Origin: an uncultured Chloroflexia bacterium
Lineage (GTDB): Bacteria > Chloroflexota > Limnocylindria > Limnocylindrales > CSP1-4
NCBI GenBank assembly: GCA_963764785.1
Contig: CAVXTU010000001.1
Location: forward strand, 930,643-994,642
Length of the DNA stretch: 64,000 nt
Direction: 5' to 3'
This document shows positions 1 to 64,000 of this stretch, piece after piece. The translations under genes were made by a program, and so were the position numbers. The notes beneath the pieces are model-generated. The model saw nothing but the letters and a program-made list of their open reading frames with translations, made no database searches and was not told where the DNA came from. Positions within the stretch are counted from its first letter, which is position 1, and the number at the start of each line of letters is the position of its first letter.

Positions 1-687
1 GGTCATCAACTCAAGGTCATCGGAGCGGACGCGCCGGACCATGTTGTTGAGGGCTTGCTCGAAGGGCAGGCCCAGGTTGACCTCGCGGATGACACGATTG
101 AACTCCGTCGAGATCGGCGGCTGTGTCTCCCGCACGACCAGCTCGATGGCCTGCAGGAACGAAGCACCGGCGCGCAGCGCGTTGGCGATCAGCATGATGG
201 TGTCGGCCAGGTGGTCGTTGAAGGCCTGGAGCCGCTTGGCCTTTCGACGATTCACATAGAAACGAGGGACCCACCAGCCGACGATCACCGCGACCAACAG
301 GGCGATGCCATTGTCAAGCCCCGGCAGGACGGTGTTGCCGAGCAGGAAGACGACGATGGGCGCCCCCACGACGAGCGCTGCGCGCAAGGCAAGGTACTCA
401 GAGGGGCGCAGCTGCAGGTCAGCCCGAGCCAGCTCGCGGGCCATGTTGGAGCCCCAGTCGCGGCCCTCCACAGCTCGATCCACGCCGACGGCAGCGCGGC
501 CGCTGAACAGGCGCGAGCGCAAGGACTTCTTTCTGGCTGCCGCTTCTGGGTCGCGAGCCTCGGTGGCCGCGATGGCGACCTGTTCGATCCGCTCGGTGGG
601 CGAGACCCGTCGACCCCCGAACAGGCCGAAGAACAGGAGCATGACCGCAGCGGCAGCCATGAGAGCAACGAGGACGGCAGGATCCAT
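1..687 (-). CDS. tadB: Flp pilus assembly protein TadB (type II secretion system F family), 5' part only; gene runs off window start
   Basis: Manual minus-strand translation from ATG at 687-685: MDPAVLVALMAAAAVMLLFFGL... is a polytopic membrane protein with TadB/GspF-like hydrophobic segments. It lies 10 bp downstream of the cpaF stop. Not in ORF track because there is no stop inside the window. Confidence 0.6.
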   Translation of the reverse strand, partial: MDPAVLVALMAAAAVMLLFFGLFGGRRVSPTERIEQVAIAATEARDPEAAARKKSLRSRLFSGRAAVGVDRAVEGRDWGSNMARELARADLQLRPSEYLALRAALVVGAPIVVFLLGNTVLPGLDNGIALLVAVIVGWWVPRFYVNRRKAKRLQAFNDHLADTIMLIANALRAGASFLQAIELVVRETQPPISTEFNRVIREVNLGLPFEQALNNMVRRVRSDDLELMT

Positions 688-696
688 GCTGAGCTC

Positions 697-2118
697 CTAG
701 GATCGATACCCGAAGAGTGCCGGGGGCAGGCTGATGCCCATCACCTCGAACTTCTCGGTGAACTTGGGACGGATGCCGGTAGGCCGGAGTTTGCCCTGGA
801 TCTGCCCGTCGACGATGCCGGTCTGCTCGAAGGTGAAGACCTCCTGCATCACGATGACATCACCCTCCATGCCCTGCACCTCGGTGATGCTGGTCACGCG
901 GCGGGTGCCGTCCTTGAGGCGTGATTGGTGGACGATGAGGTCGACCGCTGATGCGATCTGCTCGCGGATCGCGCGCAGTGGCAGGTCGACGCCGGCCATC
1001 AGGACCATCGTCTCGACTCGCGAAAGCATGTCGCGCGGACTGTTGGAGTGACCGGTGGACATGGATCCGTCATGACCCGTATTCATGGCCTGCAGCATGT
1101 CGAGGGCTTCAGCCGAACGGACCTCGCCGACGATGATGCGGTCAGGCCGCATACGCAGCGAGTTGCGAACCAGCTCGCGGATGGGGATGGCACCCTTGCC
1201 CTCGATGTTGGGGGGGCGTGACTCCAGCGTGATGACGTGCTCCTGGCGGAGCTGCAGCTCCGCGGCATCCTCGATGGTCACGATGCGCTCGTCGTTGGGG
1301 ATGAACGACGACAACACGTTCAAGGTGGTGGTCTTGCCGGAGCCGGTACCGCCGGACACGAAGACGTTGAGCCTCGCTTCCACACAGGCCTTGAGGAAGT
1401 CGAACATCTCCGGTGTGGCAGTGCCAAAGCGAATCAGGTCGTCGACCGTGAATGGCGAGGCCGCGAACTTTCGGATGGTGATGACCGGTCCGACCAGGCT
1501 CAGCGGCGGGATGATGGCGTTGACGCGGGAACCATCGGTCAGGCGCGCATCCACCATCGGGCTGGACTCATCGACACGGCGGCCGATGGGGCTGATGATG
1601 CGATCGATGATGCGCATCACGTGGTCGTCGTTCTGGAACGACAGGTTGGTCAGCTCCAGTTTGCCGGCACGCTCGATGTAAACCTGTCGTGGGCCGTTGA
1701 CCATGACCTCGGTTATGGACTCGTCACGCAGCAGGGGCTCGAGCGGACCCAGGCCGACGATCTCGTCGGTGATCTGCTCGAGCATCCGCACGCGCTCCGC
1801 GCGAGTGAGAGCAAGACCCTCCTCGTCCACGGCGATGCTGAAGATCTCTTCGATCTGACGCCGCACTTCGACCTGGTTGGTGAGGTCGAGCTTGGGGTCA
1901 AGGTCCGAGATGACGCGTTGCTGGATTCGGTACTTCGTATCGCGGAACGATTCGCGCACCGGCACCTGGGAGATGACGCGCTGGGGTGCCTGGGGTGGCG
2001 GCATGGGCTGACCAGGTGGCGGCATGCCGCCGGGCTGGGGTGGCGGCATCGGTGAACCACCGATGGGCCCGCCCTCGCCGGCTGGCCTGGCACTTTCGAT
2101 CCGCTTCAGCAGTGACAT
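697..2118 (-). CDS. cpaF: CpaF/TadA-type pilus assembly ATPase (type II/IV secretion NTPase)
   Basis: Walker A VSGGTGSGKTTTLNVL, Asp/His boxes and a Pro-rich N-terminus typical of CpaF; TAG stop at 697-699. Confidence 0.9.
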   Translation of the reverse strand: MSLLKRIESARPAGEGGPIGGSPMPPPQPGGMPPPGQPMPPPQAPQRVISQVPVRESFRDTKYRIQQRVISDLDPKLDLTNQVEVRRQIEEIFSIAVDEEGLALTRAERVRMLEQITDEIVGLGPLEPLLRDESITEVMVNGPRQVYIERAGKLELTNLSFQNDDHVMRIIDRIISPIGRRVDESSPMVDARLTDGSRVNAIIPPLSLVGPVITIRKFAASPFTVDDLIRFGTATPEMFDFLKACVEARLNVFVSGGTGSGKTTTLNVLSSFIPNDERIVTIEDAAELQLRQEHVITLESRPPNIEGKGAIPIRELVRNSLRMRPDRIIVGEVRSAEALDMLQAMNTGHDGSMSTGHSNSPRDMLSRVETMVLMAGVDLPLRAIREQIASAVDLIVHQSRLKDGTRRVTSITEVQGMEGDVIVMQEVFTFEQTGIVDGQIQGKLRPTGIRPKFTEKFEVMGISLPPALFGYRS

Positions 2119-2152
2119 TTCGACATCTCCCTAACGAGGATCCATGACGACT

Positions 2153-3385
2153 TCACCGCCGTCCAAAGAGTTTGCGTGAGGCGTCCTTTTCCTCTTCGCT
2201 TTCGGAGTCGCCCTGTTCGGCGACCAGCGCACGCGAGATCTTGAGGATGTCTTCACTGACCGGAGCCTGACTGTTGCTCCATACGAACGGGACGCCACGA
2301 TTGAGGGCATAGACGACGGTGCGACCGTCGGAGACGACCTGGTGATCGATCTTGCGTCCGACCGAGTTCTCGACGTCAGCAACACGGATGCCGAAGGCAG
2401 AGTCAGCCCGGTTCAGGACCAGCTTCAGCCGGTCCCCGTAACCGAGTTGCTCGGCGACCTCCAGGAAGAGACGGATGTTCTTGATGTTGGTGATCTCCAG
2501 CGTGAGGACCGTGAGGATCACATCCGACATGTCCAGGAGGGCCAGGGAGACGTCGTTGAAATGGGGCCACAGGTCCACGATGGTGAAGTCGTTGGTCTGG
2601 CGCAGCCTGTCCATCATGCGTCGGATCTGGTCGACGGTGATGAGCTCAGCCATCTCCGGGCTGGGCGGTGCCAGCAGCACCTTGATGCCGGTGCTGTGGT
2701 TGATCAGCGACGTGTCAACCATGTCCTCATCGGTCGAGGCGGGGTCAGCGACGACATCGATGATGGACTTGTTCTTGGGGTTCAGGTTCAGCAGGACCCC
2801 GACATCACCGAATTGGAACGAGCCGTCCACGAGGGTGACCCGCTGACGCTGCTCGCCGGCCATGGCCACGGCGAGGTTCACGGCAAGGGTCGTGCGACCA
2901 ACGCCGCCCTTCGGGGCGAAGAGGGTAACGATCTTGCCGTTCTTCCGGTCTGTATCACCCGAGCCCCCGGCGCCCGGCGCGGGCACCATCATGCGGCCCC
3001 GCTTCTGCTTCTCGCGGATGAAGACCTGGCGGATCGATGCGGTCAGCTCGTCGGAGCTGAACGGCTTGACCAGGAACTCGCGTGCACCTGCCAGCATGGA
3101 GCGTCGCAGGTAATCGGCTTCACCCTGAACGCTCATCATGATGATGGAGGTCATCGGGAACGTCGCTGAGACGCGCTCGGTGGTGGCGATGCCATCCATG
3201 CCCGGCATGTTGATGTCCATGAGCAGGATGTCGGGCTGCACCTTGCCGGTGATCTCGACAGCTTCTTCGCCCGAGGCGGCCGTGCCGACCACCTCGATGT
3301 CCGATTCGAATGACAGCAGCTTGGTCAGATGCTCTCGGGTCTCGGCGATGTCATCGACGATGACGACACGGATCTGTTCGCTCAT
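2153..3385 (-). CDS. cpaE: Response-regulator receiver domain fused to CpaE/MinD-like ParA ATPase (TadZ-like)
   Basis: N-term REC (VVIVDDIAETRE...DILLMDINMPGMDG) followed by a deviant Walker A FAPKGGVGRTTLAVNLA. Confidence 0.85.
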   Translation of the reverse strand: MSEQIRVVIVDDIAETREHLTKLLSFESDIEVVGTAASGEEAVEITGKVQPDILLMDINMPGMDGIATTERVSATFPMTSIIMMSVQGEADYLRRSMLAGAREFLVKPFSSDELTASIRQVFIREKQKRGRMMVPAPGAGGSGDTDRKNGKIVTLFAPKGGVGRTTLAVNLAVAMAGEQRQRVTLVDGSFQFGDVGVLLNLNPKNKSIIDVVADPASTDEDMVDTSLINHSTGIKVLLAPPSPEMAELITVDQIRRMMDRLRQTNDFTIVDLWPHFNDVSLALLDMSDVILTVLTLEITNIKNIRLFLEVAEQLGYGDRLKLVLNRADSAFGIRVADVENSVGRKIDHQVVSDGRTVVYALNRGVPFVWSNSQAPVSEDILKISRALVAEQGDSESEEEKDASRKLFGRR

Positions 3386-3725
3386 GCTCGGTTCCTCTGG
3401 GCCGCGATGGGCAGGTCGGCCACGGCGGGTGCTACAGGGTAGTCCGCTGTCCAGAAAACGACCAGCCAGTGGCTGGTGTGGCGAACGGCTGGCCCGGGCA
3501 CGAACTCACCGGAGGTAGACAACAAGAGCAGGACTCCAACTGGTGTGACAGGTGTCACCGGAATCCTATGCAGGCCACCCTGTGCAATCGACATGACCAT
3601 CGGGCTATACGGCATAGGAGCCCTGTGTGGGGTGCGGAGCGGTTTCGTTGGGCCTGGATCGGCCGCGCGAGGTCGCGGCGGCTATCATTGCCCCGACATA
3701 CCCCGATCCCCTCAGAGGTTCCTGC

Positions 3726-4637
3726 ATGCGTCAGATCCGGCTGCGCAGATTGCGCAGGCGACTGGGTCTCTACCAGCCACCGACCCCGACACTCAAGGCC
3801 ATGGATCCGGCGAGCGTCCGTCAACGTCGGCGTGTCTTCGAGACGCTGCCGGACTACCCCGAGTGTCCCGAGGGTTGGCACACCGGAGCGCCCGACTTCG
3901 TCATCTTCGGTGCCCAGAAGTCGGGCACTACGTGGTGGTTTCGCCTGATCGAGCAGCATCCTGATGTGGTCCAACCCGTCAACCAACGGCCGGAACTGCA
4001 TTTCTTCGATCGTCTCTGGGCGGAATGGCCGGATGACGAGGCTATCGCCAGCTATCACCGCTACTTCCCTCGTCCTGGGGGCAAAATCGTCGGTGAGAAG
4101 ACGCCCGAATACCTCTCCTGTCCCTGGGCTCCGCCCATGGTCAAGCTGGCTGCCCCTGATACCAAGGTCATCGTGCTGCTCCGCGACCCGGTGGAGCGCT
4201 ACATCTCCGGCATGAGCCACATGGACCGCGGTGGACTGCTTGATGAGTCCGAGGCCGAGGGGGTCGTGCGGGTGCTGGGTGATCGGATGCGCGTCGTGTC
4301 CGATGCCATCTCTCGCGGGCTGTACGCTGGACAGCTGCAGTGGCTCCTGGAGTCGTACCCGGCCGAGAACGTGCTGGTCTTGCCCTACGAGGCCTGCGCT
4401 GCCGATGCGGCTGGGCAGCTGTCCAGGACCTTCGAGTTCCTGGGCCTGGCGCCGTTCCAGCTCCCCACCGAAGAATTGGCTCGAGCGCGCAACAAGGCGA
4501 AGCTTGAGAAGGTGGCAGTGCCTGACGAGCATATCGAGCTGCTGCGTCGGTACTACCGATCGGACGTCGAGCGGTTGCATTCCATGATGCCGGAGCTCGA
4601 CCTGTCCCTGTGGCCACATTTCAAGGAGTTGGCCTGA
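3726..4637 (+). CDS. PAPS-dependent sulfotransferase family protein (start uncertain: GTG 3627, ATG 3726 or ATG 3801)
   Basis: 5'-PSB loop FGAQKSGTTWW and 3'-PB motif LLRDPVERYISGMSH, the two sulfotransferase signature motifs. Confidence 0.75.
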   Translation: MRQIRLRRLRRRLGLYQPPTPTLKAMDPASVRQRRRVFETLPDYPECPEGWHTGAPDFVIFGAQKSGTTWWFRLIEQHPDVVQPVNQRPELHFFDRLWAEWPDDEAIASYHRYFPRPGGKIVGEKTPEYLSCPWAPPMVKLAAPDTKVIVLLRDPVERYISGMSHMDRGGLLDESEAEGVVRVLGDRMRVVSDAISRGLYAGQLQWLLESYPAENVLVLPYEACAADAAGQLSRTFEFLGLAPFQLPTEELARARNKAKLEKVAVPDEHIELLRRYYRSDVERLHSMMPELDLSLWPHFKELA

Positions 4638-4668
4638 CCATCCGCGTCCGACTTCGCGGAGCGTGAAG

Positions 4669-4698
4669 CGGCGCCGGCCGTTGTGGCCGACGCCGTTT
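4669..4698. terminator. GC-rich hairpin (cggcgccggcc-gttgt-ggccgacgccg) followed by TTT, between convergent sulfotransferase and Flp pilin genes
   Basis: Inverted repeat with one mismatch read directly from the sequence; T-run follows on + strand. Confidence 0.45.
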
Positions 4699-4722
4699 CG
4701 TCATTCGGATCGAGACCTTCGG

Positions 4723-4887
4723 TTAGATCTGCACGCCGATGGTCGAAAGGATGTTCGAGATCTCGCCGCCGAGGAAGATGAGGGCGGCGATCGCGATGAT
4801 GGCGATCAAGGCAAGGATCAGAGCGTACTCAGCAAGGCCCTGTCCGTCCTCGTCCCTGGTGTTGAGCCAGTCGTTGAAAACAGTCAC
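4723..4887 (-). CDS. flp: Flp/Fap family type IVb pilin (54 aa, GTG start); missed by ORF track (<60 aa)
   Basis: Revcomp translation VTVFNDWLNTRDEDGQGLAEYALILALIAIIAIAALIFLGGEISNILSTIGVQI*. The G/xxxxEY prepilin peptidase motif plus hydrophobic helix is the canonical Flp pilin signature. RBS GGAAGGAGG sits 9 nt upstream; TAA stop at 4723-4725. Confidence 0.85.
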   Translation of the reverse strand: MTVFNDWLNTRDEDGQGLAEYALILALIAIIAIAALIFLGGEISNILSTIGVQI

Positions 4888-5024
4888 GTGGTACTACCTC
4901 CTTCCCGTCTGGATTCGCGCTCTCGGCAGCGCTGACCCAGACACTGCATGCTCGGCAGGAGTCTCGAAATGGGTGGTCGGTACACCACCCCTGGGACCAC
5001 CGGTCCGGGTAGATCTTGCTGGTC

Positions 5025-5762
5025 CTACCGGGAGAGCGGCGCCACCAGCTCCATGACTTGACCCTCATCACGCATGGTCAGCTTCATGCCCAGGGCTCGC
5101 GCCCGAGCAGCGATCTCGTTGACCCGATCGGGCGCCAGGGCCCTGGACGCGATGTGCGCCTCACGCTCTGCGGACCGCTTCTCCTCCATCATCGCGAGGA
5201 GGGCTGGAGGAGTGTCCGCGGTGCGAGCCGCGGCGGCTGCACTGGACTCGGATTGACCCTCGGCGCTAACACGGGGCCAGGTGCCTTCGACGGTCGCCAC
5301 CAGTTCGTGGGCCGACCAATCCAGCCGCACCAGCACCGAGGGTGGCGTGAGCGCAAGGTAGCCCACGATGGCTTCATCGACGCTGCGGTAGACCGCACTC
5401 TCGATGTCCGTATCGATGCGCTCCTCGATGCCATGTGAACCGAAATCGACGTTGATGCCAGACCGGCGCCCACGGTCGCTGGCGATACGGCGGATGGTCG
5501 GACCAAGGCCCAGGTCGTCCAGCACCATCGGCCGGATCTCGAAGATGAAGGACTTGGTCGTGTCGAGGGCCTGCTGGACGAGCTGTCGCAAGACCTCGAC
5601 CTCGTCCCCGGCGCGTGCATCGCCCTTCTGCATGAGGCGCTCGACGATCTCCGCCTGAAGTCCGATATTGGCGATCGACTGCGCGGGGCCGTCGTGGAGC
5701 CGTCGCACGATATCGCGTCGCAGGTCCTCCTGGCCTCGGAGTACCGCGGCAGGCTGATTCAT
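5025..5762 (-). CDS. HisKA_3-type (NarL-family) histidine kinase core with apparently degenerate ATP-binding motifs
   Basis: H-box RRLHDGPAQ and the RPMVLDDLGLGPTIRR helix are present. The expected N-box Asn and DxGxG/GxGL motifs are not recognisable (VDEAIVGYLAL, TVEGTW). There is no TM/sensor domain. Confidence 0.55.
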   Translation of the reverse strand: MNQPAAVLRGQEDLRRDIVRRLHDGPAQSIANIGLQAEIVERLMQKGDARAGDEVEVLRQLVQQALDTTKSFIFEIRPMVLDDLGLGPTIRRIASDRGRRSGINVDFGSHGIEERIDTDIESAVYRSVDEAIVGYLALTPPSVLVRLDWSAHELVATVEGTWPRVSAEGQSESSAAAAARTADTPPALLAMMEEKRSAEREAHIASRALAPDRVNEIAARARALGMKLTMRDEGQVMELVAPLSR

Positions 5763-6364
5763 GCCGGGCGCACCGCTCCCCCGGCCGCGGCCGCGAGCGC
5801 CCGGAGTCCGGACGTGGCGGTTGGCGCTGGACGACTGGCGCCTCCAGCCATCGAAGCCAGGCTGTTGTCGATCTCGACGAGACGTTGGAGGAAGCGCGCC
5901 AGGATGCGCTGCTTTCCTTCGAGCACCTGTCGCTGGGCGTCGAACAGGAGCTCGCGACGCGTCAATGCCAGCAGGCTATCGCGAAGCTCGGATAGCTCAT
6001 CGGCATCTGGAGCGGCACCCGTTTCCAGCGCCGAGAGACGCTGCTCCATCTTGGCGCGCCGCGTTTCGTGGCGCTCGATCTCGACAAGGACCTGCTCCGT
6101 GAGCATGTCGATCTCGCCGTTCTCGCCATCGATCCGACGGATGTCATCCTCTAGCTCGGCGCGCAGGCTCTGGACGCTGGAGCCGCCGAGTTGCGCCGCG
6201 GAGCGGACCGCAGGCGACCCGGCAGCTGTGGCTGAGCCCGCTGCCGGCGGAGCCGAGGGCACCGATGGGTTCGGACCGCCCCTGTCAGCTGGCCCGGGGT
6301 TGGCTGCTTGATCGCCCCCTGTCCCTGGAGGACCGGGAGCGCCGGGACGCTCCGGGTTGCTCAA
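5759..6364 (-). CDS. Pro/Gly-rich + coiled-coil protein, translationally coupled (ATGA overlaps) between the RR and kinase-core genes
   Basis: Heptad-like LRAELEDDIRRIDGENGEIDMLTEQVLVEIERHETRRAKMEQRLSALE; 4-nt overlaps at both ends. Confidence 0.5.
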   Translation of the reverse strand: MSNPERPGAPGPPGTGGDQAANPGPADRGGPNPSVPSAPPAAGSATAAGSPAVRSAAQLGGSSVQSLRAELEDDIRRIDGENGEIDMLTEQVLVEIERHETRRAKMEQRLSALETGAAPDADELSELRDSLLALTRRELLFDAQRQVLEGKQRILARFLQRLVEIDNSLASMAGGASRPAPTATSGLRALAAAAGGAVRPA

Positions 6365-7107
6365 TCTTCGGGGATCCTGATCCAGCCCTGCTTCATGGCG
6401 TAGACCACAGCCTGGGTGCGGTCGTTGACGGAGAGCTTGCGGAGGATCGAGCTCATGTGGTTCTTGACGGTCTGCTCGCTGATCGACAAGGCATAGGCGA
6501 CCTGCTTGTTGGTCATACCTTTGGCGATGTTGTCAAGGATCTCGACCTCGCGGGGTGAGAGCGGCGCGAAGATCGGAGCCGCCTCCTGCCCATACACGGC
6601 CAGCTCACGGAATTCCTTGAGCACCCGATTGGCGACCGACGGTCGGGCGAATACCTTGTCGTTGATGAGGTACTCGCCGGCATTGACGCGACGGATGATG
6701 GTCACCAGGTCCTCAGGTCCGATGTCCTTGAGCAGGAACGCCGCCGCACCCGCCTTGATAGCTTCGAACAGCTGATCCTCGTCTTCATTCGTGGCCAGGG
6801 CGATGATCCCGGCACTGGGGACCTCGCGCTTGACACGCTGCGTCGTCTCGATCCCTCCCGGCGCGGGCAACGATAGGTCGAGCAGCACGATGTCCGGCGT
6901 GCTGGCACTCGCAGCATCGATCGCGCTTCGTGAATCATCCGCCTCGGCGACGACTTCGAAGTCGTCTTCGGCCTCAAGGGTCTGCCGCATGCCCACGCGG
7001 TACAGAGCGTGGTCATCGACGAGCAGGATCTTGACGCGCATGCCGGGCTCTCGCCGGTCCGGCCCTCCACGGCGCCGATCAGGTCCCTTGTACTCGCCCG
7101 GAGTCAT
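6361..7107 (-). CDS. NarL/LuxR-family response regulator (likely real start at MRVKILLVDDH, ~7044)
   Basis: REC domain VKILLVDDHALYRVG...DIVLLDLSLP and a C-terminal LuxR HTH LSPREVEILDNIAKGMTNKQVAYALSISEQTVKNH. Confidence 0.85.
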   Translation of the reverse strand: MTPGEYKGPDRRRGGPDRREPGMRVKILLVDDHALYRVGMRQTLEAEDDFEVVAEADDSRSAIDAASASTPDIVLLDLSLPAPGGIETTQRVKREVPSAGIIALATNEDEDQLFEAIKAGAAAFLLKDIGPEDLVTIIRRVNAGEYLINDKVFARPSVANRVLKEFRELAVYGQEAAPIFAPLSPREVEILDNIAKGMTNKQVAYALSISEQTVKNHMSSILRKLSVNDRTQAVVYAMKQGWIRIPED

Positions 7108-7312
7108 ACCACGCTCCTCTCCCTGGGGTCAGGCCCGAGCCAGGTGGTCGTGCCTGCATCTGCTTGGCTGACGATAACCGTCCGTGCGTTCCGGGTTTGC
7201 ACCACGACACACACGAGAGGCCTCCCCATCCGTTGCCGCCGCGTGTGCAGCGTCCCGTCGTTCATGTGGCTCGGAGTATAGGCGTTAAGGCGGGCGTCTC
7301 TTGCGCGTCTGC

Positions 7313-8962
7313 TCATCGGGTGACACAGCCGGTGTCGAGCCTGAACAGCCACGCCGGCTCCGGCTCATCGGTCAACCACTCCGGCGGGGTGGACAGGCAA
7401 CCAGCCGCGGCCTCGGTGAGCAACGCCTCGGGGTAGCGGCCTCGTTCGCCCGCCACGACGACCCACGGTGCGTCGAATGTGCGACTCAAGGCGAGCAGGC
7501 TGTCGAGATCCTCGTTGGGCAGGGCTACGGCATTGGTACCGAGTGCATCGGCGATCCACATGGGATGGTCGCTGATGACGGTGTCGGGTACGGATACTTC
7601 GTCGCGGGTCGCCACGGCCTCGACAGCTCTTGCCACCGCTTCGTACCGCTCCTGCGTGGCCTGAGACTGCGTCGAGAAGACCTGTACCTGGAATGCCGTC
7701 AGTAGCCCAGCCATGGTGACCAACGCGATCGGGGCCAGGATGACGTTGGGCTTCTCCCACTTTCGCTTGGCGGAAACGCGGGCCAGCAGGGCATCTCCAC
7801 CGAGGGCGGAAAGGACGATCAGGGCGACCAGCAGTGGCCCTGAGGAGTGCATGAACGTGCCCCACAGCGTGGCCACCGGAAAGAGCAGCATGGTGGTGAT
7901 GAAGGTCAGGCCACTGCTGATGAGCAAGGTCAAGAGCGCGGTCGGTCGATGCAGGGCTGGCGATCGTCTCATGCCCAGCAGGGCCAGCAGGCCGACGATG
8001 CCGACCGGGAATGCCGTGAAGGCGATGACGTTGAGGAAACTGTCCCAGGTCGCCGCCAGTGGGTTCCCCAGGACCGTGACGAGGCCCTGGCCAAAGTAGC
8101 TGGCCGCATCGGCGTGGTCGCGGAACGCGAAGATGTCCTCGTTGTCGATGAGGAACATGTTCTCGACGGCCTGTCCGGGAAAGGGGCTTCCAAGGTCGAC
8201 GAGGTTTCGGAGCAGCCACGGGACGACCACGATGATGCCCCCGGCTGCCACTGGCCAGAGTCGCCCTGCTACATCGCGCAAGCGTCCTGTCGGCATCGCG
8301 CGCGCCACCCACCAGCTCATCAGCACGACCGTGAGCCCAAGCCAGATGACCTCCTGGCGCGACAGGTAGGCGCAACCCAGTACGAGGCCCAGTCCCAGCC
8401 CGGCCAGCCGATGACGGCCGCCAGCGTCGCGGACACCATGCCGGAACCCCAGCACGCGTGGCACGAGCAGTGCCGCGACGCCCATGAAGACGGTGAACGG
8501 CGTGAACGAGTCTGGCACCGCCGCGCCCAGTACCAGCGGGCTCAGCACGGCCGCCAGCACGCCGGAGGCGATGGCTACGGCACCGCCCCGACGACGATCG
8601 AGCGCCTGCGTGGTGGCTGCCTCGCGGCCCACCGCCCAGGCCAGGGGTGCCACGAGCGATCCCAGCAACGCTCCGCCCAGCTGGGCCACGCCGTAGCCCG
8701 TACCCAGCACCGCCATGGGTAGGGACGAGACGAATGTGCTCATCGGTAGCCACAGTTCGAACGCCGGCTTCGGCGCCACCAGTGGCAGAGTGGCGAAGCT
8801 CCAGACGCCGTGGCTGACCAGTCCCTGACCGGCGATGAGATTGCGCGCGACATCGGCGTAGTACGCGCTTGGCTCGGTCGTCGGGAAAGGGATCTGCTCG
8901 GCAGCGATGATGCGGATGGCCAGGGCCAGCAGATACAGGCCTACCGGGACGAGCACCGTCAT
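7313..8962 (-). CDS. GT-C fold membrane glycosyltransferase (PMT_2 / ArnT-like, polyprenyl-phosphate-sugar dependent)
   Basis: Multi-TM protein with the first-loop motif EPSAYYADVARNLIAGQG (D/E-x-x-YY-A-x-x-AR-x-L-x-x-G), characteristic of GT39/GT83. Start chosen at internal MTVLV, giving an ATGA overlap with the upstream paralog. Confidence 0.7.
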   Translation of the reverse strand: MTVLVPVGLYLLALAIRIIAAEQIPFPTTEPSAYYADVARNLIAGQGLVSHGVWSFATLPLVAPKPAFELWLPMSTFVSSLPMAVLGTGYGVAQLGGALLGSLVAPLAWAVGREAATTQALDRRRGGAVAIASGVLAAVLSPLVLGAAVPDSFTPFTVFMGVAALLVPRVLGFRHGVRDAGGRHRLAGLGLGLVLGCAYLSRQEVIWLGLTVVLMSWWVARAMPTGRLRDVAGRLWPVAAGGIIVVVPWLLRNLVDLGSPFPGQAVENMFLIDNEDIFAFRDHADAASYFGQGLVTVLGNPLAATWDSFLNVIAFTAFPVGIVGLLALLGMRRSPALHRPTALLTLLISSGLTFITTMLLFPVATLWGTFMHSSGPLLVALIVLSALGGDALLARVSAKRKWEKPNVILAPIALVTMAGLLTAFQVQVFSTQSQATQERYEAVARAVEAVATRDEVSVPDTVISDHPMWIADALGTNAVALPNEDLDSLLALSRTFDAPWVVVAGERGRYPEALLTEAAAGCLSTPPEWLTDEPEPAWLFRLDTGCVTR

Positions 8963-10698
8963 GGCAGGCACCGGGGGTCGTCGGGCTCCAGGCACACGGC
9001 ATAGAGCGCAGCGCTCGGTCGTGGCACCTGATCGGCCGCATCTCCGTCGAGTGGCAGCGGTGGGCCCAGCACGATCGGCTCGGAAAGCCAGGGCGGCCGT
9101 GTCTCACCAGTCAGGACGGGAAGGAGCGCACTGGTGATGTGATTGCCCTCAAGGGCCAGCCACCGAACGCCGTAGAGTCGCAGAGCCTCTTCAACGACGG
9201 GCAGGGGATCGTCAGGTGTCACGATCCCGGACCACCCGCCGTGGTAGCGATACGCTCCGGCATCGGGGCTCATGATGACGTCGCCGGGCGTTGCCTCCTC
9301 CTGGAGGGCAGCCAGGATGTCGAGCCGATTGTCACGCTCCTCGCGCCAGGCGGTGGCGGTGGTCAGGCTGGCAACGACGGACACCACGGCGATGACGCCG
9401 ACGGCGATGAAGCTGATGTTGCGAGTCGCGCGGGGAGGATCCCACGAGGGGCGGCGCGCCGCCACGGCACGAACCACGATCGCCAGGCCCAGCAGAGACA
9501 GCAGGTAGGCATGCGGTATCAGCGCGACCGCAGAATGGATGAAGGTCCCGAAGGGTACGTGGACAGCGGAGACCAGCGCCGTGAACGCGAACAGGGCGAA
9601 GGCGTAGATGATCCAGGGCGTGAAGTTGGGGTCGCGTCGGGATCGCCACCCCCCGACGAGCAACAGGGGCACGAGGACCACAAGCAGCGGCAGCGCGATG
9701 AAGATCAGCAGCGCATCCCAAAGTCCGCCGAGCCTGCTTTCGATGATCGCTGGGAGGCCTTGCCCGAGAAACGAGTCAAGCGTGGTCTCGGTGGAGACGC
9801 TATACAGCTCACGGTACTCGGTGATGAAAAGGATCCGGCCACCGACCGAAGAGGGCGACAGGGACCCGAAGACGTCGAGCTGGCGCAGCAGCCATGGTAC
9901 GGAGACCAGCGCGAAGCCGGCCAGGCACAGGATGGCCGGCCACCAGCCGATACGGGCAGCTCGTGGTGCCCGGAGCAGGTCGTACAGGAACGCCACAGCG
10001 AATGGAACGCCCAGCAAGATCCCGTCGTTGCGGGACAGGAATGCGACGCCGACCATCAGGCCCCCAAGTGCGAACGAGCGCCGGTCGCCCCGCAGTCCCC
10101 GTGCGCAGAGCCATAGCGCGAGCGCGCCGAGCAGCATGAATAGGGCGAAGTTGTCCGGTTGTCCGAGGTACGGCGAGACAGCGGCCGGCATGGCCACCAG
10201 GAGACCCGCCGCAGCCGCCTGCCAGACCGGCATGCCAGCGTCCCGGCCGATGAACCAGGTGAGTGGCGCTACCGCGGCGGCGGCCAGCCAGAATGGCAGG
10301 CTGGCCGCGAGCGCTGTCGGACCCAGGATCCAGATGAAGGGCACTTGTACGAGCGCCGCCAATGGCATCCAGTGAGCGTTCGACGGGATCGGCAGCACAC
10401 CGTGGGCCGGGAGCACCCCGCCGACCTCGACGAAGTTCCAGATGTAGTCCACATTGAATCCCCCGCCGGAGGCGAGCTCCCGCGCTACATTGGCGTAGTA
10501 GTAGGCGTCGGGATAGGCCGGCTCCATGAAGAGAGCCGCGGTAGCTGCGCGCACGACGAGGGCGATCGCGAAGAGCAGGATGGGGATCGCCATGGCCAGG
10601 ACACCGTAGCAACGCACGACCGTGCTCCCCGGGGGTACGAATGGGCCATGACCGGGGGCCATGATGTTCGGCCTGGTGCGGTGCTGTGGGCTCGGCAT
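8959..10698 (-). CDS. GT-C fold membrane glycosyltransferase, paralog of 7313-8962
   Basis: Motif EPAYPDAYYYANVARELASGGG and many TM helices; tandem with its paralog. The overlapping ORF 7365..9107 is an Arg-rich wrong frame. Confidence 0.7.
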   Translation of the reverse strand: MPSPQHRTRPNIMAPGHGPFVPPGSTVVRCYGVLAMAIPILLFAIALVVRAATAALFMEPAYPDAYYYANVARELASGGGFNVDYIWNFVEVGGVLPAHGVLPIPSNAHWMPLAALVQVPFIWILGPTALAASLPFWLAAAAVAPLTWFIGRDAGMPVWQAAAAGLLVAMPAAVSPYLGQPDNFALFMLLGALALWLCARGLRGDRRSFALGGLMVGVAFLSRNDGILLGVPFAVAFLYDLLRAPRAARIGWWPAILCLAGFALVSVPWLLRQLDVFGSLSPSSVGGRILFITEYRELYSVSTETTLDSFLGQGLPAIIESRLGGLWDALLIFIALPLLVVLVPLLLVGGWRSRRDPNFTPWIIYAFALFAFTALVSAVHVPFGTFIHSAVALIPHAYLLSLLGLAIVVRAVAARRPSWDPPRATRNISFIAVGVIAVVSVVASLTTATAWREERDNRLDILAALQEEATPGDVIMSPDAGAYRYHGGWSGIVTPDDPLPVVEEALRLYGVRWLALEGNHITSALLPVLTGETRPPWLSEPIVLGPPLPLDGDAADQVPRPSAALYAVCLEPDDPRCLP

Positions 10699-10804
10699 GG
10701 GACCATGGGGCCATCCTGGATCGCACCTGCGCCCGCTAGCCTGTCAGCGTGATGGACTATCGCCAGCCTCGAGCTGCGCTGCCGCCTCGCCTGCTGTCAC
10801 GACC

Positions 10805-11632
10805 ATGACGGCTGAACCCGGTCGCCCCAGTCTGACCATCGTGCTGCCGGCCTACAACGAGGCAGAGCGGATCGGGCCTGCCCTCGACGAGCTGTTCGGA
10901 TGGCTTCAGCGCGGGGGTCCGGCACGCTCGCGCGGCTACTCGGCCGACGAGCTTGGAAGCTGGGATGTCCTCGTCGTCGACGACGGCTCTGAGGATGCGA
11001 CGGTTGCGATCGTCGAGGCTCGACCAGAAGCCCAGCAGGTGGAACCCGGCACACCGCCTCGCCTCCGCGTGCTGCGGCGGCCACATGCGGGCAAGGGTGC
11101 GGCTGTGGAAGCCGGAGTCCTTGCCGCTGATGGTGACCTCGTCCTCTTCGCCGATGCCGACATGGCCACGCCACCTGACCAGATCCCGCTGCTGACCCGT
11201 GCCTTGGCCTCGCATGACGTCGCATTGGGCAGCCGCATCCAACCGGACGGGTCCGACCGGCGATCCAGTCAGCCCGGTTATCGACGCCTGCTTGGCCGTG
11301 TCTACCGCCTCATCGCTGGCGCCTGGGTCACCGGAGACGTGCCTGACACGCAATGCGGGTTCAAGGGCTTCCGCCGTGCTGCCGGCCAGGAAATCTTCGG
11401 CCGACTCAAGACAGATGGCATCGCCTTCGATGCAGAGGTCATCTACCTGGTGCGTCGACTTGGCTACCAGTACGCCATCGTGCCGGTCATGTGGCACGAC
11501 ATCCACGGCTCACGCATGCGCGTGCGGCCTGGCCTGGCCTTGAGTGTGTTGTGGGACCTGCTGCGCATCCCCTTCATCCATCGAGACGTCCGGGCCCGGC
11601 AGGCGACTCCGTCGCCCAGCGATCCGGGCTAG
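10805..11632 (+). CDS. GT2 polyprenol-phosphate hexosyltransferase (Ppm1/GtrB/DPM1-like)
   Basis: LTIVLPAYNEAERIGPALDEL...VLVVDDGSEDAT...FADADMATPP (DXD) ...QCGFKGFRR. Start at ATG 10805. Confidence 0.8.
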   Translation: MTAEPGRPSLTIVLPAYNEAERIGPALDELFGWLQRGGPARSRGYSADELGSWDVLVVDDGSEDATVAIVEARPEAQQVEPGTPPRLRVLRRPHAGKGAAVEAGVLAADGDLVLFADADMATPPDQIPLLTRALASHDVALGSRIQPDGSDRRSSQPGYRRLLGRVYRLIAGAWVTGDVPDTQCGFKGFRRAAGQEIFGRLKTDGIAFDAEVIYLVRRLGYQYAIVPVMWHDIHGSRMRVRPGLALSVLWDLLRIPFIHRDVRARQATPSPSDPG

Positions 11633-11672
11633 CGCGAGTTCGAGCACGGCGCTCGTGGGCGATCTCTGACCG

Positions 11673-12746
11673 TCAGGGGCGGAGGACGCTCCAGTAGCGC
11701 TCGGCCGCGCCCGTATCGACCCCTCCAGCCTCGGCCACGCGCGCCGCGTAGCCTGTCACGGCATCGAGCATGCCCTGCTCACTCTCGAACAGCCGCTGGA
11801 CCTGGCTGGCATACATGAGCAATCCCGCATTCTTGCGCTCCAGCTGGTCGCTGATGTCCGAATAGCGAGCCTCCAGAGCCATGCCGGGCGGTATCGCGGC
11901 ACCCAGCGTCGCCAGGTCGGCGGCACCCGCGAACCCCGACCACCAGGCATAGGGAAAGTCCTCATAGAAGGAGATGCTGCCGGCCAGGTCCGGGACGGGC
12001 ATGACCCAGGCTTCCTCGTCGGCGCCTATCGCCAAGCCGGCATCCCGGACCAGCCGATGGTCCACATGACCGCCGACACCCAGCGGGAAGTACACGCGCT
12101 GCGGCTCGAGCCTGAGGATCTCCCGCCGAAGGATGTCCGTCGGTGGCTCGTCATCCTCGAATGGCTGGCCCAGGCGGGCGTCGTCATCCTCATATCCGCG
12201 ATGGATAGCGTCGGGCAGGTCGAGATCGACGATCGCCGCCTCGATGAAGTACGCGTATCGTTCGTCTTCTGCCTTGCGCATGGCTGTCGCATCGCCTGCC
12301 GCCAGATCACGGACTGCGAGCGTGCCCTGGGTGGAGACGTCGTCGCGCAAGGGCCGATCTTCATGGCTGTCGTTGGTGATGTTGGCGCTCCGCGTCCACG
12401 CGGCTCGCTGCCAGAACTGGCGCGCCTGGGTGTTGGCGCGGTCTTGCGTCACGGCCATGCGCTCAGGATCAGCCTGCCACGGCGCCGCCACGGCGGTCGA
12501 TCCCGAGACCGGGTATTCGGCGGCGATATTGGAGCGATCGAAGGCCTGGGTGTTGGGGTGGAGTGCCTTGGTACCGAACCCAAGGGCGACACGTCGATAG
12601 TCGTCGAACTCGACGCCAGCGTCAGGTCCGCCGGAATAGACCGTCAGGATGGTAACGGTCTGACCGAGCTCGCGAAGGCTGGCGATGAGGCCGCCACAGG
12701 AAAGGGCGACATCGTCTGGATGTGGTGCCACGAAGACATGTGTCAT
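11673..12746 (-). CDS. PIG-L/LmbE family N-acetylglucosaminyl deacetylase with ~200-aa C-terminal extension
   Basis: MTHVFVAPHPDDVALSCGGLIASL matches the LmbE/PIG-L signature (HPDDE + GG). Confidence 0.7.
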   Translation of the reverse strand: MTHVFVAPHPDDVALSCGGLIASLRELGQTVTILTVYSGGPDAGVEFDDYRRVALGFGTKALHPNTQAFDRSNIAAEYPVSGSTAVAAPWQADPERMAVTQDRANTQARQFWQRAAWTRSANITNDSHEDRPLRDDVSTQGTLAVRDLAAGDATAMRKAEDERYAYFIEAAIVDLDLPDAIHRGYEDDDARLGQPFEDDEPPTDILRREILRLEPQRVYFPLGVGGHVDHRLVRDAGLAIGADEEAWVMPVPDLAGSISFYEDFPYAWWSGFAGAADLATLGAAIPPGMALEARYSDISDQLERKNAGLLMYASQVQRLFESEQGMLDAVTGYAARVAEAGGVDTGAAERYWSVLRP

Positions 12747-12781
12747 CGCTCGCGAGGATAGCATCGGGCCATCGGGTTGGA

Positions 12782-13414
12782 TCAGTCGGGGTGGCCATAC
12801 TGCCCGACTAGGGGCACGAAGACGCACGACTCACTCGTCCGCGTGGTCACATCTCGGCCCCGTCGGTGGACCACGGTGATGCGTTGCGACGAGCGAGTCC
12901 CGATCGGGATGACCAGGCGTCCGCCGTCCGCCAGTTGAGCGACCAGGGGCCCTGGGACGCTCGGCGCGCCAGCACCGACCACGATGCCGGCATACGGCGC
13001 GTGATCCGACACGCCCAGGCTGCCGTCCGCCACCACGATGTCGACGTCGTAGCCGAGACCTGCGAGTCGGTCTCGTGCTGCCTCGGCGAGCTCAGCATCC
13101 CGCTCGACCGAGACGACGCGACCGCCGAGCTGCGCGAGCACGGCAGCCTGATAGCCCGAGCCCGTCCCAACGTCAAGGAACGTGGGGCCATCGCCCGGCC
13201 ACGGCCAGCCAAGTTCGACCAATCCCAGGGCCTGCGTCATCAGCGCGACCATGAACGGCTGCGAGATCGTCTGGCTCCGGCCGATGGCGAGCGCGCCATC
13301 CGAATACGCCTGACCCCGCTGGCCGGGTGGCACGAAGGCTTCCCGCGGGACCACGCCCAGTGCGGCGAGTGTCGCCGGGTCATGGATGCCGCGAGCCTGC
13401 AGCTGGGAGCGCAC
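12782..13414 (-). CDS. pcm: Protein-L-isoaspartate O-methyltransferase
   Basis: MVRSQLQARGIHDPATLAALGVVPREAFVP...LDVGTGSGYQAAVLAQL...VVSVERDAELAE. The upstream RPRPLL portion of the track ORF is an alternate-frame read-through. Confidence 0.8.
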   Translation of the reverse strand: MRSQLQARGIHDPATLAALGVVPREAFVPPGQRGQAYSDGALAIGRSQTISQPFMVALMTQALGLVELGWPWPGDGPTFLDVGTGSGYQAAVLAQLGGRVVSVERDAELAEAARDRLAGLGYDVDIVVADGSLGVSDHAPYAGIVVGAGAPSVPGPLVAQLADGGRLVIPIGTRSSQRITVVHRRGRDVTTRTSESCVFVPLVGQYGHPD

Positions 13415-13502
13415 CATCTGTCTGCGCGCAACTGCGAACTCGTCGTGCCTGGATCCGACGTCGTTTTGGTTCACCCCATGTCGACGAGGCCCGTGTGCGG
13501 GT

Positions 13503-14171
13503 TCATGGCTGAGGCGTGAAGCACGGGACCGGAGATGGCGCGTCGGAAGCCCCGGGCGACGGGTCGGGCGATGGGCACGGTCCGATGGATGGTGTTCGCG
13601 ACGCGGAGGGCTGCGACGTCGGTGTGGCCGTGGGTTCGGGCGTCGGGGACGCGGTCGGCTCAGGAGTGGGCGAGGCCGTCGGCTCAGGAGTGGGCGTGGC
13701 CGTCGGCTCAGGAGTGGGCGTGGCCGTCGGCTCAGGAGTTGGCGACGCGGTCGGTCCCGAAGTGGGCGTGGCCGTGGGCTTGGGCGTTGGTGAGGCAGTT
13801 GGCTCGAGTGTCGGCGATGCCGAGGGCGAGACACTGGGCCCAGCGCTAGCAGAGGCCAGCGGGCTCGCGCTCAGGCTTGGCTCGGGCGATGGGGAAGATC
13901 CGCTGGAGAAGATATCTGCGAGCAAGCCGCCGCGTCCGAGCAGGATGGCGTACGCGAAGATCAGGGCGAACACCGCGATGATGATCGCCACCCACCACTT
14001 GCTGACGGGGTCGTCGATGTACGGGATCTCGTCGCCGCCTCTTGCCACGGGCGTCCTTGGGGGAACAGTCGTGGTACCGGATGCAGGTTCCAGTTCTCCC
14101 GGGGCTTCGACCGGCGATTCCGGCATCTCCCCTTCGGAGATAGCGTCTTCAGGCTTGTTCTGGTCGGTCAT
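13503..14171 (-). CDS. Single-pass membrane protein with Pro/Thr-rich TPEPTA(T/S)P repeat linker
   Basis: One TM helix (WWVAIIIAVFALIFAYAILL) followed by ~12 PTxPE octapeptide repeats. Confidence 0.55.
   Translation of the reverse strand: MTDQNKPEDAISEGEMPESPVEAPGELEPASGTTTVPPRTPVARGGDEIPYIDDPVSKWWVAIIIAVFALIFAYAILLGRGGLLADIFSSGSSPSPEPSLSASPLASASAGPSVSPSASPTLEPTASPTPKPTATPTSGPTASPTPEPTATPTPEPTATPTPEPTASPTPEPTASPTPEPTATPTSQPSASRTPSIGPCPSPDPSPGASDAPSPVPCFTPQP
13650..13820. repeat. Degenerate 24-bp tandem repeat (~7 copies) encoding the TPEPTATP linker
   Basis: gccgtcggctcaggagtgggcgtg repeated head-to-tail on + strand. Confidence 0.7.
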
Positions 14172-14281
14172 GCAGCGGAGCTCTCCCTGGTCGGTCTTCA
14201 GGCCTGTTGCGGGCTGTCGAAGCCCTCACCGGAGGAAACGGATCCCCTCGATTATCGCGGGGACGCGTTCGACGTGCCGAA

Positions 14282-16270
14282 CTATGCGTCACGAACCGCC
14301 GGAAGCCAAGCTGCCAGGACTGCGGCGATGACGGTCAGGACGCCGGTCGCCGCGATGATGGCTCCGGCATCGACAAGGTCCGCCAGGCCAGCGCTCACGG
14401 CCATGGCACCGGTCAAGGCGCCCATCACGATGCTCGAACGGATGGCGACGACGCGGCCCATCATGCCAGGAGGCGTACGTTCTGCGAAGAGGGTCTGACT
14501 GGGGATGACGTATACCAGGTTGAAGATCCCGATGACGACGGCGGCACCGATGGCCAGCAGCTCGTTGGACGTCAGGCCGAGCACGATAGTGGCCAGGCCC
14601 ATAACGGCAAATCCGGTGATGACCAGCCAGCCCTTGCGTAGTCGCGCCCCGATGGCTCCGATCACGAAGCCCCCGACGAGGTTCCCGAGGCCGATAGCAG
14701 CCTCAAGGATGGCGTAGTTCTCGGGGTACGCGATGGCGTCGCCGGCCAGCGACTGTTGCGCGTAAACCACCATCAGCGCGAGCGTCGCCCCGATGGACAG
14801 CTGGGCGACAACGCTCACCAGGGTGTTCTGGAAGAGTGCGGCCTCGTTGCGAAGGAACTGCCAGCCCTCGCGCAGCTCAATCACAAAGCCGCTGAGTGCT
14901 CCGCGCACCTGGAGCGCCGCCGCATGCGCCACTGGCGGGATGATCAGTCCTGCCAGGAGGACAGCGCTCACGACATAGGTCACCGCGTCCACCCAGAAGG
15001 CGAGCGCCAGGTTGACACCCAGGAACGCCACGAATACACCGGCCAGTGGATAGCCCGCGATATCGGCTATGGTCTCGCCGGTCCAGATGGCGCCATTGGC
15101 CGGCGTCAGATCTTCTCGCCGGACGATGCGCGGGATGATGGCCGCCTTGGCTGGACGGAAGAACAGGCTGATGGTGGTGACCACGAAGACGACTGGGTAG
15201 ACCAGCCAGACGTTGAATTCGACGATGAAAGGCAGCGTGAGGACGAGGCCCGCGCGTAGCAAGTCGCTGACGATCATCACCCGCTTCTGGTCCCAACGAT
15301 CGACGAAGGTGCCTGCGATAGGCCCCAGGAACAGGTTCGGGAGCGAGGCGGCCAGAAAGACGAGGCCGGTCAGCGTCGCCGAGTCGGTCAGGGACAAGAC
15401 CATGACGCCAAGGGCGACCTGGTGGAGCCGATCGCCGAATAGGCTGATGGTTCCGGCAAGCCAGAAGGTGGAGAAGCGCGCGTCCCGCGCCAGACGGACA
15501 TAGGGGTGCTCTCTGATCCGCTGACCGAGCGTGGTCGGGACGGCAGCGGGGACGGTCGGAGTCGTGACAGCAGCGGGCCCGTCCATGGATGCCGGTGGGG
15601 CGGCGCCCATGCCGCTACCAAGGATCGCCGGTCTGGTGACTACGATCGGCCTTGCCATAGGCGTCACCTTCTCGGCCTCTGGCCGATCGCTCCACAGGGT
15701 CACCACGCCCTCGTCGGGATCGGAAGTGCCACGTGCGATGGCCGAGAACAGGAACCACGCCACACCAGCGGCCAGCAGGACATCGCCGATGCTGATGACA
15801 TTGGCGAGGAACGGAAGCATCACAGGCAGGACGTCGCCGATCGGCCCACCCCGGAGCAGGAACTCGACACCTAGTTGCGTCGGCAGAAGGACGTGGAAGG
15901 TGGGGGACAAGTCGGTCGTGGAGAGACCCGTCATCTCGACCGCCGGAAGATAGACCGGCATGAACCCGTCATTGAGGACGATGGCGAGACCGTTGGCGCT
16001 AACGCCCACCATCGCGAGCAGGAGCCCTGGCTGGGAGCGGTTCAGCCACAGCGAGAACGCGAGCAGACCAAAGGAGATCGCGAACAATGGCAGCCGCAGC
16101 TGGTCGATGACCTCGACACCCTGGTCGATCAGCCACTGGGTAGCGATCCTCAGCAGCAGTGCCGCCACGATGAGCGCGCCATACCGCAGCCGCGCCGACA
16201 GCAGGTTGCTGAGGCGACCACCGGCCAACAAGCCGGCGATGACGCCAAGGATGACTGCGATCAGGAGCAT
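14282..16270 (-). CDS. Fusion: ~250-aa N-terminal polytopic membrane domain of unknown function + C-terminal MFS transporter
   Basis: N-terminal hydrophobic segments, an Ala/Pro/Thr linker, then MFS helices (FWLAGTISLFGDRLHQVALGVMVL... FVDRWDQKRVMIVSDLLRA). Confidence 0.6.
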   Translation of the reverse strand: MLLIAVILGVIAGLLAGGRLSNLLSARLRYGALIVAALLLRIATQWLIDQGVEVIDQLRLPLFAISFGLLAFSLWLNRSQPGLLLAMVGVSANGLAIVLNDGFMPVYLPAVEMTGLSTTDLSPTFHVLLPTQLGVEFLLRGGPIGDVLPVMLPFLANVISIGDVLLAAGVAWFLFSAIARGTSDPDEGVVTLWSDRPEAEKVTPMARPIVVTRPAILGSGMGAAPPASMDGPAAVTTPTVPAAVPTTLGQRIREHPYVRLARDARFSTFWLAGTISLFGDRLHQVALGVMVLSLTDSATLTGLVFLAASLPNLFLGPIAGTFVDRWDQKRVMIVSDLLRAGLVLTLPFIVEFNVWLVYPVVFVVTTISLFFRPAKAAIIPRIVRREDLTPANGAIWTGETIADIAGYPLAGVFVAFLGVNLALAFWVDAVTYVVSAVLLAGLIIPPVAHAAALQVRGALSGFVIELREGWQFLRNEAALFQNTLVSVVAQLSIGATLALMVVYAQQSLAGDAIAYPENYAILEAAIGLGNLVGGFVIGAIGARLRKGWLVITGFAVMGLATIVLGLTSNELLAIGAAVVIGIFNLVYVIPSQTLFAERTPPGMMGRVVAIRSSIVMGALTGAMAVSAGLADLVDAGAIIAATGVLTVIAAVLAAWLPAVRDA

Positions 16271-16371
16271 GCGGGCGAATTCATCCGCTGATCGGCGTCA
16301 CGCACATGGCTCGGACAGGCATGATCCTTCGGTCGCGAGCGACGGCCCGCCGTCTGCTCGGAAAGTCCCGA

Positions 16372-17784
16372 CTAGGGTTCTGCCGGAGCCGAATTCGACG
16401 AAAGCGCACCCTTGGTCCGTGATGACGCGACCTGCCCCAGCGTCGGCACGGCAGTGGGTTTGCGTTCAGGCGCCCCCGGCTCATCGCCGTCCTCGTCGAT
16501 GGCCGTCGCTGTCTTCGTCCTGGCGAACGCTTCGACCACGTTCGGGTCGAACTGGATACCGGCGTACCGATGCAATTCCTCGAGGGCTTCGGCGGGTGTC
16601 AGCGGGATCGGTCGGTATGGGCGGGCAGCTGTCATGGCTTCGAAGGCATCGGCTACGTGAAGCACACGCGCCAGGAGCGGGATCTCCTCGCCGATGAGGC
16701 GATCTGGATAGCCGGAGCCGTTGTACCACTCGTGATGATGGCGGATCAGCGGCCGTTCATTGGCGAGTTGATCGACGTCCTTGAGAATCTCCTCGCCCTT
16801 GGCTGGATGCTCGTTCATGAGCATCCGTTCCTCGCGAGTAAGTCGTTCAGGCTTCAGCAGAACATCGTCGCGAATGCCGATCTTGCCGATGTCATGGAGG
16901 AGTCCTGCCCATTCCAGCTGCTCCAGCTGGGACTCGCTCAGGCTCATGGCATGGCCGATCTCGACGGCGATGCCGGAGACGTGCTCAGAGTGCCTCTTCG
17001 TGGACGGATCCCGAGCGTCGATGGCCGACGCGAGAGCGCGGACCGTCTGCGTGAACATGTTGCGGATGTCGACGACTGCCTTGTACGCCGCGCGCGTGGT
17101 GTAGAGCGGCAAGGCGAACACGAAGGCTACCAACGGGCCAACGAACAAGTACGCGAGGGCCATGAGCCAAGCGATAGGGGTCAACCCCACCATTGCGAGG
17201 CCGACGGAGCGCAGGTCCGACTCCAAGACTGCTCGATAAGGCCGCCCTTCTCGGATGGCGACCGCCAAGGACGACAGCGCCGTACTCGATATCACATAGA
17301 CGACACCGGCAGCTACCGCACCAGCTAGGCCGAGCGGCGTGGCGATACCCGCTCCCGAACTCACCACAATGAAGACAATTCCGGTGATCACGGCCGGAAT
17401 CACAATAAACGTGTGGTTGTAGACCAACCCGTACCACGGCACGTTCCCCCGGACCTCGCGCCACTCCAGGGTCCCAATCGCCGCCACGACAGCGGCGGCC
17501 GTTGGACCGCCAAGGAGTGCGGCAGCGATGACAGGGGCAGCCGAAACGCTCACCAGCGAGCCACGTGGGACATGGACAGGGGCCCCGGACGCAATCAGGG
17601 CAACCGAGATCCAGAAAGCTGGCGCCAGGAATCCTGAAATGGGCCCGTCAAAGTCGTTAACGGGCCAAATCAGCCAACTGCCAACAAGCAGTGCCGTTGC
17701 CACTACTGGGATGGCGGCCAGCAGGATTCGGAGGTCTCTCGTCAAGTCTGGTCGACTCCTGATTACCGACAGGAAGGTCGCCAA
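16372..17784 (-). CDS. Membrane-anchored HD-GYP domain c-di-GMP phosphodiesterase
   Basis: N-terminal multi-TM region, then HD (LLHDIGKIGI) and HHEWYNGSGYP (GYP) motifs. Confidence 0.8.
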   Translation of the reverse strand: MATFLSVIRSRPDLTRDLRILLAAIPVVATALLVGSWLIWPVNDFDGPISGFLAPAFWISVALIASGAPVHVPRGSLVSVSAAPVIAAALLGGPTAAAVVAAIGTLEWREVRGNVPWYGLVYNHTFIVIPAVITGIVFIVVSSGAGIATPLGLAGAVAAGVVYVISSTALSSLAVAIREGRPYRAVLESDLRSVGLAMVGLTPIAWLMALAYLFVGPLVAFVFALPLYTTRAAYKAVVDIRNMFTQTVRALASAIDARDPSTKRHSEHVSGIAVEIGHAMSLSESQLEQLEWAGLLHDIGKIGIRDDVLLKPERLTREERMLMNEHPAKGEEILKDVDQLANERPLIRHHHEWYNGSGYPDRLIGEEIPLLARVLHVADAFEAMTAARPYRPIPLTPAEALEELHRYAGIQFDPNVVEAFARTKTATAIDEDGDEPGAPERKPTAVPTLGQVASSRTKGALSSNSAPAEP

Positions 17785-18210
17785 GTATCGCGGACGTCCT
17801 TGCTAACTCCCCATCCATCCTTGGTACCAGGACTGCCATGACCCAATCAGATTGGTCGAATGCTTGCGCTGCCAGCGATTACAAGAGTTGCCACAAGTGT
17901 CGTAAGCAGCGCAAGCCTCGTAAGCATGTTGCGAGGCATTGTGGCTACCAGGGCTTGATGCCAGCGTTGGGACCCATTTGGTTTTCCCCTTCCAAACCCG
18001 AGGCCCACAAGCAAGCGTGCCTCAAGGTGTTGAGGAACGTACCTCGCACTCGTGAGTAGATCCCCTCTCTCGAGCTCTACGCAACTTGCGACGTAGCGTT
18101 CCATGAACCGTTGCAGCCAAGTCGGCTACGTCAACCAAGATAGGTACGAGTCGAATGAGCACCTATAGGTACTAGTACGTACAGTCCGTTGCGCAGCCGC
18201 CTGAGTTGGG

Positions 18211-21200
18211 TCACGGACTGAGTTCGCCCACGATTGCTGCGTACGCGGGAGCGGGTACACCAAGATCTCTTGAATGCAACGCAGCTAGGTTCTTGTAGTG
18301 TGTTATTGCCGCATCGTGCGAACCTAGTGCCGCTAGACAAGCGACCAGGGAGGCGCGGAGGTCAAACGCCGACGGGTCAATCGCTACCACGGGCACCAGT
18401 ACGTCCACCACTTCGGAGTACCGGCGTTGGTTGACAAGGTCGTCGACCGTACAACGCGCAAGGTGTAGGTAGGTTCCGTGGAGGTGAGACCTCCAATCGT
18501 TCGCCCATTCTTCGTACTCGAACTCGGGGGCGAACCCGCCCCTATAGAGTCGCAGCATTTCTGGGCCTTGGACACCGGCCTTGCCAGACGTCGCAATTCC
18601 AGCAGCCTGCCTACTGAAAGCCACGCTGTCCACCTGGAATAGGTCGGTATCGAGGAAGACCATATCGGATTCCAGCCGTACATAGTCTGCGCTCGTTCCA
18701 TCCTCATACCAAGGCTCGATGTCGCGTCGCAAGAAGAACAGAGTCTGATGGAGGCTGTTCACGGCAGACTTGGGAGATTGATCTGGCCACAGGTTTTCCA
18801 TGACCTGTTCCTTGGCGGCACTGAGTTCTGGTCGCGTCACTAGATACAACATCAGTGCAGCAGCCTTGCGCCTAGTCTCAGTCAAAGGAACATGACGCGT
18901 ACCAACTTCATAGCTAGTTGGGCCGAGGTCATGAATGCGAACAGTGGGGCTTACCCGCCTGACGAGCCGAGTCGTGAGGCCTCGGCGCTTGCGATTTCCT
19001 TCGTTGGCGCTGTCGAAGTGTCGCAGGATGGCCGCGTCTTCCATCGTGCCGAATTGTGCAAGTAGTGTGGCTGCCACGCTCACGTTCTCGCGCGGTTGCG
19101 CCTGGACTTGTCGCCTGAGCGCTGGAACCCACCGGTTCGGTGCTTGAAGTATTGACCGCTCGAGGGCCTTGGGGACGGGAATCAAGATCCCGCATGCGAG
19201 CGAGATGACATCGGCGAGTTCCAAGAGCGCAAGCGCCGATTCGGCTTCTGATTCATTGATCCAAAGACCCAAGGAGTCCGCGTCATCACTGGCTACAGCA
19301 TCGAGGATTCTCGCCCGTGCCATCCATCTCCATGCCCCTTGGCTTGCGGCCGCTTCAACCGCTTCACTCGCAAGCTCCTTGCTGTTGGGCGACCGTTCGA
19401 GGGTCGCGAGCGTCGCCTTGACGACTGCGAGGCGCGACTTGGAGTCAACGTCTGGTGCCTCGATTGATTCCAACGCCGCAAGCGCACTGCCCGCCGCTCC
19501 CACCTTTCCCTCGCTCAGGTTGAGCGCGACTCGAGCACAACATGCCAGTGCTCGAGAGCTGAGTTCGCGTGACCACGTCGATTCTCCCTTGTCGAACTTT
19601 GCAAGCAGTGATCTGGTCTCGCGCGTGTTGCCAATGATGGCGTTCAGGTATGCCGCTTCGGCGATGGCGTCAGCCGTGGAATCTGACTCGGTGGCGGCAG
19701 CGTAGGCTGCCTCAAGTCCCTCCGACAGATTCCCTAGCTCCGCCATGGATATCGCAGAAATTGACTTGGAGGACGCCACAATAGGAGTTCCTGCGTCGGT
19801 CTGTTGCAGCTCTGAGATGGCTTGAGCCGCTAGCCGATTGGCATCTGAATACCGACCCCGGGCAAGTTCGCCATTCGCCGTGTTGTGCAATGAAACCCCA
19901 GCAAAGTAGTGAAGCTGGGCCCTGCGCTGATCGGCTGCGAGTCTGGCAAGTGACCTGACGGCGTCAGTGATGCTCCCACCATCGTTTGCTCGAAGCATCT
20001 GGCGCCACGCCAGCGCCACTTCGCGCAGGGGCGAGGGAACATCCGGCAATGTCGCGATTTCGTGTATCTGCTTCGCAAGCAGAGCACCTTCTCCATCGAT
20101 GTGAAAAGCAGCAGCCCGTGTGAGAGCTATCAGCCCCTGTTCTTCTGGGGTGAGAGCCTTCGCATCCAATGTCGCGAGCAAGCTCAGAGCAGCTGAGGTC
20201 TGCCCATCGCTGACCAATGCTCGCGCTTTGATGACCTCGACTGATGGGGGTGGCGCAGTGTCAGGCATCAGATCCACGATTTGCACCGCGGCACCCCACG
20301 CTCCAGTTCCGAGTGCCTCACTCGCGGCTGAGCCCATCACCCTCATGGCTTCATCCGGCTCTTGAGCCAATGCGAAGTGCTTCGCTGACACCAGCCAATC
20401 GATGGCCTCGGCATCGATGGCGATCGCCAAGTGCATCCGCCTAATCTCCGTGGCCGATGCGACGAGCTCCAGGTGGTGTGCCAGGAACTGCCTGAATAGT
20501 GGATGGATGCGTCCGCCAGTCTCGGCACCTCGATCAGCGAAGAGCCCCAAAGTCTCAGCATCTTCGAGGGCGGCCCCGACCGCCTCGGCGTCAGGCGGAT
20601 CTGGAACGACCGACAGCGCAGCACTGACAAGCTCAGGCCGAACGCGGTCGATCAGCGATGCATGGATAAGGATGCGCTGTGTCCTTGCCGACAAACGTGT
20701 CAGGACCTCTTCTGCCAGGAAGTCGTAGATGGGCCCCTTGGCTCCGTCGAGAGCCTCGATGAACGCTGCAACTTCGCTGGGGCGGCTGACAGCGATCGAG
20801 GCTGACACCAGTTGCAGGCTTGCAGCCCATCCCTCGGTTCGCTCCGCGATAACGTCGCAAGCATCTTGGTCCAGGGGTTGGCGATAGGTGACTGAGAACA
20901 GTTCGTTGATCTCAGGTTTGGTGAAACGCAGGTCATCGATGGTCAGCTCTGAGACCTGGCCCTGAGCCAGTAGTCGACCCAGGGCCAGATTGGGTCTGCC
21001 CCGGCCGGACAGGATGATGCGCAAATCTTGGGGACCGCGCTCAAGAAGCCTGCCAAGGATCATGCGCACATCCCCAGACCGCTCGATCAGGTGGTAATCA
21101 TCAAGGATGATGTCAGTCGGACCCAGGTCGAGAGTGCCAAGGTCAGCCAGGAACTGGCTGAGCACGACCTCGCGCGACGAGCCCATGGCTGCGACGTGCC

Positions 21201-21639
21201 GCAATAGCGCCTCAGTCGATCGGCCGAAGTCCGGAGCGACCTCGCGCATGGCGGCCACCATGTAGCTCAGGAACGTTATCCAGTCGCCATCCGAAGTCTC
21301 GATGCGGTACCAGACGCACTTCGCGTTCGAGTTCAGGGCGTGCTCATTGAGAAGTGTGGACTTCCCGTATCCAGCTTCAGCCGAGACGAGGATGAGGCGC
21401 GCCCTGGTCTGACGTTCGAACCACCCTGCGAGTCGCGGGCGGGTCATGACCGAGCGTCCGCGGGTGGCAGCGGCGATCTTGCTCGCGATGATCGCCAGCC
21501 CCGAGGTGTGGGCGCCGACCGCCCCCGAGCCTGCGTCACTGGCCTGGTCATGGTCAGTGGGCTGGAGCGGCAAGCCAGTCGGGTGCTCTTTGGTCACCAT
21601 CTGTCTTGACATGCGGGCATCTTCAGGGTGAGCACTCAA
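18211..21639 (-). CDS. Large STAND/MalT-like ATPase with C-terminal SARP module (OmpR-type wHTH + BTAD); domain order reversed relative to AfsR
   Basis: Walker A LVSAEAGYGKSTLLNE and Walker B IILDDYH, then a long helical repeat region. The C-term LMLYLVTRPELSAAKEQVMENLWPDQSPKSAVNSLHQTLFFLRRDIEP matches the SARP wHTH, and a BTAD-like tail follows. Local GC is lower than the flanks. Confidence 0.65.
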   Translation of the reverse strand: MSAHPEDARMSRQMVTKEHPTGLPLQPTDHDQASDAGSGAVGAHTSGLAIIASKIAAATRGRSVMTRPRLAGWFERQTRARLILVSAEAGYGKSTLLNEHALNSNAKCVWYRIETSDGDWITFLSYMVAAMREVAPDFGRSTEALLRHVAAMGSSREVVLSQFLADLGTLDLGPTDIILDDYHLIERSGDVRMILGRLLERGPQDLRIILSGRGRPNLALGRLLAQGQVSELTIDDLRFTKPEINELFSVTYRQPLDQDACDVIAERTEGWAASLQLVSASIAVSRPSEVAAFIEALDGAKGPIYDFLAEEVLTRLSARTQRILIHASLIDRVRPELVSAALSVVPDPPDAEAVGAALEDAETLGLFADRGAETGGRIHPLFRQFLAHHLELVASATEIRRMHLAIAIDAEAIDWLVSAKHFALAQEPDEAMRVMGSAASEALGTGAWGAAVQIVDLMPDTAPPPSVEVIKARALVSDGQTSAALSLLATLDAKALTPEEQGLIALTRAAAFHIDGEGALLAKQIHEIATLPDVPSPLREVALAWRQMLRANDGGSITDAVRSLARLAADQRRAQLHYFAGVSLHNTANGELARGRYSDANRLAAQAISELQQTDAGTPIVASSKSISAISMAELGNLSEGLEAAYAAATESDSTADAIAEAAYLNAIIGNTRETRSLLAKFDKGESTWSRELSSRALACCARVALNLSEGKVGAAGSALAALESIEAPDVDSKSRLAVVKATLATLERSPNSKELASEAVEAAASQGAWRWMARARILDAVASDDADSLGLWINESEAESALALLELADVISLACGILIPVPKALERSILQAPNRWVPALRRQVQAQPRENVSVAATLLAQFGTMEDAAILRHFDSANEGNRKRRGLTTRLVRRVSPTVRIHDLGPTSYEVGTRHVPLTETRRKAAALMLYLVTRPELSAAKEQVMENLWPDQSPKSAVNSLHQTLFFLRRDIEPWYEDGTSADYVRLESDMVFLDTDLFQVDSVAFSRQAAGIATSGKAGVQGPEMLRLYRGGFAPEFEYEEWANDWRSHLHGTYLHLARCTVDDLVNQRRYSEVVDVLVPVVAIDPSAFDLRASLVACLAALGSHDAAITHYKNLAALHSRDLGVPAPAYAAIVGELSP

Positions 21640-21670
21640 CGCCCACTTAGACCGATGTGGATAAGTCGGG

Positions 21671-21877
21671 CTATGTGCCCTCGTAGTCGAAGAAGATCTT
21701 CAATTCCACGTGGTACTCGACCACCTCACCGTCATCCACCTTCGCCGTGTGCCGAACGACCTCCACTTGTCGGATGTTGCGGACGGTCTGAGATGCCCGA
21801 GCAACCGCATCAGCCGCCGCAGCGCTCCAGGACTCGGGGCTGCTACCGACCATCTCGCGGATGATGATGACTCCCAT
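21671..21877 (-). CDS. Dodecin family flavin-binding protein
   Basis: 68 aa, VGSSPESWSAAAADAVARASQTVRNIRQVEVV...HVELKIFF; matches dodecin length and conserved pattern. Confidence 0.7.
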   Translation of the reverse strand: MGVIIIREMVGSSPESWSAAAADAVARASQTVRNIRQVEVVRHTAKVDDGEVVEYHVELKIFFDYEGT

Positions 21878-21961
21878 GGCGCGTTTCTCCTCTCCTTCTC
21901 GATCGCCCCGCCGCCGTCCACGAAGTGTAGGCAGTCGCGCATGGCCCGCGGCTATCGGTGA

Positions 21962-23404
21962 CTATGCGTACGCACTCTCCGCATAGTGATCCTCGGCGAC
22001 GTATGACACGAAGCGCGTCTGGCGCTTCCTGAACCACAGCTTGGTTTCGCCGGTGGGACCATTGCGGTGCTTGGCCAGCTTGAGGTTGATGACCTCGCCT
22101 TCCTGTCCATGATCGTCAGGTCCACGTTCCTGCTCACGCCACAGGAACATCACCATGTCCGCGTCCTGCTCAAGCGCTCCTGACTCGCGCAGGTCGGACA
22201 GCCTGGGCTCGCCCTTTTCGCCGCGGTTCTCAGTCTGCCGGGAGAGCTGCGACAGCGCCACGAGCGGTACCTGCAACTCGCGGGCCAACGCCTTGAGGCT
22301 GCGCGAGATGTCGCTGACCTCCTGGACACGGTTGGAGTCACGCGACGTGACGCTCGACTGCATCAGTTGCAGGTAGTCGACGACGATGAGGTCGAGACCG
22401 GACTCCGCCTGCAATCGCCGCGCCTTGGTTCGCAGTTCCATGGCGCTGATATTGGGTGTGTCATCGATGAAGATCGGCGCCTCGGCCAGCTTGTTCATGG
22501 CAGGCGCGAGTCGCGTGAAATCCATCTCCTCGAGAAACCCGGTACGGAGGCGCTGAGAATCGATGTTGGCGACCGACGAGAGCAGCCGCAGCACCAACTG
22601 CTCCTTGCTCATCTCCAGGCTGAAGACACCGACCACCTTGCCCTCGTTCACCGATGCGTGCTCAGTGAAATTCAGTGCCAGGCTGGTCTTGCCGATGGAC
22701 GGTCGCGCCGCGACGAGGACCAGATCGGACTTCTGCAGGCCCGTCGTCAGCGTGTCCAGGTCGGCGAAGCCCGTTCGGATGCCGCTGATCTCACCCTTGT
22801 GCTGGTGCAGGTAGTCGAGCCTGTCGTAGGCGCTGTGAAGCAGGGACTTCAACGGCGAGAAGCCCAATTCAACTCGCTTCTCCGATACCGCGAAGAGCTC
22901 GGACTCGGCCTGATCGATGACGTGCCCGATATCCCCGTCTTCCTCGTAGCCCAGCCCCGCGATCTTGCCGGCGGCTCTGATGAGGTTCCGTAGCACGCTC
23001 TTGCGCTCGACGATCCGGGCGTAGTGAACCGCGTTGACCGCCGTTGGCGTGAGGTTGATGAGGCTGGTCAGATAGGCCGAGCCGCCGATCTCATCCAGGC
23101 GCTCCTGGCGCTCGAGCACCTCGCTGACCGTGACGATGTCTACTGGCTCGCGATGCTCGTAGAGTTCGATGACCGCCGCATAGATGGTGCCGTGATGCTG
23201 GCGATAGAAGTCGTCAGGCTGGAGCAGCTCCGCGACTTCGATGACGGCATCCTTGTCGATCAGCAGCGCGCCCAGGACCGACTGCTCGGCTTCGATGGAT
23301 TGGGGCGGTAGGCGATCGATGGACACGAGGTACTCCGGGAAGGATCTGGTGGACGTACAAAGCCGAACGGTGGAACGTCGACCGATGTTCGCTGCTGAAT
23401 CCAT
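21962..23404 (-). CDS. dnaB: Replicative DNA helicase DnaB (no intein)
   Basis: LPPQSIEAEQSVLGALL N-term, Walker A ARPSIGKTSLALN, and the RecA-like C-term. Confidence 0.9.
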   Translation of the reverse strand: MDSAANIGRRSTVRLCTSTRSFPEYLVSIDRLPPQSIEAEQSVLGALLIDKDAVIEVAELLQPDDFYRQHHGTIYAAVIELYEHREPVDIVTVSEVLERQERLDEIGGSAYLTSLINLTPTAVNAVHYARIVERKSVLRNLIRAAGKIAGLGYEEDGDIGHVIDQAESELFAVSEKRVELGFSPLKSLLHSAYDRLDYLHQHKGEISGIRTGFADLDTLTTGLQKSDLVLVAARPSIGKTSLALNFTEHASVNEGKVVGVFSLEMSKEQLVLRLLSSVANIDSQRLRTGFLEEMDFTRLAPAMNKLAEAPIFIDDTPNISAMELRTKARRLQAESGLDLIVVDYLQLMQSSVTSRDSNRVQEVSDISRSLKALARELQVPLVALSQLSRQTENRGEKGEPRLSDLRESGALEQDADMVMFLWREQERGPDDHGQEGEVINLKLAKHRNGPTGETKLWFRKRQTRFVSYVAEDHYAESAYA

Positions 23405-23499
23405 GCTCTCGCAAGGTGCTACTCCACGAACTGACGCAAAACTCTCCACCAAACGTGTGGATAACCCGTGGAAAAGCCGCGATCGGCCAGCGTGACGAG

Positions 23500-24150
23500 T
23501 CAGTCGACCCTGCGAATGACCCCAACGACCTTGCCCTGGATGCGTACGTTCGGATAGAACTGTGGCTCGTACGCGTCATTGGCCGGCTGCAGTCGAACGC
23601 GATCGCGCTCCTTGAAGAATCGTTTGAGCGTGACGGCATTCTCCTCGACCTGGGCAACGATGATGTCCCCGTCGAGAGCGGTCTGCTGCTCGCGAATGAC
23701 CACCAGGTCGCCATCCATGATGTGTGCGTCCACCATGGAGTCGCCTCGAACACGTAGTACATAGGTGTCCGAGCTGGTATTGATGATGTCGGGCACGGCA
23801 ACGGTCTCCGTTGCCTCCTGGTACGCCTCGATGGGCCCACCAGCGGCGATCTCGCCGATCACGGGGATGGTGTTGGCGCTCCGCTCAGTCTTGCTGGTCA
23901 GTACGTCGCTGCCTACACGATTGGACAGCATCGCCGCCGGCTTGAGGCGCAACGCGCGCGACTGTGTGGCGTCGCGCTCCAGCAGGCCTTCCTTCTCCAG
24001 GCCCGACAGATGGTGGTGCACCGCTGACGTCGAGGCCAGGCCCACGGCGGCGGCGATCTCGCGAACGGACGGCGGGTAGCCGCTTTCACGGACGGTGGCG
24101 GCGATATAGTCGATGATTCGCTGCTTGCGAAGTGCGTCGTGCTTGGTCAA
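23500..24150 (-). CDS. lexA: LexA repressor
   Basis: N-term wHTH, cleavage site and Ser/Lys dyad context (VRGDSMVDAHIMDGDLVV ... TLKRF). Confidence 0.9.
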   Translation of the reverse strand: MTKHDALRKQRIIDYIAATVRESGYPPSVREIAAAVGLASTSAVHHHLSGLEKEGLLERDATQSRALRLKPAAMLSNRVGSDVLTSKTERSANTIPVIGEIAAGGPIEAYQEATETVAVPDIINTSSDTYVLRVRGDSMVDAHIMDGDLVVIREQQTALDGDIIVAQVEENAVTLKRFFKERDRVRLQPANDAYEPQFYPNVRIQGKVVGVIRRVD

Positions 24151-24174
24151 GGGGCCTCCTTGATGGAACAGTAC

Positions 24175-24188
24175 CGAACAGGTGTTCC
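24175..24188. promoter_or_regulatory. Cheo-type SOS box CGAACAGGTGTTCC (GAAC-N4-GTTC) upstream of lexA
   Basis: Direct read; palindromic half-sites GAAC/GTTC with a 4-bp spacer, ~25 bp upstream of the lexA start. Confidence 0.6.
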
Positions 24189-24397
24189 AATGTCAAGCGG
24201 CGCGAACGCACCGGGACGGAACGGTGCGATGGACCGACTCGCAGGGGATCTGGTGTCGGCACCACCATCCCATGCCCAAGTGAGAACGACGCCCCAAGGG
24301 TCATGACCATCGTGCTGGTCCGACCTACCGATGGCTTCGCTAACCTATGTCAGCAGGGAACGTTCCCCGAAGTGAGGGTGATAGACTCTCGCTCCCG

Positions 24398-24895
24398 ATG
24401 GCCCTCCGAAATACCTTCAAGCTGGGGCTGACCGCGTTCAGTTTCTGGCCCTTCCTCCCGGTCGCCGCGCGCGCTCCGATCTATGGCCGGCTCATCTTCG
24501 AGCTTGCGATCGACTCCAGGGTGCCCTGGTCGAGGAAGGCGATCCTGGGGATCGCTGCGGCATACGTCATGTCGCCGATCGACTTCATCCCAGACTTCAT
24601 CCCCTTCATCAGCCGGGTCGACGACGTCATGGTTACGATCATCGCGCTCGATCTCTTCCTTGAAGGGATCCCGCGCGAGCTCATGATCGAGAAGATGTAT
24701 ACCCTTGGTATCGACGGCCGTGAGCTGGAGCGCGATATGGAGGCAGCTCGTCGCTTCCTCCCGCTGCCCATCCGCACCATCGCACGACGACTGCCGGCAC
24801 TCATCGAGGCCAGCGCCGATGTCGTCCGGGCCGAGCTGGAGTCTCGCGGCTACATCCACATACAAGACAAGGACATGGAGGCTATCGAAGCGTGA
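24398..24895 (+). CDS. DUF1232/YkvA-like small membrane protein
   Basis: AILGIAAAYVMSPIDFIPDFIPFISRVDDVMV is the DUF1232 signature. Confidence 0.6.
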   Translation: MALRNTFKLGLTAFSFWPFLPVAARAPIYGRLIFELAIDSRVPWSRKAILGIAAAYVMSPIDFIPDFIPFISRVDDVMVTIIALDLFLEGIPRELMIEKMYTLGIDGRELERDMEAARRFLPLPIRTIARRLPALIEASADVVRAELESRGYIHIQDKDMEAIEA

Positions 24896-25338
24896 AGGTC
24901 ATCCTCACCGAAGACGTTAACCCACTCGGCAAGAGTGGTGAGCTCAAGGACGTCGCCAACGGCTATGCCAGGAACTACCTCATACCTCACAACCTCGCCG
25001 TGCCGGCCTCGGGCGGGACGTATCGGGCCTGGCAGCATGACATCGCCAGCCGCGAGGAGCAGCGCAAGAAGGAACGCGCGGAGGCTGAGATCGCCGCGAC
25101 CCGGATCGCCAGTACCACGCTCACCCTGGGCGTCAAGGTCGGTGAAGGCGGCAAGCTCTACGGTTCCATCACTGCGAAGGACATCGCCGACGCCCTGGCG
25201 CGACGTGGCATCGCCATCGATCGCCACCGCATCGACCTCGACGAACCGCTGCGGCAGCTGGGTACCTACAAAGTGGCCATCCGCGTGACGAGTGGCATGA
25301 CGCCCGAGGTCACCGTCGCTGTCGAGCCCAAGGGCTAG
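24892..25338 (+). CDS. rplI: 50S ribosomal protein L9
   Basis: MKVILTEDVNPLGKSGELKDVANGYARNYLIP. Confidence 0.9.
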   Translation: MKVILTEDVNPLGKSGELKDVANGYARNYLIPHNLAVPASGGTYRAWQHDIASREEQRKKERAEAEIAATRIASTTLTLGVKVGEGGKLYGSITAKDIADALARRGIAIDRHRIDLDEPLRQLGTYKVAIRVTSGMTPEVTVAVEPKG

Positions 25339-25374
25339 CCGCAGCGGGCTTGCCCGCCAAGACATCATGGAGCG

Positions 25375-26622
25375 GTGAACCGCGCCACCAAGCTTCACGT
25401 CGACCTGGACGCTTTCTTCGCCGCCATCGAGCAGCGTGATCGGCCAGAGTTGCGCGGCAAGCCGGTGGTCGTGGGAGTGGGCGGTCGCAATGACCGGGGC
25501 GTGGTCTCCGCGGCCTCCTACGAAGCGCGTCGCTTCGGCATCCGTTCGGCGATGCCACTTCGTACCGCGGCCAGACTTTGCCGGGACACCGTCTTCGTCC
25601 CCGTCGACGGTCGCAAGTACAGCGCGGTCAGTCGCGAGGTCATGGCCATCCTGCGTCGCTTCACGCCTGTCGTGGAGCCCATCTCCATCGATGAGGCGTT
25701 CCTCGACGTTGCCGGCTCAGAGGCCCTTCTGGGAACGCCGGTCGAGATCGCCCAGTCGATCAAGGCCACCATCCACTCGGAGTTGAAGCTGATCGCTTCG
25801 GTCGGGGTCGCTTCCACGAAGCTCGTGGCCAAGGTCGCCTCCGACCTCGAGAAGCCTGACGGACTCGTGGTCGTCCCCTTCGGCACTGAGGCCGCATTCC
25901 TGGCGCCGCTGCCGATCTCGCGCTTGTGGGGCGTCGGCGAGAAGACCGCTGGTGTGTTGACCGAGTTCGGCGTCCGGACCATCGGTGACCTTGCTGCACT
26001 GCCTGACGATCTGTTGACCCGTCGGTTTGGGAAACAGGGGCCCGTGCTCGCGCAGCGGGCACGTGGCATCGATCCCTCACCCGTGACCGCGAGCGACCCC
26101 GCACGTTCGGTCAGCCACGAGCACACCTTCGATATCGACACATCGGACACCGAGGTCCTGGAGCGTACGTTGCTTGCGCTTTCGGAGGGTGTGGCTGGCC
26201 GATTGCGCGCTGGTGGGGTCAAGGCGCGGACGATCACAGTGAAGGTCCGCGACTCATCCTTCGCAACCATTTCGCGGCAGCGAACGTTGCAGGCACCGAC
26301 GGACCAGACCGAGACGATCTTCGCCACCGCCGTCGACTTGGCGCGGCCACACCTCAAGGGCATCCGCGTTCGCCTGCTCGGCGTGGCGGCATCGCACCTT
26401 GCCGACGGTCAGCAGTTGTCTCTCTTCGTGGAAGATGAGCGCAAGCGGCGAGCCGCTGAAGCTGCCGATGCCATCCGGCGGCGCTACGGATCGAGTGCGA
26501 TCCGCCGCGCCCGACTCCTGGACAGCGGCGTCGCCGAGCCATTCGAGCGAGATCCCATGACGGCCCCTGATGGTGGCAGTGTCGGCCGCGCCACTCCGGA
26601 TCGACTCGACGACCAGGACTGA
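25375..26622 (+). CDS. dinB: DNA polymerase IV (Y-family)
   Basis: LHVDLDAFFAAIEQRDRPELRGKPVVVG ... SIDEAFLDV. Confidence 0.9.
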   Translation: MNRATKLHVDLDAFFAAIEQRDRPELRGKPVVVGVGGRNDRGVVSAASYEARRFGIRSAMPLRTAARLCRDTVFVPVDGRKYSAVSREVMAILRRFTPVVEPISIDEAFLDVAGSEALLGTPVEIAQSIKATIHSELKLIASVGVASTKLVAKVASDLEKPDGLVVVPFGTEAAFLAPLPISRLWGVGEKTAGVLTEFGVRTIGDLAALPDDLLTRRFGKQGPVLAQRARGIDPSPVTASDPARSVSHEHTFDIDTSDTEVLERTLLALSEGVAGRLRAGGVKARTITVKVRDSSFATISRQRTLQAPTDQTETIFATAVDLARPHLKGIRVRLLGVAASHLADGQQLSLFVEDERKRRAAEAADAIRRRYGSSAIRRARLLDSGVAEPFERDPMTAPDGGSVGRATPDRLDDQD

Positions 26623-26746
26623 TCCACGGCCGTGGCTCGTGACAGGGGAGCTGGCACGGCGCCGCGAGAAGGTCGTGCTCGATCCCGGCGAAGGGTTGAC
26701 ATTCGAACGCATGTTCGGATAGCATCGCGCAGCCGTAACAGAACAG

Positions 26747-27085
26747 ATGTTCGACAGGCTGGCCCGAAACGTGCCCCTCGGCGCCGTCTTCCGCACAGAG
26801 GAGCAAGCCATGTTCAATCTCAGCATCAGCAACTCTCACGTCAGCGTCGATGGTGCATCCGGCCGTCCTCGGGCGATCCGCTCGAATGGCGAGCAGATCG
26901 TCTTGACCTCGCTGGACGCGGTCCGGGATGAGACAGCCGCATATCCGCTCGAGACCGGGCCGCGCACCGTGTTCATCGTGCGCGCCCAGGAGCGCCGCTA
27001 TCGGCTCGTCCACCTGCTCCGCGACGGAAGCTGGACGGTAGAGGAGTTGGCCCCCCCGACCGTGGGACTCGCCGACGCCGCCTAA
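26747..27085 (+). CDS. Hypothetical small protein (start may be 26810)
   Basis: ORF with coding-like composition; no recognisable motif. Confidence 0.3.
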   Translation: MFDRLARNVPLGAVFRTEEQAMFNLSISNSHVSVDGASGRPRAIRSNGEQIVLTSLDAVRDETAAYPLETGPRTVFIVRAQERRYRLVHLLRDGSWTVEELAPPTVGLADAA

Positions 27086-27105
27086 CGTGGCCCACGCTCG
27101 GGCCT

Positions 27106-27813
27106 ATGACCTCCGGAAGCACCGGCGCAGTGCATGCGAGAATGCGGTTGATGACCGATTCGATCGAGCGCACTGCAGATTCGACCGTCGGTGCCTTCGG
27201 TGAGGCACTAGCGTCAGCCCGGCCCACGCCGGGGGGCGGTGCGGCGGCGGCGGTGACCGCGGGCCTCGCCGCCAGCCTGAGCTCGATGGTGGTCCGCCTA
27301 TCGCGTGAGCGTCCCCGCTATGAGCAGCATGCCGACCTGCATGCTCATGCGCTGGCTGCCTCGGAAGCGGCACGACAACGGTTCCTCGACCTGGCTGATG
27401 ACGATGCAACTGCATATGCCTCGTACCGTTCAGCTCGGGAGCTGCCAAGCGGCACTCCGGTTCAGGTCGCCCAACGTTCCGCAGCTATCCGGGATGCGGC
27501 GCGCCAGGCCACGGTCGTACCGCTGGACGTCGTCAAGGCCTGTCACGCGCAGATCGAACTCGTTGACCGACTCGTGGGCCGGACCAACGTCAACGTAGCC
27601 AGTGACCTCGAGGTCGCGGCCCTGTTGTGCGAGAGCGCCGCACGCAGCGCAGCATCAAATGTCAGAGCCAATCTGCGTTCCATCGGTGATGAGGGCTATG
27701 CCCATGCCGTGGTGGCTGAGCTGGACCAGCGCTTGCAGCAGATCCAGGCTGCTGCAGATCGGGCAAGGGAACGGATCGCCAACGGCGGCGAACGTCAGCC
27801 AGAGGCCACATGA
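27106..27813 (+). CDS. Formiminotransferase-cyclodeaminase C-domain family protein (formimino-THF cyclodeaminase / methenyl-THF cyclohydrolase FchA-like)
   Basis: TPGGGAAAAVTAGLAASLSSMVVRLS is the cyclodeaminase/cyclohydrolase signature; translationally coupled to folD. Confidence 0.7.
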   Translation: MTSGSTGAVHARMRLMTDSIERTADSTVGAFGEALASARPTPGGGAAAAVTAGLAASLSSMVVRLSRERPRYEQHADLHAHALAASEAARQRFLDLADDDATAYASYRSARELPSGTPVQVAQRSAAIRDAARQATVVPLDVVKACHAQIELVDRLVGRTNVNVASDLEVAALLCESAARSAASNVRANLRSIGDEGYAHAVVAELDQRLQQIQAAADRARERIANGGERQPEAT

Positions 27814-28724
27814 CGGAACGGGGGGAGCCACGTAGCGCCCGGATCCTGGACGGCCGGGCGGTGGCTGCTGACATCGATCTCGAGACCACACGCGAGCTCC
27901 GCGACATCGCTGCGGAGCGTGGTTCGATGCCGCAGGTCCGTGTGGTCATGTGCGGCGACGATGCTGCCTCCGCCGTCTACGCACGACGCATCCTGAAGTC
28001 CGCCCAGCGCGTGGGTACCTCAGGAGAGCTTGTCGAGTTGAGTGCCGGTTCTGGCGCTGACCGCATCCGGGCTACCCTCCGAAACGCGAGTCGCGACCCT
28101 GACGTCGGAGGTGTCATCCTGCAGTTGCCGTTGCCAGGCGGACTGCAGGCGTCTGATGTCATCGGAGCGCTTGACCCCGGCAAGGATCTGGATGGTATCC
28201 ATCCTGTGAATGCGGGCCTCGTCTCGCGGGGCCACGGTGGCTTCGCGCCATCCTGTGCGGAGGCGGCCGTGCAGATACTCAGGCGATCGGACATCCCCAT
28301 CGCTGGCCGGCCCGCCGTGGTGATCGGGCGGAGCAACGTGGTCGGAAAGCCGGCGCAACTCTTGCTCATCGATGAGAGTGCCACCGTGACCGTCTGCCAC
28401 CGACAAACACGGGACGTCGCGTCGATCTTGCGCCAGGCGGAGATCATCGTGGTCGCAGCTGGCTCCCCCGGCCTGATCCGCGGTGGGGTCATCGCCCCTG
28501 GTGCAGTGGTCATCGACTGCGGCATCAATGTCGACGACGATGGCCGCGTGGTCGGAGACGTCGATCTAGACTCGGTGTTGCCGGTCGCTGGAGCGGTCAC
28601 ACCTGTCCCCGGGGGCGTCGGTCCGGTCACCAACGCCGTCCTGATGAACCACCTCGCAAGGGCTGCCCGTGCCCAGCTTGACGGCATGCCCGGCAACCAG
28701 CCCGCGGAGACAAACGTCACATGA
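27810..28724 (+). CDS. folD: Bifunctional methylene-THF dehydrogenase / methenyl-THF cyclohydrolase
   Basis: ILDGRAVAADI..., GRSNVVGKPAQLLL, PVPGGVGPVTNAVLM. Confidence 0.9.
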   Translation: MTERGEPRSARILDGRAVAADIDLETTRELRDIAAERGSMPQVRVVMCGDDAASAVYARRILKSAQRVGTSGELVELSAGSGADRIRATLRNASRDPDVGGVILQLPLPGGLQASDVIGALDPGKDLDGIHPVNAGLVSRGHGGFAPSCAEAAVQILRRSDIPIAGRPAVVIGRSNVVGKPAQLLLIDESATVTVCHRQTRDVASILRQAEIIVVAAGSPGLIRGGVIAPGAVVIDCGINVDDDGRVVGDVDLDSVLPVAGAVTPVPGGVGPVTNAVLMNHLARAARAQLDGMPGNQPAETNVT

Positions 28725-30421
28725 CCATGCCCAGCAGCCTTGAGATCGCACAGGAGGCGGCACTCCGCCCGATCGCGGACATCGCCGATGCGATGGGGCT
28801 GCTGCCGGATGAGGTCGAGCTCTACGGGCGGTACAAGGCCAAGATCAGCCTCGCCGCGCTCGACCGTCTGGAGGACCGGCCGGACGGCAAGGAGATCATC
28901 GTCACCGCAGTCACGCCCACGCCTCTCGGCGAGGGCAAGACCACCACTACGGTCGGGCTTGCCGAGGGCCTCAATCGCATCGGCGTCAAGACGGCGGTGG
29001 TGATCCGGCAGCCCTCACTGGGTCCGGTCTTCGGCATCAAGGGCGGTGGCGCCGGTGGCGGCTACAGTCAGGTCTTGCCCATGGAGGACATCAACCTCCA
29101 TTTCACTGGTGACATCCATGCCATCAGCGCCGCCCATGACCTGGGTGCCGCGTTCCTCGATAACCATCTCGCTCGAGGCAATGCGCTGGAGATCGATCTC
29201 GACACGATCCGTTGGCCCCGCGTCATCGACGTCAACGACCGCGCCCTCCGGAGTGTTCGCCTCAGCGTCGGCGAGAAGGTCGGGGTCGAGCGAGATAGCG
29301 AGTTCCATATCACCGCTGCGTCGGAGGTGATGGCCATCCTGGCCCTGGCGGGCGATCTGCAGGACATGCGGGCCCGCATGGGCCGGGTGATCGTGGCCAT
29401 GAACCGGAGCGGTGGCGCTGTCACGCTGGAGGACCTCAAGGTGGCTGGCTCCATGACCGTGCTCATGCGGGAAGCCATCAAGCCCAACCTCGTCCAGACG
29501 GTCGAAGGCGGTCCAGCCTTCGTTCACGCGGGGCCATTCGCGAATATCGCCCACGGGAATTCGTCGGTCGTAGCCGACCGTGTCGCGCTCAAGCTCAACG
29601 ACGCCATCTGCACGGAAGGCGGATTCGCTGCGGACATGGGGTTCCAGAAGTTCGTCGACATCAAGTGCCGACTGTCTGGACTGCGCCCTTCGGTAGCCGT
29701 GATCGTCGCTACCATCCGGGCGCTCAAGATGCACGGTGGCGTCGGTGACGTCGTGGCCGGGCAGCCGCTGGACCCGGCGCTGCTGCAGGAAGATCCCGAT
29801 GCGGTCCGGCGCGGCGCGGAGAACCTGCGTCAGCACCTGGCCATCGTGGCCAACTACGGCATCCCTGCCGTCGTGGCCATCAACAGCTTTCCCAGCGATT
29901 TCAGCTCGGAGTTCGAGGCTGTGCGCCAGGTGGCGGGCGAAGCCGGAGCCGAGGACGCAGTCGTCTCTGACCACTTCGCCCGTGGCGGCGAGGGCGCCGA
30001 AGACCTGGCCCGCGCGGTGTGGGCGGCCGCGCAGCAGGGTGCGCCGGACTTCCGCTTCCTTTCGGGCGAGGAAGTCACGCTACGTCAGCGCATCGAGCAC
30101 ATCGCAACGCGCGTCTACGGAGCCGATGGTGTGGACCTCGCCCCAGAGGCAGAACGGGCTATCGAGTCCATCGAACGTCTGGGCTTCGCCACGGTCCCGG
30201 TCTGTATGGCCAAGACGCAGTCGTCATTGAGCCACGATCCGACGCTCAAGGGACGGCCCACGGGCTGGCGGCTGCCGGTCCGCGACCTGCGACTGTTCGC
30301 CGGTGCCGGCTTCGCGACTGCCTATTGCGGGAACATGATGACCATGCCCGGCCTGCCTACGCGGCCCGCCGGCGAGGACGTCGACATCGACGCCGACGGC
30401 AGGATCGTAGGGCTCTACTAG
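28721..30421 (+). CDS. fhs: Formate--tetrahydrofolate ligase
   Basis: VTAVTPTPLGEGKTTTTVGL, EGGFAADMGFQKF. Confidence 0.9.
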   Translation: MTMPSSLEIAQEAALRPIADIADAMGLLPDEVELYGRYKAKISLAALDRLEDRPDGKEIIVTAVTPTPLGEGKTTTTVGLAEGLNRIGVKTAVVIRQPSLGPVFGIKGGGAGGGYSQVLPMEDINLHFTGDIHAISAAHDLGAAFLDNHLARGNALEIDLDTIRWPRVIDVNDRALRSVRLSVGEKVGVERDSEFHITAASEVMAILALAGDLQDMRARMGRVIVAMNRSGGAVTLEDLKVAGSMTVLMREAIKPNLVQTVEGGPAFVHAGPFANIAHGNSSVVADRVALKLNDAICTEGGFAADMGFQKFVDIKCRLSGLRPSVAVIVATIRALKMHGGVGDVVAGQPLDPALLQEDPDAVRRGAENLRQHLAIVANYGIPAVVAINSFPSDFSSEFEAVRQVAGEAGAEDAVVSDHFARGGEGAEDLARAVWAAAQQGAPDFRFLSGEEVTLRQRIEHIATRVYGADGVDLAPEAERAIESIERLGFATVPVCMAKTQSSLSHDPTLKGRPTGWRLPVRDLRLFAGAGFATAYCGNMMTMPGLPTRPAGEDVDIDADGRIVGLY

Positions 30422-30424
30422 CGG

Positions 30425-30631
30425 TCAGTGGCCCCCGGCCACAAGGAGCGCCAGCACCAGGATCACACCGATGGCAGCGCCAGCCACGGCATAGCCCCAC
30501 GTGGCCGTGTCGATCGGCCCGAGCGGCTCAGCAGGGGACTCGTGCCCATGGCTGGCATCGTGCGTGTCCTGGGCGTCGTGCGGTGCCGCGGATGGGCTAT
30601 GGGCGTCGGACATGCCCACAGTATCGGTCAT
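30425..30631 (-). CDS. Small His/Asp-rich protein with C-terminal TM helix (hypothetical)
   Basis: HDAQDTHDASHGHESP then WGYAVAGAAIGVILVLALLVAGG. Confidence 0.3.
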   Translation of the reverse strand: MTDTVGMSDAHSPSAAPHDAQDTHDASHGHESPAEPLGPIDTATWGYAVAGAAIGVILVLALLVAGGH

Positions 30632-30661
30632 CGTTGCGGTTGAAGGGCGTCGGTGACGACG

Positions 30662-31669
30662 TCATCGACCGTCAGCGGCGACGCCACTACGGATTCGGGC
30701 AGGGCCGCCATGATGTCGATGCCCGACTGCCACGCAGCGCGATCGATGGCTGCCCACGCCATGTGCGTCGGTGTACGCATCGGTCCACGTGCCGATGGTT
30801 GCCTCCAGGATCGCCGATTGCGTCTCCGGGTCGCCGGCCAGTTCGGGAACAAGCGCAAAGGTGGCGTCCAGTCCGAGCTGCGGATCGGCCACGATGTCCT
30901 CCATCGCGCGCACCGTCGCGGCCGTGAACGCCCGCAGCGCATCACCCTTTGAATCCAGCGTGTCTCGGCCGACAACGAGACCCGGACCAGGAAGCTGTGC
31001 ATCGTCGGGCGCCTGCAGCTCGTTGACATCGCGACCCTGGAGGCGGAGCTGTACGGGTTCATTCGTGGCGAAGCCCGTAGCCGCGTCGACCTGGCCCTCG
31101 GCAACGGCGACGCCCTGCCCGAAGTCGGGGTAGGTCACGATCTCGAGGTCGTCAGGGGTGAGACCGGCACTCGCGAGCATCGCCTGGAGCGCGATCCAGG
31201 ATGAACCGTAGCGGCCCGGGATTCCCACCGACTTGCCCGCCAGGTCTGAGACGGACTCGATGCCGCTCTCCGCGAGTGAGAACACGACGTTGGGGTTGCG
31301 CGCATAGATGGTCGCCCCATACAGCACGGGAATGCCCTGGCTGACCGCAGGGATGACACTCGTGCCGTCGCCTATGCCGACGTCCACGCTGCCTTGTGCC
31401 AGGAGCGTGATCAGCTCCGGGTCGATCTTGTTCTGAAAGGTCACATCAAGACCCGCCTCGTCGTAGTAGCCGGCTTCGTCAGCCAGATAGAACTGGGCGA
31501 ACTGGACGCTGGGGATGTAGCCCAGTCCGACGGTGAGCGGGACACGCTCGGCCGGAGCTGGTGTGTCTGACTGGGCCAACGCTGAACTCACCGATGCCAT
31601 CGCCAACACGGCAGCTGCGACGGTGGCGAAGGTGGCTTGGGATCGAGTCGGCGACGGAGTTTGATCCAT
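30662..31669 (-). CDS. ABC transporter substrate-binding protein, NMT1/THI5 (SsuA/TauA-like) family
   Basis: Signal peptide, then LTVGLGYIPSVQFAQFYLADEAGYY. Confidence 0.75.
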   Translation of the reverse strand: MDQTPSPTRSQATFATVAAAVLAMASVSSALAQSDTPAPAERVPLTVGLGYIPSVQFAQFYLADEAGYYDEAGLDVTFQNKIDPELITLLAQGSVDVGIGDGTSVIPAVSQGIPVLYGATIYARNPNVVFSLAESGIESVSDLAGKSVGIPGRYGSSWIALQAMLASAGLTPDDLEIVTYPDFGQGVAVAEGQVDAATGFATNEPVQLRLQGRDVNELQAPDDAQLPGPGLVVGRDTLDSKGDALRAFTAATVRAMEDIVADPQLGLDATFALVPELAGDPETQSAILEATIGTWTDAYTDAHGVGSHRSRCVAVGHRHHGGPARIRSGVAADGR

Positions 31670-31695
31670 GGTCGCGTGCGGTTCCTTTCCGGGGA

Positions 31696-32517
31696 CTATG
31701 TGAGGCTGCGGATGAGGCGTCGCTCGACAGCCACGACGATGAGATAGAGGACGATGCCGAGCAGAGCGATGGTCATGAGGGTAGCGAACATCAGAGGGAT
31801 GTCGAACATGCTGCCCCGCGACAGGTTGATGAGTACACCCAGTCCGCGATCACCACCGGCCCATTCGGCCACGATCGCGCCGACGACCGCCAGCGTCACT
31901 CCGATTCGCAGACTGCCCATGATCTGTGGCAGCGCAGAAGGCACTTCGATGTGCATCAGGCGCTGCCAGCGTGTCGCACGCAGGCTCCTTCCCAACTCCT
32001 CCAGTCGTGGGTCGACCGAACGGATGCCCACCATCGTGCCGACCGCGATGGGGAAGAAGCAGATGAGTGCACAGATGAAGAGGCGGCTGCTGAGCCCGGT
32101 GCCGAACCACAGTGCGATGAGCGGAGCCAGCGCCAGGATGGGTGTCGCCTGGGCGGCCACGATGTAGGGGGACAGCATCCTCGCCGCGAGCCGGGACCGA
32201 GCCAGAAGGATCCCGGTCAGGATTCCCGCGGTTGCTCCCACGAGCAGGCCCAGCAGCACCTCGGACAACGTGGTCATGAAGTGCGGCCCGATGATGCCGT
32301 CGGTCCAGCCGCTGACGAAGCGCTCTGCCACCGACCCCGGTCCGGGCAGGATGTACGGCTGGTATCGCCCCAGCACCACGACGAGTTGCCAGACCACCGC
32401 GAAGATGACGGCTGCCGCGACGACCGGGGCGGCATCATGGAACAGCTGTCGAGGCCAGCCGCGCCGTCCCCGCCGCACCAGTCGCGCCGTCGCAGCCGGT
32501 TCGTTCGATCGGCTCAT
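31696..32517 (-). CDS. ABC transporter permease (SsuC/TauC family)
   Basis: EAA-loop context ARSRLAARMLSPYIVAAQATPILALAPL; 6 TM. Confidence 0.8.
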   Translation of the reverse strand: MSRSNEPAATARLVRRGRRGWPRQLFHDAAPVVAAAVIFAVVWQLVVVLGRYQPYILPGPGSVAERFVSGWTDGIIGPHFMTTLSEVLLGLLVGATAGILTGILLARSRLAARMLSPYIVAAQATPILALAPLIALWFGTGLSSRLFICALICFFPIAVGTMVGIRSVDPRLEELGRSLRATRWQRLMHIEVPSALPQIMGSLRIGVTLAVVGAIVAEWAGGDRGLGVLINLSRGSMFDIPLMFATLMTIALLGIVLYLIVVAVERRLIRSLT

Positions 32518-33332
32518 GCTGCTATCTCCCCGGCGTCGCGCGCGGTGGCTGCCAAGACCCTGCGAACCTCATCGCCGGCAGCGTTCAGGGGCGCCGCATC
32601 GGCACCGGCTCGGCGTCGCGGTCGCGCGGCGGTCACAGGCACCTCCGCGACGACGCTCCCCGGTCGCGGCGACATGACGAGCACCCGGTCCGAGAGGAAG
32701 ACCGCCTCGGCGATGCTATGGGTGACCAGCACGATGGTCGATCCGGTCTTGCTCCATAGCGCCACCAGTTCGTCGTCGAGTCGCTCACGCGTCATGGCGT
32801 CCAGCGCGCTGAACGGCTCATCGAGCAGCAGCACCTTGGGCTCGGGTGCCAGCGTGCGCGCCAGGGCCGCTCGCTGTGCCATGCCGCCGGAGAGCTGATC
32901 GGGATAGGCGTGGGTGAAGGCACTGAGGCCCGTCAAGGCCAGTACTTCCTGCGACCGCGACTCCCTCGTTGCGCCATCAACGCCAGCCAGCTCCAGTGGA
33001 AAGCCGACGTTGGCGAGCACGTCTCGCCACGGCAGCAATCGCGGTTCCTGGAAGACGAGGCCCACTCGTGGGTCGACTCCTTCGACCTCGGCCCCGAAGG
33101 TGCGCACGATCCCGCTATCGGCTGGCAGCAGCCCGCCGATGACGCGCAACAGCGTCGACTTGCCACAACCATTGGGCCCGACGATGGCCACGATCTCGCG
33201 TTCGGCCACCCGCAGGCTGACGTCCTCGAGCGCGATGAGCCGAGTGTCCCTGATGTCATAGCCGCGGGATACCCCGCGCAGCTCGATGGCGTCCAAAGTG
33301 GTGCGACCTCCGGCCGGGCCTTCGGACCTCAT
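32514..33332 (-). CDS. ABC transporter ATP-binding protein (SsuB-like); track ORF extends further upstream in-frame
   Basis: Walker A GPNGCGKSTLL, signature LSGGMAQRAALARTL, Walker B LLLDEP. Confidence 0.8.
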   Translation of the reverse strand: MRSEGPAGGRTTLDAIELRGVSRGYDIRDTRLIALEDVSLRVAEREIVAIVGPNGCGKSTLLRVIGGLLPADSGIVRTFGAEVEGVDPRVGLVFQEPRLLPWRDVLANVGFPLELAGVDGATRESRSQEVLALTGLSAFTHAYPDQLSGGMAQRAALARTLAPEPKVLLLDEPFSALDAMTRERLDDELVALWSKTGSTIVLVTHSIAEAVFLSDRVLVMSPRPGSVVAEVPVTAARPRRRAGADAAPLNAAGDEVRRVLAATARDAGEIAA

Positions 33333-33678
33333 GAGTCTGGAGATCGAAACGAACACACCGACATGACGTCGGCTGCTCGGGACGCGAGCGGCCATGCGCC
33401 GACCGGACGGGCCGACGGCCACCTCTCTCCTTCTCTCATCCGGACTATGACCGTCGGCTCCCTGCAAGGGATCCACCGCCACCGTGAGGTGGACGGGTCG
33501 TGGGCTGGCGGCCGGACCCTTGTCCTGAACCACCGACCACCGGTAGGGGATTTCACCCGACCCCGAAGGCGAGGCGTGCTATTGCGATGTTGTGACCTGA
33601 CTATACCAGCGCCGCAGGCCCATTCCTTGGACGCGATTCGTCCTGCTTGCCATCGGCCTATCGGCTACTGCACGTTCC

Positions 33679-34413
33679 GTGGTTCTGGTGCATCCTTGCG
33701 CCTCAATGACGAGCCGGACTACCCCAGTCGGCATCTTCGTCATCGCCATAGCCGGACTGTTCGCCGCCGGCTGTAGTGCGCAGACGAGTGCCGTGTTCGA
33801 AGCTCTAGTGGACTCCGCGAGGGCGCCAGCGTCCGCGTCGGTGGACGGCACGACCGGTGATGCTGCCCAGGGCAGTAGCTCGGGCACGTGGTGGTCCAGC
33901 CCCGACGGGTACCGCATGGATCTGCCCGCGGGGTGGTTCGGCGTGAGCGTCGATGGTGCCAAGGCGGAACAGTTGATCGCCGCCGTATCCGCCACCCAAC
34001 CGGGCCTGGCACAGCGCATGGACTCCGTGTTGGGTAGCACCTCGTCGCGCGTCAGCGGCATCGCCGGTGACCCGGCTGGAGTGGAGCCTGGACCCTTGCT
34101 CCTGGTGCTCGCACAGCCTGGTGGCGGCCGCAGCAAACACGAGATGAAGTTGTTCGTCAAGCGTCAGATCGGCCAGCTGCCCGGACTTGCGGCCGGCCCA
34201 TTCCTGAAGGATGCCGAGCTGCCGAGCGTGCGAGGATGGCGCTTCGACTACAGCGTGGACGACCCGGACACCGGAGTGTTGCGGGTGCGTTCCTACCTGC
34301 TCCTCTATGGCAGTGAAGCCTACCTCGTCAGTTTCGTGGCTCCGGAAGAGATCGCAGACGAACAGGACACCCTCTTCGATGCCATCGCAGCCAGCCTCCG
34401 TGTCGGGGTCTGA
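33679..34413 (+). CDS. Putative lipoprotein (hypothetical)
   Basis: Lipobox-like IAGLFAAGCSAQ after a hydrophobic signal. Confidence 0.5.
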   Translation: MVLVHPCASMTSRTTPVGIFVIAIAGLFAAGCSAQTSAVFEALVDSARAPASASVDGTTGDAAQGSSSGTWWSSPDGYRMDLPAGWFGVSVDGAKAEQLIAAVSATQPGLAQRMDSVLGSTSSRVSGIAGDPAGVEPGPLLLVLAQPGGGRSKHEMKLFVKRQIGQLPGLAAGPFLKDAELPSVRGWRFDYSVDDPDTGVLRVRSYLLLYGSEAYLVSFVAPEEIADEQDTLFDAIAASLRVGV

Positions 34414-34439
34414 GCCGCCGCCTGAACGCTTGAGCAGAC

Positions 34440-35222
34440 GCCCTGGCGTCGAGATCCGCGATGTCACAGATGCGACGACATTCGCGCTCCTGCCTCCTTG
34501 TGCCGATGCCCGGTTCGACCACCGTAGCTGCGACTATTGGGAGGACGACGTTCGCGGTGCCAAGACCGCCCGACCTGGCTGGTGGCAGGACAGGCCGAGC
34601 AAACCCAGACCGGCATCTCCTCCGCTCCGGTCGGCCAATCCCTTCGCACCGCCGCCTCGCGATCCCGCTGAGATCAACCCGTTCGCTCGATCCGAGGGCG
34701 CAGCCGGCGACGTACAGGCCCGGGAGGATCTCTTCGCGGTGCCCGAGTTCAATCCGTTCGCGCCGGCGCCGGCCGTCGATCCCGATGCGGTGACCCAGGA
34801 CGCACCGAGCAAGCTCCGTCTGCTCGATCGTGGGCGTGCGGTCTTCGGTTCCTATGCCAAGGTCCTGTTGCTTCCAGGGTGAGCCCGTGGGGTTCGCCCA
34901 GTTCGGCCCTGTGTCGGCCTACCCCCGAGCGCAGCATATCCGTGAGCTTTACCCGCGCTTGCCGTCGTCGCCATTGCCAGCCGTCATCACGTGCATCGCC
35001 ATCGGCCCTGCTGCCCGCGGCATGGGTTTGGCCAAGGATCTGGTCGGCGCAGTGGCGGATGACCTCGGGGACCGCGGGTTCGCGGCCGTCGAGGCCTATC
35101 CCGACCTGACACTCGGGCCAGACGAAGCTTCTGCCGCTGATCCGGCGTTCTGGATCGAATGCGGTTTCCTGCTTGTCGCTGAGGACGAGCGCTACCCGGT
35201 CATGCGTCTCGAGCTTTCCTGA
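34440..35222 (+). pseudogene. GNAT-family N-acetyltransferase split by an apparent 1-nt frameshift near 34870-34885
   Basis: Frame 2 reads ...VEIRDVTDATTFALLPPCADARFDHRSCDYWEDD...GSYAKVLLLPG*. Frame 0 continues ...GEPVGFAQFGP...ITCIAIGPAARGMGLAKDLVGAV (GNAT motif A, acetyl-CoA binding). Confidence 0.5.
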
Positions 35223-35258
35223 CGGGCTGTCGCGTGTAGCTGCGCTAGCCTCTGGGCC

Positions 35259-36221
35259 ATGGAGCGCCTCCTTGAATGTGTGCCCAACTTCAGCGAAGGC
35301 CAGGACGTCCCGACCCTGGACGCCATCGCCTCGGCTTTCGGAGGGCATCCCGAGACGTGGTTGCTCGACCGAACATCGGATCAAGACCACGGGCGTAGCG
35401 TCTACACGCTGGTCGGACACCCCAGTCGGGTCTTGGCGGCGATGGCGGACGCCGTCGGGATGGCGATCGAATCGATCGACATGCGTTCCCAGGATGGTCA
35501 GCACCCCCGCATCGGGTCGGTCGATGTCATCCCCTTCATCCCGTTCGCTGGAATGACCATGGAGGATTGTGTCCGTGACGCTCGCGAGTTCGCGGCCGGT
35601 ATCGCCGAGCGCTTCGCGTTGCCTGTCTACCTGTATGCCATGGCCGCCCGACGCGAGGACCGACGTGTGCTCGCCGGTATCCGTCGCCCAGGGATCGAGG
35701 GCCTGAGCGCGGCCATGCTTGATCCCGGCGGCGCACCGGACCTCGGTCCTCGACGGCCGCACCCGAGCGCAGGAGCGGTGTCGGTCGGAGCACGACGCTC
35801 CCTCATCGCGTTCAACGTCCAGCTTGGCACTGCGGACGTCGCCCCGGCGCGGCGCCTGGCCCGTCGCATCCGTGAGCGGGATGGCGGGCTTCCAGCAGTG
35901 CAAGCGCTCGGTCTGGAGCTGGCCTCACTTGGTCAGGCGCAACTCTCCATGAACATCCTCGACCACGAGCGGACTCCGCTGTGGAGGGTCTGGGAGGAGG
36001 CTCAGCGGCTGGCCGCCGCGGAGGACGTGCCGGTGCTTGATGCCGAGCTCATCGGACTGGCACCCTTGGCCGCGCTCATCGACGTCGCGGATCATCTCGG
36101 CGTTTCGCCGTCCGACTCCGTCGAGGACCGCCTTGCCCAAGCTGGTTCCTGGCTGCGCATCCGCGATTTCGACCCCAGCATGGCCCTGGAGCTTCGGCTG
36201 GCCAGGATCCGCGCCGTCTGA
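35259..36221 (+). CDS. ftcD: Glutamate formimidoyltransferase (FtcD N-terminal transferase domain only)
   Basis: MERLLECVPNFSEGQD...GRSVYTLVG is the FTCD_N signature. Confidence 0.8.
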   Translation: MERLLECVPNFSEGQDVPTLDAIASAFGGHPETWLLDRTSDQDHGRSVYTLVGHPSRVLAAMADAVGMAIESIDMRSQDGQHPRIGSVDVIPFIPFAGMTMEDCVRDAREFAAGIAERFALPVYLYAMAARREDRRVLAGIRRPGIEGLSAAMLDPGGAPDLGPRRPHPSAGAVSVGARRSLIAFNVQLGTADVAPARRLARRIRERDGGLPAVQALGLELASLGQAQLSMNILDHERTPLWRVWEEAQRLAAAEDVPVLDAELIGLAPLAALIDVADHLGVSPSDSVEDRLAQAGSWLRIRDFDPSMALELRLARIRAV

Positions 36222-36911
36222 TCAGGTTCGGCCGCGTGACTCCAGCATGACGACCGCCGTCTCATTGGGGATCGATGAGATGGTGGCCTTGAGGCTGGCC
36301 ACGGGTTTGCGGTCTGACACGCTCATCTCCTTGAGGAACTTGTCAAGGTCCGCCTCTGGCTCGGCCGCGGCGTCGGTGATGGGCAGCGGTATGACCATAC
36401 GGGCGTCGAGTTGGTTCACGAGCTCCGCTGCGTGTGCGGCGCTCAGCTGAGGTCCGATCCCCAGGCAGATGATGTCCACGTGGCCGATCTCCCGGATGGT
36501 GTCCTGGTCGAGTAGATGACCCACCTCACCCAGGTGGGCGGCAAAGATGCCGTCCAGCTCGTACACGAACGCCGTGCTCATGCCCCGGGCTGCTCCCTGC
36601 TCCTGGTCGCGGAAGGTGCGGACACCGGTGACCATGACGTCGTGCACTTCGTATTCGCCCGGAGAGTCGAGCACGAACGCACTCTCGAGACTGGTCGGGA
36701 CCGGAACCCCCAACTGGCGTGACATGACACCCGCCTTCGCCTTGCTTCCCGGGCCATCTGCGACCGCTTCATCAGGCCGTCCATACGAGACGATGTCGGC
36801 GCTGAGGCCACGGCCGGTCGGCCCGGCGATGGACCGGAACGGGTCTGCGGCAACGACCCCCTCACGCCCCTTGAGTCGAACGCAGGTGCCGCCGTACCAA
36901 GTGATCTCCAT
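36222..36911 (-). CDS. MBL-fold metallo-hydrolase (UlaG-like)
   Basis: Start MEITWYGGTCVRL, IICLGIGPQLSAAHAAE. Confidence 0.6.
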   Translation of the reverse strand: MEITWYGGTCVRLKGREGVVAADPFRSIAGPTGRGLSADIVSYGRPDEAVADGPGSKAKAGVMSRQLGVPVPTSLESAFVLDSPGEYEVHDVMVTGVRTFRDQEQGAARGMSTAFVYELDGIFAAHLGEVGHLLDQDTIREIGHVDIICLGIGPQLSAAHAAELVNQLDARMVIPLPITDAAAEPEADLDKFLKEMSVSDRKPVASLKATISSIPNETAVVMLESRGRT

Positions 36912-37133
36912 ACACATGGATGGTGCCACACGCAGGACAAAGAAAAGGAACGAGGGGTGCCTGCCCAATCAGCACCCCTCGTTCCAAGAGGGAGGGAGAG
37001 GGAACTGTGAAGCATGTACTTCGCGGTTCCGTGGTGAGAACAGTAGCCGCGAAGCGTGAAGGCTCCAGACCTCGAACGGTGAAGAAACCCACATTCGCCC
37101 GAACTTTGCGCTTGCTGCACCGCTTGTCCCATA

Positions 37134-38549
37134 GTGTTCTGGCGCAAGGCTGGCAGAATGCGGACTATGGCAATCATCGATGGTCGTGTCCACGACCCAC
37201 GTCGCAAGCGACTGTTCACGCTGGCCCTGTCAGCCCTGCTGCTCGCCGCGTTCGGCGCATCGGCCCCTGTTGTCGCCCAGGATGAGTCGCCGCCGCCCGC
37301 CCCCTCCGCCGCTTCGACGCCCCTGCCCACGGGTTTCACGCAGAAGATGGCGAACAAGATCGCTGCGGTCATCAAGGCGGTACATCCGGTTCGTGGACTT
37401 CCCGCCGCTGACGACGTCACCTATCGGGTCATCGATCCCGCCGAGTTCCTCTCCGAGGTCGATTCCCTCTTCCATGAGCAGTACAGCGACGCATACATGG
37501 TCGCCGAGGATGCGGCGTTCACCAGGCTGGGACTACTGAAGCCAGACGACGACCTCGAGCAGCTCACCCTTGACCTGTACGACAGTCAGGTGCTGGCCTA
37601 CTACGATCCTCGGACCACGACTTTCTCGCTTGTCGGCCCAGTGGACAACATCGGTTCCCTGGAGTCCATCGTGGTGGCGCATGAATACGAGCATGCACTG
37701 CAGGACGCAGCCTGGGGACTAGAGGACATACGGGTGAAGGATCTCGATCGTTCGGATGCCATCCTTGCCCAGCAGGCACTCATCGAGGGTGACGCCACCG
37801 CCGTCATGTATGACTGGGCCGCGCGTGAGTTGAAGCTATCGGACCTTTTGAAGGTCTCGGCCCAAGCGCTGACCAAGCAGGACCAGCGCCAGCTCAACCG
37901 AACGCCTGACATCCTGCAGCGTCAGCTGGAGTTCCCGTACATCGACGGCTACGCCTTCGTGAACGCCATCCGGGGGCGCGGTGACTGGGATGCCGTGAAT
38001 GCGGTTTGGGACGCCCAACCCGTCTCGACCGAACAGATCCTCCATCCCGAGCTCTATCCCGACGAGCTACCGGTGGACATCACCCTCCCTGACGTCGCTG
38101 CCGCTCTGGGACCGGGTTGGGTCACCTCGTATCAGCAGACCCTCGGTGAGATGCAGACGCATGTCTGGGTCGCCGACGGAGGCAAGGCTCGATCGCTATT
38201 TCCCGCGCTACCCGCCATGTTGCCCAACGCTGAGGCCGCCGCCGGTTGGGGCGGCGACCGATTGGTCAGTCTTGACGGTCCAGCCGGTGCCTGGGCTGTG
38301 GTGTGGCAGACCGATTGGGATAGCAAAGCTGACCAGAAGGAATTCTCCAAGGCGGCCCGCGCAGCCATGAAGGACCTACCCGGCGCTCACTCGGCGACGA
38401 ATACGGACATCGCTGGAGGGCTATCCTCTCCGGTACTCGTCATGGTGGCCGATAGCGAAGGGACGCTTGACGCCGTCAATGCGACCCTAAGCCTCGAATT
38501 CCTGACGCACACGTCGCCGACGAGTGAAGCGAGGAGCGGCGGACGATGA
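37134..38549 (+). CDS. Secreted HEXXH-containing protein (putative zincin-like metalloprotease); paralogous to the C-terminal domain of the giant PASTA protein
   Basis: Signal peptide; VVAHEYEHALQD (HEXXH). The C-terminal ~250 aa align to the 38638..48306 C-term (NAEAAAGWGGDRLVSLDGPAGAWAVVWQTDWDS vs ANAAAGWGGDRLVSLDGPDGSWAIVWQTKWDT). Confidence 0.55.
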   Translation: MFWRKAGRMRTMAIIDGRVHDPRRKRLFTLALSALLLAAFGASAPVVAQDESPPPAPSAASTPLPTGFTQKMANKIAAVIKAVHPVRGLPAADDVTYRVIDPAEFLSEVDSLFHEQYSDAYMVAEDAAFTRLGLLKPDDDLEQLTLDLYDSQVLAYYDPRTTTFSLVGPVDNIGSLESIVVAHEYEHALQDAAWGLEDIRVKDLDRSDAILAQQALIEGDATAVMYDWAARELKLSDLLKVSAQALTKQDQRQLNRTPDILQRQLEFPYIDGYAFVNAIRGRGDWDAVNAVWDAQPVSTEQILHPELYPDELPVDITLPDVAAALGPGWVTSYQQTLGEMQTHVWVADGGKARSLFPALPAMLPNAEAAAGWGGDRLVSLDGPAGAWAVVWQTDWDSKADQKEFSKAARAAMKDLPGAHSATNTDIAGGLSSPVLVMVADSEGTLDAVNATLSLEFLTHTSPTSEARSGGR

Positions 38550-38637
38550 AGAAACGGACACTTGTGTCGGGAACGGCCCAGAAGGGTAGGCCGCATCGCT
38601 CGCACGACCGCGCTGAGTCCCGTAAGGTCCGACTGCC

Positions 38638-41600
38638 ATGACTGATGAGAAGCCGGATACCGGCGACCCGACCGAGTCCACTGACCTCTCGCCCGCTCCA
38701 CCAGACCCGCAGACGCCCGACGCTGCCGCGGAGGAAGTGACTGGCGAGCCTGATGCGGACGCGGTCGATCCAGGCTCGGACTCTGTCCCGGAAGGCGCTA
38801 CTGAACCTGACGCTGACACCCCTGCGACGGATTCTGCTGCAGACCTCGATCCCGCTGCTGAGAGTAGTGCCGGGCCGGCCGCCGAAGTAGGTGCCGAGGC
38901 CGATGCCGATGCCGAGACCGATGCCGAGACCGATGCGGATCTCGAGGCCGATGCCGAGACCGATGCGGACCCCGAGGCCGATGCCGACGGTGGTAACGAG
39001 TCGGATGCCGCCCAGTCGATCGAAGCAGCTGATACCGATGTCGCGGCAGTGGCTGGTGCGGGAGTCGCAGGTGCGGCTTGGACCACCACGCCAGTCGCGC
39101 CTGATCCCGAGGCCACCGAAGCAGCGCTGGCAGCCCTGGCGGCCGGGCCTGAAGTCACGCTCGAGCCGCCCGATGGCCCGCCACCACCGCCTCCGCCCGG
39201 CGACGAGCCCCAGGACGAAGGTACGCCCATCCTGCTGGTGGGTGGCATCCTGGTGGGTGCCTTCATCGTCGCGCTTGCCATCGTCCTGATCCTGTTCCGG
39301 CCATTCGACTCGGGTGGGAACGCGATCCCGTCGCCGTCGCCGATCACGACCGAGGCTCCCAGCGCCAGTCCCAGCGCGATCACCTTCGTGGACACGCCCG
39401 AGTTCATCGGCGGGACCCTGGAAGAAGCGGAACTCAAGGCCGGGGACTACGGCCTCGTGGTGCGCGCCAATCCCGTGGAGGACGATAAGGTAAGTCCGAA
39501 CACAGTGATCGACCAGGATCCAGGTCCTGGAGAGTCTGTCGAGGTCGGTACGACCATCGAACTCTCGGTCGCCGTCCCCGTTCCTACGCATCCCGTCCCG
39601 GATGTCGTGAACATGTCCCAGGCAGACGCGATCGACGCGATCGAAGAGGCCGGCCTTGCGGTCGGCGACATCTCGAACGAGACCAGCGACAAGATCGTGG
39701 CCGGCAACGTCATCGACACCGACCCCGCGGTAGCGACCGAACTGCCGCTTGGAAGCAGCATCGATCTGGTCGTCTCCACCGGCCCGGCCCAGGTGGCCGT
39801 GCCCGACCTCGTCGACAGCCCCGAGGCCGACGTGGCCGCGGCCCTCGATGCCGTCGGCCTGGTCGCGGGTGACCGCACCGAGGCCGCCGACGAGAGCATC
39901 GTCGCGGGCAACGTCATCAGCACCGATCCGAGCGCCGCCAGCGAGGTCGACCCCGGTTCGGCCGTCGCCTACGTCGTCTCCACCGGCCCGGCCCAGGTGG
40001 CCGTGCCCGACCTCGTCGACAGCCCCGAGGCCGACGTGGCCGCGGCCCTCGATGCCGTCGGCCTGGTCGCGGGTGACCGCACCGAGGCCGCCGACGAGAG
40101 CATCGTCGCGGGCAACGTCATCAGCACCGATCCGAGCGCCGCCAGCGAGGTCGACCCCGGTTCGGCCGTCGCCTACGTCGTCTCCACCGGCCCGGCCCAG
40201 GTGGCCGTGCCCGACCTCGTCGACAGCCCCGAGGCCGACGTGGCCGCGGCCCTCGATGCCGTCGGCCTGGTCGCGGGTGACCGCACCGAGGCCGCCGACG
40301 AGAGCATCGTCGCGGGCAACGTCATCAGCACCGATCCGAGCGCCGCCAGCGAGGTCGACCCCGGTTCGGCCGTCGCCTACGTCGTCTCCACCGGCCCGGC
40401 CCAGGTGGCCGTGCCCGACCTCGTCGACAGCCCCGAGGCCGACGTGGCCGCGGCCCTCGATGCCGTCGGCCTGGTCGCGGGTGACCGCACCGAGGCCGCC
40501 GACGAGAGCATCGTCGCGGGCAACGTCATCAGCACCGATCCGAGCGCCGCCAGCGAGGTCGACCCCGGTTCGGCCGTCGCCTACGTCGTCTCCACCGGCC
40601 CGGCCCAGGTGGCCGTGCCCGACCTCGTCGACAGCCCCGAGGCCGACGTGGCCGCGGCCCTCGATGCCGTCGGCCTGGTCGCGGGTGACCGCACCGAGGC
40701 CGCCGACGAGAGCATCGTCGCGGGCAACGTCATCAGCACCGATCCGAGCGCCGCCAGCGAGGTCGACCCCGGTTCGGCCGTCGCCTACGTCGTCTCCACC
40801 GGCCCGGCCCAGGTGGCCGTGCCCGACCTCGTCGACAGCCCCGAGGCCGACGTGGCCGCGGCCCTCGATGCCGTCGGCCTGGTCGCGGGTGACCGCACCG
40901 AGGCCGCCGACGAGAGCATCGTCGCGGGCAACGTCATCAGCACCGATCCGAGCGCCGCCAGCGAGGTCGACCCCGGTTCGGCCGTCGCCTACGTCGTCTC
41001 CACCGGCCCGGCCCAGGTGGCCGTGCCCGACCTCGTCGACAGCCCCGAGGCCGACGTGGCCGCGGCCCTCGATGCCGTCGGCCTGGTCGCGGGTGACCGC
41101 ACCGAGGCCGCCGACGAGAGCATCGTCGCGGGCAACGTCATCAGCACCGATCCGAGCGCCGCCAGCGAGGTCGACCCCGGTTCGGCCGTCGCCTACGTCG
41201 TCTCCACCGGCCCGGCCCAGGTGGCCGTGCCCGACCTCGTCGACAGCCCCGAGGCCGACGTGGCCGCGGCCCTCGATGCCGTCGGCCTGGTCGCGGGTGA
41301 CCGCACCGAGGCCGCCGACGAGAGCATCGTCGCGGGCAACGTCATCAGCACCGATCCGAGCGCCGCCAGCGAGGTCGACCCCGGTTCGGCCGTCGCCTAC
41401 GTCGTCTCCACCGGCCCGGCCCAGGTGGCCGTGCCCGACCTCGTCGACAGCCCCGAGGCCGACGTGGCCGCGGCCCTCGATGCCGTCGGCCTGGTCGCGG
41501 GTGACCGCACCGAGGCCGCCGACGAGAGCATCGTCGCGGGCAACGTCATCAGCACCGATCCGAGCGCCGCCAGCGAGGTCGACCCCGGTTCGGCCGTCGC

Positions 41601-44600
41601 CTACGTCGTCTCCACCGGCCCGGCCCAGGTGGCCGTGCCCGACCTCGTCGACAGCCCCGAGGCCGACGTGGCCGCGGCCCTCGATGCCGTCGGCCTGGTC
41701 GCGGGTGACCGCACCGAGGCCGCCGACGAGAGCATCGTCGCGGGCAACGTCATCAGCACCGATCCGAGCGCCGCCAGCGAGGTCGACCCCGGTTCGGCCG
41801 TCGCCTACGTCGTCTCCACCGGCCCGGCCCAGGTGGCCGTGCCCGACCTCGTCGACAGCCCCGAGGCCGACGTGGCCGCGGCCCTCGATGCCGTCGGCCT
41901 GGTCGCGGGTGACCGCACCGAGGCCGCCGACGAGAGCATCGTCGCGGGCAACGTCATCAGCACCGATCCGAGCGCCGCCAGCGAGGTCGACCCCGGTTCG
42001 GCCGTCGCCTACGTCGTCTCCACCGGCCCGGCCCAGGTGGCCGTGCCCGACCTCGTCGACAGCCCCGAGGCCGACGTGGCCGCGGCCCTCGATGCCGTCG
42101 GCCTGGTCGCGGGTGACCGCACCGAGGCCGCCGACGAGAGCATCGTCGCGGGCAACGTCATCAGCACCGATCCGAGCGCCGCCAGCGAGGTCGACCCCGG
42201 TTCGGCCGTCGCCTACGTCGTCTCCACCGGCCCGGCCCAGGTGGCCGTGCCCGACCTCGTCGACAGCCCCGAGGCCGACGTGGCCGCGGCCCTCGATGCC
42301 GTCGGCCTGGTCGCGGGTGACCGCACCGAGGCCGCCGACGAGAGCATCGTCGCGGGCAACGTCATCAGCACCGATCCGAGCGCCGCCAGCGAGGTCGACC
42401 CCGGTTCGGCCGTCGCCTACGTCGTCTCCACCGGCCCGGCCCAGGTGGCCGTGCCCGACCTCGTCGACAGCCCCGAGGCCGACGTGGCCGCGGCCCTCGA
42501 TGCCGTCGGCCTGGTCGCGGGTGACCGCACCGAGGCCGCCGACGAGAGCATCGTCGCGGGCAACGTCATCAGCACCGATCCGAGCGCCGCCAGCGAGGTC
42601 GACCCCGGTTCGGCCGTCGCCTACGTCGTCTCCACCGGCCCGGCCCAGGTGGCCGTGCCCGACCTCGTCGACAGCCCCGAGGCCGACGTGGCCGCGGCCC
42701 TCGATGCCGTCGGCCTGGTCGCGGGTGACCGCACCGAGGCCGCCGACGAGAGCATCGTCGCGGGCAACGTCATCAGCACCGATCCGAGCGCCGCCAGCGA
42801 GGTCGACCCCGGTTCGGCCGTCGCCTACGTCGTCTCCACCGGCCCGGCCCAGGTGGCCGTGCCCGACCTCGTCGACAGCCCCGAGGCCGACGTGGCCGCG
42901 GCCCTCGATGCCGTCGGCCTGGTCGCGGGTGACCGCACCGAGGCCGCCGACGAGAGCATCGTCGCGGGCAACGTCATCAGCACCGATCCGAGCGCCGCCA
43001 GCGAGGTCGACCCCGGTTCGGCCGTCGCCTACGTCGTCTCCACCGGCCCGGCCCAGGTGGCCGTGCCCGACCTCGTCGACAGCCCCGAGGCCGACGTGGC
43101 CGCGGCCCTCGATGCCGTCGGCCTGGTCGCGGGTGACCGCACCGAGGCCGCCGACGAGAGCATCGTCGCGGGCAACGTCATCAGCACCGATCCGAGCGCC
43201 GCCAGCGAGGTCGACCCCGGTTCGGCCGTCGCCTACGTCGTCTCCACCGGCCCGGCCCAGGTGGCCGTGCCCGACCTCGTCGACAGCCCCGAGGCCGACG
43301 TGGCCGCGGCCCTCGATGCCGTCGGCCTGGTCGCGGGTGACCGCACCGAGGCCGCCGACGAGAGCATCGTCGCGGGCAACGTCATCAGCACCGATCCGAG
43401 CGCCGCCAGCGAGGTCGACCCCGGTTCGGCCGTCGCCTACGTCGTCTCCACCGGCCCGGCCCAGGTGGCCGTGCCCGACCTCGTCGACAGCCCCGAGGCC
43501 GACGTGGCCGCGGCCCTCGATGCCGTCGGCCTGGTCGCGGGTGACCGCACCGAGGCCGCCGACGAGAGCATCGTCGCGGGCAACGTCATCAGCACCGATC
43601 CGAGCGCCGCCAGCGAGGTCGACCCCGGTTCGGCCGTCGCCTACGTCGTCTCCACCGGCCCGGCCCAGGTGGCCGTGCCCGACCTCGTCGACAGCCCCGA
43701 GGCCGACGTGGCCGCGGCCCTCGATGCCGTCGGCCTGGTCGCGGGTGACCGCACCGAGGCCGCCGACGAGAGCATCGTCGCGGGCAACGTCATCAGCACC
43801 GATCCGAGCGCCGCCAGCGAGGTCGACCCCGGTTCGGCCGTCGCCTACGTCGTCTCCACCGGCCCGGCCCAGGTGGCCGTGCCCGACCTCGTCGACAGCC
43901 CCGAGGCCGACGTGGCCGCGGCCCTCGATGCCGTCGGCCTGGTCGCGGGTGACCGCACCGAGGCCGCCGACGAGAGCATCGTCGCGGGCAACGTCATCAG
44001 CACCGATCCGAGCGCCGCCAGCGAGGTCGACCCCGGTTCGGCCGTCGCCTACGTCGTCTCCACCGGCCCGGCCCAGGTGGCCGTGCCCGACCTCGTCGAC
44101 AGCCCCGAGGCCGACGTGGCCGCGGCCCTCGATGCCGTCGGCCTGGTCGCGGGTGACCGCACCGAGGCCGCCGACGAGAGCATCGTCGCGGGCAACGTCA
44201 TCAGCACCGATCCGAGCGCCGCCAGCGAGGTCGACCCCGGTTCGGCCGTCGCCTACGTCGTCTCCACCGGCCCGGCCCAGGTGGAGACACCTGACGTGCG
44301 CGGCATGTCACTCGAGGACGCACAGGCCGAAGCGGAGCTTTCTCGCCTCATCATGCAGACCACCGATGTCGAGACGAATGATGTCCCACCCGACACGATC
44401 GTTTCGCAGGATCCGGTCGGTGGAACACTCGTTGACGTCGGTTCGACCATCGTCGTCTCCGTTGCTGTGGCCATTCCTCCTGTCGCGGTGCCCGACGTTC
44501 GAAATCTCGCCGAGACGGACGCGATCGGTGCCATCCAATCCGCCGGTCTCAGCGTGGAACAGGTCGACGAACGTACCAATGCCACGGTCCCGGCTGGCGA

Positions 44601-47600
44601 GGCGGTCAGGACCGAGCCTGCGGCAGGCGAGATGCTCGAGGTCGGCTCATCGGTCGTCCTGGTCATGAGCAAGGGTCCCAAGCAGGTCGAAGTCCCAGAT
44701 ATCACGGGACTTTCGGAGGACGACGCGATCGGCGCCCTCCAGGGCGCCGAGTTGACTGCGGGCGAGGCCACGCAGCAGTTCAGCGACGCCGTAGCGGCAG
44801 GTGACGTCATCAGCTCCGATCCGGCGGCCGGCGCCACCGTCGACGCCGCCAGCACCGTCGACTATGTCGTCAGCCAGGGGGTCGAGCAGGTCGAGGTCCC
44901 CGATCTTTCCGGCCCCGCGGCCGACGCAGATCAGACTCTCATCGATGCCGGGCTCGTCGGGAGCAGCAGTGCCGACTTCAGCGGCAGCGTGCCCGTGGGT
45001 GAAGTCATCAGCCAGACTCCTGCCGCCGGCGACATCGTCGACATCGGTTCCTCCGTCGACTATGTCGTCAGCCAGGGCGTCGAACAGGTCAACGTTCCCG
45101 ATCTTTCCGGCCCCGCGGCCGACGCAGATCAGACTCTCATCGATGCCGGGCTCGTCGGGAGCAGCACTGCCGACTTCAGTGAAACCGTGCCTGATGGTGA
45201 CGTCATCAGCCAGGACCCCGCAGCCGGCGAGCCGGTCGACATCGGGTCCACGGTCGACTACGTGGTCAGCCAGGGACCCACGCCGATCGTCACGGTCCCG
45301 AACGTCCGCGATGTGCCTCAAGGCGATGCGGTCGCCTCCATCGAGGCCGAGGGCCTGGTGGTTGGTGAGACCGTCGAACAGTTCCATGAAAAGGTCGCAG
45401 CCGGCAACGCCATCAAGACCGATCCAGCCGCTGACTCCGAGGTCCCCATCGGATCGGCGGTTACGTTGTACGTCTCTAGTGGTCCGGCCACGGTCACCAT
45501 CCCCGAGGTCAAGGACACCCCTGCGGCCGATGCCCAGGCCACGCTCGAGGCCGAGGGCCTCGTGGTCAGCACCGAGGAACGCACCAACAGCAAGATCGCC
45601 GCGGGCAACGCGGTCAAGACCGATCCCGCCGCCGGCACCGACGTCGAGGCCGGTGCCACGGTCAGCCTCATCGTCAGCAAGGGCCCCAAGCCTGCCACGG
45701 TCCCCGACATCGTCGGTCTCCCCAGGGGCCAGGCCACCTCGGCCATCACCGATGCCAAGCTGAGCGTCGGCGCCGAGACCGTCGTGGCTGACCCGTCACC
45801 CAAGAACACCGTGCTGTCCCAGGATCCCCCGGCCGCTGCCGAGGTCCCCGAGGGCACCGCGGTCGATTACAGCATCAGCTCCGGTCCGGCCACGGTCACC
45901 ATCCCCGAGGTCAAGGACACCCCTGCGGCCGATGCCCAGGCCACGCTCGAGGCCGAGGGCCTCGTGGTCAGCACCGAGGAACGCACCAACAGCAAGATCG
46001 CCGCGGGCAACGCGGTCAAGACCGATCCCGCCGCCGGCACCGACGTCGAGGCCGGTGCCACGGTCAGCCTCATCGTCAGCAAGGGCCCCAAGCCTGCCAC
46101 GGTCCCCGACATCGTCGGTCTCCCCAGGGGCCAGGCCACCTCGGCCATCACCGATGCCAAGCTGAGCGTCGGCGCCGAGACCGTCGTGGCTGACCCGTCA
46201 CCCAAGAACACCGTGCTGTCCCAGGATCCCCCGGCCGCTGCCGAGGTCCCCGAGGGCACCGCGGTCGATTACAGCATCAGCTCCGGTCCGGCCACGGTCA
46301 CCATCCCCGAGGTCAAGGACACCCCTGCGGCCGATGCCCAGGCCACGCTCGAGGCCGAGGGCCTCGTGGTCAGCACCGAGGAACGCACCAACAGCAAGAT
46401 CGCCGCGGGCAACGCGGTCAAGACCGATCCCGCCGCCGGCACCGACGTCGAGGCCGGTGCCACGGTCAGCCTCATCGTCAGCAAGGGCCCCAAGCCTGCC
46501 ACGGTCCCCGACATCGTCGGTCTCCCCAGGGGCCAGGCCACCTCGGCCATCACCGATGCCAAGCTGAGCGTCGGCGCCGAGACCGTCGTGGCTGACCCGT
46601 CACCCAAGAACACCGTGCTGTCCCAGGATCCCCCGGCCGCTGCCGAGGTCCCCGAGGGCACCGCGGTCGATTACAGCATCAGCTCCGGTCCGGCCACGGT
46701 CACCATCCCCGAGGTCAAGGACACCCCTGCGGCCGATGCCCAGGCCACGCTCGAGGCCGAGGGCCTCGTGGTCAGCACCGAGGAACGCACCAACAGCAAG
46801 ATCGCCGCGGGCAACGCGGTCAAGACCGATCCCGCCGCCGGCACCGACGTCGAGGCCGGTGCCACGGTCAGCCTCATCGTCAGCAAGGGCCCCAAGCCTG
46901 CCACGGTCCCCGACATCGTCGGCATGCCCGAGGCTGATGCCATCAGCGCACTCCAGGCAGCCAACCTGGTGCCCGGCACTCCCACCGAGGTGATCGATGA
47001 GAGCGTCCCGGCCGGTCAGGTGATCGCTCAGGATCCGAATAGCGGAACCTCAGTACCGCAAGGGACGACTGTCGACTACACCATCTCCGCTGGAGCATCC
47101 GTCGAACCTCGCGGCGCGGGTGGTTCGCTCGACAACCCGACCCTCAGTGCCCAGCTCGATGAGGTCGCTTCCACGGTTCCGGACATCCGCCAGCTAGCGC
47201 TTGGGAACACGCCGTATGACGGTGCCAACCGGGCGGCGCAGGAGTCGCTGCTGTCAGAACGCTCGGCGGTCATGTATGACCCGTCGACTCTGGGCCAGGA
47301 ACAGGAAGCGCTGGCTCGCATGGGCCTGCTCGGTTCCGGTGATGATCTTGCGGCTCTGCTCGACGAGCTCTATGGCCAGAGCCTGCCGATCGCTTACATC
47401 GAGCAACGTGGCCGCCAGTCGATCCTTCAATCCATCGACAAATTCAGTGTCGCCCAACGGGCGGAAGCGGCACGGGAATTCGGTCGCGCCGCCACATCCC
47501 AGGCATTCGGGAGTGACGCGATCGGTGTTGGCGATGCCACCAACGGTGACCAGGCATTGGCCGGCGTCGCGCTCCAGCAGGGCGACGGCACCGTGGTCAT

Positions 47601-48306
47601 GCTGGACTGGTCAGCGGCGAACGTGGGCTCCAACAACCAGGCCAAGGTGGACGACGTCGTGGTGCCCGGCAGCGACAGCATCCTGTCATCGATGCCACAG
47701 CTGCTCCAGCGGGAGTACACCTTCCCGTTCCTTGAGGGTCGCAATTTTGTCGATCAGGTCAAGGGTGGGGACTGGGCGAATGTCGACGACGCCTGGAGCC
47801 AGCCACCGGAATCGACCGAGCAGGTCATGCACCCGAACAAGTACCGAAGCGATCGACCGACCTCGATCGACCTGGATGGCGTCGCCGGCCAGCTGGGTGG
47901 TGGCTGGTCGGAGCGATGGCAGCAGACCATGGGCGAGCTCCGCATCGGCGTCTGGCTGGCTGACGGTCAGCCCGGATCCCAGCAAGGTCCCAAGGCACCG
48001 GTGAAGCTGCCCAAGGCTAACGCGGCAGCTGGATGGGGAGGCGACCGACTTGTCAGCCTCGATGGCCCCGACGGCTCATGGGCCATCGTGTGGCAGACCA
48101 AGTGGGACACATCCGAAGACGTCGGCCAGTTCATCAAGGCTGCCAACGCCGCGGTCGCGGATCTATCGGGTGCACACGCTGTCGTACAGGCCGACGTCTC
48201 TGGCGGGCTGTCGGATCCGGCGCTGGTGCTCCTGGCCAGTGACGATGCCTCGCTCTCGCAGGTCGCTGCTGCACTGGGTGTGGATGTCGGCGCCGGCGGC
48301 TCGTAG
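38638..48306 (+). CDS. Giant (3222 aa) single-pass membrane protein: acidic low-complexity N-terminus, one TM helix, ~38-40 tandem PASTA domains, C-terminal domain homologous to the 37134 protein
   Basis: TM PILLVGGILVGAFIVALAIVLILF. The repeated 68-aa unit VPDLVDSPEADVAAALDAVGLVAGDRTEAADESIVAGNVISTDPSAASEVDPGSAVAYVVSTGPAQ fits the PASTA consensus (vPdvvG...A...L...Gl.v....e.s...gkVisq.P.aG..v..gs.v.l.vS.Gp). The single frame is uninterrupted. Confidence 0.8.
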   Translation: MTDEKPDTGDPTESTDLSPAPPDPQTPDAAAEEVTGEPDADAVDPGSDSVPEGATEPDADTPATDSAADLDPAAESSAGPAAEVGAEADADAETDAETDADLEADAETDADPEADADGGNESDAAQSIEAADTDVAAVAGAGVAGAAWTTTPVAPDPEATEAALAALAAGPEVTLEPPDGPPPPPPPGDEPQDEGTPILLVGGILVGAFIVALAIVLILFRPFDSGGNAIPSPSPITTEAPSASPSAITFVDTPEFIGGTLEEAELKAGDYGLVVRANPVEDDKVSPNTVIDQDPGPGESVEVGTTIELSVAVPVPTHPVPDVVNMSQADAIDAIEEAGLAVGDISNETSDKIVAGNVIDTDPAVATELPLGSSIDLVVSTGPAQVAVPDLVDSPEADVAAALDAVGLVAGDRTEAADESIVAGNVISTDPSAASEVDPGSAVAYVVSTGPAQVAVPDLVDSPEADVAAALDAVGLVAGDRTEAADESIVAGNVISTDPSAASEVDPGSAVAYVVSTGPAQVAVPDLVDSPEADVAAALDAVGLVAGDRTEAADESIVAGNVISTDPSAASEVDPGSAVAYVVSTGPAQVAVPDLVDSPEADVAAALDAVGLVAGDRTEAADESIVAGNVISTDPSAASEVDPGSAVAYVVSTGPAQVAVPDLVDSPEADVAAALDAVGLVAGDRTEAADESIVAGNVISTDPSAASEVDPGSAVAYVVSTGPAQVAVPDLVDSPEADVAAALDAVGLVAGDRTEAADESIVAGNVISTDPSAASEVDPGSAVAYVVSTGPAQVAVPDLVDSPEADVAAALDAVGLVAGDRTEAADESIVAGNVISTDPSAASEVDPGSAVAYVVSTGPAQVAVPDLVDSPEADVAAALDAVGLVAGDRTEAADESIVAGNVISTDPSAASEVDPGSAVAYVVSTGPAQVAVPDLVDSPEADVAAALDAVGLVAGDRTEAADESIVAGNVISTDPSAASEVDPGSAVAYVVSTGPAQVAVPDLVDSPEADVAAALDAVGLVAGDRTEAADESIVAGNVISTDPSAASEVDPGSAVAYVVSTGPAQVAVPDLVDSPEADVAAALDAVGLVAGDRTEAADESIVAGNVISTDPSAASEVDPGSAVAYVVSTGPAQVAVPDLVDSPEADVAAALDAVGLVAGDRTEAADESIVAGNVISTDPSAASEVDPGSAVAYVVSTGPAQVAVPDLVDSPEADVAAALDAVGLVAGDRTEAADESIVAGNVISTDPSAASEVDPGSAVAYVVSTGPAQVAVPDLVDSPEADVAAALDAVGLVAGDRTEAADESIVAGNVISTDPSAASEVDPGSAVAYVVSTGPAQVAVPDLVDSPEADVAAALDAVGLVAGDRTEAADESIVAGNVISTDPSAASEVDPGSAVAYVVSTGPAQVAVPDLVDSPEADVAAALDAVGLVAGDRTEAADESIVAGNVISTDPSAASEVDPGSAVAYVVSTGPAQVAVPDLVDSPEADVAAALDAVGLVAGDRTEAADESIVAGNVISTDPSAASEVDPGSAVAYVVSTGPAQVAVPDLVDSPEADVAAALDAVGLVAGDRTEAADESIVAGNVISTDPSAASEVDPGSAVAYVVSTGPAQVAVPDLVDSPEADVAAALDAVGLVAGDRTEAADESIVAGNVISTDPSAASEVDPGSAVAYVVSTGPAQVAVPDLVDSPEADVAAALDAVGLVAGDRTEAADESIVAGNVISTDPSAASEVDPGSAVAYVVSTGPAQVAVPDLVDSPEADVAAALDAVGLVAGDRTEAADESIVAGNVISTDPSAASEVDPGSAVAYVVSTGPAQVAVPDLVDSPEADVAAALDAVGLVAGDRTEAADESIVAGNVISTDPSAASEVDPGSAVAYVVSTGPAQVETPDVRGMSLEDAQAEAELSRLIMQTTDVETNDVPPDTIVSQDPVGGTLVDVGSTIVVSVAVAIPPVAVPDVRNLAETDAIGAIQSAGLSVEQVDERTNATVPAGEAVRTEPAAGEMLEVGSSVVLVMSKGPKQVEVPDITGLSEDDAIGALQGAELTAGEATQQFSDAVAAGDVISSDPAAGATVDAASTVDYVVSQGVEQVEVPDLSGPAADADQTLIDAGLVGSSSADFSGSVPVGEVISQTPAAGDIVDIGSSVDYVVSQGVEQVNVPDLSGPAADADQTLIDAGLVGSSTADFSETVPDGDVISQDPAAGEPVDIGSTVDYVVSQGPTPIVTVPNVRDVPQGDAVASIEAEGLVVGETVEQFHEKVAAGNAIKTDPAADSEVPIGSAVTLYVSSGPATVTIPEVKDTPAADAQATLEAEGLVVSTEERTNSKIAAGNAVKTDPAAGTDVEAGATVSLIVSKGPKPATVPDIVGLPRGQATSAITDAKLSVGAETVVADPSPKNTVLSQDPPAAAEVPEGTAVDYSISSGPATVTIPEVKDTPAADAQATLEAEGLVVSTEERTNSKIAAGNAVKTDPAAGTDVEAGATVSLIVSKGPKPATVPDIVGLPRGQATSAITDAKLSVGAETVVADPSPKNTVLSQDPPAAAEVPEGTAVDYSISSGPATVTIPEVKDTPAADAQATLEAEGLVVSTEERTNSKIAAGNAVKTDPAAGTDVEAGATVSLIVSKGPKPATVPDIVGLPRGQATSAITDAKLSVGAETVVADPSPKNTVLSQDPPAAAEVPEGTAVDYSISSGPATVTIPEVKDTPAADAQATLEAEGLVVSTEERTNSKIAAGNAVKTDPAAGTDVEAGATVSLIVSKGPKPATVPDIVGMPEADAISALQAANLVPGTPTEVIDESVPAGQVIAQDPNSGTSVPQGTTVDYTISAGASVEPRGAGGSLDNPTLSAQLDEVASTVPDIRQLALGNTPYDGANRAAQESLLSERSAVMYDPSTLGQEQEALARMGLLGSGDDLAALLDELYGQSLPIAYIEQRGRQSILQSIDKFSVAQRAEAAREFGRAATSQAFGSDAIGVGDATNGDQALAGVALQQGDGTVVMLDWSAANVGSNNQAKVDDVVVPGSDSILSSMPQLLQREYTFPFLEGRNFVDQVKGGDWANVDDAWSQPPESTEQVMHPNKYRSDRPTSIDLDGVAGQLGGGWSERWQQTMGELRIGVWLADGQPGSQQGPKAPVKLPKANAAAGWGGDRLVSLDGPDGSWAIVWQTKWDTSEDVGQFIKAANAAVADLSGAHAVVQADVSGGLSDPALVLLASDDASLSQVAAALGVDVGAGGS
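39777..44265 (+). repeat. 22 head-to-tail copies of a 204-bp unit (one PASTA domain each), apparently 100% identical at nucleotide level
   Basis: The junction 20-mer caccggcccggcccaggtgg recurs at exactly 39777+204n for n=0..22 (checked position by position). Confidence 0.85.
45481..46920 (+). repeat. ~3.6 copies of a 402-bp unit (two PASTA domains per unit), near-identical
   Basis: tccggtccggccacggtcaccatccccgaggtcaaggac recurs at 45481, 45883, 46285 and 46687; the protein unit is 134 aa. Confidence 0.8.
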
Positions 48307-48329
48307 GGCCGGCAACGCTCTTCGTTTGG

Positions 48330-50024
48330 TTACATCGACTCAGGGGCCGAGATCCCGAGCAATGCCAGAGCGTTTCGGAGGGTCGATCGTGTCACTGCCA
48401 CCAGCGCGAGGCGGCTGGCACTCGTAGTCGGATCGTCCGGGTCGATGACGCGGCGGTCGCGATAGTAGGCATGGAAGGTGGTGGCCAGCTCCATGGCGTA
48501 GGTGGTCACACCTTGTGTCTCCTCGGAGTGGGCGGCATCCTCCACGACTTCTGGCAATCGCAGGACCTCGCGGGCCAGTCCCGCTGCGACGTCGTCGCCG
48601 TCGAGTGCACCCGCGAAGCTCGCTGCGGGCATCAGCCCCGACACCTCGGCCTTGGCCAGGATGGAGCTGATTCGAGCGTGCGCATACTGCACGTAATACA
48701 CCGGGTTCTCAGACGACTGCTTGCGGGCAAGCTCGATATCCACATCGATCGGCGAGCTGGCGCCGCGTGATGCGAATGACCAGCGTGCCCCGTCCACCCC
48801 GACCTCTTCGAGCAGCTCATCAAGCGTCAGGAATTCCCCCGAGCGTTTGCTCATGGGGATCTCTTTGCCGTCGCGGATGAAGCGCACCCACGCGACCATC
48901 AGCATCTCGACCGCCTCCTGGTCGAAGCCCATGGCCTGAGCGGCATTGCGAACGCGGGCCACGGTGCCGTGGTGGTCGGCCCCCCACACATAGATGAGCT
49001 TGTCGTACCCGCGACTGAACTTCTCGGCGACGTACCCGATATCGGACGCGAAGTAGGTCGGCTCGCCCGTTGACCGGTAGATGACGCGGTCCTTGTCGTC
49101 ACCGAACGTCGTAGAGCGAAACCACGTCGCGTCCTCATGCTCGAAGATATGGCCGCCCGCACGCAGCTTGTCCACGCCTCGGCTCACCCACCCCTCATCG
49201 TGGAGACTGGCTTCGCTCTTCCAGATATCGAAGTGAACGCCGAGGCGTTCCAGGCTGGCTTCGATCCCATCGCGGATGCGCGCACCAGCCCACTCGCCGA
49301 CCACACGGTCGCGGTCGGCTCCCGGGGCGCTGGCGACGTCCCAGACCTCGGCCGGCATGTCGGCAACCAGATCATCGACATATTCGCCGCGGTAAGCCTC
49401 CTCCGGCAGGTCCTCGCCGAGCTTCCGCGCGGCCACTGAGCTGCCCAGGATGCGCACCTGGCGCCCCGAGTCGTTGAAGTAGTACTCCCGTGTGACGCGG
49501 TGCCCGCCACCCTCGAGAACTCGGCACAGGAGATCGCCCACGAAGGCTCCACGCGCGTTGCCGACCGTCAGCGGACCAGTCGGATTGGCCGACACGAATT
49601 CGACGTTCACATGGAGCGGGTCTTCAGGCGTGACTTGACCGAAGTCACTGCCAGCAGCTCGCGCCTCGTCGAGGATACCTTCGAGCCAAGTGGGCGAGAG
49701 GCGCATATTGAGAAAGCCCGGCGGAGCGACGCTGACGTCCGAGAGCGTCGTTCCAGCCGACACCGCCTGCAGCGATGTCGCGAGTGCTTCCGCGATCTGC
49801 AGTGGTGATCGCCGCATCGGGCGGGCCAGCTTCATGGCCAGGTTCGTTGCCACGTCGCCGTGATCCGGATTCCCCGGTCGCTCCACTTCGATCTTGGGGC
49901 GATCGACCGCATCGACTTGCGGAACCGAACCTTCTCGTGTCGCCTCTTCCCATGCGTCCTGGATGGTCGATCGCACTCGGGACCGGACCGAGAGTACCGC
50001 CGGAGCCTCGTGGTCGAGGGTCAC
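48330..50024 (-). CDS. argS: Arginine--tRNA ligase
   Basis: Class I HIGH context PNPTGPLTVGNARGAFVGD and the KMSKS-like MSKRSG motif. Confidence 0.9.
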   Translation of the reverse strand: MTLDHEAPAVLSVRSRVRSTIQDAWEEATREGSVPQVDAVDRPKIEVERPGNPDHGDVATNLAMKLARPMRRSPLQIAEALATSLQAVSAGTTLSDVSVAPPGFLNMRLSPTWLEGILDEARAAGSDFGQVTPEDPLHVNVEFVSANPTGPLTVGNARGAFVGDLLCRVLEGGGHRVTREYYFNDSGRQVRILGSSVAARKLGEDLPEEAYRGEYVDDLVADMPAEVWDVASAPGADRDRVVGEWAGARIRDGIEASLERLGVHFDIWKSEASLHDEGWVSRGVDKLRAGGHIFEHEDATWFRSTTFGDDKDRVIYRSTGEPTYFASDIGYVAEKFSRGYDKLIYVWGADHHGTVARVRNAAQAMGFDQEAVEMLMVAWVRFIRDGKEIPMSKRSGEFLTLDELLEEVGVDGARWSFASRGASSPIDVDIELARKQSSENPVYYVQYAHARISSILAKAEVSGLMPAASFAGALDGDDVAAGLAREVLRLPEVVEDAAHSEETQGVTTYAMELATTFHAYYRDRRVIDPDDPTTSASRLALVAVTRSTLRNALALLGISAPESM

Positions 50025-50788
50025 CGCGGCTCGCCGATCTGGACGACCAGCTCCGGCACTGCTAGTTGCACTGACCCCGGGAAGATCCTGGATGCGGCCT
50101 CGAGCGCCGCCCCGGGATCGTGTGCTTCAAGGATATGGGTCAGGATCAGGTGATCAGCTCCACCTCTTCGCGCGACATCGGCCGCCTGCTCGGCGCTGAG
50201 ATGATTGGCGCTGGCGATGGGCTCCTGCGTGGACCAAAACGCCTCACAGAGGACCGTGTCGCCCGCATGGATGAGCGGAAGCAGGTCGTCGGCCCGCCCG
50301 CAGTCGCCGCTGTACACGAGCCCCGGGCCATCTGGCTCCTCGCGGTCCGTGACCCTGAACGCATAGCTGTGCAGCGAGTGCGTGACCGGGTGTGCCTGGA
50401 GGATGAACGGCCCGATGACGCGAACGCCTTCGACTAGCTCCGGTCCCACGAGGATATCGAGGAAACCAGGTTCGCCAAGGAAGGCATCGTAGCGGCGGCG
50501 AAGCTCGTCGGGCACGTGCAGGCCAACGCTCCGTGGTTCCCCATAGTGGTAGTACAGCAGGTTGCGCAACGGAATGAGGTCGACGTGGTGATCGCCGTGC
50601 ATGTGGCTGACGACGATGGCTGTGATGGTCGAGGAATCCCGGTGGGGGAACACCGATCCAAGTGATCCCTGACCCAGGTCGAGCAGGATGGCTTCGTCGC
50701 CATGCTCGACCATGTATGACGAGGATGGCCGTCCGGGGTGTTCCGACCAGGCGGCCGATGAGCCCAGGACGGTGAGCTTCAGGCCCAC
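50021..50788 (-). CDS. MBL-fold metallo-hydrolase (RNase Z/ElaC-like)
   Basis: VVSHMHGDHHVDLIPL (HxHxDH). Confidence 0.65.
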   Translation of the reverse strand: MGLKLTVLGSSAAWSEHPGRPSSSYMVEHGDEAILLDLGQGSLGSVFPHRDSSTITAIVVSHMHGDHHVDLIPLRNLLYYHYGEPRSVGLHVPDELRRRYDAFLGEPGFLDILVGPELVEGVRVIGPFILQAHPVTHSLHSYAFRVTDREEPDGPGLVYSGDCGRADDLLPLIHAGDTVLCEAFWSTQEPIASANHLSAEQAADVARRGGADHLILTHILEAHDPGAALEAASRIFPGSVQLAVPELVVQIGEPR

Positions 50789-50829
50789 GACGATACAGGG
50801 TCAAGACTCCGGATCACGTTCCTGCTCCC

Positions 50830-51747
50830 CTATGTGCTAGCCATCGTCCCGTTCGCCAGTCTGACCGCGACGCCGGCCGCTTCGGTGATGCGATCCGGTA
50901 GCACCACGATACCGGCTTCGTGCGCATCCGCCCAGTGTGCATGCTTGCCGCCGACAGCAAGGACCGGGCTATGGCCAAGGCCCCGCAGCGCATGCGCGAC
51001 TGCGAGTGCAGCGGTCTGGTCCTCGCGCTGAACGACGGCGATGATGGCGACACGCGCACGGTTCTGCTCGATGACGTGAACCCAGCTGTTGACCGGTACG
51101 TCAGGGCCCAGATACAGCACGCCCACGCCCTGGCGGCGCACCGCCACTGAGAATGCCAGGGCACCCAATTCGTGCCGCGCCTTCGGCGGAAGGCCCACCA
51201 CCACGAGTGGTTCGCGCACCGCACCGGCAGCCTCGTAGAGGGCCGACAAGCGGCGGTGTACTGCCGCGCTCGCGGCATGCTCGGCGGCCACGTCGAGCTC
51301 TCCCGCGATCCATGCCTGGCCAAGCGCCACGAGAGCGGGCATCAACAGGTCGTCGACGATGGCTTCGAAACTGCCCTGGGCGAAGATCTCGTCGAGCGCC
51401 GCCCCGGTCGCCGCGATGTCCATGGCCTTGGCGGCTTCGGTGAAGCGGCCGATCAGCTCGGCTTGCCGTGCGTGTGCGGCGTCACCGCTCAGCGGCACCG
51501 AAGTGAGGTCAGGCGTGGGCGCGAGTTCCACCTCTCCGGCGAGTACGGCGCGACTGGCTTCGCTCGCAGTCCAGCCCGACTCGGTCAGTTCCCGGACACG
51601 GACAAGGGTCGCGATGGCGTCGTCGTCGTAGAGCCGGTAGCCCGACGGGGTTCGCTGCGGACTGACGACGCCGTAGCGCCGCTCCCACGCGCGGATCAGG
51701 GGAACGCTGACGCCGGACCGGATGGAGGCCTGCTTAATGCTGTACAT
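50830..51747 (-). CDS. litR: MerR-family regulator with C-terminal cobalamin-binding domain (LitR/CarH-type light-responsive regulator); probable start MYSIKQ at 51747
   Basis: N-term MYSIKQASIRSGVSVPLIRAWERRYGVVSP (MerR HTH). The C-term LVVVGLPPKARHELGALAFSVAVRRQGVGVLYLG...AIIAVV...LAVGG is a B12-binding Rossmann-like domain carrying the cobalamin His-ligand (DxHxxG-like) segment PKARHELGA. Confidence 0.7.
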   Translation of the reverse strand: MYSIKQASIRSGVSVPLIRAWERRYGVVSPQRTPSGYRLYDDDAIATLVRVRELTESGWTASEASRAVLAGEVELAPTPDLTSVPLSGDAAHARQAELIGRFTEAAKAMDIAATGAALDEIFAQGSFEAIVDDLLMPALVALGQAWIAGELDVAAEHAASAAVHRRLSALYEAAGAVREPLVVVGLPPKARHELGALAFSVAVRRQGVGVLYLGPDVPVNSWVHVIEQNRARVAIIAVVQREDQTAALAVAHALRGLGHSPVLAVGGKHAHWADAHEAGIVVLPDRITEAAGVAVRLANGTMAST

Positions 51748-51850
51748 CGTTTGTGCAATATAGCACGGCTTCGTTCCGTGACAAACACTTGACAATCATT
51801 GTACATATGCCCTATCCTCCGGGCATCAGGTACTACAAAGCCTGTACATA
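51739..51850. promoter_or_regulatory. Divergent promoter region with TGTACA-containing direct repeats (candidate LitR/CarH operator)
   Basis: TGTACA at 51740, 51800 and 51844, and ttgacaatcat-tgtacatatgc at 11-bp register; it lies between litR (-) and the DUF4397 genes (+). Confidence 0.5.
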
Positions 51851-52012
51851 GGACGAGTGAATGAGAGGAGAGTCGAACGAATGACCCATCGGTGGCCCGC
51901 TTAGGGACACACAACGCGGGGCGCAGAGCGCCTCATCCAGCTACACGGGGACCCTTGGGCGCCTCGACGTACCTACCAACCCCACATCCCTCCCGAAAGG
52001 ACACCACGCTTC

Positions 52013-52639
52013 ATGCGCAAGAACAAGGTTCAGATCCTCGCCACGACGGCTGCTCTCGCCGCCCTCATGGCCATCCCTGTCGCGACGACCGCTCAGGACG
52101 AGTCCATGGCTCCGACCGACGAGAACGCGATGGTGCGCGTCGGCCACTTCAGCCCTGACGCACCCGCCGTCGACATCTACGCCAACGGTGCCATCCTCGC
52201 GGGCCTCGAGGGCGTCGAGTTCGGCACACTCTCCGGTTACATCGAAGTGCCTGCGGACACCTACTCGATCGCGGTCGTGGTCGCCGGTCAGGACCCGGCT
52301 GACGCCACCGTGATCGGCCCCGCGGACATCCCTCTCGAGGCTGGTTCGAAGTCCACCATCGCCGCGACCGGTTTCGTCGCTGACATCGCTCCGGTCATCC
52401 TGAACGACAACGTCGACCTCACGGAGGGCCAGGCCCAGGTGCGCATCGTGCACTTCAGCCCGGACGCCCCTGCCGTCGACGTGGCGCCTGATGGCGCTGA
52501 CGCCCTCCTGACCGACCTGGCCTTCCCGAACGACACCGGCTATGTCGCGCTTGACGCTGGTGAATACGATCTCGAGGTCCGTGTCGCGGGTACCGAGGAC
52601 GTCGCCATCCAGCTGGACTCCCCTCGCGCTCGACGGTGA
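52013..52639 (+). CDS. DUF4397 secreted repeat protein, copy 1 of 3; C-terminal part frameshifted (1-nt insertion near 52615, ctggactcccc vs ctggatcccc in copies 2/3)
   Basis: Signal peptide MRKNKVQILATTAALAALMA; repeated VRVGHFSPDAPAVDIYANG / VRIVHFSPDAPAVDVAPDG motifs (DUF4397). The alternate frame 52542..52766 encodes the expected C-terminus. Confidence 0.6.
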   Translation: MRKNKVQILATTAALAALMAIPVATTAQDESMAPTDENAMVRVGHFSPDAPAVDIYANGAILAGLEGVEFGTLSGYIEVPADTYSIAVVVAGQDPADATVIGPADIPLEAGSKSTIAATGFVADIAPVILNDNVDLTEGQAQVRIVHFSPDAPAVDVAPDGADALLTDLAFPNDTGYVALDAGEYDLEVRVAGTEDVAIQLDSPRARR

Positions 52640-52802
52640 TACCGCCTACAGCGTCTTCGCCATCGGCTCGCTCGCCGACGGCACACTCACCGCTCTGCCG
52701 GTCGTCGATGCGACCGCCATCATGGGCGACGAGATGGCCGCTGAGTCCCCTGAGGCCAGCGAATAGCCAAGCATCCAACCCCCTTGATCCTGCCTGGTGG
52801 TC

Positions 52803-52831
52803 CGGTTTTGCCGGACCGCCAGGCTCCTTCA
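52803..52831 (+). terminator. Stem-loop cctggtggtccggttttgccggaccgccagg after copy 1 (repeated after copy 2 at ~53666..53694)
   Basis: Perfect 12-bp inverted repeat with a tttt loop. Confidence 0.45.
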
Positions 52832-52855
52832 TACCAATAGGGAACACACGACTCA

Positions 52856-53629
52856 TGACAAAGCAAGGTTCGGTCGGTCGCAAGAACAAGGTTCGAGATC
52901 CTCGCCACGACGGCTGCTCTCGCCGCCCTCATGGCCATCCCTGTCGCGACGACCGCTCAGGACGAGTCCATGGCTCCGACCGACGAGAACGCGATGGTGC
53001 GCGTCGGCCACTTCAGCCCTGACGCACCCGCCGTCGACATCTACGCCAACGGTGCCATCCTCGCGGGCCTCGAGGGCGTCGAGTTCGGCACACTCTCCGG
53101 TTACATCGAAGTGCCTGCGGACACCTACTCGATCGCGGTCGTGGTCGCCGGTCAGGACCCGGCTGACGCCACCGTCATCGGCCCCGCGGACATCCCTCTC
53201 GAGGCTGGTTCGAAGTCCACCATCGCCGCGACCGGTTTCGTCGCTGACATCGCTCCGGTCATCCTGAACGACAACGTCGACCTCACGGAGGGCCAGGCCC
53301 AGGTGCGCATCGTGCACTTCAGCCCGGACGCCCCTGCCGTCGACGTGGCGCCTGATGGCGCTGACGCCCTCCTGACCGACCTGGCCTTCCCGAACGACAC
53401 CGGCTATGTCGCGCTTGACGCTGGTGAATACGATCTCGAGGTCCGTGTCGCGGGTACCGAGGACGTCGCCATCCAGCTGGATCCCCTCGCGCTCGACGGT
53501 GATACCGCCTACAGCGTCTTCGCCATCGGCTCGCTCGCCGACGGCACACTCACCGCTCTGCCGGTCGTCGATGCGACCGCCATCATGGGCGACGAGATGG
53601 CCGCTGAGTCCCCTGAGGCCAGCGAATAG
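52856..53629 (+). pseudogene. DUF4397 protein copy 2; 1-nt insertion (aaggttcGagatcc) disrupts the signal-peptide region relative to copy 3
   Basis: ATG 52856 MTKQGSVGRKNKV then a frame change. Track ORF 52931..53629 starts at the internal Met and lacks a signal peptide. Confidence 0.5.
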
Positions 53630-53717
53630 CCAAGCATCCAACCCCCTTGATCCTGCCTGGTGGTCCGGTTTTGCCGGACCGCCAGGCTCCTTCATACCAA
53701 TAGGGAACACACGACTC

Positions 53718-55061
53718 ATGACAAAGCAAGGTTCGGTCGGTCGCAAGAACAAGGTTCAGATCCTCGCCACGACGGCTGCTCTCGCCGCCCTCATGGCCAT
53801 CCCTGTCGCGACGACCGCTCAGGACGAGTCCATGGCTCCGACCGACGAGAACGCGATGGTGCGCGTCGGCCACTTCAGCCCTGACGCACCCGCCGTCGAC
53901 ATCTACGCCAACGGTGCCATCCTCGCGGGCCTCGAGGGCGTCGAGTTCGGCACACTCTCCGGTTACATCGAAGTGCCTGCGGACACCTACTCGATCGCGG
54001 TCGTGGTCGCCGGTCAGGACCCGGCTGACGCCACCGTGATCGGCCCCGCGGACATCCCTCTCGAGGCTGGTTCGAAGTCCACCATCGCCGCGACCGGTTT
54101 CGTCGCTGACATCGCTCCGGTCATCCTGAACGACAACGTCGACCTCACGGAGGGCCAGGCCCAGGTGCGCATCGTGCACTTCAGCCCGGACGCCCCTGCC
54201 GTCGACGTGGCGCCTGATGGCGCTGACGCCCTCCTGACCGACCTGGCCTTCCCGAACGACACCGGCTATGTCGCGCTTGACGCTGGTGAATACGATCTCG
54301 AGGTCCGTGTCGCGGGTACCGAGGACGTCGCCATCCAGCTGGATCCCCTCGCGCTCGACGGTGATACCGCCTACAGCGTCTTCGCCATCGGCTCGCTCGC
54401 CGACGGCACACTCACCGCTCTGCCGGTCGTCGATGCGACCGCCATCATGGGCGACGAGATGGCCCGGGTTCGCGTGGGTCACTTCAGCGCTGACGCCCCC
54501 AACGTGGACGTCTATGCCAATGGTGGCCTGGCTCTGTCGGATGTCCCGTTCGGAGCGCTCTCCGGGTACCTTGAGGTCCCAGCTGGCACATATCGGTTCC
54601 AGGTGGTCCCGGCCGGTAACGCTCTTGAAGATGGCCCTGTGGTCATCGATGCCGAGGTCGACCTTGAAGGTGGCACGTCCACCACGGTGGCGGCGACCAA
54701 CGACCTCGCCAACATCGCCCCGGTCGTGATCAACGACCAGGCGGTCGCGTCAGGCCTCGAGGGTGCCAAGGTCCGAGTCGTCCACTTGAGCGCCAACGCG
54801 CCCAAGGTCGACATCGCCCCCGACGGTTCCGGCAAGGCGGGTGCGATCTTCAAGAACCTGAAGTTCGGTAAGGCCAAGGGCTACGCCGACGTTCCCGCTG
54901 GCGAGGTGGACCTGGAGGTCCGACCCGCTGGCAAGAAGAAGGCCGCTTTCGACATCCCGGCGCTCAGCCTGGAAGACGGCAAGGCCTACTCGGCGTTCGC
55001 CATCGGCCAGTTTCCCGACTCCTTCGACGTGATCCTGGTCGAGGAGGCCCTGGCCAGCTAG
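53718..55061 (+). CDS. DUF4397 secreted repeat protein, copy 3 (intact, longer; extra C-terminal DUF4397 repeats)
   Basis: MTKQGSVGRKNKVQILATTAALAALMAIPVATTAQDE..., then unique repeats ARVRVGHFSADAPNVDVYANG and AKVRVVHLSANAPKVDIAPDG. The track ORF starts earlier, in an alternate frame of copy 2. Confidence 0.7.
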   Translation: MTKQGSVGRKNKVQILATTAALAALMAIPVATTAQDESMAPTDENAMVRVGHFSPDAPAVDIYANGAILAGLEGVEFGTLSGYIEVPADTYSIAVVVAGQDPADATVIGPADIPLEAGSKSTIAATGFVADIAPVILNDNVDLTEGQAQVRIVHFSPDAPAVDVAPDGADALLTDLAFPNDTGYVALDAGEYDLEVRVAGTEDVAIQLDPLALDGDTAYSVFAIGSLADGTLTALPVVDATAIMGDEMARVRVGHFSADAPNVDVYANGGLALSDVPFGALSGYLEVPAGTYRFQVVPAGNALEDGPVVIDAEVDLEGGTSTTVAATNDLANIAPVVINDQAVASGLEGAKVRVVHLSANAPKVDIAPDGSGKAGAIFKNLKFGKAKGYADVPAGEVDLEVRPAGKKKAAFDIPALSLEDGKAYSAFAIGQFPDSFDVILVEEALAS

Positions 55062-55154
55062 CGATCCATCCCTCGTGTAGGACCCAGTGGCCCCCCATTC
55101 GGGTCCTACACGAAGCACTGCGACGACTCCCACGACCTTCCGAGGAGGGATCCG

Positions 55155-55679
55155 ATGATCAAGAAGCTCCTTGCCGGCGTCCTGCTGGCGACCCTGGCCG
55201 CCACCGCGGTTGCCCCAGTGGCCAGCGCCCACCACACCATGGGTAAGAACATCGTCGAGCGCGCCATCCAGGTCAACAACTACACCGGCGCTTTCGACAC
55301 ACTCCTCGCAGCCGCCCAGTGCGACTACTTCGGTACATCCGTGGTCGATGCACTGTCGCAACCCAGCACCACGCTCTTCGCTCCGACGGACCGGGCATTT
55401 CGAAAGCTTGGGCTGAACAAGAAGAATATCTGTTCAACCTACCAAGCTGACCAGGCTGCCCTGCTGGACATCCTGACCTACCACGTCCATGACGGTGCCG
55501 TCACCTACCGCGATGCCCGACGCGCCATCGGCACGTCCCTGACGATGCTCAACGGCGAGCCTGCCGCGATCACCGGTCGATGGTGGCGCGTCAAGATCGA
55601 CGGCGCCCGTATCGTCCTTCCGAACGTTCGTGCCAGCAACGGCTTCATCCACGTGGTCAACGACGTGTTGTTCCCCTAG
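55155..55679 (+). CDS. Secreted fasciclin (FAS1) domain protein
   Basis: Signal peptide; TLFAPTDRAF and NGFIHVVNDVL, the FAS1 H1/H2 motifs. Confidence 0.8.
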   Translation: MIKKLLAGVLLATLAATAVAPVASAHHTMGKNIVERAIQVNNYTGAFDTLLAAAQCDYFGTSVVDALSQPSTTLFAPTDRAFRKLGLNKKNICSTYQADQAALLDILTYHVHDGAVTYRDARRAIGTSLTMLNGEPAAITGRWWRVKIDGARIVLPNVRASNGFIHVVNDVLFP

Positions 55680-55700
55680 CTCATCACCCTCCCCCCTCTC

Positions 55701-55737
55701 CCGAGTCGGGCCGGTCCTTCGGGGCCGGCCCGACTCA
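55701..55737 (+). terminator. GC-rich stem-loop gagtcgggccggtccttcggggccggcccgactc downstream of the fasciclin gene
   Basis: Perfect 15-bp inverted repeat; no T-tract (common in high-GC genomes). Confidence 0.5.
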
Positions 55738-55862
55738 TTCGTGGGACCGCCGGTGGCACGACGTGCGGAGGCGTGGAGGTAGTGAGACGTGAGCAGTCGC
55801 ATCGGGCGGCCGAGCGGAGGCGCCAGAGCGGAGGCGCCAGAGCGTGGTTTGGTCGGGCTCGG

Positions 55863-56795
55863 TCAGCCTCGGGCTGTAGCGTCCCTCGATCGGTCACGCC
55901 GTGCCTCGAGACGCTTGGCAGAGGCGTCCATCTCCGAGAGGTGAGTCGCCAACTCCGAACGTGCCGCCTCGGCTGCGGGTGTCAGACCCTCGAGTTGGAA
56001 GATGCGCAGCTTGCGGACCAGTGGCATCACCACTTCATCGTGATGGATGCGCAAGTCGTAGATCCCGGCCATGGCCAACTGCGCCGCCTTGCGCCGGAAA
56101 TTGGCGATGCCGGCGCCAGGCATCTCGAAGGCCAGGATCTCGGCGACGGTGGCCTCGACCGTTGCCGACGGTAACGCCTGGGACGCCGCGATGAGGATGT
56201 CGCGATAGAACAGGGCGTGGAGGTTCTCGTCCGCCGAGATACGAGCCATGATGGCGTCTGCGACCGGGTCCTCTGAGTACCTCCCCGTGTTGCGATGGGC
56301 AGCTCGTGTCGCGACTTCCTGAAGCGCCACATACGCGAGCCCACGGAGCGGGTCCATCGTCGGCCGCTCGTAGCCCTGCTCGACCATGGTCATGCGCGAC
56401 TGCTCGAGCGCGGTGGGGTCCAGGTTTCGGGTCACCGTCAGGTAGTCACGTAACACGATCGCGTGGCGACCCTCCTCGGCGGTCCACCGACCGACCCAGT
56501 TGAGCCAGGCCCCGTCGCCATCGCCGAACATGCCGTAGATGAGCCGATGATACGAGGGCAGGTTGTCCTCGGTCAGGAGATTGACCTCGAATGCCGTGCG
56601 AGCGATACCGCCCAGGCGAGGTTGATCAGGTGTCCACGGTTCCTTGTCGAAATCGCGACCCTGACTGTACGGGACCATCTCGTGCGGAAACCACTCGACC
56701 GCGACCTTGAGGTGGCGCTCCAGCAGGCGGCCTGCCTCAGGCTCGAGGTCGATCAGTAATTGCCGCGCGTCGTACGGTCTGACCACCCGTTCGCC
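55863..56795 (-). CDS. Acyl-ACP desaturase (soluble di-iron, DesA1/DesA2-like); start approximate (track ORF extends upstream in-frame)
   Basis: LLTEDNLPSYHRLIYGMFG, WTAEEGRHAIVLRDYL, ISADENLHALFYRDI (di-iron EXXH motifs). Confidence 0.75.
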   Translation of the reverse strand, partial: GERVVRPYDARQLLIDLEPEAGRLLERHLKVAVEWFPHEMVPYSQGRDFDKEPWTPDQPRLGGIARTAFEVNLLTEDNLPSYHRLIYGMFGDGDGAWLNWVGRWTAEEGRHAIVLRDYLTVTRNLDPTALEQSRMTMVEQGYERPTMDPLRGLAYVALQEVATRAAHRNTGRYSEDPVADAIMARISADENLHALFYRDILIAASQALPSATVEATVAEILAFEMPGAGIANFRRKAAQLAMAGIYDLRIHHDEVVMPLVRKLRIFQLEGLTPAAEAARSELATHLSEMDASAKRLEARRDRSRDATARG

Positions 56796-56871
56796 TTGTG
56801 GAGGCGGCAACAGTTCGTCGGCTGTGATCGACTGGTCGTGCTCGGGACGACGGGTTTGTGTCAAGACGCCA

Positions 56872-58227
56872 TCAAGGATAGCGGGCCTGCATGGATGCGT
56901 GAGCCACCATCGCTTCCAGGTTCGCGGCCTCACCGAGGCCGGCCATGGCCGCGTACGCCAGTTCCGGCCCGGGCTGGCGTCGGAGCCGCTCACCGATCCG
57001 GGCTGGTGCCGGAGGCACGCAGCGCAACAGGCCTCGCACCGTACCAGCGACCAAAGCTCGTGAAGCCGTGTTGGGATCGAGCGCCAGGCCGACCAGATTG
57101 CGCTCCACAGCGGCAGCGCCATCGAACTGGTCAGTCGAGAATGGCATCGCGAGGATGGGGACTCCGAAGGTCAGCGCCTCGGTGACGCTGTTGTTTCCGC
57201 CGTGCGTGATGAGCAACGCTGCCTTCTTGAGCAAGGCAACCTGCGGCAGCGACGGGCGCACCAACCAGTCGCGGGGCAGCTCGCCGAGCTCGGCCGGATC
57301 GCTAGCTCCGATCGCCATCGCGACGCGGACGTCGATCCGACGCAATGCCACGGCGACCTTGGCCAGCACGTCCGTGCGGGCAGACAAGAACGTCCCGAAC
57401 GAGACGACCACGATCGGGCGGTCGTCATCACGGGCCAGCCACTCCGCGGCTGCGGCGTCGGGAACGTCCGTCCGCACGGCGCTCCCGACGAACGCATGCC
57501 GGGGGAGGCGCACCGTACGACCGGGATCATGGAGCTCTGCGGGATAGTTGTAGATGACGATGTCGCCGTGGGCCTTGAACGCATCCGGGACGGGCTCGTG
57601 TCCCGGACTGATGGTGTGCAGGGCCTCGGTGTAGGCGAAGCTGAATGCCTGGGTCACGCCGCGAGCCGTGGCTCGAAGCGATTCCATCTCCACTTGTTGG
57701 GGCGTGAATGCTGGAGGCCACGCCGACGGAACGCCGTAGATCTCGGGATCGACTGGCAGCGCCGTGGGATGGCCCAGAACGACATCGCCGTAGGGGACGT
57801 CGAGCGCCCGCAGGCCGATCGTCGCTCCGAATGCCAGGTGGTCGGTGAGGATGGCATCCGGAGCGTATGACTCCACGATGCGCATGGTCCGAAGGGCTAC
57901 CTGCCGGGGGTGCCACAGCAGGTCGACCGCGCGCGCCTCTGCCTGGAATCGAAGCGTTCCCACCATCCCGGTGCCAGTCGCTGCATAGAAGGCTTCCAGC
58001 GAGCGCATCTCCTCGCGCGGGGCGCCACCCTTCCGGATGATCCCGTCGTTCGAACCCCGCGACATGATGAGTTCGGCGTGCTCCATCCCGGCCGCGCGAA
58101 CCAGGGGGGCCATCGCCGGTCCGGTCGCGACGATGACGCGGTGGCCGCGGCGCTCCCAGGCGCCGGCAAGCGCCAGCAGGGGCATGGCGTGTGAGGCGTA
58201 GTCAGGACTGATGACCAGCAGCGTCAC
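56872..58227 (-). CDS. GT1-family (UDP-glycosyltransferase/MGT-like) glycosyltransferase; GTG start overlapping the upstream GT4 stop (GTGA)
   Basis: VTLLVISPDYASHAMPLLALAGAWERRGHRVIV N-term and C-terminal LITHGGNNSVTEALTFGVPILAMPFSTDQ (UDPGT signature-like). Confidence 0.7.
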   Translation of the reverse strand: MTLLVISPDYASHAMPLLALAGAWERRGHRVIVATGPAMAPLVRAAGMEHAELIMSRGSNDGIIRKGGAPREEMRSLEAFYAATGTGMVGTLRFQAEARAVDLLWHPRQVALRTMRIVESYAPDAILTDHLAFGATIGLRALDVPYGDVVLGHPTALPVDPEIYGVPSAWPPAFTPQQVEMESLRATARGVTQAFSFAYTEALHTISPGHEPVPDAFKAHGDIVIYNYPAELHDPGRTVRLPRHAFVGSAVRTDVPDAAAAEWLARDDDRPIVVVSFGTFLSARTDVLAKVAVALRRIDVRVAMAIGASDPAELGELPRDWLVRPSLPQVALLKKAALLITHGGNNSVTEALTFGVPILAMPFSTDQFDGAAAVERNLVGLALDPNTASRALVAGTVRGLLRCVPPAPARIGERLRRQPGPELAYAAMAGLGEAANLEAMVAHASMQARYP

Positions 58228-60461
58228 GCCGCGGCCTCGTTTTCGACGGCGAGCGACAACGCGCCTGCCCCCGCCGCGACCCGGTAGATGGCGCCCAGCG
58301 TCCGGGCCATGCGTTCCAGTGTGTATCGCTCCTCGACGGCTGCTCGGGTGCGCGACGCGGTCCTTCGATCGGTAGACAGTCGCAAGACACGTCGCATGCC
58401 CCTGGCGAGATCCGCGACCACCGTCGTATCGACCAGGACGCCGGTGATCCCGTCCTCGACGTAGCTGGCGGGACCACCTGAATCCGGAGCCAGCACGGGC
58501 AGGCCGGCCGCCATGGCTTCCACGATGGCCAGCCCGAATTCCTCCTTGCGGCTGCCGCATACATAGGCGCCGTTGGGTCCGATCTGGCTGCCCCATCCCC
58601 CTCGCGCAGCCGCGAGCACGAGCGCGACCTCGTCATTGGGCCGATGGCCGAGCAGGATGCAGCGGTCACGCACAACGGGATCACGGCCAAGGATCGCCTC
58701 GATCCGTGCGAGCTCGGCCGCTTCCGCCGGACTAGGGTCCTCGAGGTCTCCTCCGATGATCACGAGATTCGCTGATTCGGTCAGCTCGGAATCGAAGGCG
58801 AACGCTTCGACGACTCGCGCCATGCCCTTGATCTCGTGCAATCTCCCTACGCTGACCAGCAGTGGCAGACCGCGGCGATGCGAAGGAAGTGCCGCCACGG
58901 CAGACGCGAGCGATGGCAGGATGGCCGATCTCTCGCTCGATCCGATGCGGCTCGCTGCGACATCGGCTGCCCTCGTGTCCACGCCTTCCGGGACGACCGT
59001 GTACCGCGGCAGGCCCGCAGCGATGTCGATACCGACGAGATGTCGCAGGCGATCACGCATGCCGGGTCGTGGGAAGAGCACGACCTCCTGGGCTCCGGAT
59101 GACAGTCGGTCGACAAGGTCGACCCGGAACGACCACGCGGCGCGCGCGTCCTCGCCCGCGAACGACCGACGATCGAGTTCGCTACGGCGCTCGGCATCGT
59201 CGATGAGCGCGTGCGGGTCCGGGGCCAGAGTGAACACCGTCGGGATACCCAGCTCACGGGCGACGAGTGCGCCGGCCAGACTGCCGGGATCGGCCATGCG
59301 GAGATGGACGACGTCGGGTGCGCCGGTCGCCAGCAGTGCCGACCGGATGCCACGCTGCGCGGCGACCAGCGATGGCCAGGCGGACGTGAAGCTTGTCCCC
59401 TCGCCCTCGACCAGTGAGATGTGCTCGAACCGGTGCCCGCCCCGGATCTTGGTCGTGCTGCCCGCCTCGCCCCGCATGGCGCGACCGAGGGTTATCACCT
59501 CGGCGATCCTGGGTTGGTTCGAGAGGGTCGACCCAAGGCGCGACAGCAGTGTGGCGACGCCTCCGGTATCGCCCATCCCGGCCCGTGACATCTGTTCGTC
59601 GATCACCGCCCCAAGGTGGATCTGTGCGACCCGCAGACCAATCGAACGGTGGTGACTTGAGCGGGGCCCGCGGCGAGCCAATCGTCGCTGGGCACGCACT
59701 GCCTGGACAGCGTCGCCGACCCGGCCGCCATCACGCGAGAGTCCTCCGATGGATGGCGGCAGTCGCTCCGGGATCCGGTCAGCGAAGGCGGCGATGGCTG
59801 CGAGCCTCACGGTCTCATGCTCTTTGACGTCTCCTGCCGTCCGCTCCAGCACTCGACGCGCCTCGCGACCCGGCACCAGCCCGACCGTCTCGATGAGGTG
59901 TCGACGTGATCCCTCGTTCGAGGACCCGGCGAGCACCGCATGGATGGACGACAGCACGGCCTGCGGCTCATCCCTGGCCCAATGTGCCAGCGCCTGCTGG
60001 GCATGCATGCCGATGGTGCCGCCCCGCCTTATCGCCTGGGTCATCGTCGCGATGAGGTCCGTTCCGGCGGTTCGCCCCAGCGACGCCCAGGCCGCATGAG
60101 CGTCGTAGCCCGGTCTTCCACCCAGGACCAGGTCCACCAGCATGGCGTCGGCTCGTGATCCCGGGATGCGCCCCAGCGCGTGGATGGCGGCGAGCCCTAC
60201 GACTCCGTCGCTGTCATCGGCCACGGCCTCTCGGATCGGATCGAGCAGATCGATGGAGTTGGCGCCCGCACGAACGGCATCCTCTACGACCGCCACGAGG
60301 TCCGGCCGCAGACGCATCGCCGCGAGGATGGACGGAGTGCGCCGGATGCGCTCCAGCGCGGACGCCACCTGCAAGGCAGGTCTACCGGGACGCCCGAGCC
60401 ATTCCAGCCCAGTCTCGGCTTCCCATACGAGGTCTGGGGGTGCGAGAGTCTCGAGCGTCAT
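58224..60461 (-). CDS. HEAT-repeat-like N-terminal domain fused to GT4-family glycosyltransferase
   Basis: C-terminal EEFGLAIVEAMAAGLPVLAPDSGGPASYVEDGITGVLVD (GT4 EX7E motif); the N-terminal ~300 aa are helical-repeat-like. Confidence 0.65.
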   Translation of the reverse strand: MTLETLAPPDLVWEAETGLEWLGRPGRPALQVASALERIRRTPSILAAMRLRPDLVAVVEDAVRAGANSIDLLDPIREAVADDSDGVVGLAAIHALGRIPGSRADAMLVDLVLGGRPGYDAHAAWASLGRTAGTDLIATMTQAIRRGGTIGMHAQQALAHWARDEPQAVLSSIHAVLAGSSNEGSRRHLIETVGLVPGREARRVLERTAGDVKEHETVRLAAIAAFADRIPERLPPSIGGLSRDGGRVGDAVQAVRAQRRLARRGPRSSHHRSIGLRVAQIHLGAVIDEQMSRAGMGDTGGVATLLSRLGSTLSNQPRIAEVITLGRAMRGEAGSTTKIRGGHRFEHISLVEGEGTSFTSAWPSLVAAQRGIRSALLATGAPDVVHLRMADPGSLAGALVARELGIPTVFTLAPDPHALIDDAERRSELDRRSFAGEDARAAWSFRVDLVDRLSSGAQEVVLFPRPGMRDRLRHLVGIDIAAGLPRYTVVPEGVDTRAADVAASRIGSSERSAILPSLASAVAALPSHRRGLPLLVSVGRLHEIKGMARVVEAFAFDSELTESANLVIIGGDLEDPSPAEAAELARIEAILGRDPVVRDRCILLGHRPNDEVALVLAAARGGWGSQIGPNGAYVCGSRKEEFGLAIVEAMAAGLPVLAPDSGGPASYVEDGITGVLVDTTVVADLARGMRRVLRLSTDRRTASRTRAAVEERYTLERMARTLGAIYRVAAGAGALSLAVENEAAA

Positions 60462-60482
60462 CAGCTGCGCCAGGGTCCGCCG

Positions 60483-61923
60483 TCAGGCAGCCGAACCGAC
60501 TCCGTCCTCGACATGATCGGCGATGGTCACAGCGGAACGCCCGGGGCCAAGATAGGTACCCAAACCGACGTCAAGACGCGTCAGCACACGCGGCATCGCC
60601 TTGAGCAACGGCGCCACGTCGACGGTGGCGGGCTGGTTGATGAAGTCGACTGCGCCAGGGCTCAAGGGCGGGTTGGGCAGGAAGCGCATGGGCCAGGCTG
60701 CCACCTTGATGAGCGGCGCTGGACCCGGCAGCAGCGGCTTCTGAAGTCCGGCGATGGCCATGGCCCGATGGAGGACCTCACGCATCGAGAGCGTCTCGGG
60801 GCCGCCAACCTCGAAGACCTGATCGGCCGCGGCGTCCTGCTCGAGCGAATTGGCCGCCAGCTTGGCCACATCGGCGACGAATACGGGCGCCAGCTCCTGG
60901 TTGCCGAAGTTGGTCATGGGCACCACCGGGAGCACCCGAGCGAAGCCCAGGAAACGATTCAGTGAGACGTCGCCGGGACCGTAGATCCAAGTCGGACGAA
61001 GGATGGTCCAGGTCATGCCTGAAGCGCGGACGGCGTCCTCGGCCGCGGCCTTGGCGCGGAACCAATGGCGCTCGGCATCGTGGGCAGCGCCAGCGCCAGA
61101 CACGTACACGACTCGGCCTACCCCGGCGCGTTTGGCCGCGCCGACGAGACGCGCGGCACCAACGGCATCGACCTCCGCGAAGGTGTAGCCCTTGCCTGGC
61201 TGCTCGATCGGCAGGCCCGGGAAGGCCAGCGACACGACGAGCTCGTCGACGTCCTGCCAACGCCCCTTCGAGCGTCCCTTCCTGGCGCACGTCAGCGATG
61301 CGGATCTCGATGTCGTCGGGGAGCTGGCCGCGAGCGGCCTCGCCGCGGGATGACAGGACGATGACGTGCCTGCCGCGGCGTCGCAGTTCGCGTGCGATCT
61401 CGGAGCCCACGAAGCCGGTCCCGCCAGCGACGGCGATGGTGCCGGGAGTCGCATGCTCGGGATCGCCCGGAGCTTCGAAGATCTCATCGATAGCGGTCGA
61501 GCGGAAGTCGAAGACATGCTCGAGCTGGTTGTGGATGGCCATCCGATGCCCCAGTGAGCCGATGGGGCCGAACGGCATCTCGTAGTCCACGCGATCGTCC
61601 ATCCGAACGCCGCCATCGACCTCCGTGAAGCGGTGCTCGTGCTCCCATGACTTGTAGGGGCCGTGGAGCTGGATATCGCGGAACAGCGTTGGCTCCTCGA
61701 CATCGTCGATGCGAGTCTGCCATCGAGTGGGGATCCCGAAGAGCGGGCGCACGGTGTAGTCGATGACCGCACCGCTTTCGGTCCTGGGGTCGACCGTATG
61801 GATCTCGAAGCTCATGGACCGAGGAGTGATGCGTCCCAGGTTGCTGGCGCTCGAGAAGAAGCGCCACACTTCCCCGATCTTGGCCGGTACGAACTGGGAG
61901 CTGCGGAGTGTGTGCTTGGTCAT
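60483..61923 (-). pseudogene. SRPBCC (START-like) domain fused to TIGR01777-like NAD-binding epimerase/DUF1731; apparent frameshift near 61240-61290
   Basis: Frame A (60778..61923) carries the SRPBCC N-term and Rossmann AVAGGTGFVGSEIARELRRRGRHVIVLSSR, then degenerates after LEGALAG. Frame B (60483..) continues with GRWQDVDELVVSLAFPGLPIEQPGKGYTFAEVDAVGAARLVGAAKRAGVGRVVYVSG... Confidence 0.5.
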
Positions 61924-61937
61924 TGGCCTGCCTTAGA

Positions 61938-62032
61938 TGTACAAGGTTTGTACATCCCAAAGATAGGCGTACCCGGCGGTCTTGTCAAGCGTTGTACAAT
62001 GTTTGCTCAAGGCATCGAGCGGACCATGTACA
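61938..62032. promoter_or_regulatory. TGTACA direct repeats (aTGTACAaggttTGTACAtcc at 11-bp register, plus two more TGTACA) in the divergent promoter between the photolyase and the glycosyltransferase/desaturase operon
   Basis: TGTACA at 61938, 61949, 61993 and 62027; these resemble LitR/CarH operators. Confidence 0.5.
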
Positions 62033-62043
62033 GGCGAGGAGCA

Positions 62044-63453
62044 ATGCCGGCGATGAGCTGGAATACCGTCGTGGTGTGGTTCCGGCGTGACCTGCGGCTC
62101 GCTGATCACCCGGCTCTCAGCGATGCAGTGGCCCACGCCGAGGCCATCGTCCCTCTGTTCGTGCTCGATGAGCGCCTGATCCAGCGATCGCCCGTGCGTG
62201 CCTGGTTACTGGCACGCGCACTTGAGGCGCTCGACGACGCCCTCGCATCGCGCGGCTCGGGTCTGGTGGTTCGATATGGTGACCCCGAGGTGGTCGTCGC
62301 CGAAGTTGCGCGTGAAGTCGGTGCTTCGGCGGTCCTGGCCAGCCGTGACGTCACACCGTTCAGCTACCGGCGCGATCGCCTGGTAGCGAGTGCGCTCCAG
62401 CGCGATGGTCGTGATCTACACCTGCGCCCCGGGCTGCTGCTTGTCGAGCCGGAAGAGATGATGAGCGTCTCGGGAAAGCCATACGCTGTCTTCACGCCAT
62501 TCTGGCGAGCCCTGAGTTCAGTGCCGCGCCGGGAGCAACTTCCCGCGCCAGGGAGCGTCCCGCCTCCGGGCGCCGGGCTGCCTGCGACTCTGACGCCACC
62601 ATTCCTCCCCGAGAGTCCACCGCCAGCGCATGGGCTGCCTGACGCCCGCGAGGCTGCTGCCCAGGATCGTCTCAGGCAGTGGGTCACTGAGGGTCTGGAG
62701 CGGTATGGCGACCGTCGAGACGACCTGGGCGGGGAGTCCACGTCCCACCTGGGAAGCGACCTGCACCTTGGACTGCTGTCGCCCATCCAGGTCGAGGGCG
62801 CTGCGCTCGAGAGGGACGGCGAAGCGACGCCGTTCGTGCGACAGCTCGCCTGGAGGGAGTTCTACCACCACGGGCTCTTCCACCGGCGCACTGAACCGAA
62901 ACGGTTCGCTCACAGTCCGTACATGTCCGCGTTCCGCTCCGAGTCTGACGATCCAGACGCGGTCGCCGCGTGGCGGGCGGGCCGTACCGGCGTCCCCGTC
63001 GTGGACGCTGGCATGCGGCAGCTGGCGGCCACGGGCTGGCTCAGCAATCGGGCACGCCTCGTGGTGGCCTCGTTCCTGACTCGACACTTGTTGATGGACT
63101 ACCGCATCGGGGAGGTCCACTTCCTGCGCCATCTCATCGACGGCGATGTCGCCAACAACCTGGGTGGCTGGCAATGGACCGCCGGCGTCGGAGCTGACGC
63201 GCAGCCATGGTTTCGCATCTTCAATCCGGTGCTGCAGGGTCGCCGCTTCGACGCCGAAGGCGATTGGATCCGGAAGTGGGTTCCCGAGCTGGCCCTGGTG
63301 CCATCGCTCTACATCCACGCCCCGTGGGAGATGCCCGGCGAGGTCGCGGTGGAGTCCGGCGTCCGCCTGGGCTCGACCTACCCAAGCCCCATCGTGGGAC
63401 TTGTGGAGGGGCGTGAGCGAGCCCTTGCTGCCTTCCGCTCGATCAGGTCCTGA
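62044..63453 (+). CDS. phr: Deoxyribodipyrimidine photolyase (CPD photolyase/cryptochrome family)
   Basis: MPAMSWNTVVVWFRRDLRLADHPAL; the FAD-binding C-term WLSNRARLVVASFLTRHLLMDYRIGEVHFLRHLIDGDVANNLGGWQWTAG. Confidence 0.85.
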   Translation: MPAMSWNTVVVWFRRDLRLADHPALSDAVAHAEAIVPLFVLDERLIQRSPVRAWLLARALEALDDALASRGSGLVVRYGDPEVVVAEVAREVGASAVLASRDVTPFSYRRDRLVASALQRDGRDLHLRPGLLLVEPEEMMSVSGKPYAVFTPFWRALSSVPRREQLPAPGSVPPPGAGLPATLTPPFLPESPPPAHGLPDAREAAAQDRLRQWVTEGLERYGDRRDDLGGESTSHLGSDLHLGLLSPIQVEGAALERDGEATPFVRQLAWREFYHHGLFHRRTEPKRFAHSPYMSAFRSESDDPDAVAAWRAGRTGVPVVDAGMRQLAATGWLSNRARLVVASFLTRHLLMDYRIGEVHFLRHLIDGDVANNLGGWQWTAGVGADAQPWFRIFNPVLQGRRFDAEGDWIRKWVPELALVPSLYIHAPWEMPGEVAVESGVRLGSTYPSPIVGLVEGRERALAAFRSIRS

Positions 63454-63919
63454 CCTCGGCCGCGGCATGCCGCTCGGCACGCCGCACCAGTTCGCGGATC
63501 GATCCCCGAAAGATGAAGGCATGTACCGGGAGCAGGAGGTACCAATACGCGATGCCACTGAGGCCCTTGGGTTCGAAGAACGCCGTCTGTGCCACGTAGC
63601 TGCCGTCCGTCCCGTCGCTGACCTCGTATTGGAGCCAGGCACGACCAGGGACCTTCATCTCCGCGCGCAGGCGCAACAGGCGTGGGCGGTCCACCGCCTC
63701 GACACGCCAGAAATCGACGGCGTCACCGACCCGAACATGACTGGGGTCTCGCCGCCCCAATCGCATCCCCGGCCCGCCCACACCTCGGTCGAACAGGCCG
63801 CGCATGGACCACAACAGGTTGGCGAACGGCCAGCCCTCGGTGCCTCCGAGTCGCTCGATCTCGGCGAAGGTCGTCGCGGCAGGGGCGTGCACATGGCGAC
63901 GCTTGCGATCGACGATCAT
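63443..63919 (-). CDS. Hypothetical protein (DUF, possibly SRPBCC-like)
   Basis: ORF with coding-like composition; overlaps the phr stop by 11 nt. Confidence 0.3.
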   Translation of the reverse strand: MIVDRKRRHVHAPAATTFAEIERLGGTEGWPFANLLWSMRGLFDRGVGGPGMRLGRRDPSHVRVGDAVDFWRVEAVDRPRLLRLRAEMKVPGRAWLQYEVSDGTDGSYVAQTAFFEPKGLSGIAYWYLLLPVHAFIFRGSIRELVRRAERHAAAEVRT

Positions 63920-64000
63920 GCCTTCCCGCGAGTCGTCAAGGGCGAGGTCAGGTCGGCCAGGGACACCGAGTGAATCGAACCAGGTAGTCTCGATCTCGGG

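Follow-up and report, generated by a model that had tools for sequence, protein, structure and literature searches.

GT-C glycosyltransferase genes and a DegS/DegU-like two-component system linked to the Tad/Flp pilus locus in Limnocylindria and other Chloroflexota

The combination of a GT2 enzyme, a deacetylase and a GT-C glycosyltransferase is the logic of ArnC/ArnD/ArnT-type amino-sugar modification of lipids and cell walls, and related amino-sugar systems include FlmF2/NaxD/FlmK of Francisella, LgmABC of Bordetella and mycobacterial PpgS/Rv3779. A GT-C enzyme required for pilin glycosylation has been described in TfpW, whose gene lies directly after pilA; its lipid-phosphate sugar is supplied by a separate cytoplasmic pathway, and Ser/Thr residues of the pilin are modified outside the membrane (bioRxiv 10.1101/2020.04.19.049825). 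Among Tad systems, Flp1 of A. actinomycetemcomitans has been reported to be glycosylated (PMC6182317), and no glycan density was present on the Tad pilus of Caulobacter (PMC10710030).

Here we analysed a locus of Tad/Flp pilus genes in a 64-kb stretch of DNA (hereafter the window) from a soil Chloroflexota bacterium of the Limnocylindria. The original prediction, which placed a possible pilin or surface glycosylation and sulfation module at this locus, is partly supported. All genes that it named were found by Pfam and translation at approximately the expected positions (Table 1), while its actinobacterial framing applied to the wrong taxon and the two-component system separating flp from the GT-C genes had been overlooked. 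The described interleaving with pilus genes holds for the sulfotransferase, which is nested among the tad genes, and fails for the GT genes, which form a separate block of their own.

Gene content of the locus

Table 1. Features of the Tad/Flp locus, with positions in the window
Feature	Position	Strand	Evidence
tadB, N-terminal 232 aa, runs past window start	1..696	-	Pfam T2SSF E 5e-8
cpaF/tadA secretion ATPase	697..2118	-	Pfam T2SSE E 1.8e-64
REC::CpaE (TadZ), canonical receiver domain	2153..3385	-	Response_reg E 1.2e-27 + AAA_31/ParA
Divergent control region, cpaE and sulfotransferase gene	3386..3725	.	Alignment of 24 loci
PAPS-type carbohydrate sulfotransferase, cytoplasmic	3726..4637	+	Pfam Sulfotransfer_1 + Sulfotransfer_3
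GC-rich hairpin, convergent sulfotransferase/flp interval	4670..4694	.	Read from sequence
flp pilin, 54 aa	4723..4887	-	Translation, GTG start, GGAGG ribosome-binding site
HisKA_3 histidine kinase, DegS-like, cytoplasmic	5025..6364	-	HisKA_3 E 7e-11
LuxR/NarL-type response regulator (REC + GerE)	6361..7107	-	Pfam E 6e-25 and 2e-22
GT-C-fold membrane protein no. 1 (GTC1)	7313..8995	-	~10 hydrophobic segments
GT-C glycosyltransferase no. 2 (GTC2), PMT_2/ArnT-like	8959..10698	-	PMT_2 E 3.5e-6
GT2, polyprenol-phosphate-sugar synthase type	10805..11632	+	Glycos_transf_2 E 5e-25
PIG-L/LmbE-type de-N-acetylase	11673..12827	-	PIG-L E 1.4e-13

The Tad machinery genes tadB, cpaF and REC::cpaE were all identified by Pfam, as expected. 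Orthologues of tadB are followed by tadC in loci L001 and L003, CpaF is 88-96% identical across the clade, and the REC::CpaE fusion also occurs in distant loci (L086, L096, L159, L163, L168). The region that controls the divergent cpaE and sulfotransferase genes contains invariant blocks, including a palindrome, GTGACAGGTGTCAC (3545-3558), which occurs in its exact form only once in the window and which we take to resemble a CRP-type TGTGA-N6-TCAC site; an operator common to this and other promoter regions was not found. Genes for PAPS synthesis, a flippase or a prepilin peptidase were not seen in the window.

The 54-aa flp proposed previously proved to be a real coding gene, as indicated by its ribosome-binding site, a G/XXXXEY motif (as DG/QGLAEY) and its conservation as a coding sequence in 12 further orthologous loci; the Pfam Flp_Fap match (E 1e-4) lies under the curated cut-off. 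The predicted mature peptide is QGLAEYALILALIAIIAIAALIFLGGEISNILSTIGVQI. Out of 28 orthologous loci, 15 lack flp at this position and retain the GT and sulfotransferase genes. The stem of the hairpin downstream of flp is preserved in other loci via compensating changes.

The sulfotransferase, expected to be of the PAPS type and convergent with flp, is borne out on both counts by Pfam, its motifs and the 85 bp between the two 3' ends. The closest solved proteins are heparan sulfate (HS) glucosamine 3-O-sulfotransferases (E 7e-21) and the N-sulfotransferase domain of NDST (E 5e-13), with which its GxxKxGT, ExHFFD, EKTPxY and RDPVxR motifs align. The protein carries no membrane or export signal and thus has no direct access to an external pilin tail. 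The GT2, previously called Ppm-like, is DPMS/ArnC-like, with Pyrococcus Dol-P-Man synthase and ArnC as the closest solved proteins (E about 4e-10); its reading frame is open from 10661, and the start at 10805 is favoured since it yields 275 aa, as in homologues. The PIG-L deacetylase is present with its active-site motifs PHPDD and HVDH intact, while the formerly assigned end at 12746 is an internal ATG; among solved proteins, the enzyme comes closest to the GlcNAc-pseudoaglycone deacetylases Dbv21 and Orf2*. No transmembrane segments were found in the GT2, PIG-L and sulfotransferase proteins, which fits chemistry on the cytoplasmic face.

The two tandem GT-C enzymes of the original prediction are likewise present. 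GTC2 matches PMT_2, and its AlphaFold model (pLDDT 93, pTM 0.92) shows a complete ArnT-like fold with an external C-terminal domain. Foldseek placed ArnT (5f15/5ezm) at the top, followed by STT3, AglB, PglB, AftA, ALG9 and DPY19, so that GTC2 can be modelled with confidence as a GT-C fold nearest to ArnT and protein oligosaccharyltransferases. D64, R223 and D225, corresponding to the loop-1 Asp and the R-x-D motif, are invariant among 63 relatives, and H388 is kept in at least 90%. GTC1, for which no Pfam match was found, is a full-length paralogue of GTC2 (27% identity, E 4e-29); distant loci encode a partner protein, "u523", to which GTC1 is remotely homologous (hhalign probability 96.4%, E 1e-9).

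The kinase of the two-component system is split over two reading frames in the window: tblastn assigns residues 46-171 and residues 189-432 to different frames, with the shift between ~5759 and 5813; in L003 it is a single 432-aa gene. Neither a transmembrane segment nor a sensor domain was found in the kinase, and the window's copy gave no HATPase_c match in Pfam; the Pfam DegS model is matched by the equivalent kinases of L086, L090 and L173. The response regulator is 89-96% identical across the clade, and in distant loci, too, its gene comes after the GT-C pair.

Linkage of the GT-C genes and the two-component system to flp/tad

In orthologous loci of 27 species the block cpaF-cpaE, sulfotransferase, (flp)-kinase-regulator-GT-C(1-2), GT2, PIG-L is kept. 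The entire 20-kb region is syntenic in Limnocylindria, including genes for MreB, a PHP protein, an HTH regulator and a ribosome hibernation factor, and because MreB, the hibernation factor and other neighbours are equally syntenic, the synteny of the sulfotransferase, GT2 and PIG-L genes is not separable from shared descent. Sulfotransferase orthologues always lie between cpaE and flp or the kinase gene, but in one clade only; none of the 55 loci of sulfotransferase paralogues had tad genes nearby, and these paralogues were found among glycan-tailoring genes in unrelated contexts. The adjacency of GT2 and PIG-L is clade-specific, and the sulfotransferase and PIG-L genes are absent from distant tad-linked loci. 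In a second lineage (composite of L101 and L102) a DPMS-like GT2 gene and a flippase-like LPG_synthase_TM gene lie upstream of the GT-C module.

The GT-C genes behave differently, and their association with the two-component system and flp/tad recurs across lineages. Distant Chloroflexota carry a GT-C pair (29-40% identical), a LuxR-type regulator and a HisKA_3 kinase beside flp/tad in the order GT-C, GT-C-like, regulator, kinase, flp, cpaB, cpaE, cpaF, tadB, and in other loci GT-C directly adjoins flp. L086 (GT-C 32% identical), flanked by a his operon and NfeD, reads GT-C, GT-C, GT-C-like, kinase, regulator, kinase, flp, cpaB, REC::cpaE, cpaF, tadB, tadC. L090 and L131 contain, in this order, a kinase gene, one or two flp genes and GT-C, with tad machinery absent within 10 kb; in L092 the GT-C gene is convergent with flp; and in L173, an Anaerolineae MAG, a GT-C array is followed by kinase, regulator and kinase genes and then by a gene for a TadE-domain protein of 1415 aa that bears an Flp-like leader. 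In the metagenome sample, 20 loci were informative, having 7 kb or more of sequence downstream, and 10 of them had flp/tad genes near GT-C; the 55 similarly sized control loci had none (Fisher p 2e-7).

The remaining half or so of the informative distant loci have no flp/tad gene nearby, some of them lying in polysaccharide-type clusters (Wzy_C, Bac_transf) or GT-C arrays. Tad-linked members are scattered across the whole GT-C tree, and their upstream neighbourhoods are of several unrelated kinds. Recurrence with unrelated flanks, together with the bare loci of kinase, flp, flp and GT-C, argues that the link between GT-C and the pilus is not inherited synteny. Hence synteny, proposed as a check of the original prediction, upholds the GT-C link with flp/tad within the home clade and beyond it, and extends to the sulfotransferase, GT2 and PIG-L only within one clade. 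The GT-C pair and the DegS/DegU-like system are an accessory module of the Tad locus that is widespread in the phylum, and the GT-C pair is likely to be functionally coupled to the pilus system.

Proposed function and alternative readings

This recurrent pairing suggests glycosylation of the pilin or of the cell surface near the pilus, to which sulfation may be added in this clade. Our best explanation, held tentatively, is that the accessory GT-C module glycosylates a Tad-related substrate, most likely the Flp pilin. The GT-C enzymes would use a polyprenol-phosphate sugar as donor and act at the outer face of the cytoplasmic membrane, the likeliest target being the short external C-terminal Flp tail (...GGEISNILSTIGVQI), before or during assembly. 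Ser following the conserved hydrophobic residue of this tail is common in Flp of other taxa and is therefore not specific evidence for glycosylation; the pilin is nonetheless a plausible acceptor. Limnocylindria would produce the donor on the cytoplasmic face with the products of neighbouring genes: the DPMS/ArnC-like GT2 might load HexNAc on polyprenol phosphate and the PIG-L enzyme might de-N-acetylate it, a supply role that we consider possible and less secure than the acceptor. Sulfation of the lipid-linked amino sugar by the HS-type sulfotransferase ahead of flipping is speculative and rather unlikely. Against this overall explanation stand the loci of the clade that lack flp, the distant GT-C loci with no flp/tad gene nearby, the Caulobacter Tad pilus without glycan density, the single-clade linkage of sulfotransferase, GT2 and PIG-L, the sulfotransferase paralogues that are never tad-linked, the failure to find a shared operator, and the absence from the window of genes for PAPS synthesis, a flippase or a prepilin peptidase.

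Alternatively, the GT-C, GT2, PIG-L and sulfotransferase proteins may decorate an envelope glycoconjugate (wall polysaccharide, lipoglycan or S-layer protein) that is co-switched with pili. The DegS/DegU-like system would then drive both surface remodelling and pili, and the tad link would be regulatory, as in an adhesion regulon, and not one of enzyme and substrate. In favour of this reading, the GT-C genes are always separated from flp/tad by the two-component system, half of the clade dispenses with flp at the locus, and the gene set matches ArnC/ArnD/ArnT-type logic; moreover, Anaerolineae loci have GT-C-type genes (GT87, PMT, PMT_2) in arrays of four to six that resemble polymer builders, and non-tad members of the GT-C family accompany Wzy_C, Bac_transf, YfhO and GT2 genes. 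We nevertheless judge this reading somewhat unlikely, as the kinase-flp-flp-GT-C loci and the convergent GT-C/flp locus place a pilin gene, and neither pilus machinery nor a polysaccharide cluster, immediately next to a single GT-C, and the window locus has no polymerase, flippase or initiating phosphoglycosyl transferase.

Co-localisation by descent only, with the sulfotransferase, GT2, PIG-L and possibly GT-C unrelated to the pilus, is improbable. The synteny of the whole 20-kb region with its housekeeping genes, the scattered contexts of sulfotransferase paralogues and the clade-restricted occurrence of the sulfotransferase and PIG-L genes are in line with it. For GT-C and the two-component system it is contradicted by the recurrence described above, and for the sulfotransferase it sits poorly with the occupation of the slot between flp and cpaE, held by cpaB in other Chloroflexota, and with the strongly conserved divergent control region shared with cpaE. 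That the GT-C-like proteins are mainly membrane sensing partners of the soluble kinase, relaying an envelope or surface-contact signal that controls the pilus genes, is very improbable: the kinase indeed lacks a sensor of its own, many loci have the GT-C, GT-C-like, regulator and kinase genes together as a single block on one strand, and GTC1 and u523 are divergent and match no Pfam GT model, but GTC2 has its invariant acidic and basic residues where they would be expected in active GT-C enzymes and possesses the complete ArnT-like fold with its external domain, and in kinase-flp-GT-C loci neither the regulator nor a second GT-C-like gene is present.

Comparison with known systems

Glycosylation of a Tad-related substrate by the GT-C module would resemble the action of TfpW of Pseudomonas aeruginosa group IV strains, which performs D-arabinofuranosylation of a type IVa pilin; TfpW is likewise a membrane enzyme of GT-C fold, and its gene adjoins that of the major pilin. 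The TfpW substrate has a globular head, whereas the Flp here has 39 residues, and TfpW has TPR domains and neither a paired second GT-C nor a two-component system; no sequence relationship to the present GT-C proteins was detected. Actinobacterial O-mannosylation by Ppm1 and Pmt (GT39) shares the logic of a GT2-made polyprenol-phosphate sugar transferred by a GT-C enzyme to Ser/Thr of exported proteins. However, in Pfam the present GT-C proteins hit PMT_2 alone and not the PMT model, their fold is nearer to ArnT (TM 0.54-0.57) than to Pmt1/2 (TM 0.33), the host belongs to the Chloroflexota, and the deacetylase and sulfotransferase point to an amino sugar instead of mannose.

In ArnC/ArnD/ArnT an N-acylated amino sugar is first attached to polyprenol phosphate by a GT2; its amine is then exposed by a deacylase in the cytoplasm, and transfer of the amino sugar outside the membrane falls to a GT-C enzyme. 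GTC2 matches ArnT best in structure, and ArnC is one of the top matches for the GT2. Arn-type systems differ in targeting lipid A or arabinogalactan (Chloroflexota are commonly considered to lack lipid A), in using an ArnD/NaxD-type deacylase where a PIG-L/LmbE-type one is found here, and in having no counterpart to the flp/tad link or the sulfotransferase. The HS 3-O-sulfotransferases and NDST align with the sulfotransferase in the PAPS-binding loops and the catalytic E-x-H-F-F-D motif, and the nearby GlcNAc-type deacetylase gene echoes the deacetylate-then-sulfate order of NDST; the HS enzymes are Golgi-lumenal and act on a polymer, whereas the present one is a soluble bacterial protein bound to act in the cytoplasm, and the deacetylase is a separate gene of an unrelated fold family. 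Finally, Bacillus DegS/DegU, which controls surface behaviours, is alike at the domain level, with a soluble kinase of N-terminal coiled coil and HisKA_3 paired with a LuxR-type regulator, and differs from the window's kinase in the latter's frameshift and missing HATPase_c match.

Gene content of the pilus locus

As revealed by GC3-guided selection of open reading frames combined with Pfam and NCBIfam scans, the locus carries the gene inventory of the original prediction, namely Tad/Flp genes interleaved with a PAPS-type sulfotransferase, two GT-C-fold membrane proteins (GTC1 and GTC2), a GT2 enzyme and a PIG-L deacetylase, together with a two-component system between flp and the glycosyltransferase genes that had been overlooked. 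CpaF/TadA, TadZ/CpaE and TadB were recognized by T2SSE, REC plus AAA_31 and T2SSF matches, respectively, and tadC was seen only in the related loci L001 and L003 because the window begins within tadB. The scanned open reading frames of the window and the genes tabulated for L001 and L003 included neither a prepilin peptidase (TadV/CpaA) nor TadE/TadF, whose genes may lie in another part of the genome. The flp gene, with GTG as start codon and GGAGG as ribosome-binding site, encodes a prepilin whose G/XXXXEY processing motif precedes a hydrophobic helix (DG/QGLAEYALILALIAIIAIAAL, cleavage context DG/QGLAEY); its Flp_Fap match (E 1e-4) lies under the Pfam cut-off, and the gene is conserved in 12 further loci.

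Genes of the pilus locus and their arrangement (window positions)
Feature	Position	Strand	Remarks
tadB	696-1	-	T2SSF; cut by window start
cpaF	2118-697	-	T2SSE
REC::cpaE/tadZ	3385-2153	-	transcribed first of cpaE, cpaF and tadB
Sulfotransferase, 303 aa	3726-4637	+	diverges from cpaE over a 340-bp region
flp, 54 aa	4887-4723	-	convergent with sulfotransferase; 85 bp and a hairpin between
Soluble HisKA_3 kinase	6364-5025	-	between regulator and flp
LuxR-type response regulator	7107-6361	-	between GTC1 and kinase
GT-C no. 1 (GTC1)	8995-7313	-	between GTC2 and regulator
GT-C no. 2 (GTC2)	10698-8959	-	upstream of flp, same strand
GT2	10805 (probable start)-11632	+	divergent from GTC2
PIG-L	12827-11673	-	convergent with GT2

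The LuxR-type regulator gave a clear-cut Pfam match (REC plus GerE), and the kinase matched HisKA_3, with no HATPase_c match in Pfam. Compared with the single 432-aa orthologue of L003, the kinase gene is spread over two reading frames, with the shift located within 5759-5813 (-), which could reflect a genuine frameshift or a fault of the assembly. Split genes were frequent also in related MAG contigs.

GTC2 showed a weak Pfam match to PMT_2 (PF13231), and searches of the GT-C proteins against PDB sequences, by sequence and by profile, gave no match; only the fold search yielded matches. The AlphaFold model of GTC2, built on a 63-sequence alignment (pLDDT 93, pTM 0.92), predicts a multi-span fold with an external C-terminal domain, which in Foldseek was nearest to ArnT (E 5e-8, TM 0.54-0.57), followed by STT3, AglB, PglB, AftA, ALG9 and DPY19, so that on the predicted structure GTC2 is a GT-C superfamily fold. 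The acidic residue of its first external loop, D64 in PAYPDAYYY, was invariant among the 63 relatives. GTC1 and GTC2 are paralogues over their full length (27% identical, E 4e-29), which would place GTC1 in the same superfamily, and the counterpart loop of GTC1, TEPSAYY, has a conserved Glu one position earlier. To judge from the family and from the adjacent GT2, a candidate DPMS/ArnC-type enzyme, the donor of both enzymes would be a polyprenol-phosphate sugar.

The named homologues came from Chloroflexota and Candidatus Limnocylindrales MAGs, and the organism is not an actinobacterium, the group for which the original prediction cited protein O-mannosylation. A GT39 PMT identity was rejected, since no window protein matched PF02366 and the PMT_2 match was weak, and Pmt1/2 and Pmt4 were weak, distant fold matches of GTC2 (E 0.01-0.06, TM 0.30-0.33). 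An ArnT (GT83) identity was likewise rejected, because this best fold match was accompanied by no sequence-level match in the PDB. The window lacks the arnA/B/D genes of the arn operon, and its GT-C genes adjoin a two-component system and tad genes. Taxonomy and gene context led us to set aside lipid A as the target of an ArnT-like activity.

The GT2 protein, which carries DADM and has no transmembrane helix, found its best PDB matches in DPMS (5mlz, the Pyrococcus Dol-P-Man synthase) and ArnC, with an E-value of only ~4e-10, and its top NCBIfam match was EpsD. PIG-L (model E 1.4e-13) retains both zinc-site motifs, VAPHPDDVALSCGG (PHPDD) and GGHVDHRLV (HVDH), and its nearest solved proteins are the GlcNAc-pseudoaglycone deacetylases Dbv21 and Orf2*. 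Next to it, orf217 (12866-13519, +) was rejected as a gene, being probably a shadow of the oppositely oriented PCMT methyltransferase gene. A DUF5317::MFS fusion of 662 aa (14282-16270, -) follows PIG-L/PCMT downstream in many orthologous loci at 74-91% identity, and a single open reading frame of 3226 aa, in which Pfam recognized 38 PASTA domains (E = 0, 1095 bits), occupies 38626-48306 (+) at ~75% GC.

Conservation within the clade and the sulfotransferase

Synteny inside the clade was assessed from the contexts of sulfotransferase homologues and by scanning the genomes of GTDB species. Every sulfotransferase orthologue (57-78% identity, L005 counted; 27 distinct loci) was situated in one block, in which tadB-cpaF-cpaE is followed by the sulfotransferase gene, then by flp (where present), kinase, regulator and GT-C genes, and finally by GT2 and PIG-L. 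The neighbouring genes for MreB, PHP and a ribosome hibernation factor were as conserved as the block itself; therefore, clade synteny cannot separate function from descent. The paralogues of the sulfotransferase (55 loci, 38-56% identity), found in the same genomes and in Acidimicrobiales and Gaiellaceae, had no tad, GT-C or PIG-L neighbours at any of these loci. Their neighbours encode functions of glycan tailoring: pyruvyl transferase, AT3-SGNH acyltransferase, polysaccharide deacetylase and a Kdo-kinase-like protein. At L039-L058 (e.g., L041:8574-9998) a ~475-aa DUF4032/Kdo-kinase-like protein regularly precedes the sulfotransferase paralogue on the same strand, with a HAD hydrolase nearby, and the two look like a separate conserved pair.

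The pilin gene was the variable member of the block. Counting the window, it lies between sulfotransferase and kinase in only 13 of 28 loci, and in the remaining loci the kinase gene directly abuts the sulfotransferase gene. In 15 of the 28 orthologous loci neither the locus nor the 10 kb on each side contained flp, with cpaE-cpaF-tadB-tadC intact (loci listed without flp: L001, L003, L006-L008, L013, L015, L019, L021 and L023-L029), so the pilin gene of these loci must lie elsewhere or have been lost. The number of GT-C genes per clade locus was one or two, with divergent versions of GT-C and GT2 in L006 and L007. Two orthologous loci contain a single GT-C gene: L019 has GTC2 only and no flp, and L009 (11059-11220; 13559-15226) has a GTC1-like gene and flp and lacks GTC2. 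The Flp tail of L009 reads ...ILNEIG, in place of the ...LS[ST][IV]G of nearly all other copies (LSDVG in one of the two copies of L005), a single case that provides a lead to the acceptor site.

The sulfotransferase motifs GAQKSGTTW, RDPVERYIS and PELHFFD were invariant in the family and align with 3-OST-3A; thus the 5'-phosphosulfate loop, the 3'-phosphate motif and the E-x-H catalytic motif are all present. Among solved proteins it comes closest to the heparan-sulfate glucosamine 3-O-sulfotransferases and to the sulfotransferase domain of NDST, with which it has the E-x-H-F-F-D catalytic motif and the PAPS loops in common. Tyr sulfation of the EY motif is conceivable, but the catalytic motif is of the sugar-sulfotransferase type. 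Direct sulfation of the pilin tail was rejected, because the enzyme needs cytoplasmic PAPS and has no transmembrane segment or signal sequence, and the tail is external.

Two features of the sulfotransferase gene favour some link to the pilus genes. Its slot, between flp and cpaE, is the one occupied by cpaB in other Chloroflexota, and no cpaB/rcpC homologue was found in the window (1-64000) or in the Limnocylindria loci L001-L085 (tblastn, E <= 1). Further, the control region that it has in common with cpaE contains invariant blocks. The perfect palindrome GTGACAGGTGTCAC (3545-3558), of CRP-like form (TGTGA-N6-TCAC), was invariant in 24 aligned cpaE/sulfotransferase intergenic regions, flanked by more invariant blocks. 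A palindrome scan of the window and an alignment of flp upstream regions revealed no operator common to this region and the flp promoters; as the palindrome occurs once in the whole window and no similar element precedes flp, a common regulator site is unsupported. Scanning 3300-5100 for sigma-70 promoters and for terminators added no information. The matches listed in a CpaE homologue search were all at least 85% identical, and no deeper relatives were reached.

Distant GT-C relatives and their neighbours

The search with GTC2 among 50%-identity representatives returned 1516 clusters, whose named members belong to other Chloroflexota. At L086 (32% identity), flanked by the his operon, HisRS and NfeD, three GT-C or GT-C-like genes are followed by kinase, regulator, kinase, flp, cpaB, REC::cpaE, cpaF, tadB and tadC. 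L090 (29%) presents a DegS-like kinase, two flp genes and GT-C, with no other tad genes within 10 kb, and L088 (40%) has TadE and TadG genes close by. L173 belongs to an Anaerolineae MAG and has several GT-C-type genes in an array, then kinase, regulator and kinase, and directly after these a 1415-aa protein (L173:14365-18612) with TadE and CARDB domains and the Flp-like leader KGQG/MVEFALIL, which looks like a giant pilin-like protein. No tad link was found at L089, L171 and L172.

A metagenome scan with an alignment of distant GT-C members, for which a 7-sequence subset was used because the 16-sequence alignment was too diverse, provided 80 further loci that were checked by tblastn and Flp-motif analysis. 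Among loci with enough sequence, the ~520-aa membrane protein u523 was near GT-C in 39 of 59, a LuxR-type regulator in 18 of 36 and a HisKA_3 kinase in 12 of 29. Flp/tad machinery accompanied GT-C in half of the loci with enough sequence (10/20) versus none of 55 control loci (Fisher's exact p = 2e-7). As u523 and GTC1 are remote homologues (hhalign probability 96.4%, E 1e-9), a theme of two different GT-C-like proteins is common to the window and the distant loci. The upstream flanks of the distant loci fell into several unrelated groups, and tad-linked members were spread throughout the GT-C family in a rough neighbour-joining tree.

Neither sulfotransferase nor PIG-L was found at the distant tad-linked and metagenome loci. 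The composite of L101 and L102 (L102:385-5120 plus L101), contigs of different metagenomes with 99.9% overlap identity, has the order PMT_2 GT-C, DPMS-like GT2, methyltransferase, LPG_synthase_TM (flippase-like), GT-C, GT-C-like, regulator and kinase. Its GT2 sits in a module of the same type and clearly resembles DPMS (E 3e-37), with 29% identity to the GT2 of the window, and its tailoring enzyme is a methyltransferase, unlike the deacetylase and sulfotransferase of the window. No cultured carriers of GT-C appeared in the profile search, which returned MAGs only.

A possible glycosylation route and its alternatives

Taken together, the gene neighbourhoods strongly support a coupling of the GT-C pair and the two-component system to Flp/Tad genes that would go beyond inheritance. 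Synteny with tad genes, proposed originally as a check, bore out the GT-C genes, which recur with flp/tad under unrelated flanks. For the sulfotransferase, GT2 and PIG-L, whose synteny with tad is confined to the clade, it does not distinguish a functional link from common descent, and the sulfotransferase paralogues are tad-free. The original idea of pilus glycosylation is partly supported: support is strong for the link between GT-C and pilus and weak for the donor pathway, and sulfation is speculative. The sulfotransferase, GT2 and PIG-L genes were added in this clade only.

Most simply, the GT-C enzymes would glycosylate some component of the pilus. We favour the pilin as acceptor, because its gene directly adjoins a lone GT-C gene in three loci and because of the precedents of TfpW in Pseudomonas, a GT-C enzyme encoded directly after pilA (bioRxiv 10.1101/2020.04.19.049825), and of the glycosylation reported for Flp1 of A. 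actinomycetemcomitans (PMC6182317). A strong alternative is a co-regulated modification of the envelope, in agreement with the half of the GT-C family that has no tad link, with the Anaerolineae GT-C arrays, which are typical of polymer synthesis, and with the finding that about half of the clade does without flp at this locus.

In a coherent model, GT2 would put HexNAc on polyprenol phosphate, PIG-L would deacetylate polyprenol-P-HexNAc to polyprenol-P-HexN, and the heparan-sulfate-type sulfotransferase would sulfate the latter; being all soluble, the three enzymes must act before flipping. The sulfated polyprenol-P-HexN would then be flipped and its sugar transferred to the pilin tail. The full proposal, a dedicated glycosylation of Flp pilins in Chloroflexota by a GT-C pair under DegS/DegU-like control, with a sulfated amino sugar supplied from polyprenol-P in Limnocylindria, we regard as improbable in its entirety.

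Tad/Flp pili are among the most widespread organelles of adhesion and surface sensing, and we know of no defined enzyme that modifies Flp pilins. Our full-text literature searches on Flp/Tad pilin glycosylation found no such enzyme, and nothing on GT-C enzymes linked to Chloroflexota Tad loci. The conserved GT-C pair and two-component system at flp/tad across Chloroflexota represent a concrete, testable candidate and a worthwhile experimental lead in abundant, mostly uncultured bacteria of soil and sediment. If true, the proposal would describe the first defined Tad-pilin glycosylation machinery, and no sulfated glycan would have been described before on the pilus of a bacterium. Sulfation of a lipid-linked sugar by a cytoplasmic enzyme would be an unusual way for bacteria to make a sulfated surface glycan. 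Even with the envelope as acceptor, the module would mark a regulon in which surface remodelling is tied to adhesion, in a phylum that has received little study.

The structure of the Caulobacter Tad pilus shows no glycan (PMC10710030), and Flp glycosylation is therefore not general. If correct, the candidate would extend the GT-C pilin glycosylation represented by TfpW of Pseudomonas to the minimal type IVc pilins of these soil and sediment bacteria.

Follow-up and report, generated by a model that had tools for sequence, protein, structure and literature searches.

Several described systems resemble parts of the locus reported here. The inactive LytM factors EnvC, NlpD, ActS and DipM have lost their zinc ligands, and they bind and regulate active cell-wall hydrolases (PMC10336132, PMC8416486). 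Known PASTA proteins are extracytoplasmic, are anchored by a single transmembrane (TM) helix and bind muropeptides or lipid II (PMC3145798, PMC6428115); PknB carries four PASTA domains (PMC3145798). Periscope Proteins (SasG, Rib, Sgo_0707 and CdrA; Whelan et al. 2021, PMC8201768) join a surface anchor to a distal functional domain through tandem folded domains of high DNA identity, whose number varies between relatives. The Hvo_1808 family is represented in the literature by Hvo_1808 itself, which is known only as a model substrate for lipoprotein processing (PMC2945643).

How does the present locus compare? In the genome of an uncultured soil Chloroflexota bacterium, a gene for a secreted zinc-peptidase-like protein adjoins a gene for a 3,222-residue membrane protein. 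As judged from their sequences, both proteins are members of DUF8575 (PF26686), a large, uncharacterised, exported family of 16,218 representative clusters (E<=1e-3; 50% identity) with the archaeal Hvo_1808 lipoproteins among its relatives. Our literature search found no paper on DUF8575.

Two adjacent DUF8575 paralogs

Positions refer to the window, the whole 64,000-nucleotide stretch of DNA that was analysed. The upstream ORF (37134..38549, + strand; 471 aa from the first GTG) encodes the free DUF8575 paralog, which is predicted to be a secreted metallopeptidase of zincin-like type, and the downstream ORF (38638..48306, + strand) encodes the giant 3,222-aa single-pass membrane protein. The two share a strand and lie 88 bp apart. 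The intergenic region was scanned for terminators and promoters, and the one useful result is the lack of a terminator-like site.

Are these two genes copies of one another? An earlier reading of the window, made from its letters and open reading frames (the sequence-only reading), had described them as adjacent paralogs, and formal pairwise alignment agrees: BLASTP aligns the free protein with the giant's C-terminus at 141/351 identities (40%; 251 bits, E=2e-82), and a tblastn search of the whole window with the small protein matches its own gene and 47242-48288 only. The shared segments quoted in that reading (GDATAV/GDGTVV, WGGDRLVSLDGP and VWQT.WD) fall in register. The homologous core covers ~350-420 aa, a little less than the ~430 aa first proposed. 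The length of 471 aa, counted from the first GTG, is probably too great; orthologs begin MAIIDG, which places the true start probably at ATG 37158 or 37167.

The PF26686 assignment comes from precomputed tags on orthologs. For the free protein, which has 2,072 homologs, the tag is present on a 97%-identical cluster (P0001) and on the best 120 of the 2,072, and orthologs in the PASTA-fused clade (55-73% identity) carry the tags PF03793 and PF26686 together. Direct Pfam assignment gave only a sub-threshold match to Zn_peptidase_2 (E=0.015). The NCBIfam model NF038145 (Hvo_1808_fam) matches the free protein with E=8.5e-44 and 150.5 bits and the fused domain with E=1e-23 and 84.3 bits; both scores lie under the equivalog cut-off of 200 bits, so the two proteins are homologs of that family and not equivalogs.

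The free protein and its predicted zinc site

The free protein begins with a signal peptide (37158..37277, + strand) for which the ortholog motif predicts a signal peptidase I (SPase I) site, VVA48↓Q49, with no lipobox cysteine. Secretion, proposed in the sequence-only reading, is accordingly the prediction here as well. The hydrophobic stretch and the A-x-A↓Q(D/E) motif are kept among the Limnocylindrales orthologs, of which only 3/120 have a lipobox-like string of any sort; distant DUF8575 homologs do carry lipoboxes.

All of the family motifs are present in this protein: HExxHALQD, EGDAT, FPY..G..FV, STEQILHP, GWGGDR and WD. Its HExxH motif, HEYEH (H183, E184 and H187; 37680..37694, + strand), lies in a predicted helix, residues 175-194, and is found in 120/120 close homologs, in 146/147 diverse representatives and in distant homologs too. 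In the AlphaFold2 (AF2) model (pLDDT 89) this helix comes after strands 96-100, 155-158 and 163-167, the order expected of a zincin. Is there a third zinc ligand downstream? A nearly invariant glutamate, E218 of EGDAT (37785..37799, + strand), stands 31 residues past H187 in the next long helix (207-232) and is the candidate. Its conservation is 100% in the free clade and nearly complete in the family alignment (A1), its counterpart in Zincin_2 and 3cmn is their invariant EG, and, HExxH aside, the dead clade has lost no other conserved acidic residue; in that clade the position of E218 covaries with that of H187. Further downstream, Y269 of FPYIDG (37932..37949, + strand) is a candidate catalytic tyrosine; 96% of free members have Y at this position, and 86% of the fused clade have F. 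Across DUF8575 as a whole, HExxH, the downstream glutamate and the tyrosine are almost invariant.

The link to known zincins is remote. Foldseek with the free-protein model returns a single significant solved-structure match, 3cmn (E=1.3e-4, probability 1.0, TM 0.33/0.49), a Chloroflexus aurantiacus protein that is annotated merely as a 'putative hydrolase' and is assigned to PF10103, Zincin_2. Zincin_2 (formerly DUF2342) is a mostly cytoplasmic family, annotated as F420-associated and itself uncharacterised. Our literature search returned no paper on 3cmn together with zincin. An hhalign comparison with a Zincin_2 fragment alignment runs in register over 103 columns at E=0.0024, with a probability of only 12%, and none of 46 family members gives a PF10103 profile match even at E<=1; at most, Zincin_2 is a distant relative. 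In the PDB, neither the single sequence nor a profile found a significant match (best matches IrrE, E=0.12, and 3cmn, 0.15). Nearly all of the sub-threshold Pfam and PDB matches are zincins, namely Zn_peptidase_2, DUF6782, M78/IrrE, M13, SprT and M76. Foldseek with the dead-domain model finds PASTA structures and weak TiME and PknH matches, without 3cmn; of the two structural comparisons suggested in the sequence-only reading, the one with the free model led to Zincin_2 and the one with the dead domain did not.

From these features the upstream gene product is most likely a zinc metallopeptidase that acts outside the membrane. Both its zinc binding and its peptidase activity are inferred from the conserved site, since no activity has been demonstrated for any member of DUF8575.

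A giant membrane protein with a PASTA stalk

The giant protein opens with an acidic, low-complexity region (aa 1-195; 38638..39222, + strand) of net charge -54, presumed to be cytoplasmic, in which TRF detects a 12/18/30-bp tandem repeat at 38892-38987. A single TM helix, ILLVGGILVGAFIVALAIVLILF (aa 198-220; 39229..39297, + strand), follows, and its sequence is nearly identical in three orthologs, L014, L015 and L017. The flanks of the helix, acidic on the N-side and with Arg on the C-side, do not fit the positive-inside rule for an N-in orientation. We infer an N-in/C-out topology from the usual location of PASTA and DUF8575 domains, which is outside the membrane.

Between the helix and the C-terminal domain stand 38 tandem PASTA domains of 66-68 aa each (aa 253-2822; 39394..47103, + strand), with a net charge of -360. 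The order of TM helix, 38 PASTA domains and C-terminal domain is that of a domain carried at the tip of a stalk, as the sequence-only reading had it. Pfam PASTA (PF03793) matches the first 3 units with E=1e-33 and the last unit with 2.6e-16. In Foldseek the stalk matches PknB, PrkC and PBP PASTA structures, and the last unit superposes on the PknB PASTA structure 3ouv with TM 0.84 and rmsd 1.2. By our own estimate of ~3 nm per PASTA domain, the stalk would extend for something of the order of 100 nm.

Much of the array is identical at the DNA level. TRF reports a 204-bp PASTA-coding unit repeated 22.1 times at 100% DNA identity (39769..44284, + strand), a count that comes from one assembly and may err, and 3.6 copies of a 402-bp double-PASTA unit, also 100% identical (45481..46922, + strand). 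Repeat number differs between this genome and the related loci L001 and L002, a comparison between species-level genomes only: the 204-bp unit is present in 22, 9 and 6 copies (here, L001 and L002, respectively), the 402-bp unit in 3.6, 4.5 and 3.6, and a 198/202-bp unit in 2.4, 15 and 9.6. Repeat identity in L001 is 99%.

Could so long and repetitive an ORF be an assembly artefact? Unbroken orthologous ORFs of 3,231 aa (L014), 2,935 aa (L015) and at least 3,744 aa (L017) occur in three other species genomes, and these intact ORFs of similar size rule the artefact out. Wherever the flank reaches, moreover, 4.5-9.5 kb of PASTA sequence precede the dead domain.

A selected, probably non-catalytic head

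The C-terminal DUF8575 domain (47104..48303, + strand) is 40% identical to the free paralog, and its AF2 model (pLDDT 96.2) has the same secondary-structure order. What it has lost is the predicted zinc site. The sequence-only reading had set HEYEH opposite REFGR, and so they align (small protein aa 183-187, giant aa 2946-2950): in REFGR (47473..47487, + strand) the first histidine is replaced by R2946, the glutamate is kept as E2947 and the second histidine is replaced by R2950. EGDAT has become QGDGT (47578..47592, + strand), with Q2981 for E218 and G2984 for A221, and FPY is replaced by FPF in FPFLEG (47722..47739, + strand), with F3031 for Y269.

These losses are shared by relatives. The PASTA-fused clade comprises 37 proteins from 20 loci, and the catalytic motif, already reported as missing from the giant, is gone in 37/37 of the proteins and at 20/20 of the loci, where the HExxH position reads RE..R or RE..Q. 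The three REFGR positions are R in 100%, E in 95% and R in 92% of the 37 sequences. The position of Q2981 is Q in 81% of the clade and covaries with position 2950, R occurring with Q and Q with E.

Is the head then a decaying, pseudogene-like relic? That possibility is ruled out by its dN/dS, 0.15-0.31 compared with 0.14-0.26 for the free copy, and by the retention in the fused clade of 39/46 family-conserved positions. The seven altered positions are H183R, H187R/Q, L189A, Q190x, E218Q, A221G and Y269F: the motifs HExxHALQD, EGDAT and FPY..G..FV are altered at the predicted catalytic residues, and STEQILHP, GWGGDR and WD are intact. The fold and most conserved positions have been kept and the predicted ligands and tyrosine replaced, which makes the head a predicted non-catalytic pseudo-peptidase under selection. 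Its substitutions, dN/dS and retained fold are those of a pseudoenzyme, with catalytic residues gone and purifying selection in place. The head may still have a non-canonical activity, as the glutamate equivalent to E184 is retained. The dead copy can be viewed as a natural experiment, in which the seven changed positions mark the probable active site (H183, H187, E218 and Y269) and the contrast with the free copy indicates that what is conserved elsewhere in the domain serves binding and not catalysis.

Dead DUF8575 domains occur in another setting. The protein P0235 combines a kinase C-lobe fragment and a TM helix with two DUF8575 domains, both without HExxH, an independent parallel which implies that a dead DUF8575 domain can act as an extracytoplasmic module. 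Tandem double-DUF8575 proteins recur (P0218, P0236, P0250, P0268 and P0317).

Synteny and origin of the pair

The free copy lies directly upstream of the giant in 17/20 related loci, and the other 3 loci end short of it. Where the flank reaches, the order Lactamase_B_3(-), free DUF8575(+), PASTA giant(+), ArgRS(-) is found in L001-L005 and in the species genomes L009-L023. The two genes keep a common strand and a spacing of 88-140 bp even between genomes in which protein identity has fallen to 55-60%. Around them lie housekeeping genes (ArgRS, FTCD and an ABC transporter).

How did the pair arise? At the outgroup loci L006 and L008 a single lipobox-bearing DUF8575 protein with HExxH occupies this slot, and the giant is absent. 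Such a lone lipoprotein in distant relatives implies that the gene was duplicated in tandem and that the two copies then divided the labour. The free copy of the present lineage has lost the lipobox. The change is a clear one, from an anchored enzyme to a soluble, probably active enzyme and an anchored dead copy.

What might the two proteins do?

We consider it fairly probable that the locus is a conserved two-gene module of Limnocylindrales type, in which a secreted peptidase is paired with a selected, non-catalytic head on a PASTA rod that holds a ligand or otherwise cooperates with the enzyme. Tandem duplication of one envelope DUF8575 gene would have given rise to the module. Gene 1 would then yield a Sec-exported, SPase I-cleaved protein that keeps the predicted gluzincin-type site (H183-E184-x-x-H187, E218 and Y269), and gene 2 an N-terminally anchored membrane protein whose 38 PASTA domains would form a very acidic rod outside the membrane. 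Recombination among the DNA-identical repeats could shift the length of the rod, in the manner of a Periscope Protein. The head might still bind the ligand of the family's cleft, leaving it uncut, and the stalk would determine the distance to the membrane. Cooperation with its soluble active paralog could consist in holding the ligand, presenting it or docking the enzyme. Ligand binding by the head and the coupling of the two proteins are, like the zinc binding and activity of gene 1, the topology and the extended stalk, interpretive parts of this account; paralogy, the targeted loss of the site, purifying selection, conserved adjacency, the single lipoprotein of the outgroups and the variation in repeat number are what the sequences show. 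Every part of the sequence-only reading that is open to a test by sequence is supported, and the substrate-binding or decoy role that it proposed for the head would be compatible with our results.

There are other readings of the same data. The head might mainly bind the secreted active paralog itself, forming an enzyme-pseudoenzyme heterodimer that tethers the soluble peptidase at a fixed distance from the membrane; a protein anchor would have replaced the ancestral lipid anchor. The outgroup's single lipoprotein fits this: after the duplication the lipobox disappeared from the active copy, and the dead one acquired a TM helix and a stalk. The strictly conserved adjacency fits too, as do the recurrent tandem double-DUF8575 proteins, which indicate that two such domains often act together, and the equal divergence of the two copies (71 vs 73% and 60 vs 60% identity); equal rates, however, are expected of any two genes that share genomes. 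The kept cleft residues suggest ligand binding and not a new protein interface, and the two domains each carry a strong negative net charge (-32 and -25), with no obvious charge complementarity, itself an uninformative check. We judge docking to be rather unlikely. Alternatively, the head may be no more than the tip, adhesive or ligand-binding, of a surface protein like the fibrillar adhesins, unlinked in function to the enzyme, and the adjacency only a relic of tandem duplication. An anchor, a stalk of identical repeats and a distal domain are the features of Periscope Proteins and of fibrillar adhesins (PMC8201768, PMC9210967), and P0235 uses dead DUF8575 domains with no adjoining stalk. Yet same-strand adjacency at 88-140 bp has persisted despite divergence to 55-60% identity, the intergenic region has no terminator-like site and the lipobox of the active copy was lost simultaneously, which together suggest that the pair has been kept together for a reason; an unlinked adhesin is, to our minds, unlikely.

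A more basic doubt concerns the enzyme. DUF8575 could be a metal- or ligand-binding envelope protein with a non-catalytic HExxH, in which case the change in the fused copy would alter no more than ligand specificity. Zincin homology has modest statistical support, and our literature search gave Hvo_1808 merely as a lipoprotein model substrate (PMC2945643). Against this, HExxH with its general-base glutamate, the downstream glutamate and the tyrosine are kept in more than 99% of a family of ~16,000 clusters, a signature of catalysis and not of mere binding, and in the predicted model the motif sits on the secondary structure expected of a zincin, so that we regard a non-catalytic motif as quite improbable. 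Still less do we favour a decoy or sink, by which the head would titrate an inhibitor, a toxin, a phage receptor-binding protein or a host factor aimed at the active enzyme. With 39/46 positions kept, the dead domain closely mimics its active paralog and would stand far from the membrane on a long stalk of variable length, as a decoy might; but its dN/dS is 0.15-0.3 and nothing points to diversifying selection, which does not resemble an arms-race surface, and the neighbours of the locus are housekeeping genes, with no inhibitor or phage gene linked to it. A decoy thus seems very improbable.

The favoured module of secreted peptidase and ligand-holding or cooperating head can be carried a step further. 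The ancestral lipid-anchored peptidase might have been split into a soluble catalyst and a dead receptor on an adjustable PASTA stalk, which would capture either the paralog or the substrate, with repeat recombination setting the distance at which proteolysis takes place. This extension is speculative and, as a whole, doubtful. Were such a split-peptidase display true, it would give DUF8575 its first functional context. If the two proteins cooperate, enzyme-pseudoenzyme regulation of the LytM type would extend to a new fold and to the abundant uncultured soil Chloroflexota. PASTA as a Periscope-type stalk domain, in 38 units, and a pseudo-peptidase as the distal head both appear to be new, as we found no description of either.

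Comparison with known systems

Which known systems does the pair most resemble? By homology, one is the Hvo_1808 family/DUF8575 itself, whose members are exported and often lipoproteins (PMC2945643) and are homologs of both window proteins. Compared with them, the free copy has an SPase I site in place of the lipobox, and the fused copy lacks HExxH and stands on a PASTA array. Zincin_2 (PF10103) shares the motif order HExxH ... D..A..L.EG ... Y..G..FV ... VW..P, whereas DUF8575 has an additional C-terminal alpha/beta subdomain that carries GWGGDR.

The analogy with the LytM factors is one of logic: in both cases an envelope domain of known or, here, predicted metallopeptidase fold is kept under selection, and a dead domain may be paired with an active enzyme. 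The LytM factors, however, have the M23/LAS fold and not that of DUF8575, regulate non-paralogous enzymes (amidases) and lack long repeat stalks. Neither Pfam nor NCBIfam gives a Peptidase_M23 match in the window proteins. With the PASTA proteins (the kinases PknB, PrkC and StkP, PBP2x and PonA2) the giant has the PASTA repeats in common. Unlike the PknB- and PBP2x-type proteins, it has no kinase or transpeptidase, and it carries 38 PASTA domains and a 195-aa acidic, low-complexity tail.

In overall plan the giant resembles the Periscope Proteins (PMC8201768). It shares with them tandem folded domains of high DNA identity and a repeat number that varies, here between species-level genomes. Its TM helix and the order of its domains would agree with a surface anchor and distal functional domain, given the probable topology and rod. 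The stalk differs in being made of PASTA domains, which are absent from the main text of PMC8201768. The distal domain of SasG, Rib and Sgo_0707 is N-terminal, whereas the N-terminal TM anchor here makes the distal domain the C-terminal one. The head carried there is a pseudo-peptidase, and the host is an uncultured soil Chloroflexota.

Two DUF8575 paralogs in one locus

The 471-aa protein encoded at 37134-38549 and the C-terminal domain of the 3,222-aa giant protein encoded on the same strand at 38638-48306 (+) are paralogs, as the sequence-only reading had proposed. BLASTP aligns them over 351 aa at 40% identity (E=2e-82) and places the HEYEH of the small protein opposite REFGR of the giant; no further relatives of either were found in the whole window. 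The two genes are separated by 88 bp, in which an intergenic scan found no terminator-like site, and both flanking genes lie on the opposite strand: Lactamase_B_3 upstream (36222-36968, -) and arginyl-tRNA synthetase (ArgRS) downstream (48330-50024, -). The 471 residues are counted from the first GTG; since orthologs start at MAIIDG, the true start is probably the ATG at 37158 or 37167. A hydrophobic signal sequence ends after VVA, before QD, and this motif (A-x-A, then Q followed by D or E) is kept among close orthologs. A lipobox-like string occurs in only 3 of 120 such orthologs.

The precomputed Pfam tag on orthologs of the small protein and of the giant is PF26686 (DUF8575), and the NCBIfam model 'Hvo_1808 family surface protein' matches both below its cut-off. 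Hvo_1808 is reported only as a Haloferax lipoprotein serving studies of lipobox processing (PMC2945643), and a literature search for DUF8575 returned no paper naming the family. The family is very large, as its profile, run against 1.84 billion representatives, matched 16,218 clusters at E<=1e-3. All 120 close homologs and all distant full-length homologs carry HExxH, as do 146 of the 147 best diverse representatives; lipoboxes are frequent among distant members. Five family members (P0218, P0236, P0250, P0268 and P0317) contain two complete tandem domains with HExxH in each, which suggests that the domain often works in pairs.

A predicted zincin

Is the small protein a zincin? In its AF2 model (pLDDT 89, pTM 0.83), HEYEH lies in a helix (175-194) directly after a three-stranded sheet. 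A downstream third zinc ligand was sought, and the candidate is E218 of the motif EGDAT, nearly invariant, 31 residues after H187 and on the next long helix (207-232). As modeled, this is the gluzincin layout. Foldseek returned a sole significant PDB match, 3cmn (E=1.3e-4, prob 1.0), a Chloroflexus 'putative hydrolase with a novel fold'; a fragment of it as query retrieved only PF10103 proteins (Zincin_2, formerly DUF2342, 'zinc-dependent metalloprotease'). A weak profile-profile alignment of DUF8575 with a Zincin_2 fragment alignment (E=0.0024, prob 12%) keeps 103 columns in register and pairs EGDAT with EGYSNH, FPY..G..FV with QY..GE.FV and VW..P with VW.GP. Sub-threshold matches of family members are nearly all zincins (Zn_peptidase_2, DUF6782, M78/IrrE, M13, SprT, M76). 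The predicted zincin assignment draws on the conserved motifs, the modeled secondary structure and a single structural match.

A C-terminal alpha/beta subdomain with GWGGDR and WD (small protein aa ~330-450, window ~38120-38480; giant aa ~3090-3215) gives weak Foldseek matches to the PknH extracellular sensor domain and M. tuberculosis TiME (prob 0.6-0.77, E ~0.15-0.2). Three DUF8575 family members also have sub-threshold DUF3558 matches.

An old, targeted loss of the site in the fused copy

The model of the giant's C-terminal domain (pLDDT 96.2) has the same order of secondary structure as the small protein. We compared 37 PASTA-fused with 23 free sequences, counting positions as conserved at >=90% in the free clade. 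The fused clade retains 39 of the 46 such positions, including STEQILHP, GWGGDR, WD, E300, H304, E339, D375 and D396. Substitutions affect the other seven: H183R (100%), H187R (92%), L189A, Q190x, E218Q (81%), A221G and Y269F (86%). E184 is kept. In 20/20 genomic loci the motif of the fused copy is RE..R or RE..Q, and all free copies with the sequence covered have H-E-H plus E.

Across loci L001-L023, the residues that replace H187 and E218 in the dead clade (window 47485-47487 and 47578-47580) covary: in 11 loci R pairs with Q, in six Q pairs with E, and exceptions are few. Such pairing would make the two side chains neighbors at the former metal site, with E218 as third ligand; as the sequences are interrelated and the pattern tracks phylogeny, this is only suggestive. 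Compared with three other genomes, the window gives dN/dS ratios of 0.15-0.31 (dead domain) and 0.14-0.26 (free copy), with dS near saturation. These values argue for a maintained pseudo-enzyme, and a decaying remnant was rejected on the same ratio and on the 39 of 46 retained positions. The proposal of a non-catalytic homolog at the end of a PASTA stalk is supported as far as sequence reaches.

A variable PASTA stalk

The giant begins with an acidic, low-complexity stretch of 195 aa (net charge -54), followed by a single TM helix (aa 198-220), 38 PASTA units of 66-68 aa (aa 253-2822, net charge -360) and the C-terminal domain of ~400 aa. The helix (window 39229-39297) reads (I/V)LLVGGILVGAFIVALAIVLILF and is near-identical in L014, L015 and L017, although the C-terminal domains there are only ~60% identical. 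Its flanks, acidic on the N-side and Arg on the C-side, run contrary to the positive-inside rule for the N-in topology that we infer. The final unit of the array superposes on PASTA structures of PknB, and kinase PASTA domains bind muropeptides or lipid II (PMC3145798, PMC6428115).

In the window, whose repeat count rests on one assembly, there are 22.1 copies of a 204-bp unit (100% identity), 2.4 of a 198/202-bp unit (85%) and 3.6 of a ~400-bp unit (100%). The corresponding counts are 9, 15 and 4.5 in L001 (99%) and 6.1, 9.6 and 3.6 in L002 (91-98%). The window arrays at 39769-44284 (22.1 x 204 bp) and 45481-46922 (3.6 x 402 bp) are 100% DNA-identical; those of the relatives span 3388-10224 (L001) and 5719-10224 (L002). 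DNA-identical arrays and copy numbers that differ between genomes suggest either intragenic recombination that is still going on or concerted evolution. GC reaches 75% in the 40-44 kb stretch against ~65% elsewhere in the window. Unbroken orthologous ORFs encode 3,231 aa (L014), 2,935 aa (L015) and at least 3,744 aa (L017), and the ORF is frameshifted in other loci, as is typical of long-read MAGs. With about 3 nm allowed for each domain, our own rough estimate puts the possible length of the stalk at ~100 nm.

Synteny and origin

L001-L005 share the order Lactamase_B_3(-), free DUF8575(+), PASTA giant(+), ArgRS(-), which is also seen, among the GTDB representatives scanned, in 15 species-level genomes wherever the flank is long enough. 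All are Chloroflexota, labeled Limnocylindrales or 'uncultured Chloroflexia'. A free copy lies upstream in 17 of 20 loci, counting L009 and L017, where PASTA repeats fill the fetched upstream flank and the free copy would lie beyond it; the remaining three (L013, L019, L020) are short contigs that extend no more than a few hundred bases beyond the dead domain on that side. In the more distant L006 and L008, the giant gene is absent and the Lactamase_B_3-ArgRS slot is occupied by one DUF8575 that has both HExxH and a lipobox. The simplest history would be tandem duplication of a lipoprotein enzyme gene, after which one copy would have kept its active site and shed its lipid anchor, and the other would have acquired the TM helix and PASTA array and lost its active site.

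Downstream, at 50830-55061, lie a metallo-beta-lactamase-fold gene, a MerR/B12-binding regulator and DUF4397 proteins, in the same order in all related loci (L001-L005), where a fasciclin-domain gene also belongs to the block. The DUF4397 and fasciclin genes encode further uncharacterized envelope proteins adjoining the module.

Other features of the window

An FMN riboswitch (33424-33574, -; Rfam RF00050, 83 bits, E=1.8e-17) lies upstream of an ABC-transporter operon comprising ATPase (32514-33533), permease (31696-32517) and NMT1/THI5-like binding protein (30662-31669); the listed ATPase start overlaps the riboswitch, so the true start must be further downstream. A 1,142-aa ORF (18211-21639, -) with AAA_22 and BTAD domains resembles AfsR/SARP regulators and sits in the lowest-GC stretch (58-62% vs ~65%); it may be horizontally acquired. 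The Rfam ASdes sRNA match at 56407-56474 (+), antisense to a 419-aa ORF (55863-57122, -), scores 40.3 bits against a gathering threshold of 40 and may well be chance or borderline.

Possible roles of the dead head

What does the head do? We consider it shown, at the level of sequence, that the variable-length PASTA array carries at its far end a conserved copy of a predicted metallopeptidase domain, that this copy is non-catalytic, and that genetic coupling links it to an intact, secreted counterpart. We propose that the head would retain the family's binding cleft and act as a binding head cooperating with the free enzyme. Docking of the free paralog onto the head, an attractive idea since the free copy lost its own anchor, is in our view less likely. 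That the head is an adhesin tip unrelated to the neighboring enzyme seems unlikely to us, and a decoy very improbable. Outside the window, the 1,042-aa P0235 joins a Ser/Thr-kinase C-lobe fragment and a TM helix to two DUF8575 domains, neither of which has HExxH (the aligned residues are TYYVF and QIVYW). This protein is an independent hint of dead DUF8575 domains as extracytoplasmic modules, here perhaps a kinase sensor.

For a cooperating binding head, the closest mechanistic analogy is with the LytM factors EnvC, NlpD and DipM, whose M23 domains are catalytically dead and regulate active hydrolases of the cell wall (PMC10336132, PMC8416486). They are no homologs of DUF8575. The stalk shares the traits by which Periscope Proteins are defined, high DNA identity of repeats and copy-number change (PMC8201768); PASTA is absent from the main text of that paper. 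The system would combine known principles, namely PASTA domains, a stalk of the periscope type and the pairing of a pseudoenzyme with its active paralog, in an uncharacterized family and an uncultured lineage.

Follow-up and report, generated by a model that had tools for sequence, protein, structure and literature searches.

Periscope proteins (Whelan et al. 2021, PNAS), such as SasG/Aap with their G5-E domains, Rib/alpha C and the SHIRT-containing Sgo_0707, are single-chain surface proteins with a stalk of DNA-identical repeat domains. The number of repeats varies between relatives, and the far end of the stalk bears a distinct domain. Long reads reveal the arrays, on which short-read assemblies fail. 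The operational definition of the class asks for repeats longer than 50 amino acids with at least 80% identity (PMC8201768).

PASTA domains occur in Ser/Thr kinases such as M. tuberculosis PknB, S. aureus and B. subtilis PrkC/Stk1 and S. pneumoniae StkP. In these kinases a transmembrane helix is followed by PASTA domains, and a linear organisation has been documented for PASTA ectodomains (PMC3601408). Class B PBPs, including PBP2x, PBP2B and S. aureus PBP1, also have extracytoplasmic PASTA domains. A third family, DUF8575 (PF26686), is large, with 5,594 representative clusters, and its members conserve the motif HExxH...EGDAT. One member, the Haloferax Sec lipoprotein Hvo_1808, is associated with the cell and has no known function (PMC2945643).

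One gene in the window, a stretch of 64,000 nucleotides from an uncultured soil Chloroflexota bacterium, is related to these systems. From its N-terminus the encoded protein has an acidic region, a transmembrane helix, a series of 38 PASTA domains and lastly a DUF8575-like head, and the gene contains three separate repeat zones, A, B and C (Table 1). An initial annotation of this DNA had described a perfectly periodic array of 22 units of 204 bp within a coding region, which is borne out by TRF, by lag-204 identity and by the open reading frame itself. It had missed that the units are PASTA domains, that a second perfect array follows, and that both belong to a giant, apparently membrane-anchored stalk gene with conserved synteny.

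Table 1. Features of the giant gene and its surroundings (positions in the window).
Feature	Position	Strand	Description or basis
Upstream paralog, 471 aa	37134..38549	+	signal-peptide-like N-terminus and DUF8575 with intact HEYEH...EGDAT
Giant gene, 3,222 aa	38638..48306	+	ORF list, translation, Pfam PASTA matches along full length
N-terminal region, about 197 aa, acidic Pro/Ala/Thr-rich low-complexity	38638..39228	+	translation, composition
In-frame 12/18/30-bp minisatellite in N-terminal region	38892-38987		TRF
Transmembrane helix ILLVGGILVGAFIVALAIVLILF, aa 198-220	39229..39297	+	read from translation
Ser/Pro-rich linker after transmembrane helix	39298-39390		translation
PASTA domains 1 and 2, unique	39391..39795	+	own PASTA HMM; unit identity matrix
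Alternate-frame ORF, 1,639 aa	39749..44668	+	frame 2; sole alternate-frame ORF spanning array A
Array A	39769..44284	+	204 bp x 22.14, 100% identical; TRF, lag-204, 20-mer count
PASTA domains 25-30, single-copy	44284..45495	+	TRF, own PASTA HMM, unit identity matrix
B-zone diverged pair, within domains 25-30	44800-45275		198 bp x 2.4, 85% identical
Array C, domains 31-37	45481..46922	+	402 bp x 3.59, 100% identical; TRF
PASTA domain 38, last and unique	46903..47103	+	own PASTA HMM
C-terminal head, about 400 aa, DUF8575 (PF26686) / Hvo_1808-like fold	47104..48306	+	includes stop codon

TRF reports array A with a period of 204, 22.1 copies, 100% matches, 0 indels and a score of 9032, leaving no divergence among units. 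A lag-204 comparison returns a single unbroken run of identity (39769..44080 plus 204, or 4,516 bp and 22.14 copies) with zero mismatches, and 22 of 22 in-register units are free of mismatches. The absence of substitutions, first noticed in the translated units, is therefore complete in the nucleotides as well. The two 204-bp blocks that follow the array differ from the unit at 115 and 132 positions. For the junction 20-mer CACCGGCCCGGCCCAGGTGG the count is exactly 23, at the 204-bp spacing first reported, from 39777 in steps of 204 through 44265, against 0 expected from 100 shuffles. Because 39777 and 44265 are the first and last positions of this 20-mer, they are not the true boundaries of the array. 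These lie at 39769, between ...atcgatctg and GTCGTCTCC, and at 44284, between ...CAGGTGG and agacacc.

Since 204 bp correspond to 68 codons, the reading frame is preserved across the array. Array A encodes PASTA domains 3-24 (Pfam; own PASTA HMM), each of 68 residues (AVPDLVDSPEADVAAALDAVGLVAGDRTEAADESIVAGNVISTDPSAASEVDPGSAVAYVVSTGPAQV), so that one unit is one PASTA domain with its linker. Its GC content is 75.5% and its GC3 94%. The count of 22 is the copy number as assembled, and polishing of the consensus could remove rare unit variants. PASTA domain 2 shares 63% nucleotide identity with the amplified unit. In array C, where exact lag-402 identity extends over 45481..46520 plus 402, the unit consists of two PASTA domains in alternation.

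The initial annotation had also set aside antisense and alternate-frame ORFs across the array as artefacts of the repeat. For the alternate frame this stands: the single spanning ORF has a Ser/Pro/Arg/Ala-rich translation and was rejected as a gene, being a by-product of a stop-free frame, and the PASTA HMM matches frame 1 alone. The antisense part does not stand, since no antisense ORF spans array A and each unit has just a 52-aa one.

The giant protein has a mass of 316 kDa, a pI of about 4, 540 Asp and Glu against 97 Lys and Arg residues, and no cysteine. Its N-terminal 197 or so residues, 55 of them acidic and 1 basic, are presumed to be cytoplasmic; over about the first 145, nucleotide-level conservation is absent in orthologs. 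The protein would be oriented with its N-terminus inside and its C-terminus outside, an orientation and export route suggested by analogy with other PASTA proteins. The only arginine adjoining the helix is on its C-terminal side, and the positive-inside rule is not clearly obeyed.

The order of helix and PASTA domains is that of the PASTA kinases, and NCBIfam PknB_PASTA_kin aligns with residues 196-377 through positions 332-492, the transmembrane and PASTA part of the Stk1 kinase model. Assignment to this family (NF033483) was rejected, the score being 71 bits against a cut-off of 450, with the transmembrane and PASTA part alone covered. Residues 1-377 contain no Pkinase match, and Pfam finds PASTA alone there; the place of the kinase is taken by the acidic low-complexity region. 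The protein differs further from the kinases in having 38 PASTA domains, compared with 3-4 in the cited kinase structures, in the identity of adjacent domains and in the additional C-terminal head. Membership of the class B PBPs was likewise rejected, as the transpeptidase domain is absent: over all five segments of the protein Pfam gives PASTA as the sole family above cut-off.

Every unit of array A matches Pfam PASTA end to end. Three units were modelled together with AF2 (pLDDT 95.6, pTM 0.66). Each is predicted to adopt the alpha plus three-beta PASTA fold at a pLDDT higher than 90, and 3ouv, a single PASTA domain of PknB, superposes on a model unit at an rmsd of 1.3 A. All three domains of the model align with S. 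aureus PrkC (3py9, E 5e-15; 3m9g, TM 0.58) and with Mtb PknB (5e12). These linear ectodomains are its best match, with about 200 columns aligned at TM 0.5-0.58. The model does not fit the compact PASTA arrangement of PBP2x (TM 0.25, rmsd about 16 A). On this model the chain would be a linear rod, as the PknB and PrkC ectodomains are. Each PASTA domain adds 3-4 nm in such structures, and at that spacing the chain could project the head 100 nm or more from the membrane. The stalk may, however, be more than a passive spacer, given that muropeptides and lipid II are among the ligands that PASTA domains are able to bind.

The head is a candidate member of PF26686, to which its close homologs have precomputed matches. 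Against NCBIfam Hvo_1808_fam (NF038145) it gives an E-value of 8e-24 and 84.6 bits, and the upstream paralog 150.5 bits; both are below the 200-bit cut-off. By the gluzincin pattern, HExxH...EGDAT appears to be a zinc site. The upstream paralog has it intact (VAHEYEHA and EGDAT) and, with its signal-peptide-like N-terminus, is a putative secreted zinc metallopeptidase. In the head the ligands are swapped, with AAREFGRA (R-E-x-x-R) in place of VAHEYxHA and QGDGT in place of EGDAT. The motif is lost in 15 of 15 PASTA-fused heads of this clade, whereas stand-alone paralogs keep an intact site. Because the zinc-binding residues are lost, the head can be regarded as a pseudo-metallopeptidase, which probably binds rather than cleaves. 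Its AF2 model has a pLDDT of 94.4, and a Foldseek search for solved structural relatives found none (best E 0.2, not significant). The paralog ends 88 bp before the giant gene on the same strand, and no terminator-like site was found between the two. It keeps this position at 10 of 11 orthologous loci (at L004 and L005 as established by blastn); the remaining contig, L003, is cut off upstream by its end.

The 11 syntenic orthologs come from Limnocylindrales-like Chloroflexota in independent Nanopore long-read metagenome assemblies. All contain the same three array zones in differing copy number, namely A 2.8-22, B 2.4-26 and C 3.5-5.6 double units, numbers that are approximate because the read N50 of about 6 kb (PMC12313526) is close to the array lengths and several assemblies contain frameshift errors. 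The total across the set is 24-44 PASTA domains per protein. B is the expanded zone in 11 of 11 orthologs, and in the window it is A instead.

Within each genome the array units are 97-100% identical, compared with 70-78% nucleotide identity between genomes. A homogenising or very recent amplifying process is therefore required, which agrees with the earlier remark that perfect identity would be hard to maintain without gene conversion. The A unit of the window clusters with the 204-bp units of L001, L002, L004 and L005 at the same 70-78%, the level of background divergence for this comparison (ArgRS 74-77%, head 66-74% identity) and of flanking single-copy genes. Strains that share 96-99% identity in flanking genes still differ in their assembled copy numbers. 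L006 and L008 are 98.6% identical in ArgRS, yet have 19.9 and 18.0 B copies whose units are merely 75-88% identical, and L002, at 95.6% ArgRS identity, has 9.6 B copies. Sister-group contigs with 95.6-98.6% ArgRS identity have 3.6 or 4.6 C units, in metagenome assemblies that contain errors. A search for a close relative of the window's own species found none.

Array A probably belongs genuinely to a chromosomal gene and forms a periscope-like, variable-length rod kept by recombination or slippage between its identical units. Its 68-residue units, in 22 copies with 100% nucleotide identity, exceed both the length and the identity used to define the periscope class, and by Pfam and the AF2 prediction they would fold individually. 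The 22 identical copies would make up the bulk of the extracellular chain of 38 PASTA domains, anchored by the N-terminal helix and capped by the DUF8575 domain. Because the units are identical and their length is a multiple of three, unequal homologous recombination or replication slippage could insert or delete entire domains and still leave the reading frame intact. Stalk length would then shift rapidly between lineages and set how far the head projects, and we infer that this variation is a selected function.

Perfect tandem arrays are difficult to assemble, and the initial annotation's warning of collapse or expansion was reasonable: the L003 contig ends inside its array, and nearly every homolog from short-read metagenomes is a truncated fragment on a contig of 1-5 kb. 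The related MAGs were built from reads whose N50 is close to the array lengths and polished with one Medaka round. An assembler or the consensus polishing might therefore have produced the length or the perfect identity of an array that does exist. This is improbable, as the array divides exactly into codons, each of its units makes up a complete PASTA domain, and the 9.7-kb ORF stays open without frameshifts in the window, as it does over 9.7 kb in L005. In the 11 independent assemblies, near-perfect arrays of similar length occupy the corresponding places in the gene, and the amplified unit is orthologous to those of other genomes at background divergence. Conservation of the gene in synteny makes a pure artefact unlikely. 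If the array is real, its length might still be non-adaptive, with slippage or recombination inflating any duplicated unit in a neutral or mildly deleterious runaway that is merely tolerated. The choice of expanded zone does look arbitrary among lineages, and the GC and GC3 enrichment of amplified units is expected of recombination-associated biased conversion rather than selection. Such a runaway is very improbable, however, given that, of the 11 genomes in which the gene is complete, 10 keep a total of 31-44 PASTA domains despite the wide ranges of A and B, that a large A zone in the window makes up for its minimal B zone, and that gene, synteny and head are conserved over lineages just about 75% identical in DNA. 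The misfolding cost of tandem identical domains (PMC8201768) also argues for a benefit.

That benefit might lie in avidity rather than reach. The amplified PASTA domains would then act as a multivalent cell-wall binder or sensor, tuned by copy number, that holds on to peptidoglycan stem peptides, muropeptides or lipid II along the wall and so tethers or localises the head and perhaps the adjacent protease. Homologs are annotated by JGI as "beta-lactam-binding protein with PASTA domain", and ligand-type repeat domains such as LysM can have an additional role (Whelan et al., PMC8201768). The PknB and PrkC PASTA ectodomains bind muropeptides or lipid II (PMC3601408; PMC6428115). We nevertheless consider this rather unlikely, since the amplified zone varies by lineage (A in the window, B elsewhere), as would be expected if generic length or number mattered more than one specific binding unit. 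In the characterised kinases ligand binding is known for only some PASTA domains, and a linear chain of 38 would be far longer than the wall is thick; both points count against avidity.

The periscope-like rod departs from described periscope proteins in several ways. Its stalk is built from PASTA, which goes unmentioned in two periscope-protein papers, two supplementary files of the 2021 paper and two surveys of fibrillar adhesins. Compared with the LPXTG proteins its polarity is reversed, with an N-terminal membrane anchor, a C-terminal head and no LPXTG motif. The head is a degenerate metallopeptidase-like domain, three array zones expand independently, and the host is a soil bacterium rather than a pathogen. 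We tentatively suggest an undescribed periscope-like class in Limnocylindrales-like Chloroflexota. Its PASTA rod of about 35 domains would be held at nearly constant total length by selection while zones are replaced within species-level time, and its dead head would cooperate with the secreted, active paralog, perhaps by serving as a decoy or as a tethered receptor for substrate.

The periscope class was defined on cultured bacteria with long-read genomes, most of them pathogens, and the same principle appears here in uncultured soil Chloroflexota. PASTA, which has so far been known from cell-wall kinases and PBPs as a short sensor module, would serve here as stalk material with the opposite anchoring. 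If this is true, PASTA would for the first time be seen in the role of a structural ruler or stalk instead of a sensor, and the finding would extend periscope proteins, in reversed polarity, to environmental monoderm phyla. Short-read metagenomes systematically break up genes of this kind, whose annotation then reads no more than "PASTA domain-containing protein, partial".

Twelve alleles with three independently evolving array zones provide a concrete system for the rate of array turnover, for selection on total stalk length and for the GC enrichment of repeats by recombination. For the DUF8575 family, the locus offers a first structural context, an active-looking secreted form beside a dead, stalk-mounted one.

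The giant gene of the window contains a tandem repeat that is exact at the DNA level. The initial annotation had described this repeat, array A, as a perfect 204-bp periodicity of 22 copies inside a coding region. This is fully borne out by Tandem Repeats Finder, by a lag-204 self-comparison of the window, in which identity forms one continuous run of 4,516 bp, and by the open reading frame of 3,222 codons in which the array lies in frame. The lack of substitutions, first seen in the translated units, extends to the DNA: lag-204 comparison finds 0 mismatches in 22 of 22 in-register units. The two 204-bp blocks beyond the array differ at 115 and 132 positions. A 20-mer at the unit junction recurs 23 times at exact 204-bp spacing, the same count as before, from 39777 + 204k up to 44265; shuffled sequences predict none. 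The limits originally assigned to the array, 39777-44265, are the first and last occurrences of this 20-mer, and the real edges lie at 39769 and 44284.

Open reading frames in other frames had been considered artefacts of the repeat. This stands for the single frame-2 ORF that spans the array, which is a by-product of a stop-free second frame in the unit. As a gene it is rejected: its translation is Arg/Pro/Ala low-complexity sequence, and the PASTA HMM matches frame 1 only. The claim fails for the antisense strand, where no ORF crosses the array in the window because each unit carries just one antisense ORF of 52 aa. Long antisense ORFs do run across the arrays of two orthologous loci, L004 and L005.

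Features of the window (positions of the whole stretch)
Feature	Coordinates	Strand	Description
FMN riboswitch (RF00050)	33424-33574	-	83.4 bits, full length
DUF8575 paralog	37134-38549	+	adjoins the giant gene upstream, 88-bp gap
Giant gene	38638-48306	+	PASTA stalk and C-terminal head
Minisatellite	38892-38987		in-frame, 12/18/30-bp
Frame-2 ORF	39749-44668	+	rejected as a gene
Array A	39769-44284		period 204, 22.1 copies, matches 100%, indels 0
Zone B array	44800-45275		198 bp x 2.4, identity 85% (diverged)
Array C	45481-46922		402 bp x 3.59, 0 mismatches; unit is an alternating PASTA pair
MerR-type regulator	50830-51795	-	B12-binding domains; CarH-like light or B12 sensor architecture
DUF4397 protein	53406-55061	+	551 aa, four DUF4397 repeats
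ORF containing the ASdes match	55863-57122	-
ASdes sRNA, borderline Rfam match	56407-56474	+	40.3 bits; gathering score 40

Pfam scans that cover the giant protein in five segments place PASTA (PF03793) alone above its cut-off. An HMM made from the protein's own units recognizes 38 consecutive PASTA domains, every one in frame 1. In order, these are two unique domains, 22 identical 68-aa domains, six that occur singly, seven belonging to a second array (array C, unmentioned in the initial annotation), and one unique domain. Membership in the PASTA kinases or the PBPs was tested and rejected: Pfam and NCBIfam reveal no kinase or transpeptidase domain in the protein, and these are the catalytic domains that define the two groups.

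The N-terminal ~197 residues are acidic, Pro/Ala/Thr-rich and of low complexity, with 55 acidic residues and 1 basic residue. A minisatellite in this region encodes DAETDAETDADLEADAETDADPEADAD-like repeats, and the DNA of the region is not conserved in orthologs. Residues 198-220 form one hydrophobic helix, which is followed by a Ser/Pro linker. The whole protein has a mass of 316 kDa and a pI of ~4, and contains no cysteine.

Eleven orthologous loci, L001-L011, were retrieved from the Microflora Danica project, on MAGs and contigs labelled 'uncultured Chloroflexia'. A convergent arginyl-tRNA synthetase (ArgRS) gene lies 3' of the giant gene in 11 of 11, and a metallo-beta-lactamase-fold gene and the DUF8575 paralog lie upstream in all but L003, whose upstream side is cut by the contig end. 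Short fragments of the protein family carry the names Chloroflexota or Candidatus Limnocylindrales at NCBI. No relative closer than ~77% DNA identity was found by exact look-ups of the ArgRS and giant protein, a GTDB scan, or a search of JGI metagenome contigs with a unit-A 36-mer. All 11 loci have large near-perfect PASTA arrays, placed in the gene in the same three zones as in the window and with different copy numbers. The unit is 204 bp in zone A, 198-202 bp in zone B (402 bp denotes pairs), and about 400-410 bp, again pairs, in zone C.

Copy numbers of the repeat units in the three zones, and total PASTA domains, in the window and the orthologous loci
Locus	Zone A	Zone B	Zone C	PASTA total
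Window	22.1	2.4	3.6	38
L001	9	15	4.5	35
L002	6.1	9.6	3.6	24
L003	not seen (contig end)	at least 18 (runs off contig)	none (diverged)	at least 30
L004	4.8	17.7	none (diverged)	34
L005	2.8	13.2 (402 bp)	5.6	44
L006	5.1	19.9 (100%)	4.6 (100%)	38
L007	4.1	18.0	3.6	33
L008	5.1	18.0	4.6	36
L009	3.1	16.0	5.6	34
L010	9.0	7.7 (402 bp)	3.5	36
L011	3.1	13.0	3.6 (72%)	31

Such arrays raise the question of whether they were made by the assembler. The Microflora Danica data consist of Nanopore reads (median N50 6.1 kb) assembled with metaFlye and polished with one round of Medaka (PMC12313526). Arrays of this kind can break long-read assemblies, as seen in L003, whose contig CAVORC010000035 stops inside its 201-bp x 18+ PASTA array (L003 1-3642). 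It is possible that assembly or polishing has distorted the exact number of 22 copies or the identity of the units, but it is unlikely that it accounts for the existence of the array. A pure assembly artefact is very unlikely, since independent assemblies share the architecture, the units are in frame, and the 9.7-kb frame is unbroken. The giant gene of L005 is likewise an intact ORF, of 3,235 aa.

When all PASTA-coding units are clustered, unit A of the window groups with the 204-bp units of L001, L002, L004, and L005. Between genomes, orthologous A units have 70-78% DNA identity, compared with 97-100% within a genome. The A units have diverged as much as ArgRS and the head, for which identity between genomes is 74-77% and 66-74%, respectively. 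On this comparison of sequences, homogeneity within genomes and divergence between them is a signature of recent lineage-specific amplification or concerted evolution. A dN/dS estimate between orthologous A units was discarded as uninformative, with GC3 at ~94% and one pair out of register; its usable part gives amino-acid identities of 60-79%. Zone C arrays are perfectly homogenised in L001, L005, and the window. Zone C domains are old and diverged in L003 and L004 (identities of 68-77% and 55-62% within the two alternating types).

A possible case of replacement of a whole array is that of L006 and L008. Their ArgRS genes are 98.6% identical and their A-unit consensus sequences are the same. 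Their B arrays (L006 4304-8252; L008 4234-7844) have 19.9 and 18.0 copies of 198-bp and ~200-bp units, respectively, with 75-88% identity, and the L006 B unit is nearer to the B unit of L007 (87%), a more distant locus. An array may thus have been replaced between strains, either because a different variant was amplified anew or because recombination took place with another lineage. L002, with an ArgRS identity of 95.6%, carries 9.6 B units, and its C units number 3.6 against 4.6. Array turnover appears to be fast.

The zone that is expanded also differs. Zone A forms the bulk of the stalk only in the window (1 of 12 genomes); elsewhere this is zone B, expanded to 9.6-26 domains in 11 of 11 orthologs. 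The PASTA total nevertheless stays at 31-44 in 10 of the 11 genomes with a complete gene, and that of the window is typical. Total stalk length may be under selection, a hint given by essentially one independent zone swap. Amplified units in the window (arrays A and C) are richer in GC than the gene's own single-copy PASTA units (75.5% versus 64.9%; GC3 94% versus 76.5%), and the same direction is found in L001, L003, L004, and L005. The excess may reflect recombination-associated GC-biased gene conversion.

The head, comprising the last ~400 residues, has no match in the local Pfam copy. Close homologs of the head are assigned in precomputed annotation to PF26686 (DUF8575), a family of 5,594 representative clusters. 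It matches the NCBIfam model of the Hvo_1808 family surface protein weakly, below the cut-off (E 8e-24); Hvo_1808 itself is a functionally uncharacterised Sec lipoprotein, found associated with haloarchaeal cells (PMC2945643). An AlphaFold2 model of the head, built from 60 homologs, is an alpha/beta structure with a pLDDT of 94.4. The PDB yielded no match by sequence or by profile, and Foldseek gave no significant match to a solved structure (best E 0.2); its weak matches include M1 zinc metallopeptidases and the PknH and TiME ectodomains.

The upstream paralog begins with a signal-peptide-like N-terminus. In the family alignment, the motif VVAHEYxHALQD...EGDAT is kept in the paralog, which has HEYEH...EGDAT, and in all 44 stand-alone members. 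HExxH with a downstream Glu is the pattern of gluzincin-type metallopeptidases, and from this pattern a zinc site may be inferred. The head has REFGR...QGDGT, and 15 of 15 PASTA-fused heads of its clade have AAREFGRA...QGDGT, so that both His and the distal Glu are replaced. The head can be read from its sequence as a pseudo-metallopeptidase that retained the fold and lost the metal site. Among other PASTA-DUF8575 fusions with few PASTA domains, some retain HExxH (P0048, P0062, P0134). It has been lost in differing ways in P0144 (at least 11 PASTA domains) and P0172 (four).

Conserved adjacency of this active-looking secreted paralog suggests that it and the giant protein cooperate; how they might do so is speculation. 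A promoter and terminator scan of the gap between the two genes gave no informative sites, and the consensus used may not suit this phylum. The MerR regulator and the DUF4397 protein are conserved downstream in orthologous contigs, as are a fasciclin-domain protein and glycosyltransferases, which suggests an envelope-related neighbourhood. The ASdes match is probably not an sRNA and reflects conserved coding sequence of a desaturase; it sits within an ORF, and the syntenic site in L001 is a fatty-acid desaturase gene (PF03405).

The shape of the stalk was approached with an AlphaFold2 model of three A units (pLDDT 95.6, pTM 0.66). MAFFT mis-registered the triple-domain alignment, A2, which was still used because its columns stayed domain-homologous. 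The best matches of the model, across all three domains, are the linear PASTA ectodomains of S. aureus PrkC (3py9, 3m9g) and M. tuberculosis PknB (5e12); the compact PBP2x pair fits poorly. The linear arrangement of kinase PASTA domains is experimentally established (PMC3601408). By analogy with these kinases, we infer an N-in, C-out topology. The protein would then most likely be an extended, strongly acidic PASTA rod with a pseudo-peptidase head at its tip. At roughly 3-4 nm per domain, as in PknB and PrkC, such a rod would be at least 100 nm long.

The PASTA chain may instead be a multivalent binder of peptidoglycan or lipid II rather than a spacer, a reading compatible with the variation in length. 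Array expansion may also be neutral, though conservation of total length and of the gene itself speaks against this.

A comparable class is that of the periscope proteins, whose operational definition asks for repeats above 50 aa that are 80% identical or more (PMC8201768). The repeats of the giant protein fall within this definition, and their assembled copy numbers vary among relatives. In four respects the protein stands apart from all described examples: its stalk consists of PASTA domains, its anchor is an N-terminal transmembrane helix with the head at the C-terminus, that head is a degenerate DUF8575 domain, and its host is an uncultured soil Chloroflexota bacterium. PASTA is unmentioned in two periscope papers (PMC8201768, PMC9704523), in two supplementary files of the 2021 paper, and in two fibrillar-adhesin surveys, and a search of the literature on giant PASTA arrays, on DUF8575, and on PASTA in Chloroflexi turned up no earlier description. 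For periscope proteins, repeat number has been proposed to change by unequal recombination or replication slippage (PMC8201768, PMC9704523). In the giant gene, where every 68-codon unit is an identical copy of the next, either process would add or remove whole PASTA domains.
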